In this document: positions 1-64,000 of the stretch, one piece after another
Position numbering within the stretch: the first letter of the stretch is position 1
Layout: each line of letters starts with the position of its first letter
DNA from: a virus
DNA: 64,000 nucleotides
Virus record (IMG/VR): IMGVR_UViG_3300007177_000055
Coordinates: 61,410-125,409 of that record
Strand: one strand, 5' to 3'
Made by a program: the position numbers and the translations under genes
The notes under the pieces: generated by a model
What the model saw: the letters and a program-made list of their open reading frames with translations, nothing else
What the model was told of the DNA's origin: nothing
The model's database searches: none

Positions 1-1
1 C

Positions 2-601
2 GCCAAGCTCACTACCGAAGTTGACGGACAACGTGTACCCCTTGACCGACCATTTATCTTAAAAATTGAGGGTTTAGGTAGCAGTCAACAATCAGCTATC
101 GGTACCGGTCAGTACGACTGGAATGTTGAAACACAAGCTGACACCAACACGTCGATCTTGCCCGCCGGCGAGAAGCTCTATTCGGCCGGAGACTTCTTCA
201 ATTACATCAACGACCCTAGATTCATTGGTATTCGCAACCGAAAGCTAAACAACGGGATGTTGGCTTACCCAGTAGTCACAGAAGTCTACACCGGTAAGCT
301 TAAAGAAGAAAAGAACGGGTCTAAGTACATCCCTGTGTTTCGGCCTGTAACCGATCCTGAAGTAATCGACAACGGTATGGGTTTAAAGCCCCAAGACTGG
401 TTGATGAGTGCTTTGCAAACTTTGCAGTACGAGCGTTCCTTAGTTAACGCTAATGAGCAAGCTTTACCACCCGCTGCAATGTCCGCAGCTTTACCAGTCG
501 CTGTTGAAGAGCCTACAACTAAAACTACAACTAAATCCAAAGCTACTGCAGCTACAGATTACTTAGCTTCCCAAAACTTTGAAGTATTTGGTAAGCCTTA
601 A
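2..601 (+). CDS. hypothetical protein, 5'-truncated by window edge
   Basis: The frame of ORF 158..601 is open back to position 2 (AKLTTEVDGQRVPLDRPF...), so the true start lies upstream of the window; low-complexity T/K/A tail; followed by a terminator. Confidence 0.75.
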   Translation, partial: AKLTTEVDGQRVPLDRPFILKIEGLGSSQQSAIGTGQYDWNVETQADTNTSILPAGEKLYSAGDFFNYINDPRFIGIRNRKLNNGMLAYPVVTEVYTGKLKEEKNGSKYIPVFRPVTDPEVIDNGMGLKPQDWLMSALQTLQYERSLVNANEQALPPAAMSAALPVAVEEPTTKTTTKSKATAATDYLASQNFEVFGKP

Positions 602-613
602 CCCAAATAACTG

Positions 614-634
614 AGGGGGCTTCGGCCCCCTTTT
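614..634 (+). terminator. Rho-independent terminator
   Basis: AGGGGGC-TTCG-GCCCCCT stem with UUCG tetraloop followed by a T-run, just after the stop at 601. Confidence 0.85.
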
Positions 635-637
635 CCA

Positions 638-2107
638 ATGAAACCTACAATCAGCTTCAACGGCTCTGCAGCAGAACTAAGTGGAGTACCTAACTCCACT
701 CACAAAAAGGTTTATGACTTACTGTCTTGGGAAGACTCTAATGTTTCGTATCAGAACTCACGATACAGAAATTCTCGCTGGAGGGAACCAGAAGATCCCA
801 CACGCAGCGCTTATGACCTGAAGACACACCAATTCCCTACTGGTTTAGTACCCAGGGTTTTAGTAAAACTAAAGCAACTAGGTTTTGATCCAGAATTAGT
901 AAAGCAATACGTCAGCATTACCCCCACCGAACCAGAAATCCCTGAGTGGGCTTTTGACCACCAACGAAAAGCCGTAGAACTAGCTTTACAGCACCGTAGG
1001 TGCTTAATACAAGCTCCTGCTGGTTCTGGTAAAACTTACATTTTAGTGTTTATAGCTAGTTGTTTTCCTGAAGCCCAAATACTAATCACTATACACAACT
1101 CAGACATTTTTCTGGGACTACATAAAACTTTCAGTTCCTACTTTGACGAACCCATCGGACAAATTGGTCGTGGTAAAAAGAAATGGGAGCGCATTACTAT
1201 TGGCATGCAAAAGTCTTTAGCATTGTATGCCCAGACCGACTTTGCAGACCCTTTAAGCAAAGTAGACGTATTACTTGGAGACGAAGTTCACCATTTTGGT
1301 TGCGGCGAAGGGTCTAAGATTTCGCTGGCCCTAACCAACACTTCCTATCGTATAGGGGTAAGTGCCACTAAAGATCGAGGTGATGGAGCCGACTTCTTAG
1401 TAGAAGGAGCTTTTGGACCTTTAGCTTTGACCATACCAGAAATGGAAATGGTGAAACTAGGAGTTATACATGCACCTCAAGCGTATTTCTTAAGTGTGCC
1501 GGCTTTAAGCTCAAGTATTACAGCTGTAATTGAACAAGAACACCGTAACAACTTAAGAGAGGGTTACTACCGCAAAGGGATAGTTCAAAACCCTTACCGC
1601 AATGAATTAGCAGTTGACGTAGTGTTAACTTTTTTAAGTTGCTCTACCCGCAGTGGTAACGCTCTCATTTTGGTTGAGCGGCTAGAACATGGATTAGAAA
1701 TCCAACGCTTGTTAGCTGCAGCAGGTAAAAAAGTAGACTTCATTGAAGGTACAAATACTTCAAACGAAGTTCGTAAAGCTCAAATTACAGCTCTAAACAA
1801 TCAAGAGATAGACGCCTTAATAGCAACTTCTATTACTGACGAAGGAGTTGACATCCCGGGTCTAGAACTAGTAGTCAACTTAGCCGGGGGTTCTAGTCAA
1901 CGTGCCATAATACAACGTGCAGGAAGATCAGGCCGAATTGATCGTAAAGGATCTAAAACTAGATCCTTATACATAGATTTTGAGGATCTGGAACCTGCCT
2001 TTCTTCACAAAAACTACCGGAACCGTCAGCAACACTTAAACGCTCGTTTTCCAGGTTGCAGCTCTGTTACTACGCTTGATAAATTGAGATCTATCCTTAA
2101 TGACTAA
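638..2107 (+). CDS. superfamily 2 (DExH) DNA helicase, UvsW/ResIII-like
   Basis: Q-motif (DHQ), Walker A APAGSGKT, Walker B DEVHH, motif III SAT, motif V EGVDIP, motif VI QRAGR. Confidence 0.92.
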   Translation: MKPTISFNGSAAELSGVPNSTHKKVYDLLSWEDSNVSYQNSRYRNSRWREPEDPTRSAYDLKTHQFPTGLVPRVLVKLKQLGFDPELVKQYVSITPTEPEIPEWAFDHQRKAVELALQHRRCLIQAPAGSGKTYILVFIASCFPEAQILITIHNSDIFLGLHKTFSSYFDEPIGQIGRGKKKWERITIGMQKSLALYAQTDFADPLSKVDVLLGDEVHHFGCGEGSKISLALTNTSYRIGVSATKDRGDGADFLVEGAFGPLALTIPEMEMVKLGVIHAPQAYFLSVPALSSSITAVIEQEHRNNLREGYYRKGIVQNPYRNELAVDVVLTFLSCSTRSGNALILVERLEHGLEIQRLLAAAGKKVDFIEGTNTSNEVRKAQITALNNQEIDALIATSITDEGVDIPGLELVVNLAGGSSQRAIIQRAGRSGRIDRKGSKTRSLYIDFEDLEPAFLHKNYRNRQQHLNARFPGCSSVTTLDKLRSILND

Positions 2108-2267
2108 CAAGTTTCCTGGAGCCTCAAGTACACAAGCTGAAGTTCTAGCTCTAATCTTAGAGCACGCGGTAAAAACAGGCCTTTTAAAGGCAAGCGTCAA
2201 CGAAGGGCTGGAGTCAATTCCAGCCCCCGATGAAGTACTACCTAAAAGACAGTATCAGTCACGTTAA
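2100..2267 (+). CDS. small hypothetical protein (55 aa, below ORF-track cutoff)
   Basis: ATG at 2100 overlaps the helicase end; MTNKFPGASSTQAEVLALILEHAVKTGLLK...QSR*. Confidence 0.55.
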   Translation: MTNKFPGASSTQAEVLALILEHAVKTGLLKASVNEGLESIPAPDEVLPKRQYQSR

Positions 2268-2332
2268 ATAATGTAAGTCTCCCTTTTCAAGAACTAAAAG
2301 AAGGTACCATTGAGTAGTATTGATCTATTACT

Positions 2333-2593
2333 ATGTGGTTGCCTCAAAAAGCATACAACGGCAAAAAACCCTCAGCCGTAGCTACTACTACTGTTGGGGT
2401 ATGTGCCAGTCAAGTAGTAGCAGCTTCTTTACTACCACCGCCTTTTCCTTTGTTAGCGTTGCCTATAAGTTTACTGTTAGTACTATGGCTAACATACATG
2501 CCAGCTAAGAAGAAAAATCTAGGTTTACGGCCACCCGAAGCTATACCTACCCTTATGTATGTTGAACCCCCTGTTAATAAGCAGTTTAAGTAA
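2333..2593 (+). CDS. small membrane protein, hypothetical
   Basis: Hydrophobic segment(s) VVAASLLPPPFPLLALPISLLLVLWLTYM followed by basic KKK. Confidence 0.6.
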   Translation: MWLPQKAYNGKKPSAVATTTVGVCASQVVAASLLPPPFPLLALPISLLLVLWLTYMPAKKKNLGLRPPEAIPTLMYVEPPVNKQFK

Positions 2594-2722
2594 TAAACTG
2601 TACAAGTTAACTATTAAAGTGTTGTATTAAATAAGTTTGGTTATACCGAATATATACAAAGCAAAATTGACAGCCTAAATAAACATATAAACTTAACAAG
2701 GTTAACCTTTCATTTCATACTT

Positions 2723-4438
2723 ATGGATCCCCGCTTCCAAGTGGCGCTAATCGCCGCCACGCCCAACCCCCAGCGCTGTGTCTATGCCGCGATGCATCAG
2801 GACTACAGCGAGGGCTATGTGGCCGCCGAACAGCAGCGGTGGCCTGAGGAGGCTGAGGCGGGCGCGATCTGCGTCAAGCGTCTGCTGGCCGGAGAACGAG
2901 GCCACTATGGTTGCTATTCTGCCGATACCGAAGTGCTAACAGATTCGGGATGGGTTTTCTGGCCCGATGTAAAGTCTTATCACAGGCTAGCCGCAGTGCA
3001 ACCCAAACAAGGATTAATCACTTTTGAGACTCCTAGTAGTATTCAAGTTGTAGACTTTGCGGAAGGAGATCACCTGTATGAAGTTAGTTCACAAAAAATT
3101 AACTTTGCCGTAACCTTGGACCATCGAATGGTAGTGTCTACGCGCAAGTCTAATGGCAGTTGGACGGACTGGGAAACAAAACCGGCTTCTGAAGTTATAG
3201 AAAAGTCAGTTCGTTACATGTTAGCGGGAACTCTTGTTGGTCGCTCAATTCCTCTCGACTTTCCCAATGTTGACCCAATAGCAGTATTTAAGCTGGCAGG
3301 CTTCTTTTTTGGAGATGGATGTCGTTCTAAAAATGAAAATCCTACTACAGTACGATTTAGGCTACGAAAAAAAAGAAAAATTGACTACTTACATAGCTTA
3401 GGTTTTGATGTTAAGGCGGGAAAAGGCGACTGCTTTACAGTTAATGAGCCGCAGTTAGCCTGTTGGATCAATAAGCACTTTTCTAGTTTGACCGGAAAAG
3501 TGATTCCATCTTTTATCATGCACTTGCCAAGGCATTTATTTGATGCGTTTACCGATGGACTAATGAATAGCGATGGAAGCCTAAAAAGAAATACGTGGTG
3601 TTACGACTCAAAGGAAAAAGAGTCGCTAGACATACTGCAAGCAGCTTTTCATTTAAACGGTTGCCTTGCATCTCTTTCCCTTAACAACCCCAATACCGGA
3701 GTTGGCCATGAAAATCATGCTCCATGCTGGAGGCTGCACATTTCTTCTGGCAATCCCGTGGCTAGATCCGAGTTTAATCAATTAGGTAGAACAAGGGGTC
3801 AGTCAGGTCTTGTTTCTTACAGTGGCAAAGTATATTGTGCTACAGTTTCAACTGGCGCACTTTTGGTCAGGAGGAACGGAAAACCAATCGTGCTAGGCAA
3901 TTGCCTAGAGCATGCCCAAATTACGCTTAACGCTGGCTGGTTTCCTCACTCTGTAATGCAGCAAGCCCGCACACACCGCGTCGGCATTTCGTTTGACTGT
4001 CAATCCATGCGCTATACAGGCGACCGCATCGTCAAAGCAGCTAAGAGTGAGCTAGAACTAGAAGAAGTATTCTATTTGCGGCCCGTGGGTAACTATCAAG
4101 ACCGTCAAGGTAAAAAGTACTACTATTCTGCTGAAGAGCGTACTAAAGACTTGGCGCTCTGCCTAACCGCAGCACAACGTTACGGTGAGTTAATCAGCCT
4201 AGGATATGCAGAAGAGCATGCCCGTGGCATTTTGCCCTTTGATTACCGCCAGCACTTCGTGGTCAGCTTCAGTTTACGGGCTTTTATGCACTTCTTAGAC
4301 CTACGTGCCAAACTCGACGCTCAACTAGAAATCCGCCAACTTTGTGAATTAATGTTTCCACATCTGGAAGTATGGGTTCCTCAGTTTGCTGAATGGTACA
4401 AAACCAGCCGTTATGGCAAGGCAAGGTTAGCTCCATAA
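2723..4438 (+). CDS. thyX: FAD-dependent thymidylate synthase ThyX (cyanobacterial type), intein-containing; about 241 aa after splicing
   Basis: GERGHYG|CLEH, QARTHRVGISFDCQSMRY ThyX motif, EEHARGILP, AQLEIR, C-terminal ARLAP. Confidence 0.95.
   Translation: MDPRFQVALIAATPNPQRCVYAAMHQDYSEGYVAAEQQRWPEEAEAGAICVKRLLAGERGHYGCYSADTEVLTDSGWVFWPDVKSYHRLAAVQPKQGLITFETPSSIQVVDFAEGDHLYEVSSQKINFAVTLDHRMVVSTRKSNGSWTDWETKPASEVIEKSVRYMLAGTLVGRSIPLDFPNVDPIAVFKLAGFFFGDGCRSKNENPTTVRFRLRKKRKIDYLHSLGFDVKAGKGDCFTVNEPQLACWINKHFSSLTGKVIPSFIMHLPRHLFDAFTDGLMNSDGSLKRNTWCYDSKEKESLDILQAAFHLNGCLASLSLNNPNTGVGHENHAPCWRLHISSGNPVARSEFNQLGRTRGQSGLVSYSGKVYCATVSTGALLVRRNGKPIVLGNCLEHAQITLNAGWFPHSVMQQARTHRVGISFDCQSMRYTGDRIVKAAKSELELEEVFYLRPVGNYQDRQGKKYYYSAEERTKDLALCLTAAQRYGELISLGYAEEHARGILPFDYRQHFVVSFSLRAFMHFLDLRAKLDAQLEIRQLCELMFPHLEVWVPQFAEWYKTSRYGKARLAP
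2912..3901 (+). mobile_element. intein with LAGLIDADG homing endonuclease in ThyX (330 aa)
   Basis: Starts CYSADTEVLT; block B VTLDHRM; LAGFFFGDG and FTDGLMNSDG; ends VYCATVSTG...VLGN with Cys as +1 extein residue. Confidence 0.93.
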
Positions 4439-4445
4439 AAATTGC

Positions 4446-4640
4446 ATGAGCGCCACAGTAAAAATCCCCGGCTGGGGGCTTAACTCCGTTAGGAACTCAG
4501 CCACCAACTTAGAAGAAAAGAAAGGACTGATTTCTCTAGAAGAAAGTGAAGCTAATTTGTGGGCTGGCCTAAAAGAAGTTTACTCTTACAAAGGGCGCAT
4601 CATCTATCGCGACACCAACACTATCCAAGAGGGCACATGA
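4446..4640 (+). CDS. hypothetical protein
   Basis: 64-aa ORF, ATGA-coupled to the next ORF. Confidence 0.5.
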   Translation: MSATVKIPGWGLNSVRNSATNLEEKKGLISLEESEANLWAGLKEVYSYKGRIIYRDTNTIQEGT

Positions 4641-4867
4641 CCACACCAGCGGCTGGCATTGCTGCTGGACTGGATGTTTGGCACGGTGCTCCCAATTCTG
4701 CAACCGTTGGCGGACAGGCATGGGTTTGGGAGGCAATGGTTCGACATGAGCCGCCAGCGAACAAAAATGCGGCACAGGCGGCGGCATGGGCGGCGGCAAG
4801 GGCGGTAGAGGCGTGGGCTGAGCTTGACCCTTGCGGATTGCTTCTAAAACTAATTGAGCTGCCATGA
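4637..4867 (+). CDS. hypothetical protein with AAWAAA low-complexity segment
   Basis: ATGA-overlap start at 4637 inside ORF 4559..4867; GC-rich. Confidence 0.45.
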   Translation: MTTPAAGIAAGLDVWHGAPNSATVGGQAWVWEAMVRHEPPANKNAAQAAAWAAARAVEAWAELDPCGLLLKLIELP

Positions 4868-4978
4868 AAAACAGCGCTTTTGTTTTTTACGTGTTGGAGT
4901 AACTATTATTTGGTTGATTGCAAGATTAGTTGCCGCTTTATTGCTACGGAAAGCCCACCAACTTTTACAAAATCACAA

Positions 4979-5296
4979 ATGACTGATTTTCATGAACTTC
5001 CGGTTTGGCCTCAAAGCCAACAATCATTGCAAGAGCAAATAGAAACCCTTGTGCAAGTTGCTAACCGGCTTGGTCTTTACGACGCTGCCGATGCCGTTTG
5101 TCAGCTAATACCTCGTCTTAGCGAGGTCAAATATGGTTGTCATGTTGACCTTGATCCAGGAATGGAGCCTGACGGTTGCGTCATTGATGAGGGGCGACTA
5201 CAAGATTGTATTTACGCTAAGCCTGAAATGAGAAAAGAACAGTGTAAATATTGGAGAGTTATCAAACCCACGCCTACTAAGAACACAAATGACTGA
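4979..5296 (+). CDS. hypothetical phage protein, Cys-rich C-terminal module
   Basis: Likely ATG at 4979 inside ORF 4880..5296; GCHVDL...GCVID...DCIYA...EQCKYW. Confidence 0.65.
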   Translation: MTDFHELPVWPQSQQSLQEQIETLVQVANRLGLYDAADAVCQLIPRLSEVKYGCHVDLDPGMEPDGCVIDEGRLQDCIYAKPEMRKEQCKYWRVIKPTPTKNTND

Positions 5297-5699
5297 CACA
5301 AAAACTGCTGCCGAAGCCTCTCTAATCCTGGCTAACATCATCCGCCAAGTCGATCCCCGCAACGACCTGAGCCCGGAAAAGCTGGCAGAGGCCATTCTGG
5401 GCCACTTTGGCAGTTGCTGGGGGCCTGCAATGCCGCCCGACGAAGAAGAGGTAGCTGATCTGGTGGCTGCACTAAATGCAGATGCAGACTGTGTTGAGGT
5501 TGAGGGTTATAACCTCTGTAACATTACGGCTGAGCAAATGCGTCGCATTGCCGAGTTGCTCCAGCAGCGCCACCCCACGCCAGTAGCGGTGAGTGAGCGC
5601 CTGCCGGGACCGAAGGATTCATGGGACTGGGCTAAAGGAGCTACTTATTGGCTGCCCTTCCACGCCCTGCCGCTGCCTGCGTGGGAGGGGCAGTCATGA
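5289..5699 (+). CDS. hypothetical phage protein (PVAVSERLP...W.PF.ALPLP C-terminal module)
   Basis: ORF overlaps both neighbours; C-terminus resembles the DUF551-like SERLP module of small phage accessory ORFs. Confidence 0.65.
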   Translation: MTDTKTAAEASLILANIIRQVDPRNDLSPEKLAEAILGHFGSCWGPAMPPDEEEVADLVAALNADADCVEVEGYNLCNITAEQMRRIAELLQQRHPTPVAVSERLPGPKDSWDWAKGATYWLPFHALPLPAWEGQS

Positions 5700-5983
5700 G
5701 CCGCCCTCCGCTTCACATTGCCATGACCCACCAACCGAAGACAACGACAGTACCAATGAAGGACACCCCCGCCGCCCAAGCTAGGAAGTTGATACTGGCC
5801 TACCGAAAGGCAGCCGACGAGGTTCCGCATCGTGCCGGCCTCGCCGCCGCCCTGCGCGACGCCGCAGATCAGGTGGTGCCGGAGGGCGGAGTTTTCCTCT
5901 CGACCGCTAGCGCACCCCGCATCCGCCGCGACCTACTTGCCATCGCCGCCGCCCTGGAGCGGCAGTCATGAGCCGCCCTCCGC
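5684..5983. repeat. 28-bp direct repeat (1 mismatch) at 5684-5711 and 5956-5983
   Basis: GGAG(G/C)GGCAGTCATGAGCCGCCCTCCGC occurs twice; each copy contains an RBS-like GGAG and an ATGA stop/start junction. Confidence 0.9.
5696..5971 (+). CDS. hypothetical phage protein (LAAALR.AADQVVP family), GC-rich
   Basis: ATGA-coupled start at 5696 within ORF 5648..5971; bounded by the direct repeat. Confidence 0.65.
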   Translation: MSRPPLHIAMTHQPKTTTVPMKDTPAAQARKLILAYRKAADEVPHRAGLAAALRDAADQVVPEGGVFLSTASAPRIRRDLLAIAAALERQS

Positions 5984-6031
5984 GCAGGCGGTGGTTGACA
6001 ACATTCGTGACATGTCACAAGTTAAGAAATC

Positions 6032-6232
6032 ATGACCACTCCATCCCTCCCCTACGATGTCCAACGTTGTCTTGGCGACGGCTACGACGAAGATGGCGTG
6101 ATCGAATGGCGCGAAGGTTGCAAAATCTGCCTTAGGCGTACATCTCCGCCGCATCCTGATCCATCACGCCAGCGGTGGATCTCACCACCGCAGATCATTA
6201 TTTTTGAATGTGAGCATCTAATTGAACCATGA
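6032..6232 (+). CDS. small Cys-rich hypothetical protein
   Basis: DVQRCLG...GCKICLRR...FECEHLI; ATGA overlaps at both ends. Confidence 0.6.
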   Translation: MTTPSLPYDVQRCLGDGYDEDGVIEWREGCKICLRRTSPPHPDPSRQRWISPPQIIIFECEHLIEP

Positions 6233-6402
6233 AAAAACTCAGCAAATCAAAACAGGCGCTTCTAAAGCGTGCATTTGTTGCAGACATGAATTCTGCAGAT
6301 TTGTGGGAGCGAAGGTTGGTGCCGTGATCAAGATCACACCAGACTGTGGAAAACTTGGTAATTTCTATTGGTCAAACACGACAAAGCAACGCTTTTATTG
6401 CA

Positions 6403-6579
6403 ATGGACATCAAAGAAATGCAAGCCAAAAAAGCTGCACTTGAAAGTAAAATTTCTAACATGTTACTTGAGTTTACCCGGGAAACAAAAGCTAAAGTAGA
6501 CCTTATTTATGTAGATGTTGTAGTAGAAAGGGATAATAAGCCAGTTGCCTACTTAGTTGATCTAAACCTTGTTCCATGA
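6403..6579 (+). CDS. hypothetical protein
   Basis: Likely ATG at 6403 (MDIKEMQAKKAALESKI...) within ORF 6346..6579. Confidence 0.55.
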   Translation: MDIKEMQAKKAALESKISNMLLEFTRETKAKVDLIYVDVVVERDNKPVAYLVDLNLVP

Positions 6580-6594
6580 ACTTTTTACTAAGAG

Positions 6595-6693
6595 ATGAAC
6601 CCAAACCTTAACACTCTCTTAGTACTCAATGCTTTTCAAAGCTGTATCCTAATCTGGAGTATTGCTATTGTTTTAAACCTTTTTTCTACCTAA
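6595..6693 (+). CDS. possible 32-aa membrane peptide
   Basis: MNPNLNTLLVLNAFQSCILIWSIAIVLNLFST*; single hydrophobic helix. Confidence 0.35.
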   Translation: MNPNLNTLLVLNAFQSCILIWSIAIVLNLFST

Positions 6694-6730
6694 CACTTAA
6701 AGTAGCTAACCGTCGCGGTCCTTCAAACCT

Positions 6731-7177
6731 ATGGACAGGCATGTGCCCAGCGATACAGAAAACTTGCAGATGCTGAGATCAGAAGTATCTCAGCTGAAGT
6801 ACGAAGTATCTCAGCTAGATCAAGGCAACAACTTGGTTTTCTCGCAGAACAAGGCTTTAGCCGCGTCATTATTGCCGATGCAATCGGCAGTATCGCAGAT
6901 GCAGTATTAGAATGTGACTAGTAGGTATCACAGTTTTGATCTATGTCGAAAAAAAGTAACAACCGAGACAGACTTAACCAAGACATGGCAAGAGCTGGAG
7001 CAGAAAGTAGAATCTCAGAACAAAGAAATCTCCTCATTGCTGCAATCAATGAGGCAAGAGAGGGAAGAGATAAAACAAGAAAGTAAGCAAAGACAGCAAG
7101 AGCTATCTTCTGCTGTATTGCGGATGGAAAACGCACTCTCTCGGTTAAAAGCTAGCGGCTGCTCCCTATTTAGTTAA
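6731..7177 (+). pseudogene. coiled-coil protein apparently interrupted by an in-frame TAG at 6908-6910
   Basis: The ATG 6731 frame (…SEVSQLKYEVSQLD…) continues after one TAG straight into ORF 6914..7177. Confidence 0.45.
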
Positions 7178-7465
7178 ATGGATCAAAACTCAGTTAGAGA
7201 AGCAAACATAAACGAACAACTTACTTTTAATGAGCGCTGGGAATCTGTATTTCCAAGAGGCCCTGGGTTAATTAGACCTCAAAGGACCTGTTTTAACCCA
7301 AACGGATCCGTAGAACTAAATGTCTGTAGTTGGGTTGACTCAACCCATTTTCAAAACCCAAAGACTTTCCCAGACTGGAAAGCAGTTTCTGATAAAGACC
7401 TAGCCGACTACTATTTAGAATCCTGCATATTATACGTATCCACTGAGTTTAAACAGGAAATATGA
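7178..7465 (+). CDS. hypothetical protein
   Basis: 95-aa ORF in a tightly packed + strand run. Confidence 0.6.
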   Translation: MDQNSVREANINEQLTFNERWESVFPRGPGLIRPQRTCFNPNGSVELNVCSWVDSTHFQNPKTFPDWKAVSDKDLADYYLESCILYVSTEFKQEI

Positions 7466-7713
7466 TAGACAAACAAACCACCGAAGTCTTGTTTAATACT
7501 TTTGGAAAAGCTCTAGACAATGGCAAAAACTACCGCCAGGCTTTAGGTACGTTTACCAAGGCTCTAGCTGACTTAGTTATACCCTGTGAGCCTCGCCCTG
7601 AAGTTTCACAAATGACTAGTCAAGAAGACATTAACGAATGGTCTCTTGCTCAGTCTTACCGCAATGAAATCTTACAAATAGCTGCTTTGCTAAGTCCGCC
7701 TTATAGAGAGTAA
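7462..7713 (+). CDS. hypothetical protein
   Basis: ATGA-coupled 83-aa ORF; ALADLVIP...RNEILQIAALL distantly resembles the C-terminus of 5696..5971. Confidence 0.6.
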   Translation: MIDKQTTEVLFNTFGKALDNGKNYRQALGTFTKALADLVIPCEPRPEVSQMTSQEDINEWSLAQSYRNEILQIAALLSPPYRE

Positions 7714-7715
7714 TT

Positions 7716-8087
7716 ATGGAAAGTTCTACACAAGAAATACCAGAGCCCAGGCCAATTTACTTAATAGCTGTAGTAGTAGGAAACAACGAATACAACACTA
7801 CATTTGTAGAACTCCTGGAAAGTATTAACAGGGTATTAATGTGGCGTGAACTACCTTCAACAGCGTTTGTAGAGGACTTAATTAGGTCAAGCATACATTT
7901 TCATTACTTAGGCTTCCAAGTGTCTGAAGAGCAGCAACTTGGAAACGTAGTGCAAACAGTTGAGCATTTACAAAAAAACGTAAAAGTGCTGTTCAACAAA
8001 GAAGCTGAAAAAGACATAGAAACTCAAGATCACGGCTACGGAGCTTGGTATCTAGAAGTAAACAGCGGTGAGATTTACGATTACTAG
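7716..8087 (+). CDS. hypothetical protein
   Basis: 123-aa ORF, 2 nt after the previous stop. Confidence 0.65.
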   Translation: MESSTQEIPEPRPIYLIAVVVGNNEYNTTFVELLESINRVLMWRELPSTAFVEDLIRSSIHFHYLGFQVSEEQQLGNVVQTVEHLQKNVKVLFNKEAEKDIETQDHGYGAWYLEVNSGEIYDY

Positions 8088-8095
8088 ACCAAATT

Positions 8096-8526
8096 ATGAC
8101 TAGAGGTTACGCCGGTATAGGGCTATACCAGCCTAAAGCACCACAAAATGTAGGCGGTGTGCTCAGAGCAGCTTATTGCTATAACGCTGCTTTTGTAGCA
8201 CAAAGCGGTATTCGTTACGAAGGTAGCGTTTTAGACACTGCCAAAGCCTACCGACACTTACCGTGTTTACGGTAAGTGATTTGTTAGACGTACTGCCCTA
8301 CGAATGCGTACCGGTAGCAGTCGATCTGTTACCTAAAGCCTGTAGCCTATTTAACTATACACACCCAGAAAGAGCTTTTTATCTGTTTGGTCCTGAAGAC
8401 AGAACCCTGCCAGAAGAAATAGTAAAACGTTGTCGAGACCTAATATACATACCTACTAGTTTTTGCATGAACTTAGCAGCCACCGTCAATGTTGTTCTTT
8501 ATGACCGCTTATCAAAAAGTGCTTAG
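8096..8526 (+). pseudogene. SpoU/TrmH-family (SPOUT) RNA methyltransferase, frameshifted at about 8262
   Basis: N-half MTRGYAGIGLYQPKAPQNVGGVLRAA...AYRHLP stops at 8275; C-half in the -1 frame has YLFGPED, IYIPT..CMNLAATVNVVLYDR SPOUT motifs. Confidence 0.85.
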
Positions 8527-8874
8527 AACCTTAAAATGGTACTTTACACCTAGTCCCAACCCTTTTGACTAACTACACGAAGCAGCTCAAGAGTTTAAAC
8601 AAGAGTTAAGCAAAGAGCTTTACTCTAAGAGTTTAAATACAGCTAGGCCTAGCCCTAAAGAACTAAGAGACTTCTTTTGGCCTACGGCAGCGGTTACTAC
8701 AACTGTAACTGCACACAAGAGTTTGACGCTTTAACTGAAGCCCACATCAAGTTTGCTGAAAAGCTGCTTGATGCGTACGGCTGTAGTAACAGTTCATTTG
8801 CTATGGAGTGCAAATCCATCCATCAAGACCTAACCACTATAGCTAAACGTGTTGCCAACCTTACTAACTCATGA
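8501..8874 (+). pseudogene. possible degraded hypothetical gene (in-frame TAA at 8570-8572 and possible frameshift near 8675)
   Basis: ATG 8501 frame reads MTAYQKVLRTLKWYF...PFD*LHEAAQEFKQELSK...RDFF and could join ORF 8677..8874 by a -1 shift in a T-run. Confidence 0.35.
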
Positions 8875-10022
8875 CTGACCTAACTATTACTTATAGCACG
8901 GGCGTGCTGCAGGCTTTTACCCGGACTGGCAAACTTAAGTTCTGGCAAGGTCACGTTTTAACGTCAACCGACCGTTGGTTTACTCAAGCATCCTATTGGC
9001 AATCTAAAAAAGATGGTGGACCAAGTGAAATCCAGTGGTCTAAACCTTACGAAGTAATCGTTAAAAATGCCGGCCGTAGTAATGAAGTGCTGCCTCAGCA
9101 GCAAGCTCTATTAGAAATTGAGCGGGATTATCAAAAGCAACTGGACAGAGGTTACGCCTTAGTAGGTGAAGAGCCTAACGTCTTACCACAGGCTATGAAA
9201 GCTGTTCGTTACTCCGAGCAAAAACACCGCGTAACATACCCAGCTTTTATGCAACCTAAGCTTAACGGCCAACGTATGCAACGTCTACCAGAACTAGCGT
9301 GGTCAAGGGGTAACAAAGAAATTCTAGAAGAATGCGTAGCACACATTCAAGCTGAGTTAGGGAAATTATCACCTAACTTACCTTTAGACGGAGAGCTAAT
9401 GCTTCCCGGCAATCAACTCTTACAAAAGACCATGATGGCTATCAAAGAGTTTAAGCCCGAACTTACTCCTACCTTAGTTTATTGGGTATATGACTTGGCC
9501 GATCCTAACAGGCCTTTTTCAGAAAGGTACCAAAGCCTAAGCGAACTTTTACCTCAAGATTTACCGCACGTTAAACTGGTACCAACCGTAACCATACAAA
9601 AACCAGAAGAAGTAAGTGCCCATCACCAAGCTTGGGTAAACGCTGGTTTTGAAGGTTCAATGGTACGTTTTGACTATGGGGGTTACGAGCCGGGCCACCG
9701 AAGCGTACAACTACAAAAGATAAAAGACTACCAAGATTCCGAATTTGAAGTTTTAGACATCATACAAGGTAAAGGTAGAGACCTAGGTGCAGCTATTTTT
9801 GTGTGTAAAGCCACCGACACTAAAACTTTCACGTGTGTGCCCGAGTGTGCTGACCACGGAGGCATGCAACACCGCAGGGAACTCTATGCCAACCGGGCTA
9901 GTATCCTAGCTAAACGAGTCTACTTAACAGTGAGATACCAAGAGCTAAGCGCAGCTGGCATACCTATAGGTAATCCGGTAGGAGTGCTACCCTTACGACA
10001 AACACAAACCGAAGGTTACTAA
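8871..10022 (+). CDS. ATP-dependent DNA ligase (phage type)
   Basis: Motif I QPKLNG, III LDGELM, IIIa YWVYDL, IV FEGSMVR, V KIKD, then an OB-fold with TVRYQELS. Confidence 0.92.
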   Translation: MTDLTITYSTGVLQAFTRTGKLKFWQGHVLTSTDRWFTQASYWQSKKDGGPSEIQWSKPYEVIVKNAGRSNEVLPQQQALLEIERDYQKQLDRGYALVGEEPNVLPQAMKAVRYSEQKHRVTYPAFMQPKLNGQRMQRLPELAWSRGNKEILEECVAHIQAELGKLSPNLPLDGELMLPGNQLLQKTMMAIKEFKPELTPTLVYWVYDLADPNRPFSERYQSLSELLPQDLPHVKLVPTVTIQKPEEVSAHHQAWVNAGFEGSMVRFDYGGYEPGHRSVQLQKIKDYQDSEFEVLDIIQGKGRDLGAAIFVCKATDTKTFTCVPECADHGGMQHRRELYANRASILAKRVYLTVRYQELSAAGIPIGNPVGVLPLRQTQTEGY

Positions 10023-10198
10023 TGAAGTATCTAGGAGAGCTAATTGACTGCTTAATGACTTTAAGTATGTTAGTAGCCTGGATTTTTGGTATAGCAATAA
10101 GTACCAATTTTTTGGATGCAATCTTAGCCATATTACTTCCGCCATACGCTTGGATTTTGTTAGCTGAGGCTTTGTTAAAACACTGGGGTTTAAAATAA
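10022..10198 (+). CDS. small membrane protein, paralogue A (58 aa, not in ORF track)
   Basis: MKYLGELIDCLMTLSMLVAWIFGIAISTNFLDAILAILLPPYAWILLAEALLKHWGLK*; TAATG coupling to the ligase. Confidence 0.8.
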   Translation: MKYLGELIDCLMTLSMLVAWIFGIAISTNFLDAILAILLPPYAWILLAEALLKHWGLK

Positions 10199-10238
10199 AC
10201 CACAACAAAGAAAACCACCTGCAAATCAAAGGTTATTA

Positions 10239-10415
10239 ATGAAGAGTTTAAGACAAGTAATTAAAGACGTAGCGGTTTTAGGCGCTGCAACAGCCTGGAC
10301 TTTGGGCATAACTATAGCTCCAGGATTTTGGGGCGTAGTAGGAGCTACATTCTTCCCACCCTACGCTTGGGCCTTACTAACTCAAGTTTTGTATAAACAC
10401 TGGGGTTTACTATGA
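10239..10415 (+). CDS. small membrane protein, paralogue B (58 aa, not in ORF track)
   Basis: MKSLRQVIKDVAVLGAATAWTLGITIAPGFWGVVGATFFPPYAWALLTQVLYKHWGLL*; colinear with paralogue A. Confidence 0.8.
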   Translation: MKSLRQVIKDVAVLGAATAWTLGITIAPGFWGVVGATFFPPYAWALLTQVLYKHWGLL

Positions 10416-10531
10416 CAGAGTTGGATCAACTCCTGAATCTTCCCTTAGGCTGGGTCAAATACTCACCTTGGGAGCAAGAAGGTTATTGTGATAAACAAGC
10501 TCAATGCTGGTTTCAGCAATACGGAAAATGA
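10412..10531 (+). CDS. small hypothetical protein (39 aa)
   Basis: ATGA-coupled; MTELDQLLNLPLGWVKYSPWEQEGYCDKQAQCWFQQYGK*. Confidence 0.35.
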   Translation: MTELDQLLNLPLGWVKYSPWEQEGYCDKQAQCWFQQYGK

Positions 10532-10573
10532 ATATTAGCTCGTCCAGGCTCGATAACAAACACAGTTTGCTGT

Positions 10574-11416
10574 TTGCCCGCCCACATCAACCCTACTGAC
10601 AGAAACTTGAGCATACCTTTAAAGCAAAAAGAATTAGTACACCAACGGTTGACTGAAGTAGCTGCTGAACAAGAAATTACAGTCTTATACGCTGTAGAAT
10701 CTGGGTCTAGAGCTTGGGGGTTCGAGTCACCAGATTCTGATTGGGATGTAAGGTTTTTCTACTTAAGGCCTACCAACTACTATTTGTGGAACCTAGACCC
10801 TAAAAAGCGAGACTGCATAGATGCTGTTGAATACCCTACACAACCAGATCAAATAGACATAGCCGGCTGGGACTTATTGAAGACTTGTAAGTTGTTGTTA
10901 GCCTCAAACCCAGCTGCCTTAGAGTGGCTAGATTCCCCCATTTGTTACTACAACTGGCAAGACATACTGTCAGAACTAAAAGCCTTAGTACCTCTAGTTT
11001 ACAACCGTAGGTCAACTATGTACCACTACCAACACATGGCTCAAACTAACTGGAGAAAATACATCTCCAAAAAGGACCCACTGTTGCTGAAGAAATACCT
11101 ATACGTAATTAGGCCCTTGCTAGCTATGCAATGGATTGAGCGTTACGTCACGCCTATACCTATGTTATTTGAGACTTTAATGCAAGCTACTGACCTACCC
11201 GGGCCAGTACGTAAAGAAATTGAAGATCTCCTAGCTTTAAAACGAAGTTCTTCAGAAAAAGATTACGGCAATCCGTTGCCAGCCATACACGCTTGGATAG
11301 CTGAACGAGTTGACTCACAATCACCTCATTTGGTGCCCACCAGAACACCTGAAGCTAGTGAAATCGCTCGACAAGCAGTAAAAGCCTTTTTCATAAAAAC
11401 ACTGCAAACCAGTTAA
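10574..11416 (+). CDS. predicted nucleotidyltransferase (Pol-beta superfamily, Nuc-transf/YcgL/RlaP-like)
   Basis: YAVESGSRAWGFESPDSDWDVRF (GS..DxD), DIAGWDLLK, SNPAALEWLDSP, KKYLYVIRPLLA; real start may be TTG 10607. Confidence 0.9.
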   Translation: MPAHINPTDRNLSIPLKQKELVHQRLTEVAAEQEITVLYAVESGSRAWGFESPDSDWDVRFFYLRPTNYYLWNLDPKKRDCIDAVEYPTQPDQIDIAGWDLLKTCKLLLASNPAALEWLDSPICYYNWQDILSELKALVPLVYNRRSTMYHYQHMAQTNWRKYISKKDPLLLKKYLYVIRPLLAMQWIERYVTPIPMLFETLMQATDLPGPVRKEIEDLLALKRSSSEKDYGNPLPAIHAWIAERVDSQSPHLVPTRTPEASEIARQAVKAFFIKTLQTS

Positions 11417-11424
11417 AAACTCCG

Positions 11425-11498
11425 GGGCTGTTAGCTCAGCGGATTAGAGCAGTGGTCTTCTAAACCACGAGTCATCGGTTCGAATCCAATACAGCCCG
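11425..11498 (+). tRNA. tRNA-Arg(TCT)
   Basis: Acceptor GGGCTGT/ACAGCCC, D-arm GCTC/GAGC, anticodon stem GTGGT/ACCAC with loop CT-TCT-AA, T-loop TTCGAAT; no encoded CCA. Confidence 0.95.
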
Positions 11499-11516
11499 TT
11501 ACTTTACTAATTACCA

Positions 11517-11906
11517 ATGGAACTTACTTCGCCCCTTAACCCCGAAATCAAAGAACTCTGGTGTACTGCACTGGAATCTGGAGAATACCAACAAGCTACA
11601 GGTAGACTACGTACTGAAACCGGCTTCTGCTGCTTAGGCGTGTTATCAGACTTAGCTGTTAAAGCAGGTGTACAAAAGTGGACCTACAATACCGACGACT
11701 GTGAGGGTTATGGCATTCCTAACGAAGATGGATCTTTTACAAGAGGGCTATTACCCAAAGATATACAAAACTGGGCAGGGCTTACAGGGCCCGCTGCATG
11801 CGACCCGGTAGTGCGAACAGATAACAAAACCCACAGGTTATCTGCCCTTAATGACCAAGGCTACGACTTTAAGACCATTGCCCAACTAATAAGAGAACAA
11901 CTATGA
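11517..11906 (+). CDS. phage protein of unknown function, FCCLGVL family, copy 1
   Basis: W..AL.SG.Y.Q...FCCLGVLSDLAV ... LND.G..F..IA.LI.EQL. Confidence 0.85.
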   Translation: MELTSPLNPEIKELWCTALESGEYQQATGRLRTETGFCCLGVLSDLAVKAGVQKWTYNTDDCEGYGIPNEDGSFTRGLLPKDIQNWAGLTGPAACDPVVRTDNKTHRLSALNDQGYDFKTIAQLIREQL

Positions 11907-12346
11907 CTAACCAGAAACTGAACCTAGAAATCAAACAGCTTTGGTGTTCTAGTTTAAGGTCAGGAAAGTACCCTCAAGGTAAAAATGCATTAAACCGTTC
12001 AGGAACTTTTTGCTGCTTAGGTGTACTACCAGACTTAGCTGTTAGGGCAGGTATAAGTAAACGGACTGAAGAAAACCTCTACTTACGCCCAGAATACAAT
12101 GCAAAAGACGACGGCTGCAATTTTATAAATAAAAGTAGAACCCAATGTAGCAGATCTTGTTTAATCGAAGACGTTAGAGTTTGGGTTGGACTAGAAAACC
12201 TAGACCCTTGTGTTGTTACAACTAAACATCACTGGGAAAGCATAGGAGTTAAAGAACCTGTAAGCTTAAGGTATAAGGTGTCCCAACTTAACGACCGAGG
12301 TTTCAGTTTTGAAACTATTGCTAGTCTGATCGAGGAACAACTGTGA
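11903..12346 (+). CDS. phage protein of unknown function, FCCLGVL family, copy 2
   Basis: Same motifs; ATGA overlap with copy 1. Confidence 0.85.
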   Translation: MTNQKLNLEIKQLWCSSLRSGKYPQGKNALNRSGTFCCLGVLPDLAVRAGISKRTEENLYLRPEYNAKDDGCNFINKSRTQCSRSCLIEDVRVWVGLENLDPCVVTTKHHWESIGVKEPVSLRYKVSQLNDRGFSFETIASLIEEQL

Positions 12347-12720
12347 GTGATCTTAAACTAAAGCCCGAAATTAGAGCCCGGTTTCTAGAAGCGTTAAGGT
12401 CCAACAAGTACTCACAAGGTGAAGGTCGTTTAAAAAAGCAAGACCACTTTTGCTGTTTAGGCGTATTAAGCGACTTAGCTGTACAAGACGGTGTAGCTGA
12501 TTGGGAAGAAGACGTACTAGTAGTAGGCGACATCTACTCTAAGAGTTTATTTCCAGAACAGCTACTTAATTGGGCTTGTGGAGGTAGTTTCACAGTCTTT
12601 GACGGACCAACGGCCTTCCCATTACCAGAGTCAGAGGAAGCACGTTCATTAACTTACGCAAACGACGAACTTAAATGGACTTTTTCGGAAATTGCCTGCC
12701 TAGTTGAACAATACATGTAA
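12343..12720 (+). CDS. phage protein of unknown function, FCCLGVL family, copy 3
   Basis: Same motifs; GTGA overlap with copy 2. Confidence 0.85.
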   Translation: MSDLKLKPEIRARFLEALRSNKYSQGEGRLKKQDHFCCLGVLSDLAVQDGVADWEEDVLVVGDIYSKSLFPEQLLNWACGGSFTVFDGPTAFPLPESEEARSLTYANDELKWTFSEIACLVEQYM

Positions 12721-12725
12721 GACCT

Positions 12726-13910
12726 ATGAAAGCGGCTGCCCTACAAGAAATCCTAACTTTAAGTAAAGTCGCCCGCACATACGGAGTCGATCTAAGCGCT
12801 AACGAGTCTCAAAACTGCCCGTTTTGCAGTGGCGTCAAGCAATTCCGCACCATTAGAAATCGTTGGTATCGGTGCTTCAAATGTAGTCGCAAGGGAGACA
12901 TCTATCGTTTACTTCAAGACTTAAAAGTAACTAAAAACTTTCAAGAGTCCTTTAATATACTCAGCAGAAGTGTAACTGATTCACCAGAGTACCAAGCTTA
13001 TAAGGCCCGAATTAGTGGCTTTAATAGAGCTTGGACAGCCTACCAAGCTAAAGCTAACGCCCCTGAAATAGCACAATACGCTACAGAACGAGGTTGGAGT
13101 TTTAAACCCGGTGAAGTAGGCTACGCAGACTCAGCATACACGCTACGTCAAGCCGGCTTTAGTATACACGAACTAGAAAGTTTGGGCTTATACGCTCACG
13201 GTAGTGAACACTATTCCAACCACTTAATATTTCCTATCTACAACCACGACGGAGAAGTAGTACATTTTTCTGCTCGGGCATTAGATCCCAAGGAAGAGCT
13301 ACGTTGGAAACACACGTCCGGCACACCTCCCATAAACAACTTTTTATACGGAGCTAACAACTTAGGAGCCAGTACTTATGCTGTTATATGCGAAGGAATC
13401 TCTGATTCACGGTCTTTAATACAACTAGGCGAACCTGCAGTAGGTGTATTTGGGGTTACCATACCTCTAGTACAACACGCAGCACTCTTTAGAGAGTGTA
13501 AGTGTTTAGTAGCTTTCTTTGATAGAGACCGCTACCCATTAGGACACGAAAAACAAAACCAATACAAGTCTTGGTCTCAAGTAACTCCACACTTAGTCGA
13601 CCTAGCTGTAGAACTAAAAGTACCAGTATTATGTCTAATGGCTCCTAACTGGCCAGGGGTAAAAGATGCTAACGAGTACTTAACGGCAATTGACTATGAC
13701 CGCCCGACTTATCAGCGCTGGGCCTCCAAGTCTTACCGCCAATTGCATTCTGTAGCTTTAGAAATCCTCGGTAAAGACTTAACCCAACACGCTAATTTGT
13801 GGCGGTTACACGCGGCTGTACCTAATCCTGCAGCTATGAAAGAGTTTCGGGAACAAATCCTAAAGGACTACGATAGCTGGGAATCTTACTTGCTAGCGTT
13901 ACATGCCTAA
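12726..13910 (+). CDS. DnaG-type DNA primase (Zn finger + TOPRIM)
   Basis: CPFC...WYRCFKC...GD zinc finger; LIFPIYN..GEVVHFSARAL; ICEGISD; FFDRD; KDANEYL. Confidence 0.9.
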   Translation: MKAAALQEILTLSKVARTYGVDLSANESQNCPFCSGVKQFRTIRNRWYRCFKCSRKGDIYRLLQDLKVTKNFQESFNILSRSVTDSPEYQAYKARISGFNRAWTAYQAKANAPEIAQYATERGWSFKPGEVGYADSAYTLRQAGFSIHELESLGLYAHGSEHYSNHLIFPIYNHDGEVVHFSARALDPKEELRWKHTSGTPPINNFLYGANNLGASTYAVICEGISDSRSLIQLGEPAVGVFGVTIPLVQHAALFRECKCLVAFFDRDRYPLGHEKQNQYKSWSQVTPHLVDLAVELKVPVLCLMAPNWPGVKDANEYLTAIDYDRPTYQRWASKSYRQLHSVALEILGKDLTQHANLWRLHAAVPNPAAMKEFREQILKDYDSWESYLLALHA

Positions 13911-14619
13911 ATACTACTTATACGCAGAATCCCCAGACCGGGTCTTAGCAGGCCCGGTTTCCGTGTGCGGGTTGTTTTTACCAGAGCCATTAATACTGCC
14001 TGTTAAGGGCCTAAGTGAGTGGATAGACGAAGCTATAAAAACAGAAAAACTTTACTTTATACACTATTACGTATGGCCAGATGAACTAAACTTCAAAACT
14101 CTTCAGCGTCGTGTTGACTCTGTGTGCTGTCGTTTGTTCTTTAAGTCACAAATAAGAGCAACCTACCACCGGCTGGTAAAAAGTGTACCTCATTCTTACA
14201 ACTACGCTATACACTACAAACGCTGTCCTCTACACCATCGAATAGCTAGTTACCTTTGTCACCAATACCGAACAAACTTAATACTGACACACTACACTAA
14301 AGTACATCCAGAGTACTCCCTAACTAAACACTGGGGTTATAAAACTGAATTACACCTAGAAGAAATACTACGTTTAGGGCCACGAGCAGACTTCCATCAT
14401 TCTTCAGTTCGCAACTTGGTATCTCAGTACTGGTTAAAGCAACTTCTAAATGGCAACCCTAAATACTTAATGGGAGACTACCCGTATTGGTGGGGCAGCA
14501 CAGAGTTCATAAATCCAGCTCTAGTAAATCACCTACTACAACCTTCAGGATGTAAAGAACACTTAGAGTGGCTAAAAACAGCCGGTATAGATTCGCTCCC
14601 TGCTACGCCAGAAAATTAA
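13903..14619 (+). CDS. RNase HII-like protein, catalytic residues degenerate
   Basis: LAGPVSVC, IASYL, HPEYSLTKHWGYKTELHLEEILRLGP..FH match the RNase HII pattern, but GxDEAGRG is replaced by YAESPDR. Confidence 0.65.
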   Translation: MPKYYLYAESPDRVLAGPVSVCGLFLPEPLILPVKGLSEWIDEAIKTEKLYFIHYYVWPDELNFKTLQRRVDSVCCRLFFKSQIRATYHRLVKSVPHSYNYAIHYKRCPLHHRIASYLCHQYRTNLILTHYTKVHPEYSLTKHWGYKTELHLEEILRLGPRADFHHSSVRNLVSQYWLKQLLNGNPKYLMGDYPYWWGSTEFINPALVNHLLQPSGCKEHLEWLKTAGIDSLPATPEN

Positions 14620-14686
14620 AACAAAGTACACCTGGGTAAAACCAAACCGTAAGAGCCTAAACAGGATAAGCTGTAAAAAAACAAAG

Positions 14687-15076
14687 ATGACTAATTACTC
14701 AGAAAAGCTCAACCAAATTTGGCAGTCCCAGCCTGCAAATTTAAGCGTGTCAGCCAAGCTTTTAAGAATAGACTCTTTAGCTTGCATGGAAATACTAGAT
14801 AATACCCAATTCAACCACAACTATTCGGCCAACTGGTTTTTTATATTGATGGTTCATATTTTGCACCAGTATTTAAATCTGGGGTTAGTACGGTACAGCG
14901 ATCCCATAGTTAAAGAACTAACAGTTCATCACGCCTACCGTTTTCAAAGAAAAACGCTTTTAAACATTGACTCTGTAAGCATGTATAACCGTCTAGTACA
15001 CTATACTGTTCTGAGGAAACAACTCAGAGTGCTAGTCGATGACAATTTACGTAGGTCTCGACCAATCGCTCAATAA
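14687..15076 (+). CDS. hypothetical protein
   Basis: 129-aa ORF. Confidence 0.6.
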   Translation: MTNYSEKLNQIWQSQPANLSVSAKLLRIDSLACMEILDNTQFNHNYSANWFFILMVHILHQYLNLGLVRYSDPIVKELTVHHAYRFQRKTLLNIDSVSMYNRLVHYTVLRKQLRVLVDDNLRRSRPIAQ

Positions 15077-15602
15077 CACCGGTATAGCTGTGACCAATGG
15101 AAAAAAAACCGCAGTAACCTTACAAAAGTCGCCGGCAAAATTAACAGAACTACAAAAACTGTACGAACTTGAACTTCTACTAGTAAACCTTATACAAACA
15201 TTAAAGCCCAAGCGAGTTTACTTAGAAAACGTCTATTTCGTTCGTTTCAGGATAAAGTCAGCTTTGTCCCTACTACGAGTAGAAACCACCCTAAAGCTAG
15301 TTTGCTTAAGGGAAAAAACTGAGCAAACCAGCTTATCGGCCAACCCTAGAGAAGCTGATTCTTGGCCAAAAATATTAGGAGTAACCACTACTAAAGAAGC
15401 TACTGCTGAGCTTTTTCTTCCCAAAATAAAAGACGATACTACTACAGATCACGAAACAGACGCTTTAGGTATTCTTTACGCAGGGGTAATCAAAGACACT
15501 ACTCGTACTAGAGCTGGTATGATGAAAGTACCAATCATACGAGTTCATGCTAGAGATTTTAGAAAAGACTCCCGAAACTTCACGAACTGTTTCTTACAGT
15601 AG
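15039..15602 (+). CDS. RuvC-like Holliday junction resolvase
   Basis: YVGLDQSLNNTGIAV, VYLEN, DHETDALGI. Confidence 0.82.
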   Translation: MTIYVGLDQSLNNTGIAVTNGKKTAVTLQKSPAKLTELQKLYELELLLVNLIQTLKPKRVYLENVYFVRFRIKSALSLLRVETTLKLVCLREKTEQTSLSANPREADSWPKILGVTTTKEATAELFLPKIKDDTTTDHETDALGILYAGVIKDTTRTRAGMMKVPIIRVHARDFRKDSRNFTNCFLQ

Positions 15603-16710
15603 GTTGTCTTCATACTTAGAGTGCCCGCAGAAATACTACAACAAATACGTCGATAAGTTAAAAATAAGCCAGCCTTTAGAAGATTACTTCTTAAAAGGTA
15701 CTTTAAGTCACCGAATACTAGAAGAATATTTAAAAGGAGCTTCTATAGAAGACGCCACTAATTTGATACTTCCAGATTGGATAGTTAACAACTGTTTAAT
15801 TCCCCTAACAGAAAGTTCGCCTAGTAATGAAGAAGACCTTTACGAACTAGCAGACTCTAGTGGACTGGACTTCGACTTACTAGAACGGTACGTACACCCA
15901 ACCGCGCATTTACTATATAGGTGTTCCGCTAACTACCAAGGTGATGATCCTATTCGTAAAAATGACGGCACAATCCCAGCAGACCCTTTAGGATACCCGC
16001 CTACTCAATTTAAAAAAGAGTACGAACGTCAACATCTACATACCTTAAAAGCAGAAATAGACATCCAAGCCGCTAGGTCTTCAGTAGCCTTCCGCCGCTT
16101 TTCATTAGCTGATACAGCTGCTTTGGCTTTATCGTACGTAGTAGGCTTTAAAATACCTGAATATGTTGACGAAACCGTAGCGGTAGAGTTTGACCTTTCT
16201 GAAGGTAAAACTCCTTGGGATGTTGACGAATACTGGAATGGAGCTATTGACTGGGTATTTAGAACCACTCAAGGCGCAACAGTAATTTGTGATCACAAAA
16301 CAGAAAAAAGAAAACCGCTGGGTATTGAAGTGTTATTTCATTCCCAGTTAAATCTATACGCTCACTTATATTACGAACAAACCGGAGTGTTAGCTGATTA
16401 CTTAGCCATTAATCACTTACCTTCTGGGGAGTTAGTTCTAGCTAAGTTAGACCTAGAAGTAGTAAAAGATAACTACCTTTACTGGCTATCAGTTAGAGAG
16501 AAAATAAAAGGAGATTTAAGTAGCAACTCTTGGACTAAGCAGTTACCGACCAAGTACAACTCCCCTTGTGTACGCCGGCATTGGAAGAGCAATGACCTAA
16601 CTCAGGTATGTCCACACCTAACTAATTGCTGGCCCCAATACGCAGACTACTTAGGTTTAGAATTAGAGCCTTTCCTTAACGAGCAAGCGTTACAAAATGC
16701 AGGTATCTAG
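15547..16710 (+). CDS. PD-(D/E)XK (RecB/Cas4-like) exonuclease
   Basis: SYSRLSSYLECPQKY, GTLSH, AVE, GAIDWV, ICDHKT, QLNLYA, C-terminal C..CP....C cysteines. Confidence 0.88.
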   Translation: MLEILEKTPETSRTVSYSRLSSYLECPQKYYNKYVDKLKISQPLEDYFLKGTLSHRILEEYLKGASIEDATNLILPDWIVNNCLIPLTESSPSNEEDLYELADSSGLDFDLLERYVHPTAHLLYRCSANYQGDDPIRKNDGTIPADPLGYPPTQFKKEYERQHLHTLKAEIDIQAARSSVAFRRFSLADTAALALSYVVGFKIPEYVDETVAVEFDLSEGKTPWDVDEYWNGAIDWVFRTTQGATVICDHKTEKRKPLGIEVLFHSQLNLYAHLYYEQTGVLADYLAINHLPSGELVLAKLDLEVVKDNYLYWLSVREKIKGDLSSNSWTKQLPTKYNSPCVRRHWKSNDLTQVCPHLTNCWPQYADYLGLELEPFLNEQALQNAGI

Positions 16711-17506
16711 AGGTGAACTATATGAATACATATCTCGTCGAGTAGGAGTTTCTCAAGCTACGGCTAAAGAATGTCTTACCGCATTAGGAGAATACACAGC
16801 TATAAAACTGGGGGCTGGCCTAAAAGTCAGCCTGCCCGGCATAGGTGTACTTAACCGAGTAAGAGTTAAACAACGTGCTTCCTTAAAACTTAGTACTAGT
16901 TCAGTACTAAGCACATACCTAAGCCTAGCAAGACCGCTTGCACAAGACTACTTTCTAAAGCATGGCAGGAAACCCCCTACACGATTAACACAGTTTGACC
17001 GATGGATTAACCAAAAGGGAGAAGCTTATTTAGCCCAGATTTCCAAAAATCCCATAAGCCTTAAGTGGTTTAATCCAGTTCATTATTCCTTGTTAGCTTA
17101 CCTCCAGTCTTCCTTTATATGGGGTCACTCATGGGAACATCCTATAAGTCACGAAGTTTATAGCCCAGAGCTAATTAGGAGTAAGTTACTGGCTTACAAA
17201 CACATAGACTTAGTTTCCTACCAGAAACTGTTTTTAGTGTGGGTCAACTTAAAAGACCGCCGACCAAGAGCTAAACGCTTTGGTTGGTCTGAAGAGTCAC
17301 TGTACGAAGGTTGGAAAAAAGCACTCAATGGAGTGTTGCTGCTCTTACTATTTCCTGAGCTAGATCCTATACTTGGAGAAACTTTAATTCTGCAAGATGT
17401 ACGACCAGGATCAAGAAAGATTAGCACTGGAACGAGCTCAGAGTGCAATGGCATTCATCGAGCAAATAGAGTTCATAATTTACTCCCTAGAAGCCCTGAA
17501 AAGTAG
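16697..17506 (+). CDS. HU/IHF-like N-terminal DNA-binding domain fused to an unknown domain
   Basis: VSRGELYEYISRRVGVSQATAKECLTALGEYTAIKLGAGLKVSLPGIGVL follows the HU pattern. Confidence 0.65.
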   Translation: MQVSRGELYEYISRRVGVSQATAKECLTALGEYTAIKLGAGLKVSLPGIGVLNRVRVKQRASLKLSTSSVLSTYLSLARPLAQDYFLKHGRKPPTRLTQFDRWINQKGEAYLAQISKNPISLKWFNPVHYSLLAYLQSSFIWGHSWEHPISHEVYSPELIRSKLLAYKHIDLVSYQKLFLVWVNLKDRRPRAKRFGWSEESLYEGWKKALNGVLLLLLFPELDPILGETLILQDVRPGSRKISTGTSSECNGIHRANRVHNLLPRSPEK

Positions 17507-18116
17507 TAGTCCTACAACCATACACGCTGAAATAGATGCAATAGTAAGTCGGTCCCGAGCCATTCATGCAATGGTTAACGACTCAGAAGTAGAGTTTGAT
17601 ATAGTAGCAGAACGCCGGAATTTGTCTACAAAATCTCTATCCAAAATAGAGCGTTTAGGTGTAGGTAAAGAGATAGTACGCTTACGGCTCGAAAACCGGA
17701 TGAATATAAAACAAATAGCTGAGAAGTTTAGCCTTTCAACCGCTACAGTCAGCCAGTTTTTAAAAGTTTATGATCAAGCTAAACCTGATGAACAAGCTAA
17801 AATGCGCCGCACTAGTATTTTTGATACTGGTGAGCAATACGAGCGTCTAGGTGTTAAGCTGGACCTCTTATACGCCAAGGTTATCAGCTCAGACCAACAA
17901 GTAAGCGTACAAGTGCTCGGAGAAATGCGAAAGACCATCGAGTCAGCCGAACGTTTTATGGATAAACACTCAGAACGGGAAAAAATGGAACGTGTACTCC
18001 TAACCATCCAAGAAGTGCTACAATCTGAACTTCCTGAAAAACGAGTAGCCATCATGAAAAGGTTTGCTGCCTTAGGAATTAAAGGTGCAACTCCTGGTAC
18101 TTCCTTACCTGCTTAA
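17397..18116 (+). CDS. helix-turn-helix protein (regulator or small-terminase-like)
   Basis: MNIKQIAEKFSLSTATVSQFLK HTH followed by helical/coiled-coil region. Confidence 0.65.
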   Translation: MYDQDQERLALERAQSAMAFIEQIEFIIYSLEALKSSSPTTIHAEIDAIVSRSRAIHAMVNDSEVEFDIVAERRNLSTKSLSKIERLGVGKEIVRLRLENRMNIKQIAEKFSLSTATVSQFLKVYDQAKPDEQAKMRRTSIFDTGEQYERLGVKLDLLYAKVISSDQQVSVQVLGEMRKTIESAERFMDKHSEREKMERVLLTIQEVLQSELPEKRVAIMKRFAALGIKGATPGTSLPA

Positions 18117-18187
18117 AAAGACAAATACAAGATTTTTGTTCAGGCGCAAAGCACGATAGTCTACTTCTACGTCAAAGTTCACACCCA

Positions 18188-19756
18188 ATGCCCAGCAATT
18201 TAATCGCAATGACTGGCCGCGTTTCATCGTGGCTAACAGACCCTAGATATACACTACCTGTAAGCTGCACGGTCTTTAGAGTTCTAGATAAAATGGCCGG
18301 TAGAGATGGAATTAGAGATTCTTGGGACTTTGCTTCCTATGCTATTGGTAATGCCGCTGGAGCGGCAATTCACTTAAGTGAAATCAGAGAAAAAGGAAAC
18401 ACCAACGCTGCTGGCTTAGTAGCCTCTGGCCCCATGTCTTTTGGAGAGATTTTCTCCACTATTAACAAAGTTATACGTCGTGGCGGTATCTATAAGAACG
18501 GTGCCATTGTACTGCACTTAGATTTAACACATCCTGACCACTTACACTTTATTAGGGGATACGACGAGTCTGACGAAAGTAATAAATGGTTACAGCAGCG
18601 CAGAAAAGATTACGAAAACTGTCCAAAAGAAGACAAAGACTTAAAAACTTACCTTAAAGAACAACTAATAGAAGGAGAAAATCAGGTCCTTTCAGAATCT
18701 CGTCACACCTATGCTTGGGTTAAACGATGTCTAAACGTTGCTGAAAATTGGTTAGAGACTACACCTACTGAGATTATTAACGAAATACTTAAAGCTATTG
18801 CTCGGGGAGATCTTTGGTTAAACAAGATTCGCTACGACGCTTCAGGTGAAAGGATTTACGCCAACGTTTGCCTAGAAGTTTACTTGCGTCACCGAGGGAC
18901 ATGTTTGTTAATGCACGGAAACTTAGGGCAAGCAGAGGTCGGAGCACCTAACGCTTCGGGTGACTTTGATCACAACTTAGTATCCATGTTTAAAGAAGGT
19001 GCCGAGTTGCTATGTGACTTGCACTCACGCACAAAAGTAGGAGAGTCTGGCTACTATTTAGATCCAAAGGTAGACCGTCAAGTCGGTTTTGGTTTAATTG
19101 GTTTAGCTAACTTCTTGAGTTACCATAAAGTTAGCTACAGGGACTTCGGTTTGGCTCTCAAAAGAGTCAATGACAGCGAAGTAGTATCCACAGACAACCC
19201 AGCTAACCGATTAGCTCTAGCCCTTAAACAAGGCATTGAAGCTGCAGCTGTAATCTTCCGAGCCAATCATATGGACCGGGGCTTTGCAATTGCACCTACA
19301 GCTACGTGCTCTTATCGTTATCAAGACCTTCGCGGGTTTACCACTACTCCAGAAATTGCTCCTCCAATTAACCGTAAGGTTGACCGTGACTCAAGCACTT
19401 TTGGTGTACAAACTTACGACTATGGTGACGTAGAAACAGCAGCTGAAGTAGGGTGGGATACTTACTTTGCAACGACCAACGAAATCTTACGCCTTTATCA
19501 ATCTAGTGGATTGTTTCATGGCTACTCTTTTAACAGTTGGTCTGACGTAGTTAGCTATGATCTGGACTTCCTAAAAGCTTGGAACGACTCGCCACAAACG
19601 AGTTTGTACTATGCTTTACAAGTAAGCCCAGACTCTCTACGCAAAGATGACGCGCTAGTTTCTCTAGACGAGTCTTACAGAGAAATCTTCAGCTTTGATG
19701 AAGCTCCTGTTTGTGGCCTAGACCCTGATAGCATTTGTAGTTCCTGCGGAGAATGA
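18188..19756 (+). CDS. nrdA: ribonucleotide reductase large (alpha) subunit, short cyanophage-type class I
   Basis: PVSCTVF, ANVCLE (NxCxE), GTCLL, APTATCS, SLYY tyrosine pair, C-terminal CSSC; no ATP cone. Confidence 0.92.
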   Translation: MPSNLIAMTGRVSSWLTDPRYTLPVSCTVFRVLDKMAGRDGIRDSWDFASYAIGNAAGAAIHLSEIREKGNTNAAGLVASGPMSFGEIFSTINKVIRRGGIYKNGAIVLHLDLTHPDHLHFIRGYDESDESNKWLQQRRKDYENCPKEDKDLKTYLKEQLIEGENQVLSESRHTYAWVKRCLNVAENWLETTPTEIINEILKAIARGDLWLNKIRYDASGERIYANVCLEVYLRHRGTCLLMHGNLGQAEVGAPNASGDFDHNLVSMFKEGAELLCDLHSRTKVGESGYYLDPKVDRQVGFGLIGLANFLSYHKVSYRDFGLALKRVNDSEVVSTDNPANRLALALKQGIEAAAVIFRANHMDRGFAIAPTATCSYRYQDLRGFTTTPEIAPPINRKVDRDSSTFGVQTYDYGDVETAAEVGWDTYFATTNEILRLYQSSGLFHGYSFNSWSDVVSYDLDFLKAWNDSPQTSLYYALQVSPDSLRKDDALVSLDESYREIFSFDEAPVCGLDPDSICSSCGE

Positions 19757-20487
19757 TGTCTTTCCAATCACCCTACTTTCAAGTTCTATCTAGAAAAAAG
19801 TCTTGGTCACCAGTGGCTATTCCTCGAGAACCGTTAAAAGCCGGAGCAGAAGAAGCTGTTTACAGAGCTTTAGCCTTAAGGTGTCTAGAACTTCCTGTAA
19901 AGGAATTTCTAGCACAAGGCTTAAAGGGAGAATTGCCTAAAACTCCAGGAGTGATAGAAATCCTTGAGTCTAATCAAGCAGACGAAGACCGCCACGACTT
20001 AGCCTTTGAGTATGCTGTTCAAGCACACGGTACAAATGCGCAAGCTGAAAGGGAGGCTCAACACATCCTTAAAACGATGTTAGAAGATCCTTCACATCCA
20101 ATTCTTAAAGCCGCCATTTTAGAGCGATCAGTGTTCTTTGTATTGTTGCCCTTTTACCGTTTTAACGGAGACAAAGGCTTACGTACCATTGCTGCTGACA
20201 TCTCCAGAGATGAACAAACACATGTAACTTCACACCACATGATCTGTAAAGAGCTAGGCGTTAGGCCTTCCGCTTCTTTAAACCGTCTGCGTCGAGCTAT
20301 TGTAGCTTGGGTTATGGAACCACTAGAAGCCAAAAGTGAAAACCAATGGCAATCTAAAGACTTTTGGTTAAAACAGTCAGACGACCTTTATAGCAAAGGT
20401 GCAGCTAGTGGATTAGCATCTACTAGAGCATCTACCATGCACGCTTTCTTTGAATCACCAAACACTTCTTTGCCTAGTTACGGTTAA
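19753..20487 (+). CDS. nrdB: ribonucleotide reductase small (beta) subunit, ferritin-like
   Basis: LE, DEDRH, LERSVFF, DEQTH di-metal ligands; ATGA-coupled to alpha. Confidence 0.88.
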   Translation: MMSFQSPYFQVLSRKKSWSPVAIPREPLKAGAEEAVYRALALRCLELPVKEFLAQGLKGELPKTPGVIEILESNQADEDRHDLAFEYAVQAHGTNAQAEREAQHILKTMLEDPSHPILKAAILERSVFFVLLPFYRFNGDKGLRTIAADISRDEQTHVTSHHMICKELGVRPSASLNRLRRAIVAWVMEPLEAKSENQWQSKDFWLKQSDDLYSKGAASGLASTRASTMHAFFESPNTSLPSYG

Positions 20488-20494
20488 CCTTTGC

Positions 20495-20516
20495 GCCCCG
20501 ACCACCGGGGCTTTTT
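20495..20516 (+). terminator. Rho-independent terminator after RNR beta
   Basis: GCCCCG-ACCAC-CGGGGC followed by TTTTT. Confidence 0.8.
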
Positions 20517-20519
20517 AAT

Positions 20520-21032
20520 ATGCAAGTTAAAGTACTCAACGACGCCAACCTAAATACACAAGTCTTCAGTGAAAACTCAGTTTTGATTTCTATAGTTGGT
20601 AAAGAAGAAAAGATTCCAGAAGCTGTCGAGCGAGCTGTCTGTGTCTTGTTTTTAGACTTTGACGATGTCATTCCAAAAAACGAAGAACAACTAAAAGACT
20701 TTGAGTCTTACTGCAACCTAGAAGAAATAACTGCTGTCTTAGAAGTTTTAGAGGACCCTTCAGTAGACGTGGTATATGTACACTCAACTAACAGCAACAG
20801 TAGGTCTTTAGCTGTTGCAGCAGGCCTACTAAGCTCAAAGGAAAAAGACTGCAAGGAAGTTTTATACCAAATCGTAAGCCAAGATCCAAGCACTCAACCC
20901 AACTATTGGGTGTTAGCTTTGTTTGATTGGGTGTTGGACTTGTCTGGAGCACTGACTACAGCCGCCGACGATTATTTAGCTACAGGCGAAGTAGTAAGCA
21001 AATCTGGACGGATTATTACTCACATTAAGTAG
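20520..21032 (+). CDS. protein-tyrosine-phosphatase-like protein, catalytic Cys replaced by Ser
   Basis: LISI...LFLDFDDV...VYVHSTNSNSRSLAVA...QPN..V...D matches the small predicted PTP fold (HCxxGxSRS). Confidence 0.7.
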   Translation: MQVKVLNDANLNTQVFSENSVLISIVGKEEKIPEAVERAVCVLFLDFDDVIPKNEEQLKDFESYCNLEEITAVLEVLEDPSVDVVYVHSTNSNSRSLAVAAGLLSSKEKDCKEVLYQIVSQDPSTQPNYWVLALFDWVLDLSGALTTAADDYLATGEVVSKSGRIITHIK

Positions 21033-21041
21033 CCTAAAACC

Positions 21042-21206
21042 ATGCGTGCCCCTAGCTTTTTTGAGCTTTTGTTAAAAGGTTTATCTACAAGGATAAACCT
21101 TAAGAAACCAAGAACTATAACTAAGAGCTTAAGTGTAACTGAAAGATGGGCCAAATACTGCAAAGAAAACCCTGGCGCAGAAGAATGTAGAATTTATGAC
21201 ACTTAA
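21042..21206 (+). CDS. CP12-like peptide (C-terminal Cys-pair module only), 54 aa, not in ORF track
   Basis: MRAPSFFELLLKGLSTRINLKKPRTITKSLSVTERWAKYCKENPGAEECRIYDT*; C-terminus matches the CP12 YCxxNPxAxECRxYD motif. Confidence 0.8.
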   Translation: MRAPSFFELLLKGLSTRINLKKPRTITKSLSVTERWAKYCKENPGAEECRIYDT

Positions 21207-21259
21207 ACTTCTTAAAAAAGACTAGTAGCGTGTAAACTGTCACTAGTCAATTACTAGCA

Positions 21260-21457
21260 ATGACACCTAAATTTCCTGGCGTTTACGAGCTACTAATCAG
21301 AGAACCTAAAGGGGCTGCTCCTAGAACTTTAGGTATAGCTCACGTACTTAACTCCAACCCTGGAGCAGCTATAACCTACAAAGATCGAAGCTACACGATA
21401 GTAAACCGTTCCGGACTACCCCCTACAGGACAACTTTTAATCCGTCGCACTGACTAA
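21260..21457 (+). CDS. hypothetical protein
   Basis: 65-aa ORF. Confidence 0.55.
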   Translation: MTPKFPGVYELLIREPKGAAPRTLGIAHVLNSNPGAAITYKDRSYTIVNRSGLPPTGQLLIRRTD

Positions 21458-21459
21458 CT

Positions 21460-21642
21460 ATGATTTACGCTTTGACTGCCTACGCTGTGCTGGGACTAAG
21501 TACTGCTTTAGCTGCAAAATACCCTGAAACCGATAACAAAACTCTAAAGGAAAAACTAACATATGTTTACGCAGGTATTACCGTAGGTTTGTTTTGGTGG
21601 CTTTTCTGGCTTATTGCTATAATCAGGAAAATCCTTTATTGA
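21460..21642 (+). CDS. small membrane protein
   Basis: Two hydrophobic segments; GLFWWLFWL. Confidence 0.6.
   Translation: MIYALTAYAVLGLSTALAAKYPETDNKTLKEKLTYVYAGITVGLFWWLFWLIAIIRKILY
21615..21623 (+). promoter_or_regulatory. candidate extended -10 sigma70-type promoter for the tRNA pair
   Basis: TGCTATAAT (TGn + TATAAT) about 50 nt upstream of tRNA-Val; a leader hairpin AGCCCT-GTCT-AGGGCT lies at 21649-21664. Confidence 0.5.
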
Positions 21643-21670
21643 ATTCACAGCCCTGTCTAGGGCTTAATAC

Positions 21671-21743
21671 GCTCGACGATCCAGCTAGTGAAGGAGCCTC
21701 CCTTACAAGGAGGAAGCGGCAGGGGCAGAACCTGTGTCGAGCA
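21671..21743 (+). tRNA. atypical tRNA-Val(TAC)
   Basis: Perfect acceptor GCTCGAC/GTCGAGC + A73; anticodon stem CCTCC/GGAGG, loop CT-TAC-AA; T-stem GCAGG/CCTGT but loop GGCAGAA; G at position 8. Confidence 0.8.
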
Positions 21744-21745
21744 TT

Positions 21746-21818
21746 GCCAGCTTAGCTCAGGGGTGGAGCGACTGCCTTGTAAAGCAGTAAGTCGTCAGTT
21801 CAAGTGTGACAGTTGGCT
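21746..21818 (+). tRNA. tRNA-Thr(TGT)-like with 8-nt anticodon loop (possibly pseudo-tRNA)
   Basis: Acceptor GCCAGCT/AGTTGGC, TAGCTCAG D-arm, anticodon stem ACTGC/GCAGT with loop CTTGTAAA, T-loop TTCAAGT with a G53-G61 mismatch. Confidence 0.7.
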
Positions 21819-24800
21819 TACCCTAATTGACCGCTATCTGTACGAGGACCTGTAGGAGTCCAATGTCCAGAACCTCGCTGACCTAAAGGCATAGGTTCGT
21901 GTGCCGCAGCTTCAGACTGTCGATGTCTAGCTGCTGGGTCTTGTCCTATCAACTCAACTACCGAAGCATAATTTTGAACCATAGAGACATAAGTAGTTTC
22001 ATTTTCAACTCCTGCAGCTTTAGTAGCTACTAAGTCAAAACGTTCTTTGACCGGTTTAGCCATAGGCTCAGCGTGCTGATTAGCTTTAACGCCTAAGTCA
22101 GCTTTTACTTGATAAACTGCCGGTGCAACAGTCGCTTTCATAGCAGCTGCACCAGCGCTTACTAACGTGTAGAAAGCTACTTGTTGAGCAGGATCAATAG
22201 CTGATGCTAATTCAATTTGAGCGTTACGTATAGAAGCTGAACTATAAGACTGTGTTACTGGAACTTCTGCTCGCTTTTGGAAAACATGCCTTGGTTTAGT
22301 AGGCACTACTACCTGAGGTTTACGTACACTTGAGTTAGGTTTAACCTGCAAAGATTTTAAAGAAGACTGATAAAGACGGTTGGCGTCTTCTTGTACTTTT
22401 TTTTGGTACTCCACTCGAGATAAACCTTGTATTGTTTTAGCAGCCCGCATTTCTAAGATCGTACCACCACGTCTAGGTATACCTAGGCCTTCACGTTTAG
22501 AACCGTAATCGCCATAATAAGACTGTAGTTCTCGATCTAAAGCACTTTCATTAACACCCGTCATAGTACCTGTATGCCCACCCAAAGGGTGCTCCCGAGT
22601 AGGCATTTCCGAGACGTGGAGTTCTACGTATTGACCTCCAGCTCTTTCAGTACGCTCAGCTACAGAGTATTGACTGCGAGGATCTGACCCTAAAAGGTTG
22701 TCCGCGCCCGGACGGTAAAAACGAATTTTATCCGATAGCCCAGCAGCTCTAACTTTAGTTTCCAGGGCAGCCAACACAGCTTGGTTGTAACGCAGTTCAC
22801 CTAAGGTGCCTTCAGCTTTCTCACTACCCCGCTGAGAATCAGCATGTCCAGCAGCAAAGACTATAAAAGGTACCTTAGAAGAACCCTGATAAATTGCATT
22901 TTGATTTACTGCCGAATGTGCTTTTCTAATATCTCCGCTAACTGAAGAGTTTGAAGACCTAAAGTTACGACTGTCAGCCTCACCCCACTTACCTGTGGTA
23001 AGAGAAGTAAAGTACCTCTGCCATATAGGTCGGGGCGCTTCTCCGTGAAGGTGTATACCAGTACTAGCTCCACCGGCATCAACTCGATCTTGTATACCTA
23101 AAGCCTGACCATAGGTAACTGTTTGTCCTAGTTTCACACGAAGGGAACTCATGTGAAGTTGCTTGGTAATTGAACCGTCAGCGCCGCGAATAGTAACTCT
23201 ACCGTATTTATTATCTATACCTATAACAGTTCCGCTTTGCATAGCAGGAACAACTACATTACTGCTGCCCTTTCTTAGCAAAACAATATCAAAAACAACT
23301 TGTTTAGTACCTTTGATAATACTTTCTACCCCTGTTTCATAAATAGGGCTCTTAACGTACCCTGTATAATTACCGGTGCCAGCCCAGTGATACTTTAACT
23401 GAGAATATTTAGTAACAGCTCTACCTCCTGAAAAAACAGTGTAAGGAGCCTGAGTGACAGAATCAGTAAGCTCAGCCAAACTGCTTTGGCCTAAACCAAA
23501 AGGAACTTTATACTCTCCCTTCAAAGCTCGCTGGTAAACTCCCATTAACTCTTGTTGACTTTTCACAGGCTGACCATAGTAACTCTTACCGCTAAGTGTG
23601 GGAAAAGACGCCCATACAGGGGCTAACTTTGCCATAACTTCAGGCGTAAGTTTTGCGGTATAAGGATCAATACCTAAAGCTCTGATTTGGGCTAGAGCCG
23701 CTCTATCTTGATCAGCTGGAGTAAAAGACTTAGTTTTAGAGAACCTTGCGTAGGTCCCAGGCATAAATTGATAAGCACCAGCAGCAGCAGAAGCGTACCC
23801 TCCAGTAACATTAACGCTGTCTGGGTGCTTGCTCATATCTGTAAAGTACTTATAGCCATAAATAGTTTGGTAACCTTTAGGACCCAAAGTCCCTTCGGCA
23901 TACCTAATAGCAGTTAATATAGCTCGGGCATTATCGTTGAGGCCAGTATAACCAAACTCTACAGGCCCTCCTAAAGCTTGACTTAACGCGTCAACCGCAC
24001 CACCAGCTGCAGCGGCTGCAGCATCCTTAACACGTTGTAAGCCAGCACTTACTGAGTAAACTAAGTCTTTAGCTCGACCACCTAACCAGTCCATAGCTTG
24101 CTGCCACCAAGGCTTTTCCTCAGTCGCTACAGAATCTTTAAAAGTTTGTTGCAAAACCCAACGTTGCTGTTTACGAGTAGCCTTATAAGCTGTTATTTGT
24201 GAAGCAAACCGTCGGCGCTTAGTAGCTACGTAGCTATAAATAACCTCTTGCTGGGTAGGTTGTAAAACAGAATACAACTTACCGCTTTGAGTAAAAGCTT
24301 CCGGATTACGTTCTCTGTCAGGTTCACTACTACCAACAGGTCTAAAGGAACCTTCTAAACCCACTAAAAGTAAAGGTAAACCTACTAAACGGGCAGCAGC
24401 CTTACCTAGATTTTGAAGTGCCGGAGCGGTAAAACTGTAGATTAACCGCGCAGCTTGATTTATTGCAGGCAAGTACTTTGTTAGAGCAAGTGCAGAAGCA
24501 CCCGCCGAAACACCTGAAACATTAGAAACCTTTTCTATAGTATCGTCTGTTAAGTTTTGAGAGCCCGGCATTTGATATGTCCTATAGCTTCGCATGCTCA
24601 CTGAAGTGAGCTGTCTAATTATTAAAGCTGGAGCTACTACTCTTGCTGTAGCAGCAAAACCTGTACCTAGCCCTAAAGCAGAAAACACAGCTTGAATTCC
24701 AGTCAAAGCTGCGCCTGAAATTAGAGCTGCACCCACTGCATTTACACCAGCTTGAGACCAACTCTTACCAGAGTTAACAACTTCGTCTAAAACATTAATG

Positions 24801-27800
24801 CTAGTCAAGCCTAAACCTAGACGGCCACCCAATAAAGTACGAGCTGCACCTAAAGGATGACCTAAAAGATTAATTCCTTTTTGGAAAAGATTAAGTTGAG
24901 TCCCGCCATTTGTTACAAAACTCTGGCGCGGTTCGTACAAAGACTTAACGTAATCACCAAAACGGCCTTTAATACCTACTTTAACTCCCAGTGGTAATAC
25001 CCGATCAACCGGCCGATCAGCTCTTTTTTCTGCTAAAGCCTCTCTAATTTGGGAACGAGGCCCAGATCTTACTAAAAAGCCGAAAGCCCTTTCCCTAATA
25101 CGATCAGATAACTTAGTGCCTAAGTAATTGTCAGGCAGCACACCAGTTGCTTTATAAACCGCGTAGTCCCTAGGTGCTAGTTGTAGCGTACGACTAGAAG
25201 AGTCATACACAAAACTTCTTGGGCCCAAAGAGTCAGAAGTTAAAAGATTCCCAAGACGCACTGAATCTAGTTCGTCAAAAGAGCCAGTTACTAGGTTACT
25301 GATGTTACCTAAACCACCAATGTCAAAACCATAATGCTGAGCATTCAGTAAAGTACCCGCACGAGCTAAACGACTGTTAAACCCACCAGACAGATAATTA
25401 CCAAAACTAACAGCTGCTGCTTCCCATGGACGTGACTTAGGATCATTCTTTAAGAAAAAGGCTTCAGTACCCGCCATAGATCCTAAACCCTGACCTGCAT
25501 TCCAAGCAGCCATTTCTATATTTGCAGCTACTACCGCACCTAAAGGTCCACCGCTTAATAAAGGCACCGAAGCAAACAAAGCTAAAGCCGCTAAAGTAGT
25601 ACCTCCGATAACACCACCTACACGCTGATACTGGTTAAGCCCAGCGTACCCAGCCCTGCTGTATTGGTTAATATCTTGCATACGATCAGCTATCTGAGAA
25701 GTCCTCCATTCTCTAACTGAATCCAGCCCTAAAGCTCCGGCTCCTAAAGCAGACCACAAAGCAGTGCTTACGCCATTATTAGCAATAAGCCCTAACAAAC
25801 CAGTTTGTAAAGACTTAAACTCTAAGTCCGCTGCATCCTGACTAATTTGCCAAGGCGTCCGGTCAGTGTTTAAAGTCTTAGTAAGTGCGGTAACACTTTG
25901 GTAGGTTCCTGCTGCAGACAAAAACACACCCGCCCCAGACTGAACCAAACCTTTAGCTGCCAAAGGTAATTTATTGACCAGATTACGTGTGACAACACCA
26001 AGACCTACCACACCAGCAGCTAAAAATCCAACTCGTTGGGCATTACGGTAAGGTGCATTTTGAGGATCGGCTTGGTCCTGCTCGTAGAACTCACTAGTAA
26101 CGCTCTTTAGCCAAGGGTTATCTTGAACTAAAGACTGAGCCATAAAGAAAGATCCCATGACTTGTCTAGTACGTCCACCTGCAGCAGAAAAAGCTAATCC
26201 AGCTGCATTTTCGTAGAATTCTGAATAGGCTGTTTGATACTGAACTTTTCTAGAAGAAGCAGTTAACTGGCTAACGCTAAAACCAGCAGTAGCTAACCCT
26301 GAATATTCTAAGGAAAAACGACTAAGCTTCCCACTTAAACCGACCAGTCGACCAGGCCAAGGACTATTAGCCCAAGCACTTCTAGCTTTACTGGTCAGCT
26401 GTCTAGCCATAGGTAAAAGCCTACCCAGCTGACTTAAGAAAGACCTAATTGGCTGTAGAGCACGCATTGTAAAGCGAATGGGTCTTTCTATAGGACTCCC
26501 TAAGATCTGCCTTTTAGTCGTTTCTAGTATCTGAGTGTTAATATCTTGACCCAAAACCAGGGCCAGACCACCTACTAAAGTTGCACCTAACAAAACAGTA
26601 TTTAGTAGACCCAAAGAATTTGGGCTGTTAATAGGCACTAACGGGGCCAAACCTAAAAACAAACCTAACCCTAAAGCCCTACCGCTCTTAAGAGACCTCC
26701 ACTTAGGGCCTATACCTAGAATCTTCCGGCCACCCACAAAAGTTTTAAGAGACTGAACCTTTGAATAATCAGGCTTTATTTCACCTGCAGCTTCTTCAAT
26801 GGCCTTTATAGCATCAACTTTGTACCTTTCGTAAGCTATACGGATTCTACCTTGCCAGAAATAAGCCGCAGGCCCAGCCAGAGTACCTGCTACAGTAGAA
26901 GCGTGATAAGTGAAGGAGTCTTCATCACCGTAATTAAAGCCTAAGTTTTTACTAGTAGCCTCACCTAAGTAATTAAAAATACTGGTCATAGCCCAAGCCC
27001 CTAAACCAGCAGCTATAGCTACCCGTCCTAGCCGGCCAGTTAACTTTTTACTCTTAACTATCGTACTGGATTCTGTATTCCAACGCATCTTAGTATCTGC
27101 CAACAACAAGACGCTGCCACCTGCCCAACTTATACCAGTAAGACTTTGCTTCAGTTGGTTACGCTGACGTTCGTTTAAGTTAGCTTTAGTGGCGTAGGCA
27201 TCTCCTATAGCTTCACTAAGCTGCCAACTGGCAGCAGCTCCAAGCACTACACTAGGAGCAACTACACCACCTAACTTAGCTGCAGTTCTACCAAACTTAA
27301 CAGCTGGCTCAAAGAAAGTACCTACTTTTGCAGGCAAACTAGCTAATCGACCGATACCGCTGAAAGATCTTAAACCTAAGCTAGCAAAGGCAGCCCCCAC
27401 TGCACGTTTTGAGCCACGCACTGTACTCTGTACACCCCGCCCAGTAACTCTATTGATACCGCTAAACAAACTTCTTAAGTTGTAAGCCCCCTGAGACTGA
27501 GTTAAAGACCTAAGAATTTCTCGGGAGTCTTCATATAAAGTAGCTGCAGCAGTACGCATTACATACCCGTACCCCAAGCCCCGCCTTTGAGAATTAAGTG
27601 CCGCTAAAGAACCAGCAGTTATTAAAGGTGAGTAGGAGTAAACAGGCTCTTGGGGACGAGTGTAATAAAAGTTAGCTGCTGTAGAATCAACCCCAAACTG
27701 TCGTTGACGCATCGCTGACAACAACAGATTACTAACTTGTGACTGGGACCTAAAACCTCCCTGGTTTAGAATACGTTCTGCATAACCAGCAGTACCAAAG

Positions 27801-30800
27801 TAACGATTAGTAAATTCAGGTTCGGGGTCAAAAACTGGACGGCCCATCAAAGCAGGACTAAATAGTGCTTCGTCTAGCTCAATATCAGGATTAACAGCTC
27901 GATACAACCGACGTCGGTGCATTGAGTCTCTGCGGTTACCTGTATCTGCACCATATTCTTCCATGCGACGACCTTGCGAATTAAATTCAACCGGTAACAA
28001 GCCAACTTGCTCTTCCATAAAAGACCCAACGGTTTCTGGCAACAAAAACCGAGCTATAAAACCGAAACCTGGAATGTCCAAAGCTTTTGTTCTAAAGGAG
28101 TAAAGCGCCGGGTCTGCTATTTGAGCTATTACATTAGTAGCACTAAACAACGTATTCAACCCTGGCGCTCGACCTACAGAACTTAAAAATCCAGCCGCAG
28201 TAGCGGTAACTGGTTTAAGTAAGCTTTCGTTAAGGCGATCAAAAGTAGTTAAGAAAAAGTTCTGAACGCGATTGTTGCTAGCTTTGTTTATAGCTAAGTA
28301 TCCACCTATAGCTGCTAAAGCAGCTAAAGTAGTAAAGCCAGCTTCAGCTGCCCAGGCTTTACCTATAACACTAAACACACCTAATCCTACAGCAAGTTCC
28401 GTACTCTTAGCAGTTACAAAATAACCAGCTTGAGTACGTACCGCCTCATTAGGCGAACTCAAGTAAGAAGCACCAGCTAACAACTCGTAACCTTGAACTA
28501 CATTAAAGTAACTCATTAGAGTACCAGTGGAACCTGCTAGACCTTCTCCGATTAAACCGGAGTAGCCTCTTTCCCTAAAGGTTTTGTTAATAGAGCTAGC
28601 TAAAGGCTCATTGAAAGTTTGTGTTGGCATTATCGCACGTTGACGCTTTTTAGCTCCCCAACCTGCACTTTGGGCAGTAGTAGTTTCAAAGGTATCTCCC
28701 AAAAAGTCTTCGTGTAACAATTGAGCTACATTAGCAAAATGGTTTAGGGCATTTAAACGACCATTTATAGGATCAGCATCCCAAGCCTGAGCTACTTTAG
28801 CTTCCAACCCATATTGATCTGCTATTTTCCCCAACCTGTTACCTACGTCAAAGCTGTTGTTAATACTAGTAAAAAGACGATAAGCTCCTTTACCACTAGG
28901 GTTATAGATTTCTCTCATTCGAGTAAGCAGCGTGTCGCGAACTTGACTTTCCCTAAGTAAAGCTGAATTACCCGCTGCTGTTTGGAATTCTTCTAACAAC
29001 CCAAATCGGGCAGCATTATAAGAATTTACTAAGTCTCTAGCTTGTGTTTCAGATATACCGCTAGGAACTGCTCTTACTAGTAAGTCTTTAGTACCCCCAG
29101 AACTGTTGGCCTCAAAAATAACTTGACCTTTACCAGAAACATAATCAACACGAACCCTAAAGCTCGAATTCATCCGGGCCTTAATGTCATCAAAAGAGTG
29201 AATATAAGGTTTAACCCTAGATGAAGTAGCAAAAGTAAACGCAGCTAAACCAATGCCAGCAAAAGAAGCCACACTAGCAGCTGTCAATGTAGCTAACAAG
29301 ACTCCACCAAACAAAGCAGAAGGCAAAGAGCTTTTATCGAAAGCCTGGCCAGTAGAAGCCAAAGTGCTAGTAAAGTAAGAAAGAAAAGGAGTGCGACCTA
29401 AGATTTGTTCTTTGTAATACCCAGAATAGTTGCCTAAATCATCACCTGAAGCTTTACCCGTAGCAAAGTCTAAAAAGTCAAATAGCCCCTTTTTCAGCTC
29501 GTTAACGCTAAATTCACCACCTGCTCTAGCAGAATAGTTAGCTAGATTAGGAAAATAGGCTTTGCCATATCGTTTGGCTAGCCAACTAGCTACGTGATGT
29601 TCATACAACAAACCCATCAAGATTTCTTGAGGCCTTTGGTTAGATATACGAATTAACTCTTGTTGACGTTGACGGATAGCTAAGGATAAACCCTGACTAC
29701 TACCAAGTTGTGCGTATTCTTCACTGGTTACCGCTTTCTGAATAGCAGCTGGTTGTTGTCTAGGCACAGCACTAAAAACGGAATAATAAGCACTAGCTAC
29801 ACCACGGTTGGCGCCTATCAACGCAGCTAGCATATAGGCTTGATCTCTAGTAGTCGTAAGACCTTTAACCATGGTCATTTCAGACCCAGAAATGTCAGTG
29901 TAAGCCGTAGTAGCTTGCACATAACTCCTAAAGCCGTTCTTAGAATCTGAGATACCCAAAGGCCCTATTAAAGAGGCAAACATATTAGGGTTATCTTGAT
30001 AAGCACCAGTTAGCTTTTGAACATTAGCTACACCTAAAGCAGAACCTAACAGTTGTTGTATTAAACCACCTAAACCTGGGTTTCCTTGACTAGGAACGGC
30101 ACCGTATTTAGCTGCTCTACCTACAGCCAATTGAGCTTGGGTGTAATTGTTTTGACCAGTAAGGAAAAAAGGCAGTAACAGGTTTTGTAGCCCGTTCATT
30201 TCTCCCTTCAAACCAACAGTCAGTAAGTTGCCAGCCGCTAAAGCCGCCCCAATTAAAGCTAGACCTGCTCCGTACTTAAAACCTTTGCGACTAGCTAGAC
30301 TGAAACGTAAGCCCGCAGTTTCTATTAGAGCCGGACGCAAAGACTGTAGCTGTAATAGTGCTCTTGGATCAGAGTCTTTAGCAGCTTGTTGTAAAGCTTC
30401 CTTTAAAGTACTCCCACGTACACCTTCTGCTGCCAGCAAACTTTTATCGCTGGCTGCAAAATTACGTTCATATAAAGCCCATATTTGGCTTTGGTACCGA
30501 GCTGTAGCACCTACAGCTGGCTTGCCTTCAGCAAACTTAGAAAATATAGGATCTTCAGCTCCAGCAAATACACCAGCTCTGCTTAAAGCAGCGCCGTAAA
30601 AAGCTCCGTAAAAGGAACCTATGTAGAGCTGCCGTGCAAAGTTTTCTCTAGCTACCTTTTCAGCTGACCATTCTGGGTCATTAGCTTTAGTAGACTCTAA
30701 TTCATATATCAAACCCAACGGGTTAAAAACAGACGATTTAGGTGAAACTAAGGAACTAGCTGCTAAATAAGGTAATAAATAAGGGGTTAGTCTACGTAAA

Positions 30801-33800
30801 CGTCTGCCCAACACCAGCGAAGTTTTGTCCGGACTTAAATCAAAGACGCTTTGAAAAGCTCCTTTAACTATGTTGGGAGCTACTAAAGTAGGAACCTGAG
30901 ACCAAGTAACTAATTTTTTAGCTAAACCTCCACTAACGCCAACTAAATCTCTAGCAGTAGACCAATTCTTTAAATCTTGGGCTACACCCTTGTCTCTAGC
31001 TTTGGCCATCAACACGGAAATATCAGCTGCGTTATCCCCTCTAAAAGTACGGTACCCAGACCCTAAGTAACTAAAGGCACCTACGGTACCCATAGCTGCG
31101 TACATCTGCGATTCAGGGAAGAATGTCACTAAAGATGCTAAGTCTGAAGCTTGTGTCCAAAAAGCAGCTCCTTGGTCATCCTTAACAAACTGTCCACTAC
31201 TAGCTACAGCGCTTCTTTTTCGCAGCAAATCTTGTATAGGACTTCTGGGTGCTCCGTAAGTTAAGCCAAAAGGACTCATCGGAGTAGAACCAGCACCTAA
31301 AATCGGCATAAATTGGAAACCTGCCCCTACAGCTGTAACTCCAGTACGAGGGTCACTTCGACCAACTACAGTGAACTGGAAGATAGGTGTAGGTATTTGC
31401 AGAGCAAAGTTATAAGTTATATCCTGCCTAGTAACATCAGGCGTCTCTAAGCGTTTAGCTAAGTCCCTGAGCATCTGAACCCTAGCCAGGTATATTGGAT
31501 TGTTAGAGCGGTTAGAGTCTTGTAAGGAGCTTACTATATTTCCTTTAGCCAAAGCACTTTCTGGGTCTATTTCATAAGACTTATCTTTGTCTTTACGGTA
31601 AATCGTATTAGCCAGAGTAGCTAAAAAAGACACCGAAGCCTGCGCAGTTAATATTCCAGCTAATGCACCAACCAGTGCACCAGTCTTAGAAAAACGCACA
31701 CCCATATATCTAAGACTAGACTTACCACCTTTTTCAATACCGATAACTTCGGTATAGTAGTCTCTACGCCAGGCACTTTCACCCGTAAAACGGTACCAAC
31801 CCGAAGACTTACCGTTGTTTAGTATTTCATCTACTGATCTATCGCCGCCCAAGTCTAAACGCTTAGTTCTTGTTTCAGGGTCAGGAGGCTGAACTAAATT
31901 CCATTGTCCTTTAGGACTTACATTACGCTCAGTAATTACGACTTGACCTGAACCAGATTCCCACTTATAGCTTCCTGAGTATACGTTTAGTAAGTTCTTA
32001 GAATTACCACCAGCAGTACGTACAACTTGACCTCGCTGTATAGGTACGTTCCCAGTTTGAGCAAAAGGTCTTCTATTTACGATGTCTGTCAGGTTGTTAA
32101 CGTCGTAATTAACATACTGAACTTGGCGTTGGTGCAAAACGTGACCCCCAAACCAAGCACCTGTAGCTAGAGCCATTGTGGCCAAAGGCTTAGGTACTAC
32201 ACCAGTAAAATAAGTTTCGTTCCACCTAGTCCAGTCTTCTTGGTTTTGAACTTTGTAACTGTTTGAAATCTCAGCTCCAAGTTGCGTAAATAAATCAGCT
32301 CCTTGAGGCTGCATGTAATAGTTATCAAAGATACGGTCTAAGACTAACAACGACCCTAACTTAAAGAAACCAGAGCGAAACTTACCAAAAGGACTAACGT
32401 CTTTAAAACCACCAGCAGTAAGAAAACTAGCTGAATTACGAGCGTTACTAAAGTCTACTTTTTGTTCCCGTAAGTTTAGTAAGGTAGGTCCAAAGTTCCG
32501 CCCCCTTAACTGAAGTTCTTCAAAAATAAGACGATTCTGCTTGAGGAAAATGTCCTGACTGGTTTGGAACACTTCCTTAACGGAACCTTGGGTGATAAAA
32601 CTGGCTGCCTGACGACCAATACGACTTACAGCTTTAGTTAAAGAAGTAAAGCCAGGGCTAACTAAAGAACTAGCGGAACGATCTGATCCAGGTTCTATGC
32701 TTTGTCCCCCTACAGCTTTAGTACGAGTTGAATAGTTGCCGATTAGATCCCTTATCTCTGGCAACCACAACCAAGGGCTAGCAAAGATAAATCGTCCGGT
32801 CTGATCAGCCGCGCCAGCCAAAGCTCTAATGCGCTCAGTACCTATATTTTTCAGAGTTAATACACTCTTGTATTCTCCGTTTTCTCGCAATTGTATTTGA
32901 GGTAGTTCTCTGGATAGCCTCTGACCCTCTTCCCAAGCTTCTTGTTTAGCTCTTTTTTCAACGGGATCACGTGGGTCAGCCGTCATTACATACCCTAAGA
33001 ACGGTCCTAAAAAGTTATCCCAAACGCTAGAATCTATGCGACGAAATAAACCTATTAACCCTAGAGGTCCGGAAGTTAAGCCTTTAGGTTTTATCTCAAA
33101 ACTGGAAGTGTCATAAACAAAACCTAGTTGTTTGCGTTCCAGTTCTATTAGTTCTACAGCTGTAGTGCTAGCAGTTATACCTTTAATGCGTGGTAAACGA
33201 GCTTCTTCAGTTAAAGTACGACTTCCACTAGGACCATCAATATAGCGAGGCAAGTTCCCTACATCAGGTAGAGTAAGTTGGCGAGATTTTATTAAATCAT
33301 CTAGTTGAGTTGAGGACTGACCTGGTGCCAAAGTAGCTTTAGCTCTTTCTAAAGACTCGATAGTGTTCTGCTCTAGTAAGTACAACATGTTCTTACTGAG
33401 ACTTGTACCGTCTGCTGCCATTGCTCTTTGGCTGGCTACGGAATAAACTGTGGAGTACCAACCATCAATCATCTTACTTCTCACACCATACTGAGCCATA
33501 GCATCAGCTGCTTGTTGCTCTATATGAGCTCTAAGCAGAGTAACACCGTGGCTAAAAGCAAAATAACTACCTATAGCTTGTGCTGTCTGCACTGCTACTT
33601 CCTGACCAAAAGCTACGATGCGCTCTACAGGTCCGGCATCTTGCTTTTGTCTATAAGCTGAACGATAAAGCTTTCTTAGACTACCGTAATCTCTGCCTGC
33701 TTTAGCGTCTTCTAAGTCTTGTAGCCAGTAAAAGCCAGTAGCAGTATCCAACGCCCGACCAACTGCCGCTCCCAAAAATCCTATTAAACCCAAACCGGGT

Positions 33801-35197
33801 TTATACAAGTCAGTGTTGAAGGTAGCGTTTAGTGAGTTTCCTATACCAGGATCACCTAGCTGCCGATCCATTTGTTTCAGCCAGAAATTAGCCGGCTTAT
33901 TGCTTACTAAAGAATGAAAGTCTTGATAAACACTAACTTTAGTATTGGGGTGATCAGTAAAGAAAGACTGCGGCATCTTGGTAGGTAGCCGCTGCAGCAT
34001 ACGCGCAGGCCCTCCTACTCCTCTTTCTTTAGAAACTGTCGTAACATCTACAAACAACAAGTCCCTTACATTTTTAGGGAAACTTCGGTAGTCCTTTTGT
34101 AAGGCTAGGTCTCTAAGGTAACTAGACCCTAAAACGTCTGCAAACCGACTGGGGTTAGCTGACATATTCTCAAAACCGTACTTTTTAAGGCCCTTTAGCT
34201 CCCTGGCCAAAGCATCTGCTAACTTCTTGTCGGTTAAATAACGAACCTTTTCTAAAGTCTTGTAAGCACTGGCTTGAGAAAAGTTATAAGAACCTACTAA
34301 GAGTTTACTATCAATAACACCCGTCTTAGAGTGTTGCAGTAGTTGCTTAATGTAGTCTGTTGGTTGTAAATAAACTTCTACTCCGGCCACGCTTAGTTGA
34401 GACAACAACTCAGCTGTAGTCTCTACATTGCCTCCCGCTTTAGTCCCTTTAGGGTTCTGACCATAAACTTTAACGTCTAAGCCACGTTCTTTAGCACGTA
34501 TCAAAGCCGCTGCCACTTTTTGGTCAGTCATATACGCTTCTGATATATAAACCCGGTCCTTTGCCGAGTTTATATCTTTGATCAACTTAGAAACAAAACC
34601 ACGACCCACGCCTGGACCTGTAACAAATACTGAGCCGCTCTTTAAAGATGCAGCCAAACCCCTGAGGTCACTGTTTTTAGTTAAACTACCAATAAACTTC
34701 TGAATTTTAGCATCATCAGCCAAAACGGCCGGGCTAGTACTACGTATAGCAAAGTTAATTTGCTCTAAATGTGAACGTTGAGAACTTAGAATTGTGTTGA
34801 AGTTACCAGTAGAAGTTAGGCTTTCTACTCCTGGTCGATAAACCTGCTTAAGGTGTATATCTAGTAAGTTCTGGTTCGTTGAGTTAGCTTTATAAGGACC
34901 TACATCTTCTAAAACAGGCGTAGTAGCCTTAACTACAGCTAGGTCTGCTCTTGACTTTAGGTAATCTGTGTTTCTACGACTACCTTCATAAGTTGCAGCA
35001 CCAGCATTAACATAGAGCTGACTGAACTTATTTAAGTAACGATTCTGACTAGGTTGGGATTTAACTGAATAAAACGATCCCTTTAAGCTGCGTTCTGGGG
35101 CACGCTGGAAAAAAGCTCGGGATTGTTCACCTACAGCTTCATAGCCGTAGAGAGACTCTGCTCCAGAAGTATAGGTTCCAGACAGAGTATCAGCCAT
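21818..35197 (-). CDS. giant (4459 aa) tape-measure-like virion protein: N-terminal PLD domain, hydrophobic Gly/Ala-rich core, C-terminal lysozyme + M23 peptidase + amidase_3
   Basis: HSKTGVID..GSYNFS (HKD); AIRYAEGT..SAAAGAYQFM (lambda-R-like lysozyme); HMSSLRVKLGQTV..STGIHLHGE (M23); AAGH..GE..VELH..ILEM (amidase_3). Confidence 0.85.
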   Translation of the reverse strand: MADTLSGTYTSGAESLYGYEAVGEQSRAFFQRAPERSLKGSFYSVKSQPSQNRYLNKFSQLYVNAGAATYEGSRRNTDYLKSRADLAVVKATTPVLEDVGPYKANSTNQNLLDIHLKQVYRPGVESLTSTGNFNTILSSQRSHLEQINFAIRSTSPAVLADDAKIQKFIGSLTKNSDLRGLAASLKSGSVFVTGPGVGRGFVSKLIKDINSAKDRVYISEAYMTDQKVAAALIRAKERGLDVKVYGQNPKGTKAGGNVETTAELLSQLSVAGVEVYLQPTDYIKQLLQHSKTGVIDSKLLVGSYNFSQASAYKTLEKVRYLTDKKLADALARELKGLKKYGFENMSANPSRFADVLGSSYLRDLALQKDYRSFPKNVRDLLFVDVTTVSKERGVGGPARMLQRLPTKMPQSFFTDHPNTKVSVYQDFHSLVSNKPANFWLKQMDRQLGDPGIGNSLNATFNTDLYKPGLGLIGFLGAAVGRALDTATGFYWLQDLEDAKAGRDYGSLRKLYRSAYRQKQDAGPVERIVAFGQEVAVQTAQAIGSYFAFSHGVTLLRAHIEQQAADAMAQYGVRSKMIDGWYSTVYSVASQRAMAADGTSLSKNMLYLLEQNTIESLERAKATLAPGQSSTQLDDLIKSRQLTLPDVGNLPRYIDGPSGSRTLTEEARLPRIKGITASTTAVELIELERKQLGFVYDTSSFEIKPKGLTSGPLGLIGLFRRIDSSVWDNFLGPFLGYVMTADPRDPVEKRAKQEAWEEGQRLSRELPQIQLRENGEYKSVLTLKNIGTERIRALAGAADQTGRFIFASPWLWLPEIRDLIGNYSTRTKAVGGQSIEPGSDRSASSLVSPGFTSLTKAVSRIGRQAASFITQGSVKEVFQTSQDIFLKQNRLIFEELQLRGRNFGPTLLNLREQKVDFSNARNSASFLTAGGFKDVSPFGKFRSGFFKLGSLLVLDRIFDNYYMQPQGADLFTQLGAEISNSYKVQNQEDWTRWNETYFTGVVPKPLATMALATGAWFGGHVLHQRQVQYVNYDVNNLTDIVNRRPFAQTGNVPIQRGQVVRTAGGNSKNLLNVYSGSYKWESGSGQVVITERNVSPKGQWNLVQPPDPETRTKRLDLGGDRSVDEILNNGKSSGWYRFTGESAWRRDYYTEVIGIEKGGKSSLRYMGVRFSKTGALVGALAGILTAQASVSFLATLANTIYRKDKDKSYEIDPESALAKGNIVSSLQDSNRSNNPIYLARVQMLRDLAKRLETPDVTRQDITYNFALQIPTPIFQFTVVGRSDPRTGVTAVGAGFQFMPILGAGSTPMSPFGLTYGAPRSPIQDLLRKRSAVASSGQFVKDDQGAAFWTQASDLASLVTFFPESQMYAAMGTVGAFSYLGSGYRTFRGDNAADISVLMAKARDKGVAQDLKNWSTARDLVGVSGGLAKKLVTWSQVPTLVAPNIVKGAFQSVFDLSPDKTSLVLGRRLRRLTPYLLPYLAASSLVSPKSSVFNPLGLIYELESTKANDPEWSAEKVARENFARQLYIGSFYGAFYGAALSRAGVFAGAEDPIFSKFAEGKPAVGATARYQSQIWALYERNFAASDKSLLAAEGVRGSTLKEALQQAAKDSDPRALLQLQSLRPALIETAGLRFSLASRKGFKYGAGLALIGAALAAGNLLTVGLKGEMNGLQNLLLPFFLTGQNNYTQAQLAVGRAAKYGAVPSQGNPGLGGLIQQLLGSALGVANVQKLTGAYQDNPNMFASLIGPLGISDSKNGFRSYVQATTAYTDISGSEMTMVKGLTTTRDQAYMLAALIGANRGVASAYYSVFSAVPRQQPAAIQKAVTSEEYAQLGSSQGLSLAIRQRQQELIRISNQRPQEILMGLLYEHHVASWLAKRYGKAYFPNLANYSARAGGEFSVNELKKGLFDFLDFATGKASGDDLGNYSGYYKEQILGRTPFLSYFTSTLASTGQAFDKSSLPSALFGGVLLATLTAASVASFAGIGLAAFTFATSSRVKPYIHSFDDIKARMNSSFRVRVDYVSGKGQVIFEANSSGGTKDLLVRAVPSGISETQARDLVNSYNAARFGLLEEFQTAAGNSALLRESQVRDTLLTRMREIYNPSGKGAYRLFTSINNSFDVGNRLGKIADQYGLEAKVAQAWDADPINGRLNALNHFANVAQLLHEDFLGDTFETTTAQSAGWGAKKRQRAIMPTQTFNEPLASSINKTFRERGYSGLIGEGLAGSTGTLMSYFNVVQGYELLAGASYLSSPNEAVRTQAGYFVTAKSTELAVGLGVFSVIGKAWAAEAGFTTLAALAAIGGYLAINKASNNRVQNFFLTTFDRLNESLLKPVTATAAGFLSSVGRAPGLNTLFSATNVIAQIADPALYSFRTKALDIPGFGFIARFLLPETVGSFMEEQVGLLPVEFNSQGRRMEEYGADTGNRRDSMHRRRLYRAVNPDIELDEALFSPALMGRPVFDPEPEFTNRYFGTAGYAERILNQGGFRSQSQVSNLLLSAMRQRQFGVDSTAANFYYTRPQEPVYSYSPLITAGSLAALNSQRRGLGYGYVMRTAAATLYEDSREILRSLTQSQGAYNLRSLFSGINRVTGRGVQSTVRGSKRAVGAAFASLGLRSFSGIGRLASLPAKVGTFFEPAVKFGRTAAKLGGVVAPSVVLGAAASWQLSEAIGDAYATKANLNERQRNQLKQSLTGISWAGGSVLLLADTKMRWNTESSTIVKSKKLTGRLGRVAIAAGLGAWAMTSIFNYLGEATSKNLGFNYGDEDSFTYHASTVAGTLAGPAAYFWQGRIRIAYERYKVDAIKAIEEAAGEIKPDYSKVQSLKTFVGGRKILGIGPKWRSLKSGRALGLGLFLGLAPLVPINSPNSLGLLNTVLLGATLVGGLALVLGQDINTQILETTKRQILGSPIERPIRFTMRALQPIRSFLSQLGRLLPMARQLTSKARSAWANSPWPGRLVGLSGKLSRFSLEYSGLATAGFSVSQLTASSRKVQYQTAYSEFYENAAGLAFSAAGGRTRQVMGSFFMAQSLVQDNPWLKSVTSEFYEQDQADPQNAPYRNAQRVGFLAAGVVGLGVVTRNLVNKLPLAAKGLVQSGAGVFLSAAGTYQSVTALTKTLNTDRTPWQISQDAADLEFKSLQTGLLGLIANNGVSTALWSALGAGALGLDSVREWRTSQIADRMQDINQYSRAGYAGLNQYQRVGGVIGGTTLAALALFASVPLLSGGPLGAVVAANIEMAAWNAGQGLGSMAGTEAFFLKNDPKSRPWEAAAVSFGNYLSGGFNSRLARAGTLLNAQHYGFDIGGLGNISNLVTGSFDELDSVRLGNLLTSDSLGPRSFVYDSSSRTLQLAPRDYAVYKATGVLPDNYLGTKLSDRIRERAFGFLVRSGPRSQIREALAEKRADRPVDRVLPLGVKVGIKGRFGDYVKSLYEPRQSFVTNGGTQLNLFQKGINLLGHPLGAARTLLGGRLGLGLTSINVLDEVVNSGKSWSQAGVNAVGAALISGAALTGIQAVFSALGLGTGFAATARVVAPALIIRQLTSVSMRSYRTYQMPGSQNLTDDTIEKVSNVSGVSAGASALALTKYLPAINQAARLIYSFTAPALQNLGKAAARLVGLPLLLVGLEGSFRPVGSSEPDRERNPEAFTQSGKLYSVLQPTQQEVIYSYVATKRRRFASQITAYKATRKQQRWVLQQTFKDSVATEEKPWWQQAMDWLGGRAKDLVYSVSAGLQRVKDAAAAAAGGAVDALSQALGGPVEFGYTGLNDNARAILTAIRYAEGTLGPKGYQTIYGYKYFTDMSKHPDSVNVTGGYASAAAGAYQFMPGTYARFSKTKSFTPADQDRAALAQIRALGIDPYTAKLTPEVMAKLAPVWASFPTLSGKSYYGQPVKSQQELMGVYQRALKGEYKVPFGLGQSSLAELTDSVTQAPYTVFSGGRAVTKYSQLKYHWAGTGNYTGYVKSPIYETGVESIIKGTKQVVFDIVLLRKGSSNVVVPAMQSGTVIGIDNKYGRVTIRGADGSITKQLHMSSLRVKLGQTVTYGQALGIQDRVDAGGASTGIHLHGEAPRPIWQRYFTSLTTGKWGEADSRNFRSSNSSVSGDIRKAHSAVNQNAIYQGSSKVPFIVFAAGHADSQRGSEKAEGTLGELRYNQAVLAALETKVRAAGLSDKIRFYRPGADNLLGSDPRSQYSVAERTERAGGQYVELHVSEMPTREHPLGGHTGTMTGVNESALDRELQSYYGDYGSKREGLGIPRRGGTILEMRAAKTIQGLSRVEYQKKVQEDANRLYQSSLKSLQVKPNSSVRKPQVVVPTKPRHVFQKRAEVPVTQSYSSASIRNAQIELASAIDPAQQVAFYTLVSAGAAAMKATVAPAVYQVKADLGVKANQHAEPMAKPVKERFDLVATKAAGVENETTYVSMVQNYASVVELIGQDPAARHRQSEAAAHEPMPLGQRGSGHWTPTGPRTDSGQLG

Positions 35198-35781
35198 TAG
35201 TTACGCATACGCTCAACGTTACCTAGAGTTCCTGTTTTATACTCTTGCAGCATATCTAGTGTAGCTGCGGGCTGGTAGTCTACAGTTATATCTGTACCTA
35301 ATGCTGGCCGACCAAAACGCCAAGTTAAGGAATTATACTCAGCTACCCAGTTATCTCCAGCAGATACACTTAGTACTCTCCACACTTTAAGAGGCAATAC
35401 GGGATCTTGATCCCCTAAAGCAAAAAAGTACTGGTTTAGCATAGGTACCGAAGGTACCACCCAAGTTTGTACGTCTAATGGTGTGCGGTTGCCCACACGA
35501 AAGAATTCTGCTTGATAGCGACCTATAGGTAAATATTTATCTGAGGGTAACAACTGAAAGCGCAGCAACCCATCCGGGGGTACGTCTAAGATTAAAGAAT
35601 CAGCTATGTATTGGTCTTGACCCTTACGGTTTGATCTAGGCGAGGTGATTCTGAGACGGTACTTAACACCTTCCGTGTGACCTAAAGCGGAGTTATCTTG
35701 GTTCAGTGCCCAAGGCTTAAACTGTATAGCTATAGGTGTATAAACTTGACTGCCACCAGGCAGCGATGGTGAAGCTACCAT
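35197..35781 (-). CDS. hypothetical virion-module protein
   Basis: 194-aa beta-rich ORF, TAATG-coupled to the giant gene. Confidence 0.7.
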   Translation of the reverse strand: MVASPSLPGGSQVYTPIAIQFKPWALNQDNSALGHTEGVKYRLRITSPRSNRKGQDQYIADSLILDVPPDGLLRFQLLPSDKYLPIGRYQAEFFRVGNRTPLDVQTWVVPSVPMLNQYFFALGDQDPVLPLKVWRVLSVSAGDNWVAEYNSLTWRFGRPALGTDITVDYQPAATLDMLQEYKTGTLGNVERMRN

Positions 35782-35815
35782 TTTACCTTACGCGCTAATT
35801 ACAGCTTAAACGAAA

Positions 35816-38800
35816 CTACCAGCTGTCCGAAGAAAACCTAGATCCACCGTTTAAAGAGTTAAAACCACCCCACCTTTGACGAGTACCTAGTAGTTCCTTT
35901 TTGAAACCAGAGCGGGTGTTACTGAATTCGTCTTCTGCAGCAGGGGAAAATACCGTAGGTACTACACCTTTAACAACAGCTAGTTTTCTAGAACCTGCCC
36001 AATCACTATGAGTATTACCTATTAGTTGCCAGCAAATTGCAGCCACACAATCAGCAAGATCTTTACTGTTGTGAACTATAACTCCAGCAGTTACGGCAAA
36101 GTTATCCCAAAGATCTACCGAAAGATCATAAACAGCAACTGGTTTTGACAACAAAACCGGAATAACAAAAACCAGTTTTACTAATTTTCCTGAACACATC
36201 AATTCGGTTTTGTCAGGTTCTAAGTCTTGAGCAGCTACATAATTTCCTGTCCTAAGCATAAAGGGGTGATCAGGAGTGCACCTAATAACAAAACCATTGT
36301 CTAAACCTACATCTAGTAACTCTGTTACTTCCATAGTTTTACGACCTTTAGCCCGACCTGGCACTAAAGTACCATCTGGCTTGCAGCTATAAACCCAAAC
36401 TTCTTTTCCTACCAACTCCGAAATTTTACGGTGAGTCCCATCTAGCAGCGGTATCCGAGTTTCCCCAACCAAACACTTATCTGGCTTATGGTCTATTTTG
36501 TTACCGTTAATTAGCTGTAAGTGTACTAGTTCGTCTTTAAGTAAAGCCGTGTACTCAGAAAGCCTTGGGAAGACAATTCGATTTTCGTGCAGCAGTTTTC
36601 TCAAGCAATCGTACATATCAAGTTGTACAGCCCGACTAAAGAAAATACTTTCGGCGTTTATACCGTTAGCTTTAAGACGCTGGATGGTCTCCGGTGAATG
36701 AGCATGGTCACTCGTAACCTTAGTTAACGGTCGCATACGGTTTATTTCATAAATGACAGACTGCACGTTAGTAATAGAAACTTGAACACCGGGCTCTGGT
36801 TCCCAAGCTACTAAACCATCAATAACTACTAAAGGTTCACCGTCAGCTGAGCTTTCTTTGTGTCCAAATGCTAAACCATAAGCGTCTCTTTTAACTGCCG
36901 GGTCTAAATGCAAATATGTACTAACACCATTTGACTCAGTGACAGTAGCTTGCATTCTTACCAACCCGTCACCCGCAGCAGTATCTCTAACAACTTTAAT
37001 CTTGGAAGAACCACGAAAAGCTCTAATAACTTCGTCTTTGTCTAAGAAAGAGTACTGGCCAGAGTGTCTAACGCCTTCGAACTCTAGAGCAGCTTGAATA
37101 GGATCTTGAGCGTATTCACCTCTGATAACAGGACTTTCTCGGGCAGCTCTTTCAGGATTTAAGTCCCAAGATCTCAACCTAAATCCCACCATAGAATCAA
37201 CTACTTCAGGATCTTTACACATTTTGTACAGTTTTTCTATAGCATCTCCTTCTTCCCAAGCAGAAGAAATAGCTACTCTTAGAGCATCTGCACCAAATGT
37301 AACTCCAGAGACACCAATGTTAGACCAAAGTTCCAGAGCATTAGACTCACCATTGTCAGCCCTAAAACGAGCAACTTCGTCCATCACCAGCAGCAATACA
37401 CTAGAACCTACTTGAGAAGAAGACTTAGAGTTACCAGCGTAAATATAAAGCAGTTTTCCTTGATACTTGATTTGTTCTTCACCTACTATAATTTCGCCTC
37501 GGTCTATTAACCGGCGTATAACAGGCACGTAGTACAACAGCGCCCGAGCCTGACCATAAATAGTACGCTTAGTCTGCTCAGCTCCGGTAGCCATACAAAA
37601 TATTGCTATAGGAGTGGAAGCAGCTATTTTATAGTGCAACTGAGGTGAAGGTAACAACACTAATTTATAAAACTCATAAGCTACTATCACTGAGCCTATC
37701 ATCGTGTTGTGGTTAGTAAAACCTTGTGAAACGTATTGCTCAAAACCTGGTACGGACAAGTCTACACAAAAAGCTGTGGAATCAAGTACTGAAACTACAG
37801 GATCGTAGAAGTAGTCGCATTCTAATAAGTGCTTAAAATGCTCAACAGCTTCTAAGTCACTACAATGCAGTTCCGCAAATTCAACCAGCGCAGGCAAACG
37901 ATAAGCGCTGAATTCCTCAGTAGAGTTGTCTTTAATTGCATTACCTACCAACGCGCGGAACTCTAGTTTTAAGTTGCGGGTTTTGGGTTGGTTTGCGTAA
38001 TCAGAACCTAACAACTTACCAGCGCCGTGAGCTGATCCGGGTTGTTTGCCTCGGTTAGAAGGTAAAGAATCGCGCAGCCTTTTCAGCCAAACCTTTTGAT
38101 TAGGTATACGTTCCGTATCGCCGCCGTCCCTACCGCTGGTAGCTAAGTAGTCAACTAAAGGTTGTTGCTTCCTTGGTAATCCAAAACCTATTTCGGCAGC
38201 AAACTTTTTAACGCTGCGCTGACCTCGTAAGATCAATACGTAATAGTCTTTGCCTTTAACTTCTTTAGTCTTTACCCGACTAACTACACCAAAGTTTAAG
38301 AGCATCAGTTGTAGTTCTTCTGCTAATTGCTTAGAAGCAGTAGACAAAGTAACTTCCCGGCCGCCTTTCTCACAACTACCATCAGCAGCAAAAAGACCTA
38401 ACAAAAACGCAGCTTGTACGTCTTTAGGGCTGCGGCGTATAGACCAAGGTACTTTTTTAGTAGTAACAAGAGAGTCAATAGTAAACCCTAAAGAGTCAAA
38501 GTAACTGCGCAGCACTTTGCAGCCAATTGACAACCTAGCCCCAAACTGGGACCTAGAGTCTTTTGCTTCTCTAGGCTCCTCTAAGCCGGCTTTAATAATT
38601 GCTTCTTTATACCAAGGGAGGTCGTACAAATGACAGGTAAGTTGTATTTGACAATCGCTAGTCCAACTACCATCACCTACTAGCAAGCCTAAAAGTTTAC
38701 CTAGGTCAGGACCCAAAAGGTCAGGGTAGTCGCGCTGCTTAACCAACATCCCGTTGCTGTACTTAGCAAGGCTGGGAGCCAAATGCTTTATAAGTAGGTA

Positions 38801-39532
38801 CTCAGTAGGAAAAAGGTTAGTAGCTCTGTGTATGCAAGCCCATTCTCCTACTTGAATATCCCTAAAGTACCTCCACCCTATAGACCCTGAAGAGTCTAGT
38901 ACTTTGATCCGGTGCTCCGCCGTGGCTTCTAAGTTGTAAGCACAAGCAGTCGTTACCTTTTTAGTCGGGCTCTCACCTTTTACATAAAAGTTCTCAGCCT
39001 GGGCAGTTCGGCTAGTCCCTTCTACAGCCACAGTATGACTTAAGGGCAAACTAACATCTTTTAGCTGTTGCATACCTTCTTCTAAGGTAAGCATGTTCAA
39101 GTTTTGCGAGACAGACATAGCTTCTTTAAAGAGCTCGTGTCCATATACCATACCATACTGCTGGGAGCCTAGGAGGCTATACAGACTGTGGCATTTCCCC
39201 CCTCTTCTACCACATTCTACAATTAACGCCTGCTTTTTACCGATGTCGTTGTCTTTGCTAAAAAGTAGATCAAAAGTGGTGCGGTCTAGCTCATACCAGG
39301 CTTTTATAATCTGAATTTCTGCTTCAGAAAACTCATAGTAACCATAAAAGATCTTTAGTATTAACATCTGGCGCACGTCTAATTTAATACCCCAGTCCGG
39401 ACTGATTTCTTTTTCTACAAAGTCGACTATATTAGTTACGGCTGTGTCATTAGCAAATTCTGTTTGAAGATCTAATACTAGATCGTCAAAGAAAGTTTCA
39501 AAGTTAATTGCTAGTCCGGTACCTTTAGTCAC
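35816..39532 (-). CDS. terL: terminase large subunit with two inteins (about 606 aa after splicing)
   Basis: Walker A CGRRGGK|T, Walker B LLVMDE, motif III ISSA, nuclease HLDPA..RD, KD.AD. Confidence 0.93.
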   Translation of the reverse strand: MTKGTGLAINFETFFDDLVLDLQTEFANDTAVTNIVDFVEKEISPDWGIKLDVRQMLILKIFYGYYEFSEAEIQIIKAWYELDRTTFDLLFSKDNDIGKKQALIVECGRRGGKCHSLYSLLGSQQYGMVYGHELFKEAMSVSQNLNMLTLEEGMQQLKDVSLPLSHTVAVEGTSRTAQAENFYVKGESPTKKVTTACAYNLEATAEHRIKVLDSSGSIGWRYFRDIQVGEWACIHRATNLFPTEYLLIKHLAPSLAKYSNGMLVKQRDYPDLLGPDLGKLLGLLVGDGSWTSDCQIQLTCHLYDLPWYKEAIIKAGLEEPREAKDSRSQFGARLSIGCKVLRSYFDSLGFTIDSLVTTKKVPWSIRRSPKDVQAAFLLGLFAADGSCEKGGREVTLSTASKQLAEELQLMLLNFGVVSRVKTKEVKGKDYYVLILRGQRSVKKFAAEIGFGLPRKQQPLVDYLATSGRDGGDTERIPNQKVWLKRLRDSLPSNRGKQPGSAHGAGKLLGSDYANQPKTRNLKLEFRALVGNAIKDNSTEEFSAYRLPALVEFAELHCSDLEAVEHFKHLLECDYFYDPVVSVLDSTAFCVDLSVPGFEQYVSQGFTNHNTMIGSVIVAYEFYKLVLLPSPQLHYKIAASTPIAIFCMATGAEQTKRTIYGQARALLYYVPVIRRLIDRGEIIVGEEQIKYQGKLLYIYAGNSKSSSQVGSSVLLLVMDEVARFRADNGESNALELWSNIGVSGVTFGADALRVAISSAWEEGDAIEKLYKMCKDPEVVDSMVGFRLRSWDLNPERAARESPVIRGEYAQDPIQAALEFEGVRHSGQYSFLDKDEVIRAFRGSSKIKVVRDTAAGDGLVRMQATVTESNGVSTYLHLDPAVKRDAYGLAFGHKESSADGEPLVVIDGLVAWEPEPGVQVSITNVQSVIYEINRMRPLTKVTSDHAHSPETIQRLKANGINAESIFFSRAVQLDMYDCLRKLLHENRIVFPRLSEYTALLKDELVHLQLINGNKIDHKPDKCLVGETRIPLLDGTHRKISELVGKEVWVYSCKPDGTLVPGRAKGRKTMEVTELLDVGLDNGFVIRCTPDHPFMLRTGNYVAAQDLEPDKTELMCSGKLVKLVFVIPVLLSKPVAVYDLSVDLWDNFAVTAGVIVHNSKDLADCVAAICWQLIGNTHSDWAGSRKLAVVKGVVPTVFSPAAEDEFSNTRSGFKKELLGTRQRWGGFNSLNGGSRFSSDSW
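36068..36475 (-). mobile_element. intein 2 of TerL, mini-intein (136 aa), in the nuclease domain
   Basis: Starts CLVGETRIPLLDG; CTPDHPF; VYDLSVD..DNF...IVHN|S; no endonuclease. Confidence 0.92.
37706..39193 (-). mobile_element. intein 1 of TerL with LAGLIDADG homing endonuclease (496 aa), in the P-loop
   Basis: Starts CHSLYS (C114); TAEHRI; LLGLLVGDG and FLLGLFAADG; ends CVDLSVP...FTNHN|T. Confidence 0.92.
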
Positions 39533-40344
39533 GCAACCACTAGTTTTAGGCCTAGTTGATAGTGTAGCTTACCCGACGCGGTGTTACTAACAACTTCTAA
39601 ATCTAGACTACTACCTGCAGCTACTGGCCCAGTTAAGTAGTCAGCAGGGTATGTAGTAAGTAGAGCTCCATTAGACTGAGAGTAAGCCCGGCTGGCAATT
39701 ACATTACTTACAGTAGTTAAATCACTACCAGCTGTAACGCCTGAGACTTTTAAGCGAATGCTACTACCAAAACCTACAGACTTTACAAAAAGATCAGTCA
39801 CCCATGACTTGTTAGGTAATGAAAGAACCATCGGATGTGTTACTGGCGCAGTAACATCTATAACGCCGCTAAAATAGTAAGTATTAATCCGAGCCCAATC
39901 TGCAGGCCTTACAAAACCTGGCAACCCTGAACCATCTAATTGCTGAAAATCTTGTATAGGTACAGGGCTGTAAAAAGTAATTAAGTTGCTACCAGCCGCA
40001 ACATTAATGCCGTGTATACAGTACACTGTCGCGTCTGTTTGAGGACCTCTTAAATAAATAGTTCCATTAACTACAGTCTCAATAGCAGATACAGATACCC
40101 TCAATGTACTTGCGCTTAAGTATGTTACAGTTGCGGGTGTTGTAGTGGCTAAAACTTCTTCAGCTTGCAAGTTATATAGATATACAGAGTCTCCCAAACT
40201 AATGTCATAACAGCGGAAATCCGGCGGGGTAACTCTATCGTGACCATGAATATTGTATTTACCATAAGCTAATATGGGGTCGTCCGCTTGAAGGCCTGTG
40301 ACACCACCGGTTTTTATTTGGGGATAAGCAGACGAGTAGGTCAT
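39529..40344 (-). CDS. hypothetical virion/tail protein
   Basis: 271-aa beta-rich ORF in the baseplate operon, overlapping both neighbours. Confidence 0.7.
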   Translation of the reverse strand: MTYSSAYPQIKTGGVTGLQADDPILAYGKYNIHGHDRVTPPDFRCYDISLGDSVYLYNLQAEEVLATTTPATVTYLSASTLRVSVSAIETVVNGTIYLRGPQTDATVYCIHGINVAAGSNLITFYSPVPIQDFQQLDGSGLPGFVRPADWARINTYYFSGVIDVTAPVTHPMVLSLPNKSWVTDLFVKSVGFGSSIRLKVSGVTAGSDLTTVSNVIASRAYSQSNGALLTTYPADYLTGPVAAGSSLDLEVVSNTASGKLHYQLGLKLVVA

Positions 40345-42710
40345 TCGTTTATCTCTTTAGGAGCTGTCAGAAAAAGCTGAATACCAGCAGCTTGTGTTTG
40401 TTCTATGACTCTAATCAAATTATTTGCTACAGGCAAGTCAAGTGTAATGTATTTGGTAGCTAGATAATTAGCTAGAGGGTCTATAAATACCGGGCCATCT
40501 ACTACATAAACTTTAGGGTTTTTAGGATTATAATCTGCTGCTAATACCCGAGGACGGTCTCGTAACGCCAGATTAACGGGTAAAGGTATTTGAGCACTTG
40601 ACTCTATCTCAACTCCTACTAAGGATAAATCTCGATAGGGAAAACCTGCGACAGGTCGAGGTTCTAAACCTAAGTTAGTATTTATAGACCTAGAATCTGA
40701 AACTAACAATTCAGCAGACGAACTAAACCCACTGCTGGGTCTATAAACCAAATTAAAGTAGTCTTCAGCGGGGGTATCTGCTACGAAAGGCTGAACAGCA
40801 TCTGTATAAGAAGCATACTCGTTAGCTAAGCAACCAACAATAAAAGCTGAATAAGGGCGGGGGGTTACATTAGTTTCTGTTAAGTTATAACCCCAAAGGC
40901 TAAGTAAAGACTCTAAGTTTCCTTTAGCTTGTAAAGTACCTAACATTAAATCCTTTAAAAAAGAATCAGAAGCTAAAAGTTTTTGAGGAAATAACAGAGA
41001 CAACCAGCTTCTAAGTGCTTTACCAACAGCAGTAATAGGAGCTTTGGCAGACTGTGCTGTTAAATAACCTACATACCAAGGGTAAAAAACATCAGCTTCT
41101 GCTTTCAACAAAGAGCCTAAAACAGTTTTTGGATCTTCTTCAACTCCAACACCAGTCCAATTAGAACCGTAAGGCCACAACCTGCGTATTTCTTGGGCAT
41201 CTATTTCTACTAAAGTAGAAATAGCTTGAGACCTAAAATCAAATGCAGTAGCTGGGTTGGGTATAAAGCCTCTTTGTTTAAGTAAAAAAGTAGCTAGTAC
41301 GTCTAAGGAGTAAGTAGTAGTTGGGTTTGATAATTCAGAACTTTGGGCATCTAAGGCTGCTACCCAGCTTGGAGCAGTCGATTGTGTGCCGTATAACCAA
41401 CTAACTAAGTAATCAGGCTTTGAAATGCTTACTCCTGTAAGTGCAGTAAAAGCAGCTTTGACTGATTCATACCTAAGGAACCCAGAAGCTGAAGTACTAG
41501 GCCTAAATTGTAATAACCACCAAGTCTGATACGCTGCCGCGTTTAGTTGCGAGTATTTCAAAGCAGCTTCAAGATTTGACCTAACTATTGCGGGGTCTTG
41601 AGAATCATACTCACCTACAAAGTCCCTAGTTAAAAACCCAGAATATTCATCAGCAGTAACATCTTTATTAGAATCCAGCAAAACTTGGTGTAAACGCGAC
41701 CCGCGTACATGAAGGTCAAAGTCATAGTCTATAGACAGATAATGGCTCAAAAACAAGTCTACTAGGTAAGAACTTACCAAACTAGGGCAATCATAGTTAA
41801 AAAAATCAGCTTCTCCAGAAACTGCCGCATACCCTGTAATAGGAGAAATTGAATAGCTACAAAAAGTCGCCAGCGCTTTCAAAGAAATCAACAGCTCTTC
41901 GTGAAACTGACCTCTAGTTCCATACAACAGAGTAGATCCTACAGGATAAACCTCTTGTAAAGACTTAACAGCTAAAACTAACGCTAGACCTAAAAAAGCG
42001 TTAGGAGCTACCTCCTTAAGAACATAATTACTAACAGGGGGATTTAAAGATACAGGAAAACGTTCAAAGCCCCAAACAGGTTCAGTGTTAACTGTAAAAA
42101 CATCACCACCTACATACCAAGACCTTAGTTTAGCTTGGTAAACAAATTCTTTAATAATTGAAATTACCAGACTTACTTCACCTGCAGCAACAGCGGCTAA
42201 TAAGCCCCAAGCAACTGTTTCTGGAGGCGACTCTAACATAGAGCTCCCCAAATAAGGGCTAGGAAAAAATCCTCGCTGGTTTGAAGGCAACAACAATTTA
42301 TCTTCTACATTATTTACATTTACCGTAAGAACACCTTGGACAGGAGGTAACCTTTTTATATAAAGACGATCTGCTACATAATTACCTACTTTAGGTACAT
42401 CAAAAGAATGGGTCTCGTTTTCATAAGCAATTTCTCGATATTGGCGGCCGTCTACCAAAGTAGTAACTTCGTAAGTTTTAATAGGTATTGCTTCTGTTAA
42501 TTTACGCCGCTGACTTAAGCGCCCAGAACTAGAAAGTTTTATAGGCGTGCTGTAATTATGATACGTAGCTAAGGTAATTGCAGCGTCAGGAACACTAACT
42601 CCTACAACTTTCGATTGTTCATTTGAGTGAGTAAAATCAGGTTGAAGCGTAGAATTGTTCAGATCTAGGCCTAGAGAGGTATAAAAAGGCAATAAAGAAA
42701 AACTAGTCAT
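40341..42710 (-). CDS. large baseplate-wedge-like protein
   Basis: Follows baseplate J; C-half RRLWPYG..W ... TA.G..L..W ... AAGI resembles gpI/gp48-type wedge subunits. Confidence 0.55.
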   Translation of the reverse strand: MTSFSLLPFYTSLGLDLNNSTLQPDFTHSNEQSKVVGVSVPDAAITLATYHNYSTPIKLSSSGRLSQRRKLTEAIPIKTYEVTTLVDGRQYREIAYENETHSFDVPKVGNYVADRLYIKRLPPVQGVLTVNVNNVEDKLLLPSNQRGFFPSPYLGSSMLESPPETVAWGLLAAVAAGEVSLVISIIKEFVYQAKLRSWYVGGDVFTVNTEPVWGFERFPVSLNPPVSNYVLKEVAPNAFLGLALVLAVKSLQEVYPVGSTLLYGTRGQFHEELLISLKALATFCSYSISPITGYAAVSGEADFFNYDCPSLVSSYLVDLFLSHYLSIDYDFDLHVRGSRLHQVLLDSNKDVTADEYSGFLTRDFVGEYDSQDPAIVRSNLEAALKYSQLNAAAYQTWWLLQFRPSTSASGFLRYESVKAAFTALTGVSISKPDYLVSWLYGTQSTAPSWVAALDAQSSELSNPTTTYSLDVLATFLLKQRGFIPNPATAFDFRSQAISTLVEIDAQEIRRLWPYGSNWTGVGVEEDPKTVLGSLLKAEADVFYPWYVGYLTAQSAKAPITAVGKALRSWLSLLFPQKLLASDSFLKDLMLGTLQAKGNLESLLSLWGYNLTETNVTPRPYSAFIVGCLANEYASYTDAVQPFVADTPAEDYFNLVYRPSSGFSSSAELLVSDSRSINTNLGLEPRPVAGFPYRDLSLVGVEIESSAQIPLPVNLALRDRPRVLAADYNPKNPKVYVVDGPVFIDPLANYLATKYITLDLPVANNLIRVIEQTQAAGIQLFLTAPKEINE

Positions 42711-43798
42711 TAATCAGTCACCGGGTATGTGACTTTGATGTCACCAGGGACTAACAACTCTCCTACATTAGCTTGAGTAGTAGCAGCTATACCAGTGACG
42801 GCTATAGACCTAACAAAAGGTTTTACAGCATTAACTAAAGACTCTGTATAGAAGGTTTCCCCAACAGAAAGAGAATTTAGAACACTATTAACTAAGACGT
42901 TAATATTTTCAGTTAAAGCACCTAAGTTAGTAGTTAACCCACGAAAAGGTTCAACTACTAAGGTAAAATCTAGACGACGTTGAGTAACTTGGCCTAAAAT
43001 AGGAACTACACCTGCAGCTACAGAAGGGGCTATGTAGTCTTTAAGCTCTTTTAGTTGATTAGGGGTAAGTAGCTGCAAGGAATCTACCCAGATTTCTACA
43101 TAACCACCAACTACAGTGCGAACAAAAGCTCGGGTTACTAACGGATATTCCATTAATTTTAAAGTTAGCTCTTCTATAGACCCAGTATTGGTAGAAGCTA
43201 AGTACTGACCAACTCGCTGACGGTAAGTAATATCCGATTCAGTATCCCGGCCACCTGTAATATCGCCTAAATAAGTAGTAGTGTGGACATTACCTACCAC
43301 AAACTGCACCTCTGGCCGCTCTAAGCAGAATAATTTTGTTCCAGCTGCAACATTACTAGAGTCACCTGAAGCTAAGGCTTTAACCAGCACTCGAACCTCA
43401 GTGTTATTGTACACCTGTACATTAGGTGTAACTATTACATACTGGTTACCGTTTGACAAGTTTACTAAGGTTGTTCTGCCAGTCAATACATAAGAAGAAA
43501 GGTTAAATTCACTTCCTATTATGGCTAAAACATAACCTTGAGCATAAGTCTCGGTTAAGCGCTTAACTCCAAAAGATTCTGCTATAGCGTCTAATTGCGA
43601 ACCCGTAGCATTGAGTAAAGAGGAATTCTCTAATTGCTGTAGCTTAAGATCTTGAGATACAGCAACCGCTGCTACACCCCGCGAAAGAGTATAAACTATT
43701 GATCCGGGGTCAGTGTCTAACACTAGAGGACTACCCGACTTTGCAATAGCAAGCAAATAATCTTGTTGTATTTCCTTAGTACTTCTAACGTTAATCAT
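42710..43798 (-). CDS. baseplate J-like wedge protein
   Basis: PGS, NATGSQLDAIAESFGVKR...AQG, G..SNV.AG, ITGGRDTESD..YRQR. Confidence 0.9.
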   Translation of the reverse strand: MINVRSTKEIQQDYLLAIAKSGSPLVLDTDPGSIVYTLSRGVAAVAVSQDLKLQQLENSSLLNATGSQLDAIAESFGVKRLTETYAQGYVLAIIGSEFNLSSYVLTGRTTLVNLSNGNQYVIVTPNVQVYNNTEVRVLVKALASGDSSNVAAGTKLFCLERPEVQFVVGNVHTTTYLGDITGGRDTESDITYRQRVGQYLASTNTGSIEELTLKLMEYPLVTRAFVRTVVGGYVEIWVDSLQLLTPNQLKELKDYIAPSVAAGVVPILGQVTQRRLDFTLVVEPFRGLTTNLGALTENINVLVNSVLNSLSVGETFYTESLVNAVKPFVRSIAVTGIAATTQANVGELLVPGDIKVTYPVTD

Positions 43799-44178
43799 TG
43801 AGTACTCACCACATTTACAGAGTTATCGACCAAATCTAAATAGGTTAACTCTAAAACTACGTTATTAAGACTTAAGCTTTTATTAACTGTCAGCAGTTCT
43901 ACTTTAGGATCTGCGGCTAAAGATTCTGCCACAGAATCTTCCAAAGTAGAAATATCTACATCAGTAGAAGGAAGAGACAATAGTTCAGGTAAACGACAAA
44001 AGTAATCAGGGTCTAGATCAACCCAGCCTTCAGGGTCTCTAACGGCTCTAGTGTAGCCAGCTACAGGTGTTGTTAACCTACGTTTAATAGCAGCAGACCG
44101 ATTTGATTGCGTAGCTAAAAAACCTTCGGCGGTTAGCTCCAAGTCCCCTGAAGGGCCAATAACTAAATCTAAAGTCAC
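43795..44178 (-). CDS. baseplate wedge / sheath initiator (gp25/GPW-like)
   Basis: GDL, I.RRL.TP, PDY, E.L.ADP.V; position upstream of baseplate J. Confidence 0.72.
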   Translation of the reverse strand: MTLDLVIGPSGDLELTAEGFLATQSNRSAAIKRRLTTPVAGYTRAVRDPEGWVDLDPDYFCRLPELLSLPSTDVDISTLEDSVAESLAADPKVELLTVNKSLSLNNVVLELTYLDLVDNSVNVVSTQ

Positions 44179-44759
44179 TGTAATCTTAAAGGACTAGTAC
44201 TATCATCGTAGTTTCCATAGCTCAATAAATCCAACCCTTTTGTATCTACTACCCAACTTACAGTTCCGCTAGCTAAAGGTTGAGATCCTCTAAAAGCTTG
44301 TACACAAAACAAGTAGTTTCCAGCAGGCCAAATACCAGAACCTGTTAGAGTACATTCCTCTGCTAAAGAGGAAACACCCCCTATAGCTATAAAATCTGAG
44401 TCCTTGAACAAAGACCACCCTAAAGAAACATCTTTATAAGAAGCAGGTAAAGCCAACTTAACTCTTAGGCTGCCGCCTAACACACGACATATAGGGGCTG
44501 GTCGAGGTAAGTCAGGAATGATTAACTTAACTCCATAGTTGACTGCAGTAACACTAGGTATCTTTACAGTAGCCTCATCAGCAGTAACAGAGGTTACTAT
44601 CCCTCTTAAATCTTGACCAAAAAGGATTATATTTCCTGGGATAAGCTGTTTATTTAAGTTTCTTAGAGTGATTGTTTTACCCTGTTGCTGTAATACAACA
44701 AAAGTATTAACGTCAACTTCTGTTAAGTAAGTCTTATTAGCAGGCTGATTGATATCCAT
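44175..44759 (-). CDS. hypothetical baseplate-region protein
   Basis: 194-aa ORF coupled to neighbours. Confidence 0.65.
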   Translation of the reverse strand: MDINQPANKTYLTEVDVNTFVVLQQQGKTITLRNLNKQLIPGNIILFGQDLRGIVTSVTADEATVKIPSVTAVNYGVKLIIPDLPRPAPICRVLGGSLRVKLALPASYKDVSLGWSLFKDSDFIAIGGVSSLAEECTLTGSGIWPAGNYLFCVQAFRGSQPLASGTVSWVVDTKGLDLLSYGNYDDSTSPLRLQ

Positions 44760-46312
44760 TATTCTCCTTTGTTAGTAAGATCAACCCGAACAGGTTGATT
44801 TGCAGATTGTTGTGGAAATACAGGCGGAGCTTGTGGAGAAGAGTAGGGTTTTACCGGAGTAACAACAGGAGGTGGAGGTAAGCTCCCACCCGTTGCATCA
44901 GCCGGTTGTTCTGTAGATGCATCAGGTGATGTAGCTGTTTCAGCTGTTAAAGCACTGGTTTCAGTTGGTGAAGTTGTTGCAGCCCCAACCTCCGCTGAGG
45001 CTGCACTCTCTGTTGGTGAAGCTGCATCAACTGGAATTGCAGCTTCAGGTGTTTTACCCACACCTGTAACTTTACTGACTAACCCAGCTAAAGCAGCAGC
45101 ACCTTTTTGTGACTGCACTGAAAGAATTTCAGTACCTTTACTTTCGACTATACCTGCAAAAGTAGCCCAACTAGACTCAGCTATACCTGAAGTATCTCCA
45201 CTTAGAGCTTGACGTACTAAGGCTTCACCGCCTTGAGTTAAAACTTCTGAAATATAATTAGCTGCTATGGGTGGCAAAGAAGTTTTTAGTAAGTCATTAA
45301 CGGGACTTAAAATAGTCCCTACCGGATCAGTTACTGCATTAACTAACCCATTAAGCTTGTTCAGAGATTCACTAACACCAGGAACAGATCCAACTAAACC
45401 GGTAACTGAAGCTAATGCTCCAGAAACATTACCTTCACTTACAGCTGCGGCTAGTGCTGTAATATTAGCTGCTGTGGCAACTACTTCAGTAATACCTAAA
45501 GAGCTAAGCTTTTCTAAAGCATCTAAGTTAAGAGGAGTCCGGGCCCCTATACCAACCCCGCCCATGTTGATTTGGACCACACTACCATCTAAAGAAAGTA
45601 CTCCTGTAGCTGACACCTTAGTAGCTCCCAAAGAACTGACATTAGTGACAGAGCCAGAAAGACTAAGAGCTCCAGTAGTAGTTACCTGACCCATACCAGT
45701 GGCCGCTACTAAGAAATTTGTTTGTGCTTGCATCTTGATAGAATCAGCAGCAAAAACCACATCTTTAGCAGCTCGGCCTACTAAATATGCTGCAGCCTGA
45801 ATATTAACAGATTCTTCTGCTGTAAGTTCATATCGACCAGCTACTCCTTGAGCTAGACCTGACTTAAAGTCAGCTTTTGTAACTTGAACTTTTTGATAAC
45901 CACTAGCGTGTACAGCAGAACCAGATTGGCGAAAATACTCTGAAGCATAACCGTAGTCTTCACCAACTACAGACCGACCATATGATCCAGATTGAACCGC
46001 AACTAAGCTATTAGCCTGCAACCAATAATGATCAATTATCTGAGTAATACTAGTAAAGCGTTGATGTAAAGACTTACCGTCTAAGACAGTAACCGCCGAG
46101 TTAACAGCAAACACTGGCGTTCTGATGTCAAACTGAGTGGTAATATCAAAGCGAGCCAAAGGCTGCCAAACAAAACCTATGGACTTAGAACTTTGGTGAC
46201 TAACTCCACTGCCATAATCTTTACTTAAAACATCAGCAGCTTTAGCAAGATCAACTTTGAGTTGTTGCATCAAGCTTTCATAAGCTGCAACATCTTCTTT
46301 TAAACTGCTCAT
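44759..46312 (-). CDS. baseplate spike-like protein (gp5/gpV-type beta-helix) with S/T/A/P-rich tail
   Basis: 8-residue beta-repeat region (…QVTTTGALSLSGSVTNVSSLGATKVSATGVLSLDGSVVQINMG). Confidence 0.6.
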   Translation of the reverse strand: MSSLKEDVAAYESLMQQLKVDLAKAADVLSKDYGSGVSHQSSKSIGFVWQPLARFDITTQFDIRTPVFAVNSAVTVLDGKSLHQRFTSITQIIDHYWLQANSLVAVQSGSYGRSVVGEDYGYASEYFRQSGSAVHASGYQKVQVTKADFKSGLAQGVAGRYELTAEESVNIQAAAYLVGRAAKDVVFAADSIKMQAQTNFLVAATGMGQVTTTGALSLSGSVTNVSSLGATKVSATGVLSLDGSVVQINMGGVGIGARTPLNLDALEKLSSLGITEVVATAANITALAAAVSEGNVSGALASVTGLVGSVPGVSESLNKLNGLVNAVTDPVGTILSPVNDLLKTSLPPIAANYISEVLTQGGEALVRQALSGDTSGIAESSWATFAGIVESKGTEILSVQSQKGAAALAGLVSKVTGVGKTPEAAIPVDAASPTESAASAEVGAATTSPTETSALTAETATSPDASTEQPADATGGSLPPPPVVTPVKPYSSPQAPPVFPQQSANQPVRVDLTNKGE

Positions 46313-48246
46313 GCTATGTTACCACTCTCTGGTGTTAAAGAGCCGCCCGACATTAAAGAAGTATCTTCACCGTTTTCTGTAGCAGTATTACTTGAAGGTG
46401 TAGAAGTCTCAGTAACAGAGTTACTAGGTATCCAATCTTTAAAAACTTGGAGTGCGCCTTGCAAGTGAACTGAGTCTAATAAGCTTACCAGACCTAAAGT
46501 ACGTGCAGTAGTCTCTTTACGATAACCATAAATATCAGCTCTCATAGCTGATAGATCTGTTTGGTAATCTTGTTGTCCAGGTTCTGGCAAACCATTAGCT
46601 AAATATACGTCCCCGTCTGACCCTCTGGGATTACTAGTATTTTGTAGGGCAAAGAGTAAATCATAAGTGGTTAGCAGGTCATCAAAAGCAGTTTCTATAA
46701 CCATAGTAGCGGTATCTGCAGGTTGAGGAAAGATCGGCACCACATTAGTATAAAACAGGTCAGGTGAAATGTTAGAACTTAAGCTTTGAGAGGCAGTCTG
46801 TAAACTGAGGTAAGACTGCAATTCTATTGGTGTAGCGTTACTATTACTGGCAACTAAAGCCACCGGGTTACTAGAAGTAAGTACAAGGCTGTAACTTCCA
46901 GGGGCACCAGTAGGCTCTAAATTACCTGTGCTACCCGGGCCGTACAGTGGAAAAACTTGACCTTCTACTGGGTTCCCTAAAACGTCAGTAATTTGTAGGC
47001 TAATGCGATTACCAAACTGTTTATCAGCTTTAAGTAAGCGAGTTTCTCCTATTGGAGGTTGCTGTTGTAAAGCTAAAAATTGAGGGTCAGCTGTTTCCGC
47101 AGCTTCCGTAACTCTTAATAGAGGAGCTTCATACCATTCAATGACATTTATTCTAGTAAGTTCAGTGCTTAATATAGAGCTCCTATTTGAACCAGATAAC
47201 CAATACAGCGCTAGCTGTTTTACGCCCCTAGCTTTTTCTGAAGCTGCATATAACGAACGCCAAGTTGACTGCATAGAATAAGCATCGTAACTTAGAGCTA
47301 AGTTACAGGCTAATTGATACTTTAGCTCAGAGTAAGCCAAATCAGCATAAAAAGTATCCAAAGATGTTCGTAATACAGACTCTGGTTGAGCATTAAGTAA
47401 CTCTACGTTAAGTAAATAACCTTCTACTGCTAAAGACTGCAACAACAACAGTCCGCCAGCAGGCTTAGTTAGACTTAAACAAGTTCTCAACGTTTTTAAT
47501 ACAGCCTCTTTAGTAAAGTCAGTTAAAAGCGGTGTAGTAACCTCAAACAAAAACTCTTCATATTCTCCTAAAAAAACTCTTAAAGGTAAACTATCAGTTT
47601 CTAGAGACTGTTGCTGCCTGCGCACTTTATAGAGCTGTTGTAAGCCCTGACCGTTTGTAGCTTGAAGCAAAGAACTTAAAGTCTCTGGTATTACGCTAAG
47701 AGAACTAGACAAATTAAGGGCTGAATACAGCTGGGTAAGTCGCTCAGTAGGATTACCTTTAAGTCCTAAGTCTGCCCACACTAAACTTACTAAATTCCTA
47801 AGTAACTGGGTAGGGTTTAGATCCTGGTCTAATTGAGTTAAATAATAAGCTAAAGATCCTAAAAGGTCAGCATATTTATACTTGGGAGGATGGTCTGATA
47901 TAGGTTTTCGGTAAGGCCATATGTCGTCATAAGAATAAGCCTGCCATGCTTTAGTAGCATGTCGAGTAAGGCTGGTTTTGGCTTCGTCTTTATACTGACA
48001 GTTGACCAAACATTCCAATAAAGCCCTACTTAAAAAGTAATCTCGATAGTGTAATACAGTTGGGTTAGTAGCATTCGACCAACTAAAGGAATAGTCAGTA
48101 GCTAACTGAAACAACCCAGAACGTCCTTTTAAAAGGGCTAATAAGTACTCCCTATTTGACTCCCACCTTGAACTCACTTCAAAACCAAGCTTCAAGTTAC
48201 CAGAAGCAAAAGGGAACTCAACTAGTGGTTTTGATCTGAGAGACAT
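46309..48246 (-). CDS. hypothetical tail/baseplate protein
   Basis: 645-aa Leu-rich helical ORF in the tail operon. Confidence 0.7.
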   Translation of the reverse strand: MSLRSKPLVEFPFASGNLKLGFEVSSRWESNREYLLALLKGRSGLFQLATDYSFSWSNATNPTVLHYRDYFLSRALLECLVNCQYKDEAKTSLTRHATKAWQAYSYDDIWPYRKPISDHPPKYKYADLLGSLAYYLTQLDQDLNPTQLLRNLVSLVWADLGLKGNPTERLTQLYSALNLSSSLSVIPETLSSLLQATNGQGLQQLYKVRRQQQSLETDSLPLRVFLGEYEEFLFEVTTPLLTDFTKEAVLKTLRTCLSLTKPAGGLLLLQSLAVEGYLLNVELLNAQPESVLRTSLDTFYADLAYSELKYQLACNLALSYDAYSMQSTWRSLYAASEKARGVKQLALYWLSGSNRSSILSTELTRINVIEWYEAPLLRVTEAAETADPQFLALQQQPPIGETRLLKADKQFGNRISLQITDVLGNPVEGQVFPLYGPGSTGNLEPTGAPGSYSLVLTSSNPVALVASNSNATPIELQSYLSLQTASQSLSSNISPDLFYTNVVPIFPQPADTATMVIETAFDDLLTTYDLLFALQNTSNPRGSDGDVYLANGLPEPGQQDYQTDLSAMRADIYGYRKETTARTLGLVSLLDSVHLQGALQVFKDWIPSNSVTETSTPSSNTATENGEDTSLMSGGSLTPESGNIA

Positions 48247-48799
48247 ACGTAAAATAAAACTGTTGAGTTGTTAAGTGACCTAGAGCTACAGGTGCATAGG
48301 TTTTACCTAAAAGACCAGCCAAAGAAAAAGTAGCTGAACCTAGTATAGGTGTTTTAGTAATTCGCTGAACAGCAGCTGTCAAAAAAGACAGTAAATCTCC
48401 TCGCAACAAACTTTCCAATTCTACCTTCAAAACAGGCTGTTGCTCTGAAGCCCAGCGTACTATGTAAATAGGGTCTAATTGTTGAGATACATCAAATTCA
48501 GCGTACCCTAAGTACTGAGTAATATCAGTGATGTCTTCTCTTTCACCTAACCAAAGTTCTAACAACAAGTTTTTAACTTGGGCTAAACCTGGGTCCAGCA
48601 ACCCTATTAAATTAATCAAACCGTATATACTGTGCCCTACCCATTGTCCTAAACTAGTTACCCATTCATCAGCTTTGGGTAACCCATAACTTGTTAACAA
48701 ACTTTCTAAAGCCAACTCAGGATGGGTAGCAAAGTCACCTTGACCTGGAAAAACAAAGTAAAACGGAGCGGTAGGGCTACTAGATAGGGAAGTAATCAC
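48218..48799 (-). CDS. hypothetical tail/baseplate protein
   Basis: 193-aa ORF. Confidence 0.65.
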   Translation of the reverse strand: MITSLSSSPTAPFYFVFPGQGDFATHPELALESLLTSYGLPKADEWVTSLGQWVGHSIYGLINLIGLLDPGLAQVKNLLLELWLGEREDITDITQYLGYAEFDVSQQLDPIYIVRWASEQQPVLKVELESLLRGDLLSFLTAAVQRITKTPILGSATFSLAGLLGKTYAPVALGHLTTQQFYFTYVSQIKTTS

Positions 48800-48800
48800 A

Positions 48801-50120
48801 CTAAGATATTCCAGGAAATAAGAAAGGAACAGACTCTGGCATTTCTTTAGACTCTACAAAAGGAGGAGAAACTTCTGGAGTAAGGGGAGCATATTCACCC
48901 GTACAAGCATCTAACGTAGCTATATAAGTAGCATCAGGTTTAGCTGTAAGCTGTCGAGTAACTTCTTTAAATAAAGAGCTTAACAAGTTAAGAGGGTCTA
49001 CAGCTCTCCACAACAGTAGCCCTAACGAATCCTTAGGGGCTAAGCGATCTAACTGAGGCCCTACTAGACCAAGCAAAGTAGTTTCAACGGAATCAGCTGA
49101 AACCCCTACTTTACCAGTTTTAGGATCATAACTAACGGGCCCTACATTTAGACCAGAACTGCTTTTACTAACCTGCAAAAAGTCAGGCAGTTGAGCATTA
49201 GCTTGATCCAAACCATACTCGAAAACCTCTCCAGCTATATACTCGCCAGCTGCTTTCAAACGACCAACATCAAAAAAACGGTTGCCTTTTCTAACGTAAA
49301 CTTCACCATCAGCACGAGCACCAACTTGCATGTTTTCACTTAAAGCCTGCTCAGCATTAGGTACAATTTGACCGTCCTTAACCGTCGCTAAGTTGCTTAA
49401 AGGTATGGTAACACCTTCAAACAGCAAGTTACCTGCATTAGATAAGACCTGAGCATAGTCAGGTTGAGTTTGGTTTAAGCCCGACAGTCCCTTTTCTACT
49501 AAAGTAGAAAAAACTTGTTGTCCCACGTAAACTTCAGCTTTAGTCGGATTATAATTAATGCCTCCCACACTTATATCTTGTATGCCTTTACCATCAGGAC
49601 TAAGAGCTACATCCAACTGAGCATAAGGCGGTAGCTGTTCATTAAGCGCATTTAAACCTAGCTGTAAAGCTCCCGATAATAAGCCACCTAAATCAAAGAG
49701 TTTCTTACCAGTACCTTTTATAGCCTGAACGTTTTGCTTAACACAGATGTTTATTTGAGAGTATCTAGCTAAATCATCTTCAGCCTGTTGCCAGTCACTC
49801 ATCGCTCGTTGCAAAATCAGCTCTTGAAACTCTTTATTTTTAGGTAAAGTATCTTCACCCCATAAGCAAAGTTGAGGTGTATTTGAAGCGGGTACAGTAG
49901 GGTTAGAAGCACTAGGAAAGCCCGTTTGCAACTTAGCAGCTGCAGCTTGAGCTACTGCTATACTGCGCCGTGCTTCTTGTAAGGCTTTGGTATCTCCATT
50001 TGCAGTAGCTACATTAGTGGTTTCTGTTTTACTCGTAGCACTAGTTATTACCTCACTACGCCGTTCAATTACCTGCCCTAGAGGAGTAACAAAAACATGA
50101 CCACCTGTTTGTTTAGTCAT
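48801..50120 (-). CDS. hypothetical tail protein with internal repeats
   Basis: LNEQLPPYAQL / LNQTQPDYAQV / ANAQLPDFLQV repeats. Confidence 0.7.
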   Translation of the reverse strand: MTKQTGGHVFVTPLGQVIERRSEVITSATSKTETTNVATANGDTKALQEARRSIAVAQAAAAKLQTGFPSASNPTVPASNTPQLCLWGEDTLPKNKEFQELILQRAMSDWQQAEDDLARYSQINICVKQNVQAIKGTGKKLFDLGGLLSGALQLGLNALNEQLPPYAQLDVALSPDGKGIQDISVGGINYNPTKAEVYVGQQVFSTLVEKGLSGLNQTQPDYAQVLSNAGNLLFEGVTIPLSNLATVKDGQIVPNAEQALSENMQVGARADGEVYVRKGNRFFDVGRLKAAGEYIAGEVFEYGLDQANAQLPDFLQVSKSSSGLNVGPVSYDPKTGKVGVSADSVETTLLGLVGPQLDRLAPKDSLGLLLWRAVDPLNLLSSLFKEVTRQLTAKPDATYIATLDACTGEYAPLTPEVSPPFVESKEMPESVPFLFPGIS

Positions 50121-50590
50121 TTTACTAAGAAAGTGGAGTAAACTTCAGCTTGGCCGGTGTAGCCAAAACGAACAGCTTCTGGCGGGGCTGATATAGGTAG
50201 GGGGTGTAACATTACACCTTCAGAAACAGTACCCACTGCAGGAGCTAAGTTATTTTTTACATACTCAGGCAGCAAATCTAAATGCGGCTTGAACCCAGTT
50301 ATGTAAGGTCGACCAGTATCTCCGCTTTCAAAGGCTATAACCACACCATCTCCATAAGAAAGCGTAGTCTGGGAACCTACACCGTGACTAGAAGCATAGC
50401 GATTAGCGTTGTTTGTAACAGTATAAGCATACCCTAAAGCTGGTATATAAACTTGAGCCGTGCCAGCTAAATGATCTACGGGACCTATACTACACACTAT
50501 TCCGTAGTGAGTACAGTTACGCTTAGCGTCGTAGTAATCACGCTGTTCTAAAGGACGAGGACGCGTATTTAAGTCTAGATGGGCACTCAT
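50117..50590 (-). CDS. gp5/gpV-type OB-fold (spike N-terminal domain) protein
   Basis: G.V..I.P....G..QV.IP ... G.G.Q..L..GD.V.IAFE.GD..RPYI.G. Confidence 0.65.
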   Translation of the reverse strand: MSAHLDLNTRPRPLEQRDYYDAKRNCTHYGIVCSIGPVDHLAGTAQVYIPALGYAYTVTNNANRYASSHGVGSQTTLSYGDGVVIAFESGDTGRPYITGFKPHLDLLPEYVKNNLAPAVGTVSEGVMLHPLPISAPPEAVRFGYTGQAEVYSTFLVK

Positions 50591-52560
50591 TAGAAAGGGC
50601 TTAACAGTGCTAACTCAGTGTAATAACCTTCTTCAGAATCATTATATAGGTGTGTAAAACCCTCAACCCGCCATACTGTTTCTGGTGCTGCTTTAAAGTT
50701 TAAGGCATTAACAGTCTCGATAGATTGGTCTGGGTCAAAAGCTAAGTTGCATAATTGCTGAGCACCTTTAATCACTTCTGTATTACTACCACTAACTTTA
50801 ACTTCAAAGGGTTGATCTAACAAGACTGGTTTTTGCCCTGCCTTAGGTGTTTCTTTTAAGACCAAGTTAGCGTTCTTAGTGTCTTGTTGTTTTATTTGTT
50901 GATCAATATCGGAATCTATAGCAGCAAAAGCATCTATTTGTCTAATTAACAGCTCACGATCTTCATCTAACTTAGCCGGATCAAACTTTATTAAAGGGCT
51001 GCCAACTACTTGTATTGCTTCCCCTGGGCATAAACTAGGATCACCCACTACTCTAGTAGTAGCTGCTTTTACGTCCTTAGACAACTGCCTAGCATACTTT
51101 ATGGCTAACGCCCCTACTGATACAGGATCAATTGCTGAAGGATCTACAACTGTATAGTATGACGCTGGATAAGGTAAGGGTTTACCTCCAGAAGTTTGCA
51201 AAAGGGGTGGGACTGACACTAAGTGAGTAGTTAATATAGATCCCTTACTTTCAGAGCCCTTTTGGTTGGTGACAATAATGTTAGTCCTCAAACCTATAGC
51301 TGAACGCTCTTCCCTAAAACTTAAACACATTTGCCGAGGATCCGGCACGACGCCATTTGGGTAAAGACGGTAATAATAGACTCGGTTAAAGCGCAGTGGG
51401 TCGCTAAAACCACTAACATCCGTACCTCGGTTAACATACCAGTACTCTCCTGACCTATGATCCGCAAACATTTCAGTAGGCCACGGTTCCTGATTAGATA
51501 AGTACTTAATAAACTCAATAGGTACCCGCTCAGATACTTGAAAGTTAGAAGTAATAGCTCCGGTCAAATAGGGCTTTCTACCTGTCAAGATATTAAACTT
51601 TAGGCCTGGATAAGGTAGAGAACCGTTTTTGGTGCTAGCACCTAACAAACCAACCCACTTTGACTTAGGATCATACTTAGCGTAAGCTTTTAAGCTTTCG
51701 TCTGGTTCAGAGTTTGTAGTACCAGCAGTATTTTGAATGTTAGGGTCTATGCCGACACCTCTTACTAGGCTACAAGGCCCTTGCAAAGGTGAATCCGACT
51801 CTGCAACTACAGCTTTAGAGTCCCTAAGATCACCAACCGACCTTCTAGCTATAGCCAAAATAACATCAGCTCTAGTCAGCTCTTTTTGTTCCGACAAAGA
51901 CCCTTCTTTTGTAGCTGTAAAGTCAGCAAGCAGAGGAGAACTACTGGATAAGCTACGAGTATTATCGTCAGAATTATAAGTACCTAAAGAGTCCATCAGG
52001 TACTTCATTCTATCTCGTATTTGAATCAAAAGATTCGTGCCGTTACGGTTGGTACCTGTAGTAGTAATAGTATCCACACCTCCTACAAACACTCGTAACA
52101 AACGGTTTTGTTGTAAGTCTTCTTGAGTAACAGGGCGTAAAGTATCAATGTAGCCTAAGTAGATACAAACTTCGACTGTTGGCCTTAAAGGTATGTCGTA
52201 ATTAGTGCTCATCATTACTGGATCATCACTTGATACAGCTTTTCCGCCAGCGCTAACAGTTCTATTAGCAAAACCAGCTATACCCTCGGTACCCACAATT
52301 TCTGGAAAACCTGCTCCTAAGTCATCGGCATTAATGGTACACTGTACCAAAGCTGTGCTAGAGCTCCAAAAACGATTAACAGTAACTTTAGCTTTGGTAA
52401 CCAGCCATTTGGTTACACCTGGGGGCTCCATGTTTCTAATAAGAATTTTTCCAGCAATATCTGTAACTACACAAACAGGAATATAACCATTGCCCTTCAT
52501 ATGGCAATTATCTCCTAGTTTAGGATTATAAGCCGGAGCCATTAAACGTTGGTCGGCCAC
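50590..52560 (-). CDS. baseplate hub protein (gp27/gpD-like)
   Basis: V.IYLGY, VFVG.VD.I, IQIRDRMKYL, VVGDPSL.PGE.I.V, WRVEG.TH....GY.TEL.L; start may be ATG 52542. Confidence 0.75.
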   Translation of the reverse strand: MADQRLMAPAYNPKLGDNCHMKGNGYIPVCVVTDIAGKILIRNMEPPGVTKWLVTKAKVTVNRFWSSSTALVQCTINADDLGAGFPEIVGTEGIAGFANRTVSAGGKAVSSDDPVMMSTNYDIPLRPTVEVCIYLGYIDTLRPVTQEDLQQNRLLRVFVGGVDTITTTGTNRNGTNLLIQIRDRMKYLMDSLGTYNSDDNTRSLSSSSPLLADFTATKEGSLSEQKELTRADVILAIARRSVGDLRDSKAVVAESDSPLQGPCSLVRGVGIDPNIQNTAGTTNSEPDESLKAYAKYDPKSKWVGLLGASTKNGSLPYPGLKFNILTGRKPYLTGAITSNFQVSERVPIEFIKYLSNQEPWPTEMFADHRSGEYWYVNRGTDVSGFSDPLRFNRVYYYRLYPNGVVPDPRQMCLSFREERSAIGLRTNIIVTNQKGSESKGSILTTHLVSVPPLLQTSGGKPLPYPASYYTVVDPSAIDPVSVGALAIKYARQLSKDVKAATTRVVGDPSLCPGEAIQVVGSPLIKFDPAKLDEDRELLIRQIDAFAAIDSDIDQQIKQQDTKNANLVLKETPKAGQKPVLLDQPFEVKVSGSNTEVIKGAQQLCNLAFDPDQSIETVNALNFKAAPETVWRVEGFTHLYNDSEEGYYTELALLSPF

Positions 52561-52588
52561 AAAAAAGCTGCAGGGTTAACTGCAGCTT
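52561..52588 (-). terminator. Rho-independent terminator/attenuator after the tail tube gene
   Basis: AAGCTGCAG-N6-CTGCAGCTT 9-bp stem running into a T-run on the minus strand. Confidence 0.72.
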
Positions 52589-52610
52589 AACTTATTTAGG
52601 AGACAAAAGT

Positions 52611-53333
52611 CTACGTTCTAAAGTAACTAGACCAGTCGGCTAACGAATCATTATTTTGGGTAACGCCCAGTGAAGGGATGCTTGCATAAGTACGCTCTGG
52701 ACTACCACCCACTGTAGGGGTAACACCAGCACGAATAACAGCTGAATTATTAGCTGCCAGATTTTCATATTGGTAACCTTCACACAAGCCTTCAATACGA
52801 GTAGCAATAACAGATCTTCCTGCCATTACTCCAAGAGTAACCGAGTCAGGTTTGCAGTTTTGCAAATGGTATCGACCAGTTGTTTGACGAGTCGAGTGCA
52901 ACGGTCGGTTAACACCGGTCAAATATTCACCCGTACGTTCAGCATTGGAATTAGAAATTCCATTAGCTTGTTCTTTACTTAAGTTAGGTGCATAGACCTC
53001 GAAAGTCAATTGCATCCGAGGACTGCGATCAGGCCGCATTTCCCGACCTAAACTAGAAAAACCAAAAACGTCTTCCATAATTGCAGTGTCAACTAGGCCT
53101 CTTTCGAGAACCCAACCAAACTGAAATTCTCCATCCAAAAGACGGGGAATGCGTTGGTTCATTTCCATATACGGTTCGGTAGCATTCCGAATCGTCAACT
53201 GGAAACTAGAAAAACGACCTACCAAAACTTGCCGACCCGTAGCTTGATCTAGTGCAAATACATCGGAATCAAAACCCTGCATCGGGTCAAGAATCGCGTT
53301 ATTTGTAATAGTTCTGTTTAAAGAGTTAGTCAT
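52611..53333 (-). CDS. tail tube protein
   Basis: Directly downstream of the sheath; GE...GWVLERGLVD pattern; 240 aa. Confidence 0.75.
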   Translation of the reverse strand: MTNSLNRTITNNAILDPMQGFDSDVFALDQATGRQVLVGRFSSFQLTIRNATEPYMEMNQRIPRLLDGEFQFGWVLERGLVDTAIMEDVFGFSSLGREMRPDRSPRMQLTFEVYAPNLSKEQANGISNSNAERTGEYLTGVNRPLHSTRQTTGRYHLQNCKPDSVTLGVMAGRSVIATRIEGLCEGYQYENLAANNSAVIRAGVTPTVGGSPERTYASIPSLGVTQNNDSLADWSSYFRT

Positions 53334-53344
53334 TTAAGGTTACC

Positions 53345-56300
53345 TCAGAAACCATTCATGGAATTGGAGCCTACATCTACCGAAAAAGTCTCCGACAGAT
53401 CACGGATAACGTTAACATTGAAGAAATCAGCAGGAAAAACTGGGGTTACTCTAATCGTAATGTAAGCCTTACCTGAAATCATGTCAGACTCAGAGTTGTT
53501 TTCTGGTCCACAAACTGCAGGAGCTATACGAATAAAGTCACCGTCTCTGAGACCTGTAGACAAACGAGCGTTTACCGCAGCAGAAATGCGACGTTGGAGC
53601 TCTCTAGTATTAGGCTCAGATCTTACCCATTGAAGAGCAAAATGAAGGTCCGATATCAGTTGGTCAAGAATTCGACGAACTGAGTCGTATCGCCTATTAG
53701 GATCACTAGAAGTAGTAACACCGTTGAGAAACTTAAAGGCTCGAATACCAGCGTCATAAAAAAGTGCATCTGCATGACCTGCAGAAATAGTCTCTAAGTA
53801 TTCGCTAGTAGACTTAGTATCTACAGAAACTACATTAGGAACTACCACTGAACCATAAGTTGAAGCCAGCGAAATTCTAGGTGGACGTATAGCCATTAAG
53901 GCTGCCGCTTTTAGGGAAGACCCTACACGTGGATAAAGGTTTCCGTCTAGAGCCCTGGAAGTAGAATGCCCGACGATTAGTTTAATGCGCTCAGAATCTA
54001 AGCTAGTGGCTAAGGCCGCAGCTTGACGAGCTGGTATACCAGGAACTGGTTCAAAAATACCTAAGCGCAAACCTAGTTGAACGTTAGAAGACTCAATGTC
54101 AGCTTTTACTTTAGTAAAAACTTCATCAAAGAAACCATCTCCATAAGACAAACCAGGCAACGTTACGTAGGCTACATCTTGGTCTGCCATTTGATTAACG
54201 CCAGACAAAAACCCTCTTTTTCGAGCTTCTACTGAAGAAAGAGTAGAAGGAGAGTAATCACTAGCACCTGTAAGAGAAATGGCTCGAATATAAGCTCCGG
54301 CTTGAGCAGAAACAGAGGTAGCTCCAGTGTTAAAGAGAACTGATTGCTGACCTAGAGGAGGAGCCTGCCGAAGCGGTTGTAGTAGATAAGTGTCCTCTGT
54401 TGGGGCACTATTTTGACCAGCTTCTAGTACAGGGATAAAATAGGCCCTAATTAACGGAGAGTTAGCCGTAGCTAAATAAACGCCATTGGCATCAATTTCA
54501 GCGTTAGACAAACGGTAGCTCTCTGGCGGAGCTCCGTTAACATTGTTATCTACTACAGCTAATTGAAACTGAGCAGCAGTAGCACTGGTATTACCAGGGG
54601 TAAGGGTAACCTGTAGAGAATTGCCGTAGGCACCGGGGCTAATAGCTTGAACTCTTAGAATAGGCCGACCATTCAAAGAGTAAAAGTCTCGGTAGGCAAA
54701 AGTAGGTCCTTGAAAACCGTCTGCAAAAGCAGCATAAGTGCCGTAGTTAGCAAAGTCAAAGCTAGTTTCTTCAGTACGCTTGAACAGTATATCCAAAGCT
54801 AAAGAGCTAGTACCTGCAACGTAACGAACTAACTTGTAAAAAATCCGGTTAGCTTCAGTGCCAATCAGTTTTGAAGTGAGAGTAAAAGAGTAGGGAGGAA
54901 TTAATAAACTAGCTTGAGCATCAGCAATCAAAGAGTTAAAGACAGCATTGCCATTAACAGCCGTCTCCAAAGAACGCAAAATGCTAGAAGCAGACGTTCC
55001 CGAAGTAAAAGCACCTGCACCCGCGGGTGTAGTAGCCCCTAAAGTCAAAGCTGAATGAGCAAAAGAAACACTTATGTGTCCGCCTTTGATTAAAGCTATG
55101 GAAGATTGAGAATCAGCGCCAAACTGTAGCTGCAAACCTTCATCAGCACCAGCACCAAAGTTCTCCATAGAAAGAACAGCGGCTGTAGTAAGAGCATTGG
55201 CAGTTAGATATCCAAAGCGGATGTAGGTCCCACCAGCATCTACAGGTAGGGCTACATAAGCATCAATCGGGTAAGTAGCTACAGCATCTGTATAAGTAGC
55301 CCCAGCGATAGAAAAGTAAGTGGCACCTGCAGTATAAGCACTAATAGAAGTGGAATCTATTGCTTCGTAGGCATAACCTAAAATGTAGTTACCTTTATTA
55401 GGGTTATATACTGCCATACCGTTAACTGTCGTAGCACTGGTAGCAGTAAGGTTCTTAACTACATAAGCATCTTTGGTAGTTGAATGGTTAATAGCAGGAG
55501 AGACTACTAACAACTCAGTAGCGACAACCGCAGTACCCGTACCAGTACCTACGCCAGTAGCTGTAAATACTGTACCTACAGTATTAGAAGCCGCACCAAT
55601 TAGGGTGTAGTCAGTAGTACCTGCAGTGAGGATCTCATAACTAGTCCCAACTACAAAGGCACCTGCAGTAACAGTAGCTCCAGTTAAACGCAAACAATAC
55701 CCTGGACGGATAAAAGGCTTAACAGTAGAGTAGTTATGACCCGCAGAATCTGCTTTAGCTAGCAGTACGTACTGATAGTTATTAATACTGGCGACAGCTG
55801 TTTCTACTTTGACTGTTTCTCCAACTGCAGAAACAGCGGATGTGCGACTGCCAGCATCTACATAGTCAGTAACATGTAGCTGAAGATTCGCACGACCTGC
55901 CAAAGTCGAATGATTAATCTTAGTAACAGCAGACTTGACTGGTTCGTAAATGTCTCTTTGTACTACAGCAGAGGAAACAAAGTTAAGATCTAGGGAAAGA
56001 CCTACAGTGTAGTTGGTACTATCAGGAAAAATGGAAGTACCAGGACTTACACTTTCATAACCTACAACTGGTTCTAAGTCTGGGTTCCCGGCACCTAGGA
56101 AAAACTTTGCTGTGCTAGCAGTAGACTGAGGAACAGCTCGAACGATAGTAAAGTTAGTAGCACCTAACTGCAATGCATCTTGGATTTGCAAAGAAGCAGG
56201 AGTAGAGCTCTCGCCATAAAGGCGAACAATTTCTTCACGGGAAGAAACTTCGCGAGGTTCTACTGGACCTCTAGAAAATTCTCCGATCACACCAATGCGG

Positions 56301-56380
56301 TCGCGCCACGGCCGAGTTTGCGGAGTAGGCCCGACAGTCGATTCGGTGAAGGAGATATTAGGGTAGCTGAGATCTGCCAT
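53345..56380 (-). CDS. contractile tail sheath protein
   Basis: YP.I.F.E, GVIGEFSRGPV, AISPGAYGN.L.V, C-terminal VRR...EPN..L...I...N..........I...PV.PADF; ATG 56380 has an RBS (ORF-track start is 56401). Confidence 0.92.
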   Translation of the reverse strand: MADLSYPNISFTESTVGPTPQTRPWRDRIGVIGEFSRGPVEPREVSSREEIVRLYGESSTPASLQIQDALQLGATNFTIVRAVPQSTASTAKFFLGAGNPDLEPVVGYESVSPGTSIFPDSTNYTVGLSLDLNFVSSAVVQRDIYEPVKSAVTKINHSTLAGRANLQLHVTDYVDAGSRTSAVSAVGETVKVETAVASINNYQYVLLAKADSAGHNYSTVKPFIRPGYCLRLTGATVTAGAFVVGTSYEILTAGTTDYTLIGAASNTVGTVFTATGVGTGTGTAVVATELLVVSPAINHSTTKDAYVVKNLTATSATTVNGMAVYNPNKGNYILGYAYEAIDSTSISAYTAGATYFSIAGATYTDAVATYPIDAYVALPVDAGGTYIRFGYLTANALTTAAVLSMENFGAGADEGLQLQFGADSQSSIALIKGGHISVSFAHSALTLGATTPAGAGAFTSGTSASSILRSLETAVNGNAVFNSLIADAQASLLIPPYSFTLTSKLIGTEANRIFYKLVRYVAGTSSLALDILFKRTEETSFDFANYGTYAAFADGFQGPTFAYRDFYSLNGRPILRVQAISPGAYGNSLQVTLTPGNTSATAAQFQLAVVDNNVNGAPPESYRLSNAEIDANGVYLATANSPLIRAYFIPVLEAGQNSAPTEDTYLLQPLRQAPPLGQQSVLFNTGATSVSAQAGAYIRAISLTGASDYSPSTLSSVEARKRGFLSGVNQMADQDVAYVTLPGLSYGDGFFDEVFTKVKADIESSNVQLGLRLGIFEPVPGIPARQAAALATSLDSERIKLIVGHSTSRALDGNLYPRVGSSLKAAALMAIRPPRISLASTYGSVVVPNVVSVDTKSTSEYLETISAGHADALFYDAGIRAFKFLNGVTTSSDPNRRYDSVRRILDQLISDLHFALQWVRSEPNTRELQRRISAAVNARLSTGLRDGDFIRIAPAVCGPENNSESDMISGKAYITIRVTPVFPADFFNVNVIRDLSETFSVDVGSNSMNGF

Positions 56381-56461
56381 GGGCTTTCCTAAAAGAAACA
56401 AACTGCAAGTTCGATCGTGGTCGTTGTAGGCTTGCCTATAGGAATACTACTTACCACACAC

Positions 56462-56485
56462 AAAAAGACAAATGCTATTTGTCTT
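56462..56485 (-). terminator. weak terminator-like hairpin overlapping the stop of 56475..57302
   Basis: AAGACAAAT-N3-ATTTGTCTT followed by TTT on the minus strand; AT-rich stem. Confidence 0.35.
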
Positions 56486-57302
56486 CTTCTACAAGTATGA
56501 CTTGAGGTGCAGGAAATTTATAGGGATTATTAGGCAAAGCCCCCGCATATGGGTTGTTAATTGCAGGTTCTTGAATGTCATACTCAATACACATGTAAGC
56601 TGTGTGAAAGACTAAGTTTTCACCTTCTCGAATCCAGTTACTAGTAGGGTAGTCTACGTAAAGGATATTAGGGTTACGATGGTAAAAAGGGTGCAATATA
56701 GGTATGTCTCTTACTATGTACCGCAAAAGAGGCATATAGTCCCTAAGGATTTCCTCTCCTGGCAAAATTTGAACGTTTAATGCAGACTCTTGAGTCTGAA
56801 AATAGAGCCTATCGTTCAAAGTAATCTCTTGAGGTTCATCTGTAATTTGCACTAAGCTCCCGTGAGGAATATTAGTGGTTAAATCAGACTGAGTTACTAA
56901 GTCAGAACGTATTTGAATAGGAGCGTTAAAAGCCGTGTCTTGGTAATACAGTTGAACAATTACACGCATCGTAGCTGCAGCTGCAGCTTTGTCTACAGCT
57001 CCTAACTGAGCAGCTGCATGTTTTTCGTCAAAGTGTAAAGACTTATCAGCTAACAGACGAGAATAAACTCCTGATTTTAGCTTATAACCGGAATGGTAAG
57101 GGAATACCGACAGAGTTAGGCCAGGCTCAATAAGCTCCAAACCACCAAACAACCTCCAGTTACTAACCCGAATAGGCTCTGTTTGTAAGTTTTCACCTAC
57201 TATAGCTGGATAATAAATGCCAGGTTCCTTTATTAAAGGGTGAGTAGCTATAGCATTTATCAGTGCTCGACAGAGCTGCCTCTCACTAGCATAGAGACTC
57301 AT
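56475..57302 (-). CDS. putative neck/tail-completion protein
   Basis: Position between head genes and sheath; 275 aa. Confidence 0.6.
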   Translation of the reverse strand: MSLYASERQLCRALINAIATHPLIKEPGIYYPAIVGENLQTEPIRVSNWRLFGGLELIEPGLTLSVFPYHSGYKLKSGVYSRLLADKSLHFDEKHAAAQLGAVDKAAAAATMRVIVQLYYQDTAFNAPIQIRSDLVTQSDLTTNIPHGSLVQITDEPQEITLNDRLYFQTQESALNVQILPGEEILRDYMPLLRYIVRDIPILHPFYHRNPNILYVDYPTSNWIREGENLVFHTAYMCIEYDIQEPAINNPYAGALPNNPYKFPAPQVILVEEDK

Positions 57303-58984
57303 AGGTAAAAAGGATCTTCCATAGACTTAGACTCATCCAAAATTGATTGCCATAATCTAGGATTAGGCCGTTTCACTACATAAGCTTGCTCTTTTTTGAG
57401 AACTCCATCAACAACACCTCCACCTACTCCAAAAGGGTTCTTAACTCGTACAGATTTGGGGTTGTTAGAATACAAAGTTGTAGCTCGCGTACGATTACCG
57501 GTAGCTATTTCTACGTCTGCCGGTATTTCTAGTATATCTAAAACTACGTGAGTAATCACTACAGAACTACTCCAAGCTATCAGCTCTAAAGCAGCCGCAG
57601 ATCCTGCGGCTGTTATGGAATCATTACGTAAGATAGAGCCGGTGACCCTAGTGTCTACGTTTAACTCGGCTAAAGCATTCAGCAACGCTACAGTGACTTG
57701 AGAATAGCGATTAGCATCCAACTCTAATTGTTCAGCGGCATTTGCACTTATTAACCGAGGTATATTTATGGTTATAGCTTTAGGTACTTCCAAGCCTTCA
57801 TTGAGTACTGGTTGCCACGGCTGAACTCTAAAGCGTAAAGTTGAGTTGTCTTCTGGTATTAAAGGTGTCTCAGACTGAAGGTTCCTAAAGTATAGAACTG
57901 CGGGGTCATAGTTTTCACTTAAACTACGAGCTGTAGTCAAAGCATTTCCCCTTAACAGCAGCATACTGCCGTTTACTGGGTAAGTATTTAGCGAGTCACC
58001 GTGGTTACCCCAAATAAAAGGAGATCTCTTTAAAGGCCAGGCTGTAGCTGTTAAGTCAGTTTGACCTGGTAAAAGCAAAGTTTCTACTCTTAAATTAACA
58101 GAATAGGCTAAAACTCCTATTACTGGGTTTCTAGGGTAAAAAAGTAAAGCGTGATACTGAGTAGAATTAGGGTTTTTAGGGTTAACAAAGAAAGGGCCAG
58201 ATAGGTCTGCTGCAGCTAGTAAAGAAGTATCTGGATTTAGTATGGTCTGAGAATTGATTTCGTCCGCTAGAGCGCTAACGATTTCCCAAGTGGTTATAAG
58301 TCCGGTAAAATCACCTAACTTAGACCAAGAACTAGAAATCCCAGGTACTTGCCACTCAACTCTAAGAAACTTCTCTGCAGGTATTACTAAGTCTTTGGGT
58401 TCAAAAAAGAAACCAACCGGAATATCTGCTTCTTTTTGAGCGTCAGTTTGTGAAGTGGATTCAGAAAGTTCATAAGTTTCTACTAAACGGTTTAGGTCAG
58501 CTATTGCGTTCTTTTCTACTATTTGAGCGTGTTCTGCTTGTTCTTTTACTTGTGAGAGCTGAGAAATTAGTTGAGCTGCTGCAAGAGCAGCCGAAATTCT
58601 TCGTATGCCATCACTAAACAAGTTACGGTTAACGTACCCAGTACCTGAAGGGTTACGCGTAGGGTCGTTAAACATAATCTCTTTAACAGCTCCCAGACCG
58701 CCAAAGAGTGGAGTATTATCTTTTCGAGATTTAGCTGCAGCTAATATAAAAGCTATACGTGGGTCAGACTGGGTAGTAATTACGTTAAAAATTTCGGCTA
58801 CGCTGCGACGCTGTAAAAGCAAAGAATAAGCCCGGACCATCCGGGCCATATCTGCTAAATCTTGAGACTCTGCTTCTAAATCAGCATCGCTCAAAGACGG
58901 AACATCTACTGCAGGAGTACCGGCTCCAACTCCGTCTGCTGCTGGATAAGAAAAACGGTCAGCAAAACTAAAAGTTGTAGCCAT
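57299..58984 (-). CDS. putative head-tail adaptor-like protein
   Basis: Position downstream of capsid genes; IRRISAALAAAQL helix typical of adaptor N-domains. Confidence 0.5.
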   Translation of the reverse strand: MATTFSFADRFSYPAADGVGAGTPAVDVPSLSDADLEAESQDLADMARMVRAYSLLLQRRSVAEIFNVITTQSDPRIAFILAAAKSRKDNTPLFGGLGAVKEIMFNDPTRNPSGTGYVNRNLFSDGIRRISAALAAAQLISQLSQVKEQAEHAQIVEKNAIADLNRLVETYELSESTSQTDAQKEADIPVGFFFEPKDLVIPAEKFLRVEWQVPGISSSWSKLGDFTGLITTWEIVSALADEINSQTILNPDTSLLAAADLSGPFFVNPKNPNSTQYHALLFYPRNPVIGVLAYSVNLRVETLLLPGQTDLTATAWPLKRSPFIWGNHGDSLNTYPVNGSMLLLRGNALTTARSLSENYDPAVLYFRNLQSETPLIPEDNSTLRFRVQPWQPVLNEGLEVPKAITINIPRLISANAAEQLELDANRYSQVTVALLNALAELNVDTRVTGSILRNDSITAAGSAAALELIAWSSSVVITHVVLDILEIPADVEIATGNRTRATTLYSNNPKSVRVKNPFGVGGGVVDGVLKKEQAYVVKRPNPRLWQSILDESKSMEDPFYL

Positions 58985-58992
58985 ATACCCCC

Positions 58993-59496
58993 TTACTTAT
59001 CTGTAACTTTAATTGATGCGTCGGAGTCTGTTTCAGCTTTAGCTTCTGTAGTTTTAGTAGAAGTCGCATAATCTGCTTTGGATCTTGTAGACTTAGCCTT
59101 AGCAGGCTTAGAAGCAGTCAAAGCATCTAACAGCTGCTGGCCGTCAGCTTTGTTTTTTTCATACAACTGATCAATTGAAGGTAGCGTATTAGGAGCCAAA
59201 GTACCATCTGTTGAAACAGTTTCTGTAGGAGGAACAAATACGCCATCTTCTTTAGAAGGTACCGTAGGCAACGTCCCTTCCGAGAAAAAAGTGCCTGGAA
59301 CAGACTGCTCCTCAATAGGAGGAGCAGATTCTTCTTCTAAATGCTCGACCACTATGAATTTGTCGCTGTAAGGACCAGCCAGTACAGCTGCCCCATCCTC
59401 ATTAGACAAAAAAGGACGGTCGCCTGCTTCTACTCTATAACTAGCTCCTTTAACAAAAATAGTACAAGGAGCTAGTGCTTTAAGTCGATAAGACAT
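58993..59496 (-). CDS. hypothetical head-region protein with low-complexity tail
   Basis: 167-aa ORF after the capsid genes. Confidence 0.65.
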   Translation of the reverse strand: MSYRLKALAPCTIFVKGASYRVEAGDRPFLSNEDGAAVLAGPYSDKFIVVEHLEEESAPPIEEQSVPGTFFSEGTLPTVPSKEDGVFVPPTETVSTDGTLAPNTLPSIDQLYEKNKADGQQLLDALTASKPAKAKSTRSKADYATSTKTTEAKAETDSDASIKVTDK

Positions 59497-59525
59497 GTCA
59501 AATTACCTAGTGGTGAGATTTAAGC

Positions 59526-60530
59526 TCAGGGGTTAGTGAAATTACCTGAGGCAGTAAGAATACTACGAGCTGGAGATAGCACGTAAATATTCGCAGGGGT
59601 GACTGGAGTAATGTTAACTGACTTAACACCGGTAGTACCAGTATATGCAGCAGCTAAGGTGATCACACCAGTTGTACTATTGTAACCACTGGCCGCCAGT
59701 GCAGCACCGTCGATCGCAATAGTAGTAGTAGCTGCAATAGAAGCTACAATATCAGCCACTAGAGGACGACTGGCAGCAGCCACTGTAACGGTAGTAGAAC
59801 CATTTGTGAAGGTCGCTGTAACCGCTTCAGGTAGAACGTAATAATACAAGCTGACGTTGGCCAACTCCAAGGAACCTACATCACGTAGCAGCGCTTTAGA
59901 ATTTGAAGAAACGTACGGAGGGTACAAGTTCTCAACGTAGATGCGCTTTTCGATCTGGTCAACGGTAAAATTACCAGAAGCAAGCTTAGAGTGGCACTCA
60001 CCGCCCCAAGTCCGGTTTTTACCGGATTGAGCTGGCATAGCTGGTGCCTCAAAAGAAGGATCAATGAGGACCCAACTAGTGCCGTTGTAGCGAAAAAACT
60101 CCGTGGCAGAGAAGTAGTCGCCGTAATCAATAGCCTTACAGTAAGCATCACCTGCAGCTACTGCATCACCATTTAGACGAGTAGTAGGAGCAGAGCCACC
60201 CAAGGCTACTGGAGTTAAGACCCGAGTAGGGTTTAGGTACACGTTGCGCAGGTTAAAGCCTTCTACAGCTGTGGTAGGAGCAGTAGACACGTTAACAGAC
60301 GAGGCCAAAGTGGCCAGCTGACCATCAAGGTAAGCTGTACCCGCTGAAACCGAAACTGTAGCTGCTTGGGGAGTAGCTGAAGGGTTAGCCGCTGCTAGTG
60401 ACCAACTTACAGTTAAACCGCCAGCAACAGAAGAATAAGGGTAGTAACTAAGACCACCTTGACGGCCAGTAGGATAAAGATCCTTCCAAAACCTGAAGCC
60501 GGGAGCGCCAGTAATAGGAACAGTAGCCAT
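59526..60530 (-). CDS. abundant virion protein, probable head decoration/minor capsid protein
   Basis: Directly after the MCP, GGAG RBS, A/T/G-rich composition. Confidence 0.65.
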   Translation of the reverse strand: MATVPITGAPGFRFWKDLYPTGRQGGLSYYPYSSVAGGLTVSWSLAAANPSATPQAATVSVSAGTAYLDGQLATLASSVNVSTAPTTAVEGFNLRNVYLNPTRVLTPVALGGSAPTTRLNGDAVAAGDAYCKAIDYGDYFSATEFFRYNGTSWVLIDPSFEAPAMPAQSGKNRTWGGECHSKLASGNFTVDQIEKRIYVENLYPPYVSSNSKALLRDVGSLELANVSLYYYVLPEAVTATFTNGSTTVTVAAASRPLVADIVASIAATTTIAIDGAALAASGYNSTTGVITLAAAYTGTTGVKSVNITPVTPANIYVLSPARSILTASGNFTNP

Positions 60531-60559
60531 TTAAAATCTCCGTAAAAAGTCAGGGAAAA

Positions 60560-61882
60560 TCAGAACGTGCCGTAGTTAACGTTGGCTTCCAGTACTAGTT
60601 GGCTGGTGAGTTCTTCAGGCTCACAAACAGTCAAGTTAGCAATCCAGTGAGGATATACAGCAAATGGTAGGAACGCGTCACCCATTTGCATAACCCGACC
60701 AGGAGGTGAAGGCGGAGCAGCGTCAGGGCTGGTGCGCATATAAATACCAGGAGTACCATCAGGAGACTCACCAACACAGTGTTGAGTCATACCCAAAGTA
60801 GCTCCGCCACCTTGCATATCCCGAGGAGCAACCAGCGCCACTTTATTAGCAGGCCAGTAAGTTTTAACAGTATTAGTTACAGGATCGCGATACAAACCGC
60901 TGATTTCACGAATACGTAGACCAGCAATAGAGGTCAAACGACCGCCAGGACCAAAAGTAGCCCAACCAGTCGGCAAAGCAGACTGAGAAGCTCCAATAGC
61001 AGCATTACCTGCCACAGATCCAGGTTGATTAAGCACCATTAAACCAGGCAAACCCTGATAAGCCTTGAGATACTCGTTAGTTGACTGAATAACAGTCAGC
61101 AACTGGGGCGACATAACGATTTCCGTAAACCGGTTTTTGTTAGTCAACTCCAAATACTGAGCAATCAGCTGAATGCAGCGAATAATGTTAGCACGGGCAT
61201 TAGTCCAAGGTACACCAAACTTATCGTCTGAAGAAGTGAAAAACGCAGCTTCAGTACGACCAGCGTCATTGACCAAAGCGCTGTTAGCAGTATAATTAGT
61301 ACCTGCAATAGGCACCACCGCGTTAGCAGCTACACTGGCATTCCAACCTTTATAACTAAAGAAGTTCTGAGGTGGAATGTTGGTACTAACGTTGATAGCT
61401 ACGCCAGTGCGGGGATCAGTATAGTTAATACCGCCCAGCAGAGTCTTAGAACGGAACAGTTCTTTGACACGGGTGTGACGGTTGACTAACTTTTGAACCC
61501 GGCGGGAAACAATCTCAGCGGGAGACCACTGTTGGTTAACCGTACCTACTTCACGTAGCTGGTTGATCAACGCTTGTTCAATAAAGTCTTCTTCCCGCAC
61601 AGAAGCAGGAGTGACTCTCATCGAACGAATCCGGTCAGGCTCAACAAACCCACCGCCCGGAACACCAAACCGAACGATAGGCATGATGCCCAGACCTTCA
61701 ACGATCTGTTCAATTACAATAGTGCGTTCGTTAATGGTAACGTCAGGAAAAAGATCTTCCAGCCCACCAATATCAATACTCTCAAAAGAACGCGCCAGCA
61801 TGGTCAGCTGAAGCGAACCGAGAGAAGGAATATCCCCTACATACGCATAAGGCGTAATTTCAGGCGAAAACTCTGTAGCCAT
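60560..61882 (-). CDS. major capsid protein (HK97 fold, lambda-E-like)
   Basis: Follows protease/scaffold; LFP...I.IE....G.GIMPIV..G.P, P..VRE...I; GAGG RBS; 440 aa. Confidence 0.88.
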   Translation of the reverse strand: MATEFSPEITPYAYVGDIPSLGSLQLTMLARSFESIDIGGLEDLFPDVTINERTIVIEQIVEGLGIMPIVRFGVPGGGFVEPDRIRSMRVTPASVREEDFIEQALINQLREVGTVNQQWSPAEIVSRRVQKLVNRHTRVKELFRSKTLLGGINYTDPRTGVAINVSTNIPPQNFFSYKGWNASVAANAVVPIAGTNYTANSALVNDAGRTEAAFFTSSDDKFGVPWTNARANIIRCIQLIAQYLELTNKNRFTEIVMSPQLLTVIQSTNEYLKAYQGLPGLMVLNQPGSVAGNAAIGASQSALPTGWATFGPGGRLTSIAGLRIREISGLYRDPVTNTVKTYWPANKVALVAPRDMQGGGATLGMTQHCVGESPDGTPGIYMRTSPDAAPPSPPGRVMQMGDAFLPFAVYPHWIANLTVCEPEELTSQLVLEANVNYGTF

Positions 61883-61909
61883 TTGTTTACCTCAAAAGAT
61901 TAGGGGAAA

Positions 61910-62941
61910 TTAGGCAGCAGCTTTAGCTGCTAGTTGAGCTTGATGGGCTGCTATAATAGAAGCATAGGGGTTTTCAGTAGCAGTTACAGCTGCAGTTTCT
62001 ACTACAGCTTCTTGAGAGCCACGTGGCTCAGTGAAGTTCTGCTTGTTACCCTCTGACAAACTACGCATCAGGCTCATTACTTGTTCAGCCTGATCTTCCG
62101 AAAGAACTTCATTGCGAAGCATTTCAGAATAACGCTCTTTAACAGGAGCAGCCAAATTCAAGGAGTTAACTTCAGACAAACGTTGATCTAGAGCTTGAGC
62201 TTTTAGCTTGGCCGTAGTCTCGGCAAGTGCAGTTTGAGTAACTTTAAGTTCAGCTCGAAGGGTTTCAACTTCAGTTACTAGATCAGTAAACCTTTCTACA
62301 TCAACCACAGGAACAAGGGGAGTAACAGGAGTAGCTTCAGCAGTCATAGGACTAGAATCAGGGGGAGCTAAAACAGAAACGGCAAACAGCGTAGAGGCTG
62401 TGCCTTCAGATTCGGAAAACTGTAAATGTTCTCCAGCCTCTACGCGAGGCATACGGGTTAAAAAAGGTGTGTTAGTAAGAGCAGCACCTACTAATAGAGT
62501 ACCAATAGATTCGCCAGTTTCCTTAGAGTTTGCGTCGCGCACAATTTCTGCGGAAGAATAACGAAACTTTCCTTGCTTAGTATCTTGAAAAACTTCGTCG
62601 TCTACTGGATCATATTCCCCAAAAAGGGTATCTGATTCTTGATAGAGCTTATTTAAAAAAGCAACGGCGGGAGCACCTCCTACACTAGTACGATCTGTAG
62701 GATGACCTAAATAAAGAGGAGGTTCATATCCAGTTACTCGTGCATTCCAGTTAGTTTGTATTTGGTCAAAGTCTTCTTGGGAAAAAGTGACCGGACCGTA
62801 TTGAGGGTGTACCCACTCCCCTAAAACAGCAATAGGCAATCGGATATACCGATTACCTACTGAATCTTCCGATTCAGACAGTTTCCATTTCTGGTCATAA
62901 GGAAGCGGAAATTGATTCATGGAAATTTTCGTCTCATACAT
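61910..62941 (-). CDS. prohead protease/scaffold (Mu gpI-like)
   Basis: G.W.HP.YG.V.F...DFD.I..N, P.YLGH, FRY.SAEI, L.GAALTN.PF, then a coiled-coil scaffold tail. Confidence 0.87.
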   Translation of the reverse strand: MYETKISMNQFPLPYDQKWKLSESEDSVGNRYIRLPIAVLGEWVHPQYGPVTFSQEDFDQIQTNWNARVTGYEPPLYLGHPTDRTSVGGAPAVAFLNKLYQESDTLFGEYDPVDDEVFQDTKQGKFRYSSAEIVRDANSKETGESIGTLLVGAALTNTPFLTRMPRVEAGEHLQFSESEGTASTLFAVSVLAPPDSSPMTAEATPVTPLVPVVDVERFTDLVTEVETLRAELKVTQTALAETTAKLKAQALDQRLSEVNSLNLAAPVKERYSEMLRNEVLSEDQAEQVMSLMRSLSEGNKQNFTEPRGSQEAVVETAAVTATENPYASIIAAHQAQLAAKAAA

Positions 62942-62985
62942 AAATGTAAGGGCAAACTAAGATAGAAAACAAGAGTATTTTGAAA

Positions 62986-63810
62986 TTAACCAAAACCTTT
63001 TGGCTTAGAACCATGTTTTGCTCTGTATTTTGATACGTACTTTTGACGAGTGTACTCTTTGGCCATACTCGAATCTGGGTTTTTAAACCTAGACTCAGCC
63101 ATGCCTCTAGCTTCACTATATAACTCTTCATCTGCAAATGCTAAAGCTTTTTTGCTTTCTTCTTCTAAATCACTTTGTTTAATGACGGCTGCAGCTATAG
63201 GTTCAGGGGCAGATGTTTGGGCTGAAACCGATTCAAGCTCAGGATCTTCGATTATTGCCTTAGATGTTGTTACTTCAGTTGCGGGCTTAACTTCAGTAAA
63301 TTCTGGCGCAGGAGCAGCATCACTTTCATTTTCCAGCTTGGCCATTAGAGCTGTAGCTGGGTCACTAAAAACTTCCATATTTTCTTTTGGGTCGGTTTTT
63401 ACTGACCCATATAAAGCAAAGCCACTACAAGTGTAACCAGAATTTGAAGGAAAATCAAACTTAGAGCAATACCCTGAACAATTACCGCTATAAGATTCTA
63501 CATAACCACATTCAAAATAGTGGCATTTAGCGCAACTAACAGAAGGAACATAATCAGCAGGAGGGGAACCTACTGGATTACAGCAACTAAACTTTTGTGT
63601 GTCTTGAGACACCGACTGCAAAATAGGACTAGGCATAACAGGTAGCACAGGTTGGGGTAGCGGAGCAGCTACTTGAGAAAACTGCTGAAAACCAAGGTCA
63701 GGTTGAACAGAACTACCAAAAATGGGCTCTGCAACAGGTCTATTAGTGCTTTCAGTGCTTACAGCGGCTAATTTACTACTTTGAGCAATAAAATCATTTA
63801 GTAAATCCAA
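62986..63810 (-). CDS. hypothetical head-region protein with Cys-rich module
   Basis: CAKCHYF...GYCSKF...TCSGF motif plus acidic linker and basic C-terminal domain; TTG start uncertain. Confidence 0.7.
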   Translation of the reverse strand: MDLLNDFIAQSSKLAAVSTESTNRPVAEPIFGSSVQPDLGFQQFSQVAAPLPQPVLPVMPSPILQSVSQDTQKFSCCNPVGSPPADYVPSVSCAKCHYFECGYVESYSGNCSGYCSKFDFPSNSGYTCSGFALYGSVKTDPKENMEVFSDPATALMAKLENESDAAPAPEFTEVKPATEVTTSKAIIEDPELESVSAQTSAPEPIAAAVIKQSDLEEESKKALAFADEELYSEARGMAESRFKNPDSSMAKEYTRQKYVSKYRAKHGSKPKGFG

Positions 63811-63887
63811 GGTCTTAGCAGTCTTACTAATCTAGACTATCTTACACCAGACCAAAAAAACAAAGAACACTGTAAAGAAAACTACTA

Positions 63888-63998
63888 ATGCATATTCCCC
63901 GACTAATAGCTGTAAGACAAGAGCTGAATGAAGCTTTAGCTAAAGTCCAAGAAGTTACCTTTTCTGAAGCTAATGACTGTTTGTACCTTAATGGTACA
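63888..63998 (+). CDS. start of a divergently transcribed hypothetical gene (3'-truncated by window)
   Basis: ATG 63888 open to the window end: MHIPRLIAVRQELNEALAKVQEVTFSEANDCLYLNGT. Confidence 0.5.
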   Translation, partial: MHIPRLIAVRQELNEALAKVQEVTFSEANDCLYLNGT

Positions 63999-64000
63999 CA

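Follow-up and report, generated by a model that had tools for sequence, protein, structure and literature searches.

The question raised by positions 21671 to 21743 of the window (the whole stretch of viral DNA analysed here, 64,000 nt in length and corresponding to positions 61,410 to 125,409 of IMG/VR record IMGVR_UViG_3300007177_000055) is whether a sequence that has the outline of a valine tRNA can also function as one. The doubt arises from the absence of U8, A14, G18, U54, U55 and A58, bases that are almost always present in bacterial tRNAs and the lack of which weakens the reading of the sequence as a working tRNA. A first-pass annotation, made from the sequence alone, had nevertheless proposed a functional, non-canonical tRNA-Val. 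The anatomy of the sequence, its genomic setting, its relatives and the alternative explanations are considered here.

Anatomy of the tRNA-Val(UAC) gene

The features of the gene, which is referred to below as class A together with its close homologues, are as follows; counts out of 13 refer to the alignment of distinct class-A sequences described later.

21671-21743, + strand: non-canonical tRNA-Val(UAC) gene, class A; 73 nt, CCA not encoded
21671-21677, + strand: acceptor stem, 5' strand, paired with 21736-21742; 7/7 Watson-Crick pairs
21678-21679, + strand: G8 A9, replacing U8 R9; 13/13 aligned members, including those not selected on these bases
21680-21695, + strand: D arm, UCC/GGA plus an A13.A22 mismatch, with loop GCUAGUGA
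21697-21713, + strand: anticodon arm CCUCC-CUUACAA-GGAGG; stem 5/5, anticodon UAC at 21704-21706
21714-21718, + strand: variable loop AAGCG, G48 opposite C15; G48 invariant (13/13)
21719-21735, + strand: T arm GCAGG/CCUGU; 5/5 pairs, one of them G.U
21724-21730, + strand: T loop GGCAGAA, read as G54 G55 C56 A57 G58 A59 A60
21743, + strand: discriminator A73, invariant in the aligned members

The spacing of the cloverleaf is exactly that of a tRNA (2 nt, 8-nt D loop, 1 nt, 7-nt anticodon loop, 5-nt variable loop and 7-nt T loop), and its stem and loop sizes are those of the class I elongator architecture. The first-pass annotation described all four stems as paired, which is correct in full for the acceptor, anticodon and T stems, whereas the D stem comprises three standard pairs and the A13.A22 mismatch. 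The deviations that it listed (G8, G14, C15, G48, G54, G55 and G58, with C56 kept) can all be read in the sequence, as can the valine elements that it considered intact, the anticodon TAC and A73. Valine identity in E. coli resides in A35, C36 and A73, and this set is present at 21671-21743. Conversely, U8, A14, G15/C48, G18, U54, U55 and A58 have all been replaced, such that only the equivalents of G19 and C56 are left from the canonical tertiary set of U8, A14, G18, G19, U54, U55, C56 and A58.

The D loop is numbered here as G14 C15 U16 A18 G19 U20 G20a A21, retaining the original scheme without nucleotide 17 and with one 20a. The designation of A18 and G19 is an interpretation; it aligns best with the D loops of host tRNA-Val genes, and is supported by its fit to the measured association between G55 and an AG D loop that is described below. 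The minimum-energy structure calculated with RNAfold is the cloverleaf (-28.7 kcal/mol, z -2.0, 9/200 shuffles as good). Additionally, the 17-nt anticodon arm is that of a canonical tRNA-Val(UAC): of the 63 sites in IMG/VR that carry it exactly, 57 lie inside tRNA-Val(tac) genes called by ARAGORN. The other six sites were att-like 3' halves, a degenerate tRNA and chance hairpins, unlike 21671-21743; readings of the latter as an att site or a plain terminator were considered and rejected.

Detection by gene finders and chance expectation

The comparison with ARAGORN that had been suggested in the first-pass annotation was carried out, and the gene was not called, even at -ps80, a setting that yields 95 'genes' in the genome. 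Within the window, the calls were confined to a tRNA-Arg (11425-11498) and the tRNA at 21746-21818. Rfam model RF00005, which has a gathering cut-off of 29 bits, likewise gave no match to 21671-21743 at E<=10 in a 701-nt search. Conversely, when both strands of the genome (125,409 bp) were scanned under strict cloverleaf criteria, which required tRNA spacing, every one of the 17 pairs of the acceptor, anticodon and T stems and a D stem of at least 3 pairs, there were two matches in total, namely a tRNA-Ile and 21671-21743. In 300 dinucleotide-preserving shuffles the mean number of strict cloverleaves was 0.027, with any match being present in 8/300, indicating that the cloverleaf at 21671-21743 is not a product of chance.

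Rejection by both gene finders is what would be expected of a decaying tRNA-Val pseudogene or a chance cloverleaf, and a related explanation is that the structure belongs to the opposite strand, for example to the 3' end of a convergent giant gene. This group of explanations is regarded as very improbable. The expectation of 0.027 per genome counts against the chance version, and evidence bearing on the others is given with the genomic setting and the alignment.

Genomic setting and host

The neighbourhood of the gene includes the following features.

18188-19756 and 19753-20487, + strand: ribonucleotide reductase genes; small ORFs and then the tRNA-Val(UAC) gene end the block
21746-21818, + strand: tRNA-Thr(UGU)-like gene, 2 nt downstream of tRNA-Val(UAC); found by ARAGORN and by Rfam (47.7 bits)

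Since the tRNA-Thr neighbour is 2 nt away on the same strand, 21671-21743 sits in a small tRNA cluster, and proximity to a genuine tRNA is a further argument against a chance cloverleaf. The tRNA-Val(UAC) gene closes the + strand block and faces the 3' end of a convergent ORF of 4459 aa, a position between convergent genes that lends some support to an opposite-strand origin of the structure. A scan of 20400-22400 for promoters and terminators revealed none adjoining the tRNA-Val(UAC) gene, and a single terminator-like site at 20495-20511, after the RNR-beta-like gene. The tRNA-Thr(UGU)-like gene has an 8-nt anticodon loop and a G53.G61 apposition in this assembly, and the damaged appearance of this neighbour is compatible with decay.

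A cyanobacterial host is supported by the phage matches of the RNR-beta-like protein: the 56 records comprise 51 that are named Synechococcus, Prochlorococcus, Microcystis or 'Cyanophage', one Tiamatvirus PSSP7 and four that are uncultured. The closest relative in IMG/VR (L061) encodes an RNR-beta-like protein that is 86% identical, and has tRNA-Thr(UGU) alone at the syntenic site, on the other strand. No copy of the tRNA-Val(UAC) gene was found at that site or elsewhere when window positions 21660-21830 were compared by blastn with the 190-kb record. The absence of the gene from its closest relative could be cited in favour of a pseudogene, and indicates that the gene is dispensable or mobile. 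Besides L061, the one viral relative, the RNR-beta-like search turned up two metagenome contigs, of which L063 stops short of the site and L062 has no tRNA detected by ARAGORN. Neither a search for relatives with the C-terminus of the giant convergent protein nor a search with an exact 25-nt T-arm/acceptor pattern returned anything. A strain with approximately 98% identity, represented by DNA contigs from runs X1-X3 that cover 21300-21781, has no differences in the 73 nt, although with only about 1-2 expected this is not significant. Among sequencing runs, none of RNA was found to contain the stretch.

Class-A family in cyanobacterial viruses

The first-pass annotation had made its case depend on homologues that share the paired changes, and such homologues were found. 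The class-A family comprises 14 distinct sequences, namely 21671-21743 itself, 12 in 29 IMG/VR contigs and one common to isolated Synechococcus phages. Searches in which different parts of the tRNA were held fixed contributed to this set. A pattern of anticodon loop plus T loop identified L187 and L188 in IMG/VR, both of which agree with 21671-21743 in G8 A9, in the complete D loop, in C47 G48 and in A73, none of which was part of the pattern; the anticodon arm of both is the cyanobacterial arm CCUGC-CUUACAA-GCAGG. When the D loop and T loop were fixed and the anticodon left free, 22 loci matched, in which four distinct cloverleaves were present in five loci (L187, L188, L220, which is identical to L224, and L221), all of them having A73 and UAC, the only anticodon found. 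Fixing the D loop and anticodon with the T loop free gave 31 loci, of which 29 were full cloverleaves (12 distinct) and two were chance matches. Exact-pattern discovery of this kind under-samples the family and fixes some columns, and the invariance reported below is in part a consequence of search design, the T loop, D loop or anticodon having been fixed in separate searches.

BLAST against GenBank phages revealed full-length, unannotated matches with 74% identity in Synechococcus phages S-N03, MA10, MA01, ME01 and MC09, the host of which is Synechococcus sp. MW02. The 73-nt homologue is identical in S-N03, MA10 and ME01, the sequences of which were read; MA01 and MC09 are represented by BLAST rows with the same figures. 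In S-N03 the homologue is located approximately 200 nt downstream of a tRNA-Asn on the same strand. Rfam detected the tRNA-Asn only, leaving the homologue unmatched, as was also the case for the class-A homologue in L187. According to the published description of the S-N03 genome, tRNAscan-SE identified one tRNA only (Asn) (PMC7472177), yet the phage carries the class-A gene also.

All class-A members with an examined neighbourhood are located in or beside tRNA clusters and are co-oriented with the neighbouring tRNAs. In other genomes the gene lies within one-directional tRNA arrays without a convergent gene, which argues against an opposite-strand origin. In L220/L224, L221 and L319 the gene continues from A73 straight into CCA, which is not the case at 21671-21743. 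No canonical tRNA-Val(UAC) was found in the examined class-A loci, and the valine tRNA called by ARAGORN in L220, L221, L319 and L311 is the GAC isoacceptor.

A search of 151 cyanobacterial genomes with the family model revealed only canonical tRNA-Val(UAC). The scores were 31-46 bits, as against the 73-90 bits that R1, the first model, gave to the five GGCAGAA members from which it was built. When 185,579 prokaryotic species, each represented by one genome, were searched with the exact T-loop pattern, 56 matches were obtained, among them a single cloverleaf (L238), and the family is therefore essentially viral. Class A is a real, conserved gene family of cyanobacterial viruses that is unannotated in isolated phages.

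Covariation and conservation

The 13 distinct class-A sequences of the covariation alignment pair in 90.6% of cells, and 15 stem pairs change on both sides. None of 500 column shuffles reached any of the five measures employed, and slid controls showed 27-37% pairing. Compensatory pairs are distributed over the acceptor stem (6/7), the anticodon stem (5/5) and the T stem (3/5), while D-stem pair 10-25 covaries between C-G, G-C and U-A; pair 13-22, on the other hand, is never standard in the 13 sequences, and G52-C62 and G53-C61 of the T stem do not change at all. The result was similar for a subset of five sequences, and RNAalifold predicted the cloverleaf unaided from the class-A alignment. 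G.U cells in the stems outnumber C.A cells by 15 to 4, which favours the tRNA-sense strand as the functional one and is a further argument against the opposite-strand explanation. Decay, for its part, would break stems, yet the family displays 15 compensatory pairs and fixed loops over 13 distinct sequences, which come from numerous contigs as well as from isolated phages. The pseudogene, chance and opposite-strand explanations are thus largely refuted.

Positions invariant in all 13 sequences are G1, G8, A9, C11, C12, A13, the D loop, G23, G24, U33 to A37 (hence U33, the UAC anticodon and A37), G48, G52, G53, G55, C56, A60, C61, C62 and A73. Some of this conservation was free of any constraint from the search: the D loop is identical at 8/8 positions in L187, L188 and S-N03, G55 and C56 are present in all nine further distinct members from the T-loop-free search, and UAC is present throughout the anticodon-free set. 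Positions 54/58 do vary over the 14 distinct sequences, being G/G in eight, A/U in five and A/A in one, but never U/A; these are also the states of the members from the search that left the T loop free.

The first-pass annotation took the simultaneous change of both partners in each tertiary contact as a sign of selection. As an argument from one sequence this is weak, because if all of the invariant bases differ then both partners differ by definition; it gains strength from homologues that share the changes and from stems that covary. All 14 members have G8/G14 and C15/G48 and, since these positions never vary, covariation does not demonstrate their pairing. The contacts G8.G14, C15.G48 and G54.G58 are accordingly put forward as candidates on the grounds of conservation, as opposed to covariation or structure.

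Elbow swap and T-loop-only relatives

The relationship between position 55 and the D loop was examined in the tRNAs that ARAGORN called in the loci collected here, 544 of which were distinct and could be parsed cleanly. In all ten tRNAs with G55 the D loop contains AG and lacks GG, whereas 514 of 531 with U55 have GG. The sequence at 21671-21743, with T loop GGCAGAA and D loop GCUAGUGA, fits the design of G55-C56 with AG, and class A has in common with the other G55/AG phage tRNAs the same G55 and C56 and the AG D loop. However, eight of those ten keep U54/A58, and the sequences that were inspected keep U8 and A14, which class A does not; in class A, positions 54/58, 8/14, 15/48 and 13.22 are changed as well. 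Judged by these bases, class A is a more extreme sub-type of the A18/G55 tRNAs.

Relatives in the T loop only are four other distinct Val(UAC) cloverleaves (L093, L070, L185, which is identical to L076, and L238) that have GGCAGAA and an AG D loop but keep U8 and A14. The viral ones (L093, L070 and L185/L076) lie in large arrays and were not called by ARAGORN. Rfam scored L093 at 52.3 bits and missed L070 and L076, the L185/L076 sequence being missed again in G003. CCA is encoded directly after A73 in L185 and L238. BLAST of L093 and L070 against GenBank phages returned ordinary tRNAs only, the T loop of the tRNA-Val of phage Milchi being AUCGAAA.

Two genomes are informative with regard to the role of these relatives. 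G003 (108 kb, with terminal repeats, 100% complete) has 26 ARAGORN tRNAs and G002 (88% complete) has 38, in each case for 19 amino acids with valine missing, and each carries a Val(UAC) cloverleaf with T loop GGCAGAA as its only valine tRNA; the argument from 19 amino acids pertains to T-loop relatives that keep U8 and A14, as opposed to class-A members. Nine further weak Rfam hits in G003 and G002 are odd tRNA-like sequences, of which a relaxed ARAGORN search calls four, none of them Val.

A probable working tRNA-Val and its alternatives

The most economical reading of the gene is that of a working tRNA-Val(UAC). It is probable that 21671-21743 specifies a phage elongator tRNA built upon an alternative tertiary core, for which charging and decoding are predicted; the functional, non-canonical tRNA envisaged in the first-pass annotation is in this respect supported by homologues with covarying stems. 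The tRNA would probably be transcribed together with tRNA-Thr from the + strand, whereupon host tRNA-processing enzymes would cut it out of the shared transcript and CCA would be added. The host valyl-tRNA synthetase (ValRS) would then charge it via A35, C36 and A73, and on the ribosome it would read GUA, with other GUN codons as probable further targets. The phage uses GUA more than any other valine codon (874 of 2114, or 41%, in the 69 ORFs that are 150 aa or longer). In the folded molecule, the elbow would be formed by A18.G55 with G19-C56, and the T loop would contain G54/G58 (A/U or A/A in relatives), while in the core G8 and G14 would replace U8.A14, C15/G48 would replace G15/C48, and 13.22 would be permanently unpaired. 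The data bear directly on sequence anatomy, conservation, covariation, genomic context and the restriction to the UAC valine isoacceptor; expression, processing, valylation and decoding, as well as any benefit of the altered core, are what we infer.

The substrate bases of ThiI, TrmA and TruB are well established. With G at positions 8, 54 and 55 those bases are absent, as can be read directly from the sequence, and s4U8, m5U54 or pseudouridine 55 are not possible. ValRS contacts the tRNA elbow via its C-terminal coiled coil, and it could be speculated that this contact explains why the elbow is altered in valine tRNAs specifically.

An alternative is that the gene gives rise to an RNA of tRNA shape that is made and processed without taking part in decoding. 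Such an RNA could act as a decoy or sponge, its target being a host defence enzyme directed at or sensing tRNA-Val, ValRS itself, or an enzyme of tRNA modification, and it would be kept by selection for its shape and valine identity elements. What is seen in the alignment is indeed selection on shape and anticodon loop, use in translation being deduced, and the universal elbow bases have been replaced; two papers describe phages countering tRNA-targeting defences with tRNAs of their own (PMC10264068, PMC11555353). However, it is not obvious why a decoy would require the exact anticodon loop of 7 nt with its U33 and A37, the invariant UAC and A73, or the CCA encoded in several members. Moreover, the gene fills exactly the isoacceptor slot that is missing from the tRNA sets, and if the target enzyme recognised the canonical elbow, a decoy would be expected to retain that elbow. 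A decoy is, for these reasons, considered unlikely.

A second possibility accepts the working tRNA-Val and refines it, in that the altered core would serve mainly in escape from host immunity or modification, the selected property being resistance to nucleases that act on the T loop or elbow, or independence of TrmA, TruB and ThiI. Precedent for the former is provided by CbCash, a CRISPR-associated Schlafen nuclease that, according to the passages concerned, cuts T-loop UUC and is defeated by single changes at U54 or U55 (PMC13462974). The class-A family never has U54 or U55, and the G55/AG design recurs in other phage tRNAs. Among called tRNAs, however, the altered T loop is limited to the valine tRNA in this genome and in three of the four other virus records searched, the exception being G002, which also has G55/AG tRNAs of other identities. 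The valine-only change in this genome argues against protection from a broad T-loop nuclease, since one resistant tRNA cannot rescue translation from an enzyme that cuts most tRNAs. To our knowledge no valine-specific nuclease has been described, and no defence system was linked to the hosts of these phages in this analysis. Evasion of a tRNA-targeting defence by the class-A tRNA is a plausible conjecture, although escape as the main purpose of the altered core is doubtful. In its broader form, the idea would be that cyanophages and other phages carry an alternative solution to tRNA folding, a valine tRNA that is accepted by the ordinary host synthetase and ribosomes although U8, A14, G18, T54, Psi55 and A58 are all missing, and that the altered core is a device for immune evasion or orthogonality as opposed to drift; such a tRNA would be blind to host enzymes that modify the core and to nucleases or sensors of the canonical T loop and elbow. 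This may be entertained tentatively.

Taken as a working tRNA-Val, the gene appears to represent something new, namely a valine-specific tRNA, conserved and carried by phages, that has an alternative core and is unannotated in isolated cyanophages. The bases replaced are textbook near-universals, and a conserved and apparently working tRNA of a bacterial system would show that there is another way to the L shape. Class A could feasibly serve as a natural test of the demands that RNase P, RNase Z, the CCA-adding enzyme, ValRS, EF-Tu and the ribosome make on the elbow and core, and is directly testable, since its carriers include Synechococcus phages that have been isolated and the host of which can be cultured. 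Since the class is missed by ARAGORN and Rfam, phage tRNA complements, and analyses of codon usage with them, are systematically incomplete. Should escape from tRNA-directed defences prove true, class A would constitute a new kind of counter-defence and a scaffold for orthogonal tRNAs.

Comparison with known systems

A canonical tRNA-Val(UAC) of the RF00005 type has the same 73-nt class I spacing as class A, in many genes an identical anticodon arm, A73, G53-C61 and the equivalents of G19-C56, but it differs in having U8, A14, G15/C48, G18, U54, U55 and A58. A partial counterpart is the GenBank-annotated tRNA-Val(tac) of Sinorhizobium phage Phosso (L286, 1492-1567), which is 84.6% identical to class-A member L220 over positions 10-48. 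Like L220, it has G8, G14, a GCCA/CGGC D stem with A13.C22, the anticodon loop UUUACAC and a variable loop starting CAUUG; unlike class A, it has a canonical elbow, with GGG in the D loop and a T loop of the UUCGA type, and it is annotated. The occurrence of the core change with a canonical elbow suggests that core and elbow are separable modules.

Published descriptions of the GGCAGAA T loop, of the A18/G55 swap or of a class-A valine family were not found in the literature listings, abstracts and passages covered. The L-array tRNAs are accessory genes in dense arrays, some of which have been called pseudogenes (PMC8421152; survey PMC4758250), although 23 of the 26 tRNAs of the Anabaena array were detected and charged (PMC8421152, PMC4758250). 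The matching passages of these papers describe no altered T loop or core in L-array tRNAs, in contrast to what is seen in class A.

[quoted passage not shown] Mitochondrial type II tRNAs are of organellar origin, with a lost D/T contact and variable loops, whereas the gene described here has standard loops and resides in a viral genome of cyanophage type. As far as those passages go, the mitochondrial tRNAs and tRNA-Pyl have altered stem lengths and are served by dedicated or co-evolved machineries. Class A, by comparison, combines standard stems and a retained G19-C56 with its altered core, and presumably must use the ordinary bacterial translation system.

Genes flanking the tRNA-Val(UAC) gene

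The sequences on either side of the class-A tRNA-Val, the non-canonical gene with the altered core, contain the following features within the window.

21649-21664, + strand: 6-bp hairpin (AGCCCU-GUCU-AGGGCU) between the last small ORF and the 5' end of the tRNA-Val gene
21746-21818, + strand: tRNA-Thr(UGU)-like gene, neighbour of the tRNA-Val
21818-35197, - strand: giant ORF of 4459 aa, convergent with the tRNA-Thr(UGU)-like gene

The small ORF ends at a stop at 21642, and the single strain difference in the hairpin (21657 C>T) falls within its loop. The stop codon of the giant ORF overlaps the last base of the tRNA-Thr-like gene; its product has PLD-like (residues 205-335) and peptidase M23 (residues 3981-4053) domains, and a homologue occupies the same place in the closest IMG/VR relative of the window phage.

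In this assembly the tRNA-Thr-like gene has a G53.G61 mismatch and an anticodon loop of 8 nt, CUUGUAAA. Contigs from three sequencing runs (X1-X3), derived from a strain ∼98% identical to the window phage, have a loose end before 21782 that points to the absence of one A, and hence to a normal 7-nt loop, and to G>A changes that restore A21. Since these contigs imply a normal loop, the 8-nt form may be peculiar to this strain, or an error in assembling a homopolymer.

Other carriers of the class-A tRNA-Val

The same 73 nt are present in Synechococcus phages S-N03, MA10 and ME01, which represent two genera, and in MA10 an HNH endonuclease gene (L287 476-873) starts 3 nt after the tRNA. Together, these sequences hint at recent transfer or mobility. 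Separately, a phage contig with a class-A member encodes a cyanobacterial-type (permuted) tmRNA (L187 2053-2318, + strand; Rfam cyano_tmRNA 75.1 bits, tmRNA_permuted 64 bits).

Related departures in other tRNAs

Several Glu, His, Arg and Met tRNAs of a 208-kb phage (L206, G002:C1:118000-137999) have G55 T loops (UGCAA.., AGCAAAG) and a D loop with AG rather than GG, examples being those at 1029-1101, 1889-1961, 17652-17723 and 18865-18936. Four further G55/AG tRNAs are present in L031, among them a tRNA-His whose T loop reads GGCAGAU.

Phage G003 (locus L204) has four weak Rfam tRNA matches uncalled by ARAGORN (14658-14764, 14481-14553, 14559-14652 and 2169-2247). One is a tRNA-like gene of 107 nt: its T arm is canonical, CCA is encoded, and its extended arm of 8 bp contains an inner hairpin. 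In another, the 'anticodon' loop is 9 nt long.

The T loop AUCGAAA (A54, A60) is another departure from U54, occurring in an annotated tRNA-Val of Pseudomonas phage Milchi (L182 1496-1568) and in a megaphage tRNA (L183, LR756501).

Follow-up and report, generated by a model that had tools for sequence, protein, structure and literature searches.

What does a phage do with a single protein of 4,459 amino acids that joins a phospholipase D (PLD) domain at one end to a set of cell wall enzymes at the other? The gene for this giant closes the late (virion) operon in the window, by which is meant the whole 64,000-nucleotide stretch analysed (positions 61,410 to 125,409 of IMG/VR record IMGVR_UViG_3300007177_000055, a genome record only about 72% complete). 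The features of the locus are collected in Table 1. The original prediction, made from the sequence alone, was partly confirmed in its observations: the open reading frame is real and uninterrupted by stops, and the PLD, lysozyme and M23 peptidase domains are present. Its amidase is probable, while its membrane segments did not hold up.

Table 1. Coordinates of the giant gene, its regions and its upstream neighbours
Feature	Residues (aa)	Window position	Strand	Basis or remark
Giant gene	4,459 codons + stop	21818..35197	-	
N-terminal leader	1-95	34913..35197	-	conserved in close relatives only
Two-lobed PLD/HKD phosphodiesterase domain	~100-340	34178..34900	-	Pfam PLDc_2, both motifs
HKD motif 1, HLKQVYRP/TSTGNF	H115, K117, N132	34799-34855	-	
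HKD motif 2, HSKTGVID/GSYNFS	H289, K291, D296, N305	34277-34333	-	
Conserved family body	~350-2350	28148..34150	-	segment searches, phmmer, jackhmmer
Most widely shared stretch of body	~432-591	33425-33904	-	
Lineage-specific Gly/Ala/Leu-rich body	~2350-3700	24098..28150	-	
Lambda-R-type lysozyme (lytic transglycosylase type)	3753-3876	23570..23941	-	1am7, 3d3d
M23-type metallopeptidase domain	3922-4071	22985..23434	-	Pfam, 8kea_A
Peptidase_M23 Pfam core	3981-4053			HLH motif at 4049-4051
Probable Amidase_3 (N-acetylmuramoyl-L-alanine amidase)	~4108-4287	22337..22876	-	below Pfam cut-off
C-terminal tail	4300-4459	21821..22300	-	conserved
194-aa partner gene		35197..35781	-	stop overlaps giant's start by one base (TAATG)
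Large terminase subunit with intein sequence	1,238	35816..39532	-	PHROG and Pfam matches

The minus-strand operon runs from the major head protein through sheath, tube-like, hub-like (656 aa), spike-like (Phage_base_V, E 8e-4, under cut-off) and gp6-like wedge genes to the terminase, the 194-aa gene and the giant. The terminase gene has a PHROG terminase match, resembles Ma-LMM01 terminase gp118 (E 4.7e-74) and matches the Pfam families LAGLIDADG_3, Intein_splicing and PT-HINT; its intein-free homologues are 592-604 aa long against 1,238 aa here. All seven related contigs that extend 3 kb or more upstream of the giant carry a terminase homologue there (five from IMG/VR, Ma-LMM01 and My-WqHQDG). 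Directly upstream of the giant, a homologue of the 194-aa gene occurs in 6/6 IMG/VR contigs, with an insertion of ~130 aa in two of them. IMG/VR relatives, Ma-LMM01 (gp118-gp120) and the Microcoleus phage My-WqHQDG all keep the arrangement of terminase, small gene and giant. With a sheath and terminase related to those of Microcystis and Microcoleus phages, the virus is best read as a contractile-tailed cyanophage, distantly related to the Microcystis phage Ma-LMM01. The cyanobacterial setting assumed at the outset agrees with these nearest relatives, as it does with the likeness of the M23 domain to Nostoc/Anabaena hubs.

At the N-terminus, both HKD motifs lie where they had been placed, and both are kept in 12/12 aligned family members. 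Since H, K and N of motif 1 are retained in every one of these, this degenerate motif is not a chance look-alike. Pfam PLDc_2 scores 63.7 bits on aa 205-335 of the whole protein (cut-off 27) and 67.8 bits on a 480-aa piece. Only one relative of solved structure came up, the Nuc endonuclease (1byr, E 4.6e-4), while NCBIfam returns DISARM DrmC (E 3.7e-11), cardiolipin synthase and NucT, all below cut-offs. In one family member, P0016, a staphylococcal-nuclease domain (aa 24-150) takes the place of the PLD and stands directly before the conserved segment that other members have after their PLD. Because of this substitution and the proximity of Nuc, a nuclease role appears most likely, and of the two functions first offered the lipase is less favoured. 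As a caveat, this reading draws on one displaced domain in one relative and on weak sequence matches, and cardiolipin synthase scores too.

At the C-terminus, three different peptidoglycan hydrolases had been proposed, and two of them are firm. The lambda-R-type domain matches lambda lysozyme chains 1am7 and 3d3d (E 7e-8), with the Glu of its YAEGT motif (aa 3768) aligned with that of lambda's SEGT; Pfam finds no lysozyme family in the giant, either in the whole protein or in pieces of it. Peptidase_M23 exceeds its Pfam cut-off of 28.7 bits in the whole protein (31.1) and in the piece that holds it (37.1). This region also resembles the hub of Anabaena phage A-1(L) in its peptidase domain (8kea_A, E 1e-23), and it shares 39-40% identity with the baseplate hubs of seven Nostoc/Anabaena/Dolichospermum phages. 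The third enzyme is probably an Amidase_3, judging from sequence and modelling. Its Pfam score of 14.2 bits (E 0.047) lies under the cut-off of 27 and a profile search of PDB sequences gave no amidase. Among four aligned homologous domains, however, three match Amidase_3 (best E 7.5e-4) and H4118, E4134, H4194 and E4249 are invariant. Amidase_3 clusters account for 29/30 ESM-Atlas feature matches (score 0.91-0.92). With an AF2 model of low confidence (pLDDT 54.9), Foldseek ranks Amidase_3 enzymes first (E about 2e-3), and they also fill the top 21 rows with VIA (Z 8.1-9.2), followed by lumazine synthase at Z 8.0.

Between these ends, the body of ~2,000 aa matches no known family and itself defines a rare one, with lengths of 1,863-7,803 aa. 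A phmmer search with aa 1152-2351 found giants alone among 1.84 billion representatives, and segment matches across the family are collinear with the giant's body. Segments beyond aa 2350 are present in just 4 to 9 of 24 proteins, and the leader, to which no family could be assigned, matches P0002 and P0004 only (phmmer of aa 1-90). P0004 (4,148 aa) is 50% identical to the giant over 2,191 aa and shares its N-terminus, PLD, body and C-terminal tail, with about 430 aa of unrelated sequence in place of the lysozyme, M23 and amidase. The tail, which has no Pfam family (aa 4300-4459), matches P0004 aa 3992-4144 (phmmer, E 5e-44) and is thus retained even where the enzyme cassette is replaced. Across 23 family proteins, the giant included, phmmer finds the PLD in 14, M23 in 10, the lysozyme in 5 and the amidase-like domain in 4. 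Wall-enzyme cassettes are swapped between relatives while the body stays constant.

The giant contains no Cys against ~49 expected (Poisson P about 5e-22) from the 1.1% Cys of 56 other ORFs of the same genome, and its family holds 3 Cys in 104,365 residues (24 proteins, some redundant). In the middle region, G+A+L make up 31% and seven 19-residue segments reach a Kyte-Doolittle value of 1.6 or more. Shuffled sequences give 4.3 +/- 2.0 such segments and 44/300 shuffles reach seven, so the many membrane-like segments once noted are no more than composition gives. The membrane conduit built upon them loses its basis, and an envelope-spanning role of the body is left without support, since the segments are not above chance.

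Homologues already sit in published cyanophage genomes, each annotated 'hypothetical protein': Ma-LMM01 gp120 (YP_851134.1; 2,898 aa), MaMV-DH01 ORF143 (2,899 aa) and My-WqHQDG WOL31340.1 (4,151 aa). Like the window's protein they are giant and Cys-free, and their genes come after the terminase, from which one or two small genes separate them, and are the last before a strand switch. They are very distant, as tblastn of aa 480-3479 gave no match in the phage collection. A signature segment of ~150 aa after the PLD position is nevertheless common to the giant, the My-WqHQDG protein and gp120 (E 2e-29 and 8e-21; local jackhmmer, Z set to 1e6). WOL31340.1 has a two-motif PLD, but an internal one (aa ~940-1190); the first 600 aa of gp120 contain no Pfam family, and neither protein matches the giant's lysozyme, M23 or amidase domains. 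In the literature searched, neither a published description of the giant's architecture nor experimental work on these three proteins was found. The terminase identity of the upstream gene, the conserved gene order, the family of giants, the avoidance of Cys and the cassette swapping go beyond the original prediction.

The explanation that best fits these observations, with about an even chance of being correct, is that the giant is a 'polyvalent' protein, carried in the virion and ejected from it to cut the wall and bring in its nuclease head. Its packaging and ejection, the sequence in which its parts leave and what each domain acts on are inferred, as follows. The giant would be made late, translationally coupled to its conserved 194-aa partner, and carried in the particle, with storage in the head likelier than a role as tail ruler. 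Free of Cys, it would have no disulfides to lock it and could pass through the tail tube as an unfolded chain when infection begins. The enzyme cassette at the C-terminus would then attack cyanobacterial peptidoglycan at three bond types, with the lambda-R-type domain acting on glycan strands, M23 on peptide cross-links and the probable amidase on the MurNAc-L-Ala bond. The conserved body of ~2,000 residues would follow and may span the envelope. The two-lobed PLD would enter last, most likely as a nuclease on host nucleic acid. Of the original interpretation, the late-operon giant with PLD and wall hydrolases and the role in entry persist, without the membrane conduit. Proteomics of Ma-LMM01-type phages was not found in the literature, and according to the MaMV-DH01 paper mass spectrometry is still required.

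One possible but rather unlikely alternative is that the giant is the tail tape measure of the lineage, or at least a tail-lumen protein. Its C-terminal tail would then be docked at the baseplate, the wall enzymes would exit first and the extra length would be folded back or globular. In favour of this role, no other tape measure was found in the lineage: none was recognised in the window's tail module, where the tube-like and hub-like genes have no gene between them, and Pfam PhageMin_Tail is absent from five related genomes, including the complete Ma-LMM01 and one CheckV-100% record. C-terminal lytic domains and a Gly/Ala/Leu-rich composition fit known tape measures, and these too are ejected, which would accommodate the absence of Cys. 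Conservation of the last 160 aa despite the cassette swap would suit a docking site; in A-1(L), C-terminal helices of the tape measure bind the spike (PMC10966104). Against this, the whole baseplate cluster and the terminase lie between the tube gene and the giant, a placement that is conserved. Pfam and PHROGs contain no such family in the giant except phrog_10030 (E 0.0092), whose match at aa 3995-4057 is the M23 core. The body carries Pro/Gly-rich invariant motifs with no obvious repeat-like ruler. At 0.15 nm per residue, 7,803 aa would demand a tail above 1 micrometre, and the 2,899 aa of MaMV-DH01 would give 435 nm, compared with the 260-nm tail described for that phage. Other large proteins of the MaMV-DH01 tail module (1,160 and 1,359 aa) could be the ruler. 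The wide range of family lengths, from 2,898 to 7,803 aa in this comparison, and the gene's place after the baseplate cluster and terminase make the early doubt about a simple ruler reasonable.

It is improbable that the giant acts late inside the infected cell rather than in the virion, perhaps as a membrane-associated factor for lysis or envelope remodelling whose PLD degrades host DNA or lipid from within. Lysis genes are often last in late operons, and Amidase_2, Phage_lysozyme and Amidase_3 models revealed no separate endolysin in the record, although the record reaches only about 72% completeness and the same rapid screen missed the weak amidase inside the giant. However, no known lysis protein comes near ~13 kb of coding sequence with a conserved body of 2,000 aa, the M23 domain is most closely related to hub proteins of baseplates that serve in entry, and the gene is tightly linked to the terminase and virion operon. 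Extreme avoidance of Cys would also be unexplained in a cytoplasmic or late membrane protein. Very improbable is a fibre-like surface appendage that digests extracellular matrix (eDNA, sheath) and wall before tail contraction: enzymes of the staphylococcal nuclease and Nuc-type PLD kinds usually lie outside the cytoplasm, Cys-free proteins are common among extracellular proteins and the ~130-aa insertion in two partner homologues resembles, by eye, a surface beta-sandwich domain, but the giant has no fibre-type repeats, collagen, beta-helix or receptor-binding families (Pfam, PHROGs), its composition is hydrophobic and aa 480-3479 resemble no annotated tail fibre among 50,697 phage records.

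As a putative ejected entry protein, the giant may be set beside several known systems. Tape measures with lytic domains are long and Gly/Ala-rich, with C-terminal peptidoglycan hydrolases and hydrophobic stretches; T5 Pb2, for instance, has a C-terminal M23 domain, and such proteins are ejected at infection and proposed to aid envelope crossing. The giant differs in gene position, in being 3 to 10 times their length and in its N-terminal PLD. T7 gp14/15/16, of which gp16 is a transglycosylase, and the N4 virion RNA polymerase are very large head-stored proteins threaded through the tail, and ejected proteins of podophages either degrade peptidoglycan or work in the cytoplasm before the DNA arrives. 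These phages are short-tailed, no sequence relation to the giant was seen in the searches run, and its order of enzymes is opposite to that of T7 gp16. The A-1(L) hub gp15 also joins several wall hydrolases in one virion protein, and its peptidase domain (Ser736-Trp899), the counterpart of the giant's M23 region, lysed Anabaena cells in vitro (PMC10966104). The gp15 lysozyme-type region gives a second, weak match. Gp15 is, however, an 899-aa barrel-domain baseplate hub, whereas nothing in the giant matches a hub barrel and its gene stands apart from the baseplate cluster. According to one proposal, the polyvalent proteins of phages and conjugative elements, which in phages are late-gene products with many effector domains and lysozyme joined to nucleases, are packaged and then injected along with the DNA (Iyer, Burroughs, Anand, de Souza, Aravind 2017, PMC5512222). 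N4 is also treated there, while phospholipase D, HKD, M23, tape measure and transmembrane do not occur in that paper's text. Unlike these proteins, the giant has no HExxH and no zincin-type processing peptidase of the kind typical of them, and a conserved non-enzymatic body of 2,000 aa dominates its family. It resembles them in carrying many enzyme domains on one late-gene polypeptide (PMC5512222).

The giant ORF runs uninterrupted for 4,459 codons and is the last member of a long operon of late genes on the minus strand. Other members were assigned with PHROGs and Pfam and are listed in the table together with neighboring features. The window forms the final 64 kb of a linear virus record of 125,409 bp with a CheckV completeness of ~72%. 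The head, sheath, tube-like, hub-like, wedge and terminase proteins have distant homologues in the Ma-LMM01/MaMV group of Microcystis phages, which makes this a contractile-tailed phage; from these relationships alone, a cyanobacterial host appears most likely. No near-identical DNA was found among 50,697 phage records, and a prophage and host look-up that used the core alignment on 185,579 species genomes gave 84 pattern matches, of which 0 were confirmed. Downstream of the giant, a terminator and promoter scan found none. A tRNA-like gene called by ARAGORN, with the four-base anticodon tgta, abuts the stop codon of the giant and is convergent with it.

Features of the late operon and its surroundings (window coordinates)
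Feature	Position	Strand	Basis
tRNA-like gene	21746-21818	+	ARAGORN
Giant protein, 4,459 aa	21818-35197	-	
Partner, 194 aa	35197-35781	-	
Large terminase, 1,238 aa	35816-39532	-	PHROGs; Pfam for inteins
gp6-like wedge	42713-43798	-	PHROGs/Pfam
Cysteine-free protein, 517 aa	44759-46312	-	
Hub-like protein, 656 aa	within 50590-53333, directly after tube-like gene	-	PHROGs/Pfam
Tube-like protein	52614-53333	-	PHROGs/Pfam
Tail sheath, 1,018 aa	53348-56401	-	PHROGs/Pfam
Cysteine-free protein, 561 aa	57299-58984	-	
Major head protein	60563-61882	-	PHROGs/Pfam
Cysteine-free protein, 343 aa	61910-62941	-	
Small spike-like protein	late operon	-	Phage_base_V E 8e-4, under cut-off

The genes upstream of the giant are conserved with it. 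A homologue of the 194-aa partner immediately precedes the giant in six of six IMG/VR contigs, and in the present genome the partner's stop codon overlaps the giant's start (TAATG). A terminase homologue lies upstream in all seven related contigs with enough upstream sequence. In the cyanophages Ma-LMM01 and MaMV-DH01 the terminase is followed by a 211-aa gene, the giant and then a strand switch. The terminase is about twice normal size owing to intein sequence, since intein-free homologues have 592-604 aa (747 aa in one). Pfam places LAGLIDADG_3 at aa 371-449 and Intein_splicing with PT-HINT at aa 1027-1156, and two inteins are probably present. The partner looks beta-rich, and its homologues in two related contigs (L007:4334-5311 and L008:5911-6906) carry an insertion of ~130 aa with a visual resemblance to a Calx-beta-like surface domain. 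Together these features would suggest a structural and exposed protein and not a cytoplasmic chaperone.

A phmmer search with aa 1152-2351 against 1.84 billion representatives returned 16 proteins at E <=0.001, namely the query, 14 other giants (1,863-7,770 aa) and one 187-aa fragment. Every one of them comes from a metagenomic contig (9-205 kb) and, where named, is called "muramidase (phage lysozyme)" or "murein DD-endopeptidase". Segment-wise phmmer reveals a collinear plan consisting of the phospholipase D (PLD) domain, a signature segment (aa ~430-590), two conserved blocks ending near aa 1750-2350, a variable body and C-terminal wall enzymes that differ between members. The nearest full-length distinct relative, P0004, has 4,148 aa and is 50% identical over 2,191 aa; its phage has a terminase of the same kind (1,236 aa). 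P0004 shares the N-terminus, PLD, body and final ~155 residues with the giant, and carries ~430 aa of unrelated sequence where the lysozyme, M23 and amidase sit in the giant; this replacement cassette (441 aa) has no PDB or Pfam match. The whole giant retrieved three relatives only (2,452-7,804 aa) from a word-index protein search. A local iterative search, whose E-values assume a nominal million sequences, adds to the family a protein of 4,151 aa from Microcoleus phage My-WqHQDG and gp120 of Ma-LMM01; these links involve one or two segments and are weaker than the others. Among GenBank phages no homologue of the giant is annotated.

No description of the giant's architecture was found in the literature searched. 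The My-WqHQDG preprint leaves the giant unmentioned, with 0 occurrences of 'phospholipase', 'giant', 'largest' or 'tape measure', and gp118, gp119 and gp120 are named nowhere in the main text of the Ma-LMM01 transcriptome paper.

At the N-terminus, the Pfam family PLDc_2 spans aa 205-335 at 63.7 bits for the whole protein and 67.8 bits for the isolated piece, against a cut-off of 27, which places the domain in the PLD superfamily. The original prediction of two HKD motifs here is confirmed, since the family score exceeds the cut-off and the H, K and N of both HxK...N motifs (H115/K117/N132 and H289/K291/D296/N305) are invariant in 12 of 12 family members by local alignment. The upstream motif, described there as degenerate, is genuine; the Asp is present in motif 2 alone. 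With both motifs invariant in the 12 members, aa ~100-340 are thus predicted to be a single-chain two-lobed PLD enzyme. The same region in a word-index protein search returned only six weak PLD proteins.

The substrate of the domain is indicated less directly. No nuclease-specific NCBIfam model scores above its curated cut-off (DrmC 43 bits against 133, NucT 20.8 against 211), and the cardiolipin synthase model also scores, at 27.4 against 290. One metagenomic giant, P0016 (3,529 aa), has a staphylococcal nuclease domain at aa 24-150, just before the signature segment, in place of PLD (Pfam E 5.8e-20 among nine members scanned; PDB thermonuclease E 7e-6), which suggests that the N-terminal enzyme can be exchanged within the family. 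Because of this swap, because Nuc (1byr, E 4.6e-4) is the only solved relative found for the PLD domain and because the best NCBIfam matches include DrmC, of DISARM, and NucT, a nuclease role seems more likely than a lipase role, short of membership in a nuclease family.

At the other end of the giant, two of the three wall-cutting enzymes originally proposed are borne out. The first is a lambda-R-type lysozyme at aa 3753-3876, which matches residues 4-134 of the chains 1am7 and 3d3d at E 7e-8. Its E3768, within YAEGT, aligns with the Glu of the lambda SEGT motif, the presumed catalytic residue, and enzymes of this type are lytic transglycosylases (family GH104). The second is a Peptidase_M23 domain with its core at aa 3981-4053, scoring 31.1 and 37.1 bits against the Pfam cut-off of 28.7. 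Its HxH motif is HLH at aa 4049-4051, with a further His in QLHMSS at aa 4015. The surrounding aa 3922-4071 match the C-terminal peptidase domain of the baseplate hub gp15 of Anabaena myophage A-1(L) (8kea) at E 1e-23; in this alignment the N-terminal HxxxD zinc motif of M23 is not evident, and both proteins have V(F/Y)D. The A-1(L) hub peptidase domain is nevertheless active, as it lysed Anabaena cells in vitro (PMC10966104).

The third enzyme, Amidase_3, falls under the Pfam threshold at 14.2 bits against 27, and the case for it is less strong than for the other two, though coherent. Among four homologous domains the best E is 7.5e-4; three of the four have Amidase_3 as top family, two of these at just 30-32% identity, and it accounts for 29 of 30 ESM-Atlas feature matches. 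The four-sequence alignment, whose distant pairs are 30-32% identical, shows no variation at H4118, E4134, H4194 and E4249; by analogy with the Amidase_3 family, the first three would be zinc ligands and the last the catalytic Glu. A first AF2 model of the region, from a four-row alignment of close relatives, was unusable (pLDDT 39.9). A second model is of low confidence (pLDDT 54.9); with it, Foldseek ranks Amidase_3 enzymes at the top (E about 2e-3, TM 0.41-0.50), and VIA gives Amidase_3 a Z of 9.2 (rmsd 3.6-4.2, 132-141 aligned), followed closely by an unrelated fold at 8.0. An alignment profile against PDB sequences yielded only a chance plastocyanin row (E 0.66), and a word-index protein search only two fragments of close relatives. 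Overall, the presence of an Amidase_3 domain is well favored. The final 160 aa of the giant match no family.

Between the two ends, the many membrane-like segments that had been predicted do not exceed what composition gives: seven segments reach Kyte-Doolittle >=1.6, shuffled sequences give 4.3 +/- 2.0, and as many as seven occur in 44 of 300 shuffles. No Pfam family rises above noise in aa 351-1151 or in gp120 over its first 600 aa. A tblastn search of phages with aa 480-3479 gave no match at E 0.01. The protein is devoid of cysteine, with 0 in 4,459 residues against 49 predicted from the genome's other ORFs, which average 1.1% Cys (P about 5e-22). Across 24 family proteins there are 3 cysteines in 104,365 residues. 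Such avoidance fits a protein that would be kept unfolded or refold outside the cytoplasm, as for threading through a tail tube. The three further cysteine-free ORFs of the late operon may be additional ejected or internal proteins.

The favored reading, in which confidence and doubt are evenly matched, is that the giant would be a polyvalent protein stored in the virion and ejected. The wall-cutting cassette would act on peptidoglycan first, the conserved body would follow, and the nuclease head would reach the cell interior. The main rival, a tape measure or tail-lumen protein, is doubtful. The C-terminal lytic domains and conserved C-terminal tail would fit it, and no other tape measure was found in the tail module, either with Pfam and PHROGs on its 20 proteins or as PF10145, which occurs in none of five related genomes. 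Both in the window (50590-53333, minus strand) and in MaMV-DH01 (96910-99550), a hub-like gene (656 or 623 aa) comes straight after the tube-like gene, and no chaperone and tape measure pair separates the two. The 517-aa cysteine-free protein, with its Ala/Gly/Ser/Val-rich body, gave weak gp5-spike-like Atlas leads (0.81), no phage tblastn match and no similarity to MaMV-DH01 ORF120 (E 0.45).

Against a tape measure, the giant lies outside the stretch that runs from the tube or chaperone genes to the hub and holds a conserved position after baseplate genes, fibre-region genes and terminase, and family lengths rise to 7,803 aa. The only length data, from MaMV-DH01, set 2,899 aa against a 260-nm tail, a mismatch. 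No Pfam tape measure family matches, and the PHROG match (phrog_10030, E 0.0092) covers the M23 core alone. Co-folding of three copies of the 157-aa spike-like protein with three of the giant's final 160 aa, run without controls, scored 0.30 and 0.28, where the mark is 0.34, and weighs on neither side of the docking question. A late function outside the virion is improbable; endolysin models PF01510, PF00959 and PF01520 had no match on the genome record, an uninformative result since the record is ~72% complete and the giant's own weak amidase was missed. An exposed appendage is the least credible account.

Host entry by cyanophages that control toxic blooms of Microcystis and Microcoleus is poorly understood, and the giant family devotes 7-10% of the genome to one gene. 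A distant member belongs to the culturable system of Ma-LMM01 on Microcystis aeruginosa NIES-298, which opens the protein's virion location, processing and ejection, as well as its enzyme activities, to direct testing. If ejected, the giant would rank with the largest phage proteins known to be injected, and it would be a clear case of module swapping, of wall cassettes and of PLD for staphylococcal nuclease, on a delivery scaffold that stays fixed. Should it prove a tape measure instead, the simple length rule for contractile tails would be overturned. Each wall-cutting domain, taken in isolation, is a candidate enzyme against the walls of cyanobacteria. A more speculative extension, possible but tentative, is a single-chain 'injectosome' of Ma-LMM01-type cyanophages, in which the cysteine-free giant would be stored in the particle, aided by the 194-aa partner coupled to it, the exchangeable cassette would dissolve the wall first, and an exchangeable nuclease warhead (mostly PLD, SNase in one) would then enter ahead of the genome. 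If true, modular secreted effectors would have a counterpart in phages, and the conserved body of ~2,000 residues would be a novel type of envelope-crossing device.

Turning to known systems, the ejected proteins of T7 and N4 serve as analogues of the giant, by analogy alone. The favored reading of an ejected polyvalent protein also accords with the polyvalent phage protein concept (PMC5512222). The giant differs from those proteins in that it has no HExxH motif, as expected of a zincin-like processing peptidase, and Pfam found neither that peptidase nor MuF or ART in it. It resembles them in combining several unrelated effector domains in one late-gene polypeptide, here PLD, lysozyme, M23 and a probable amidase.
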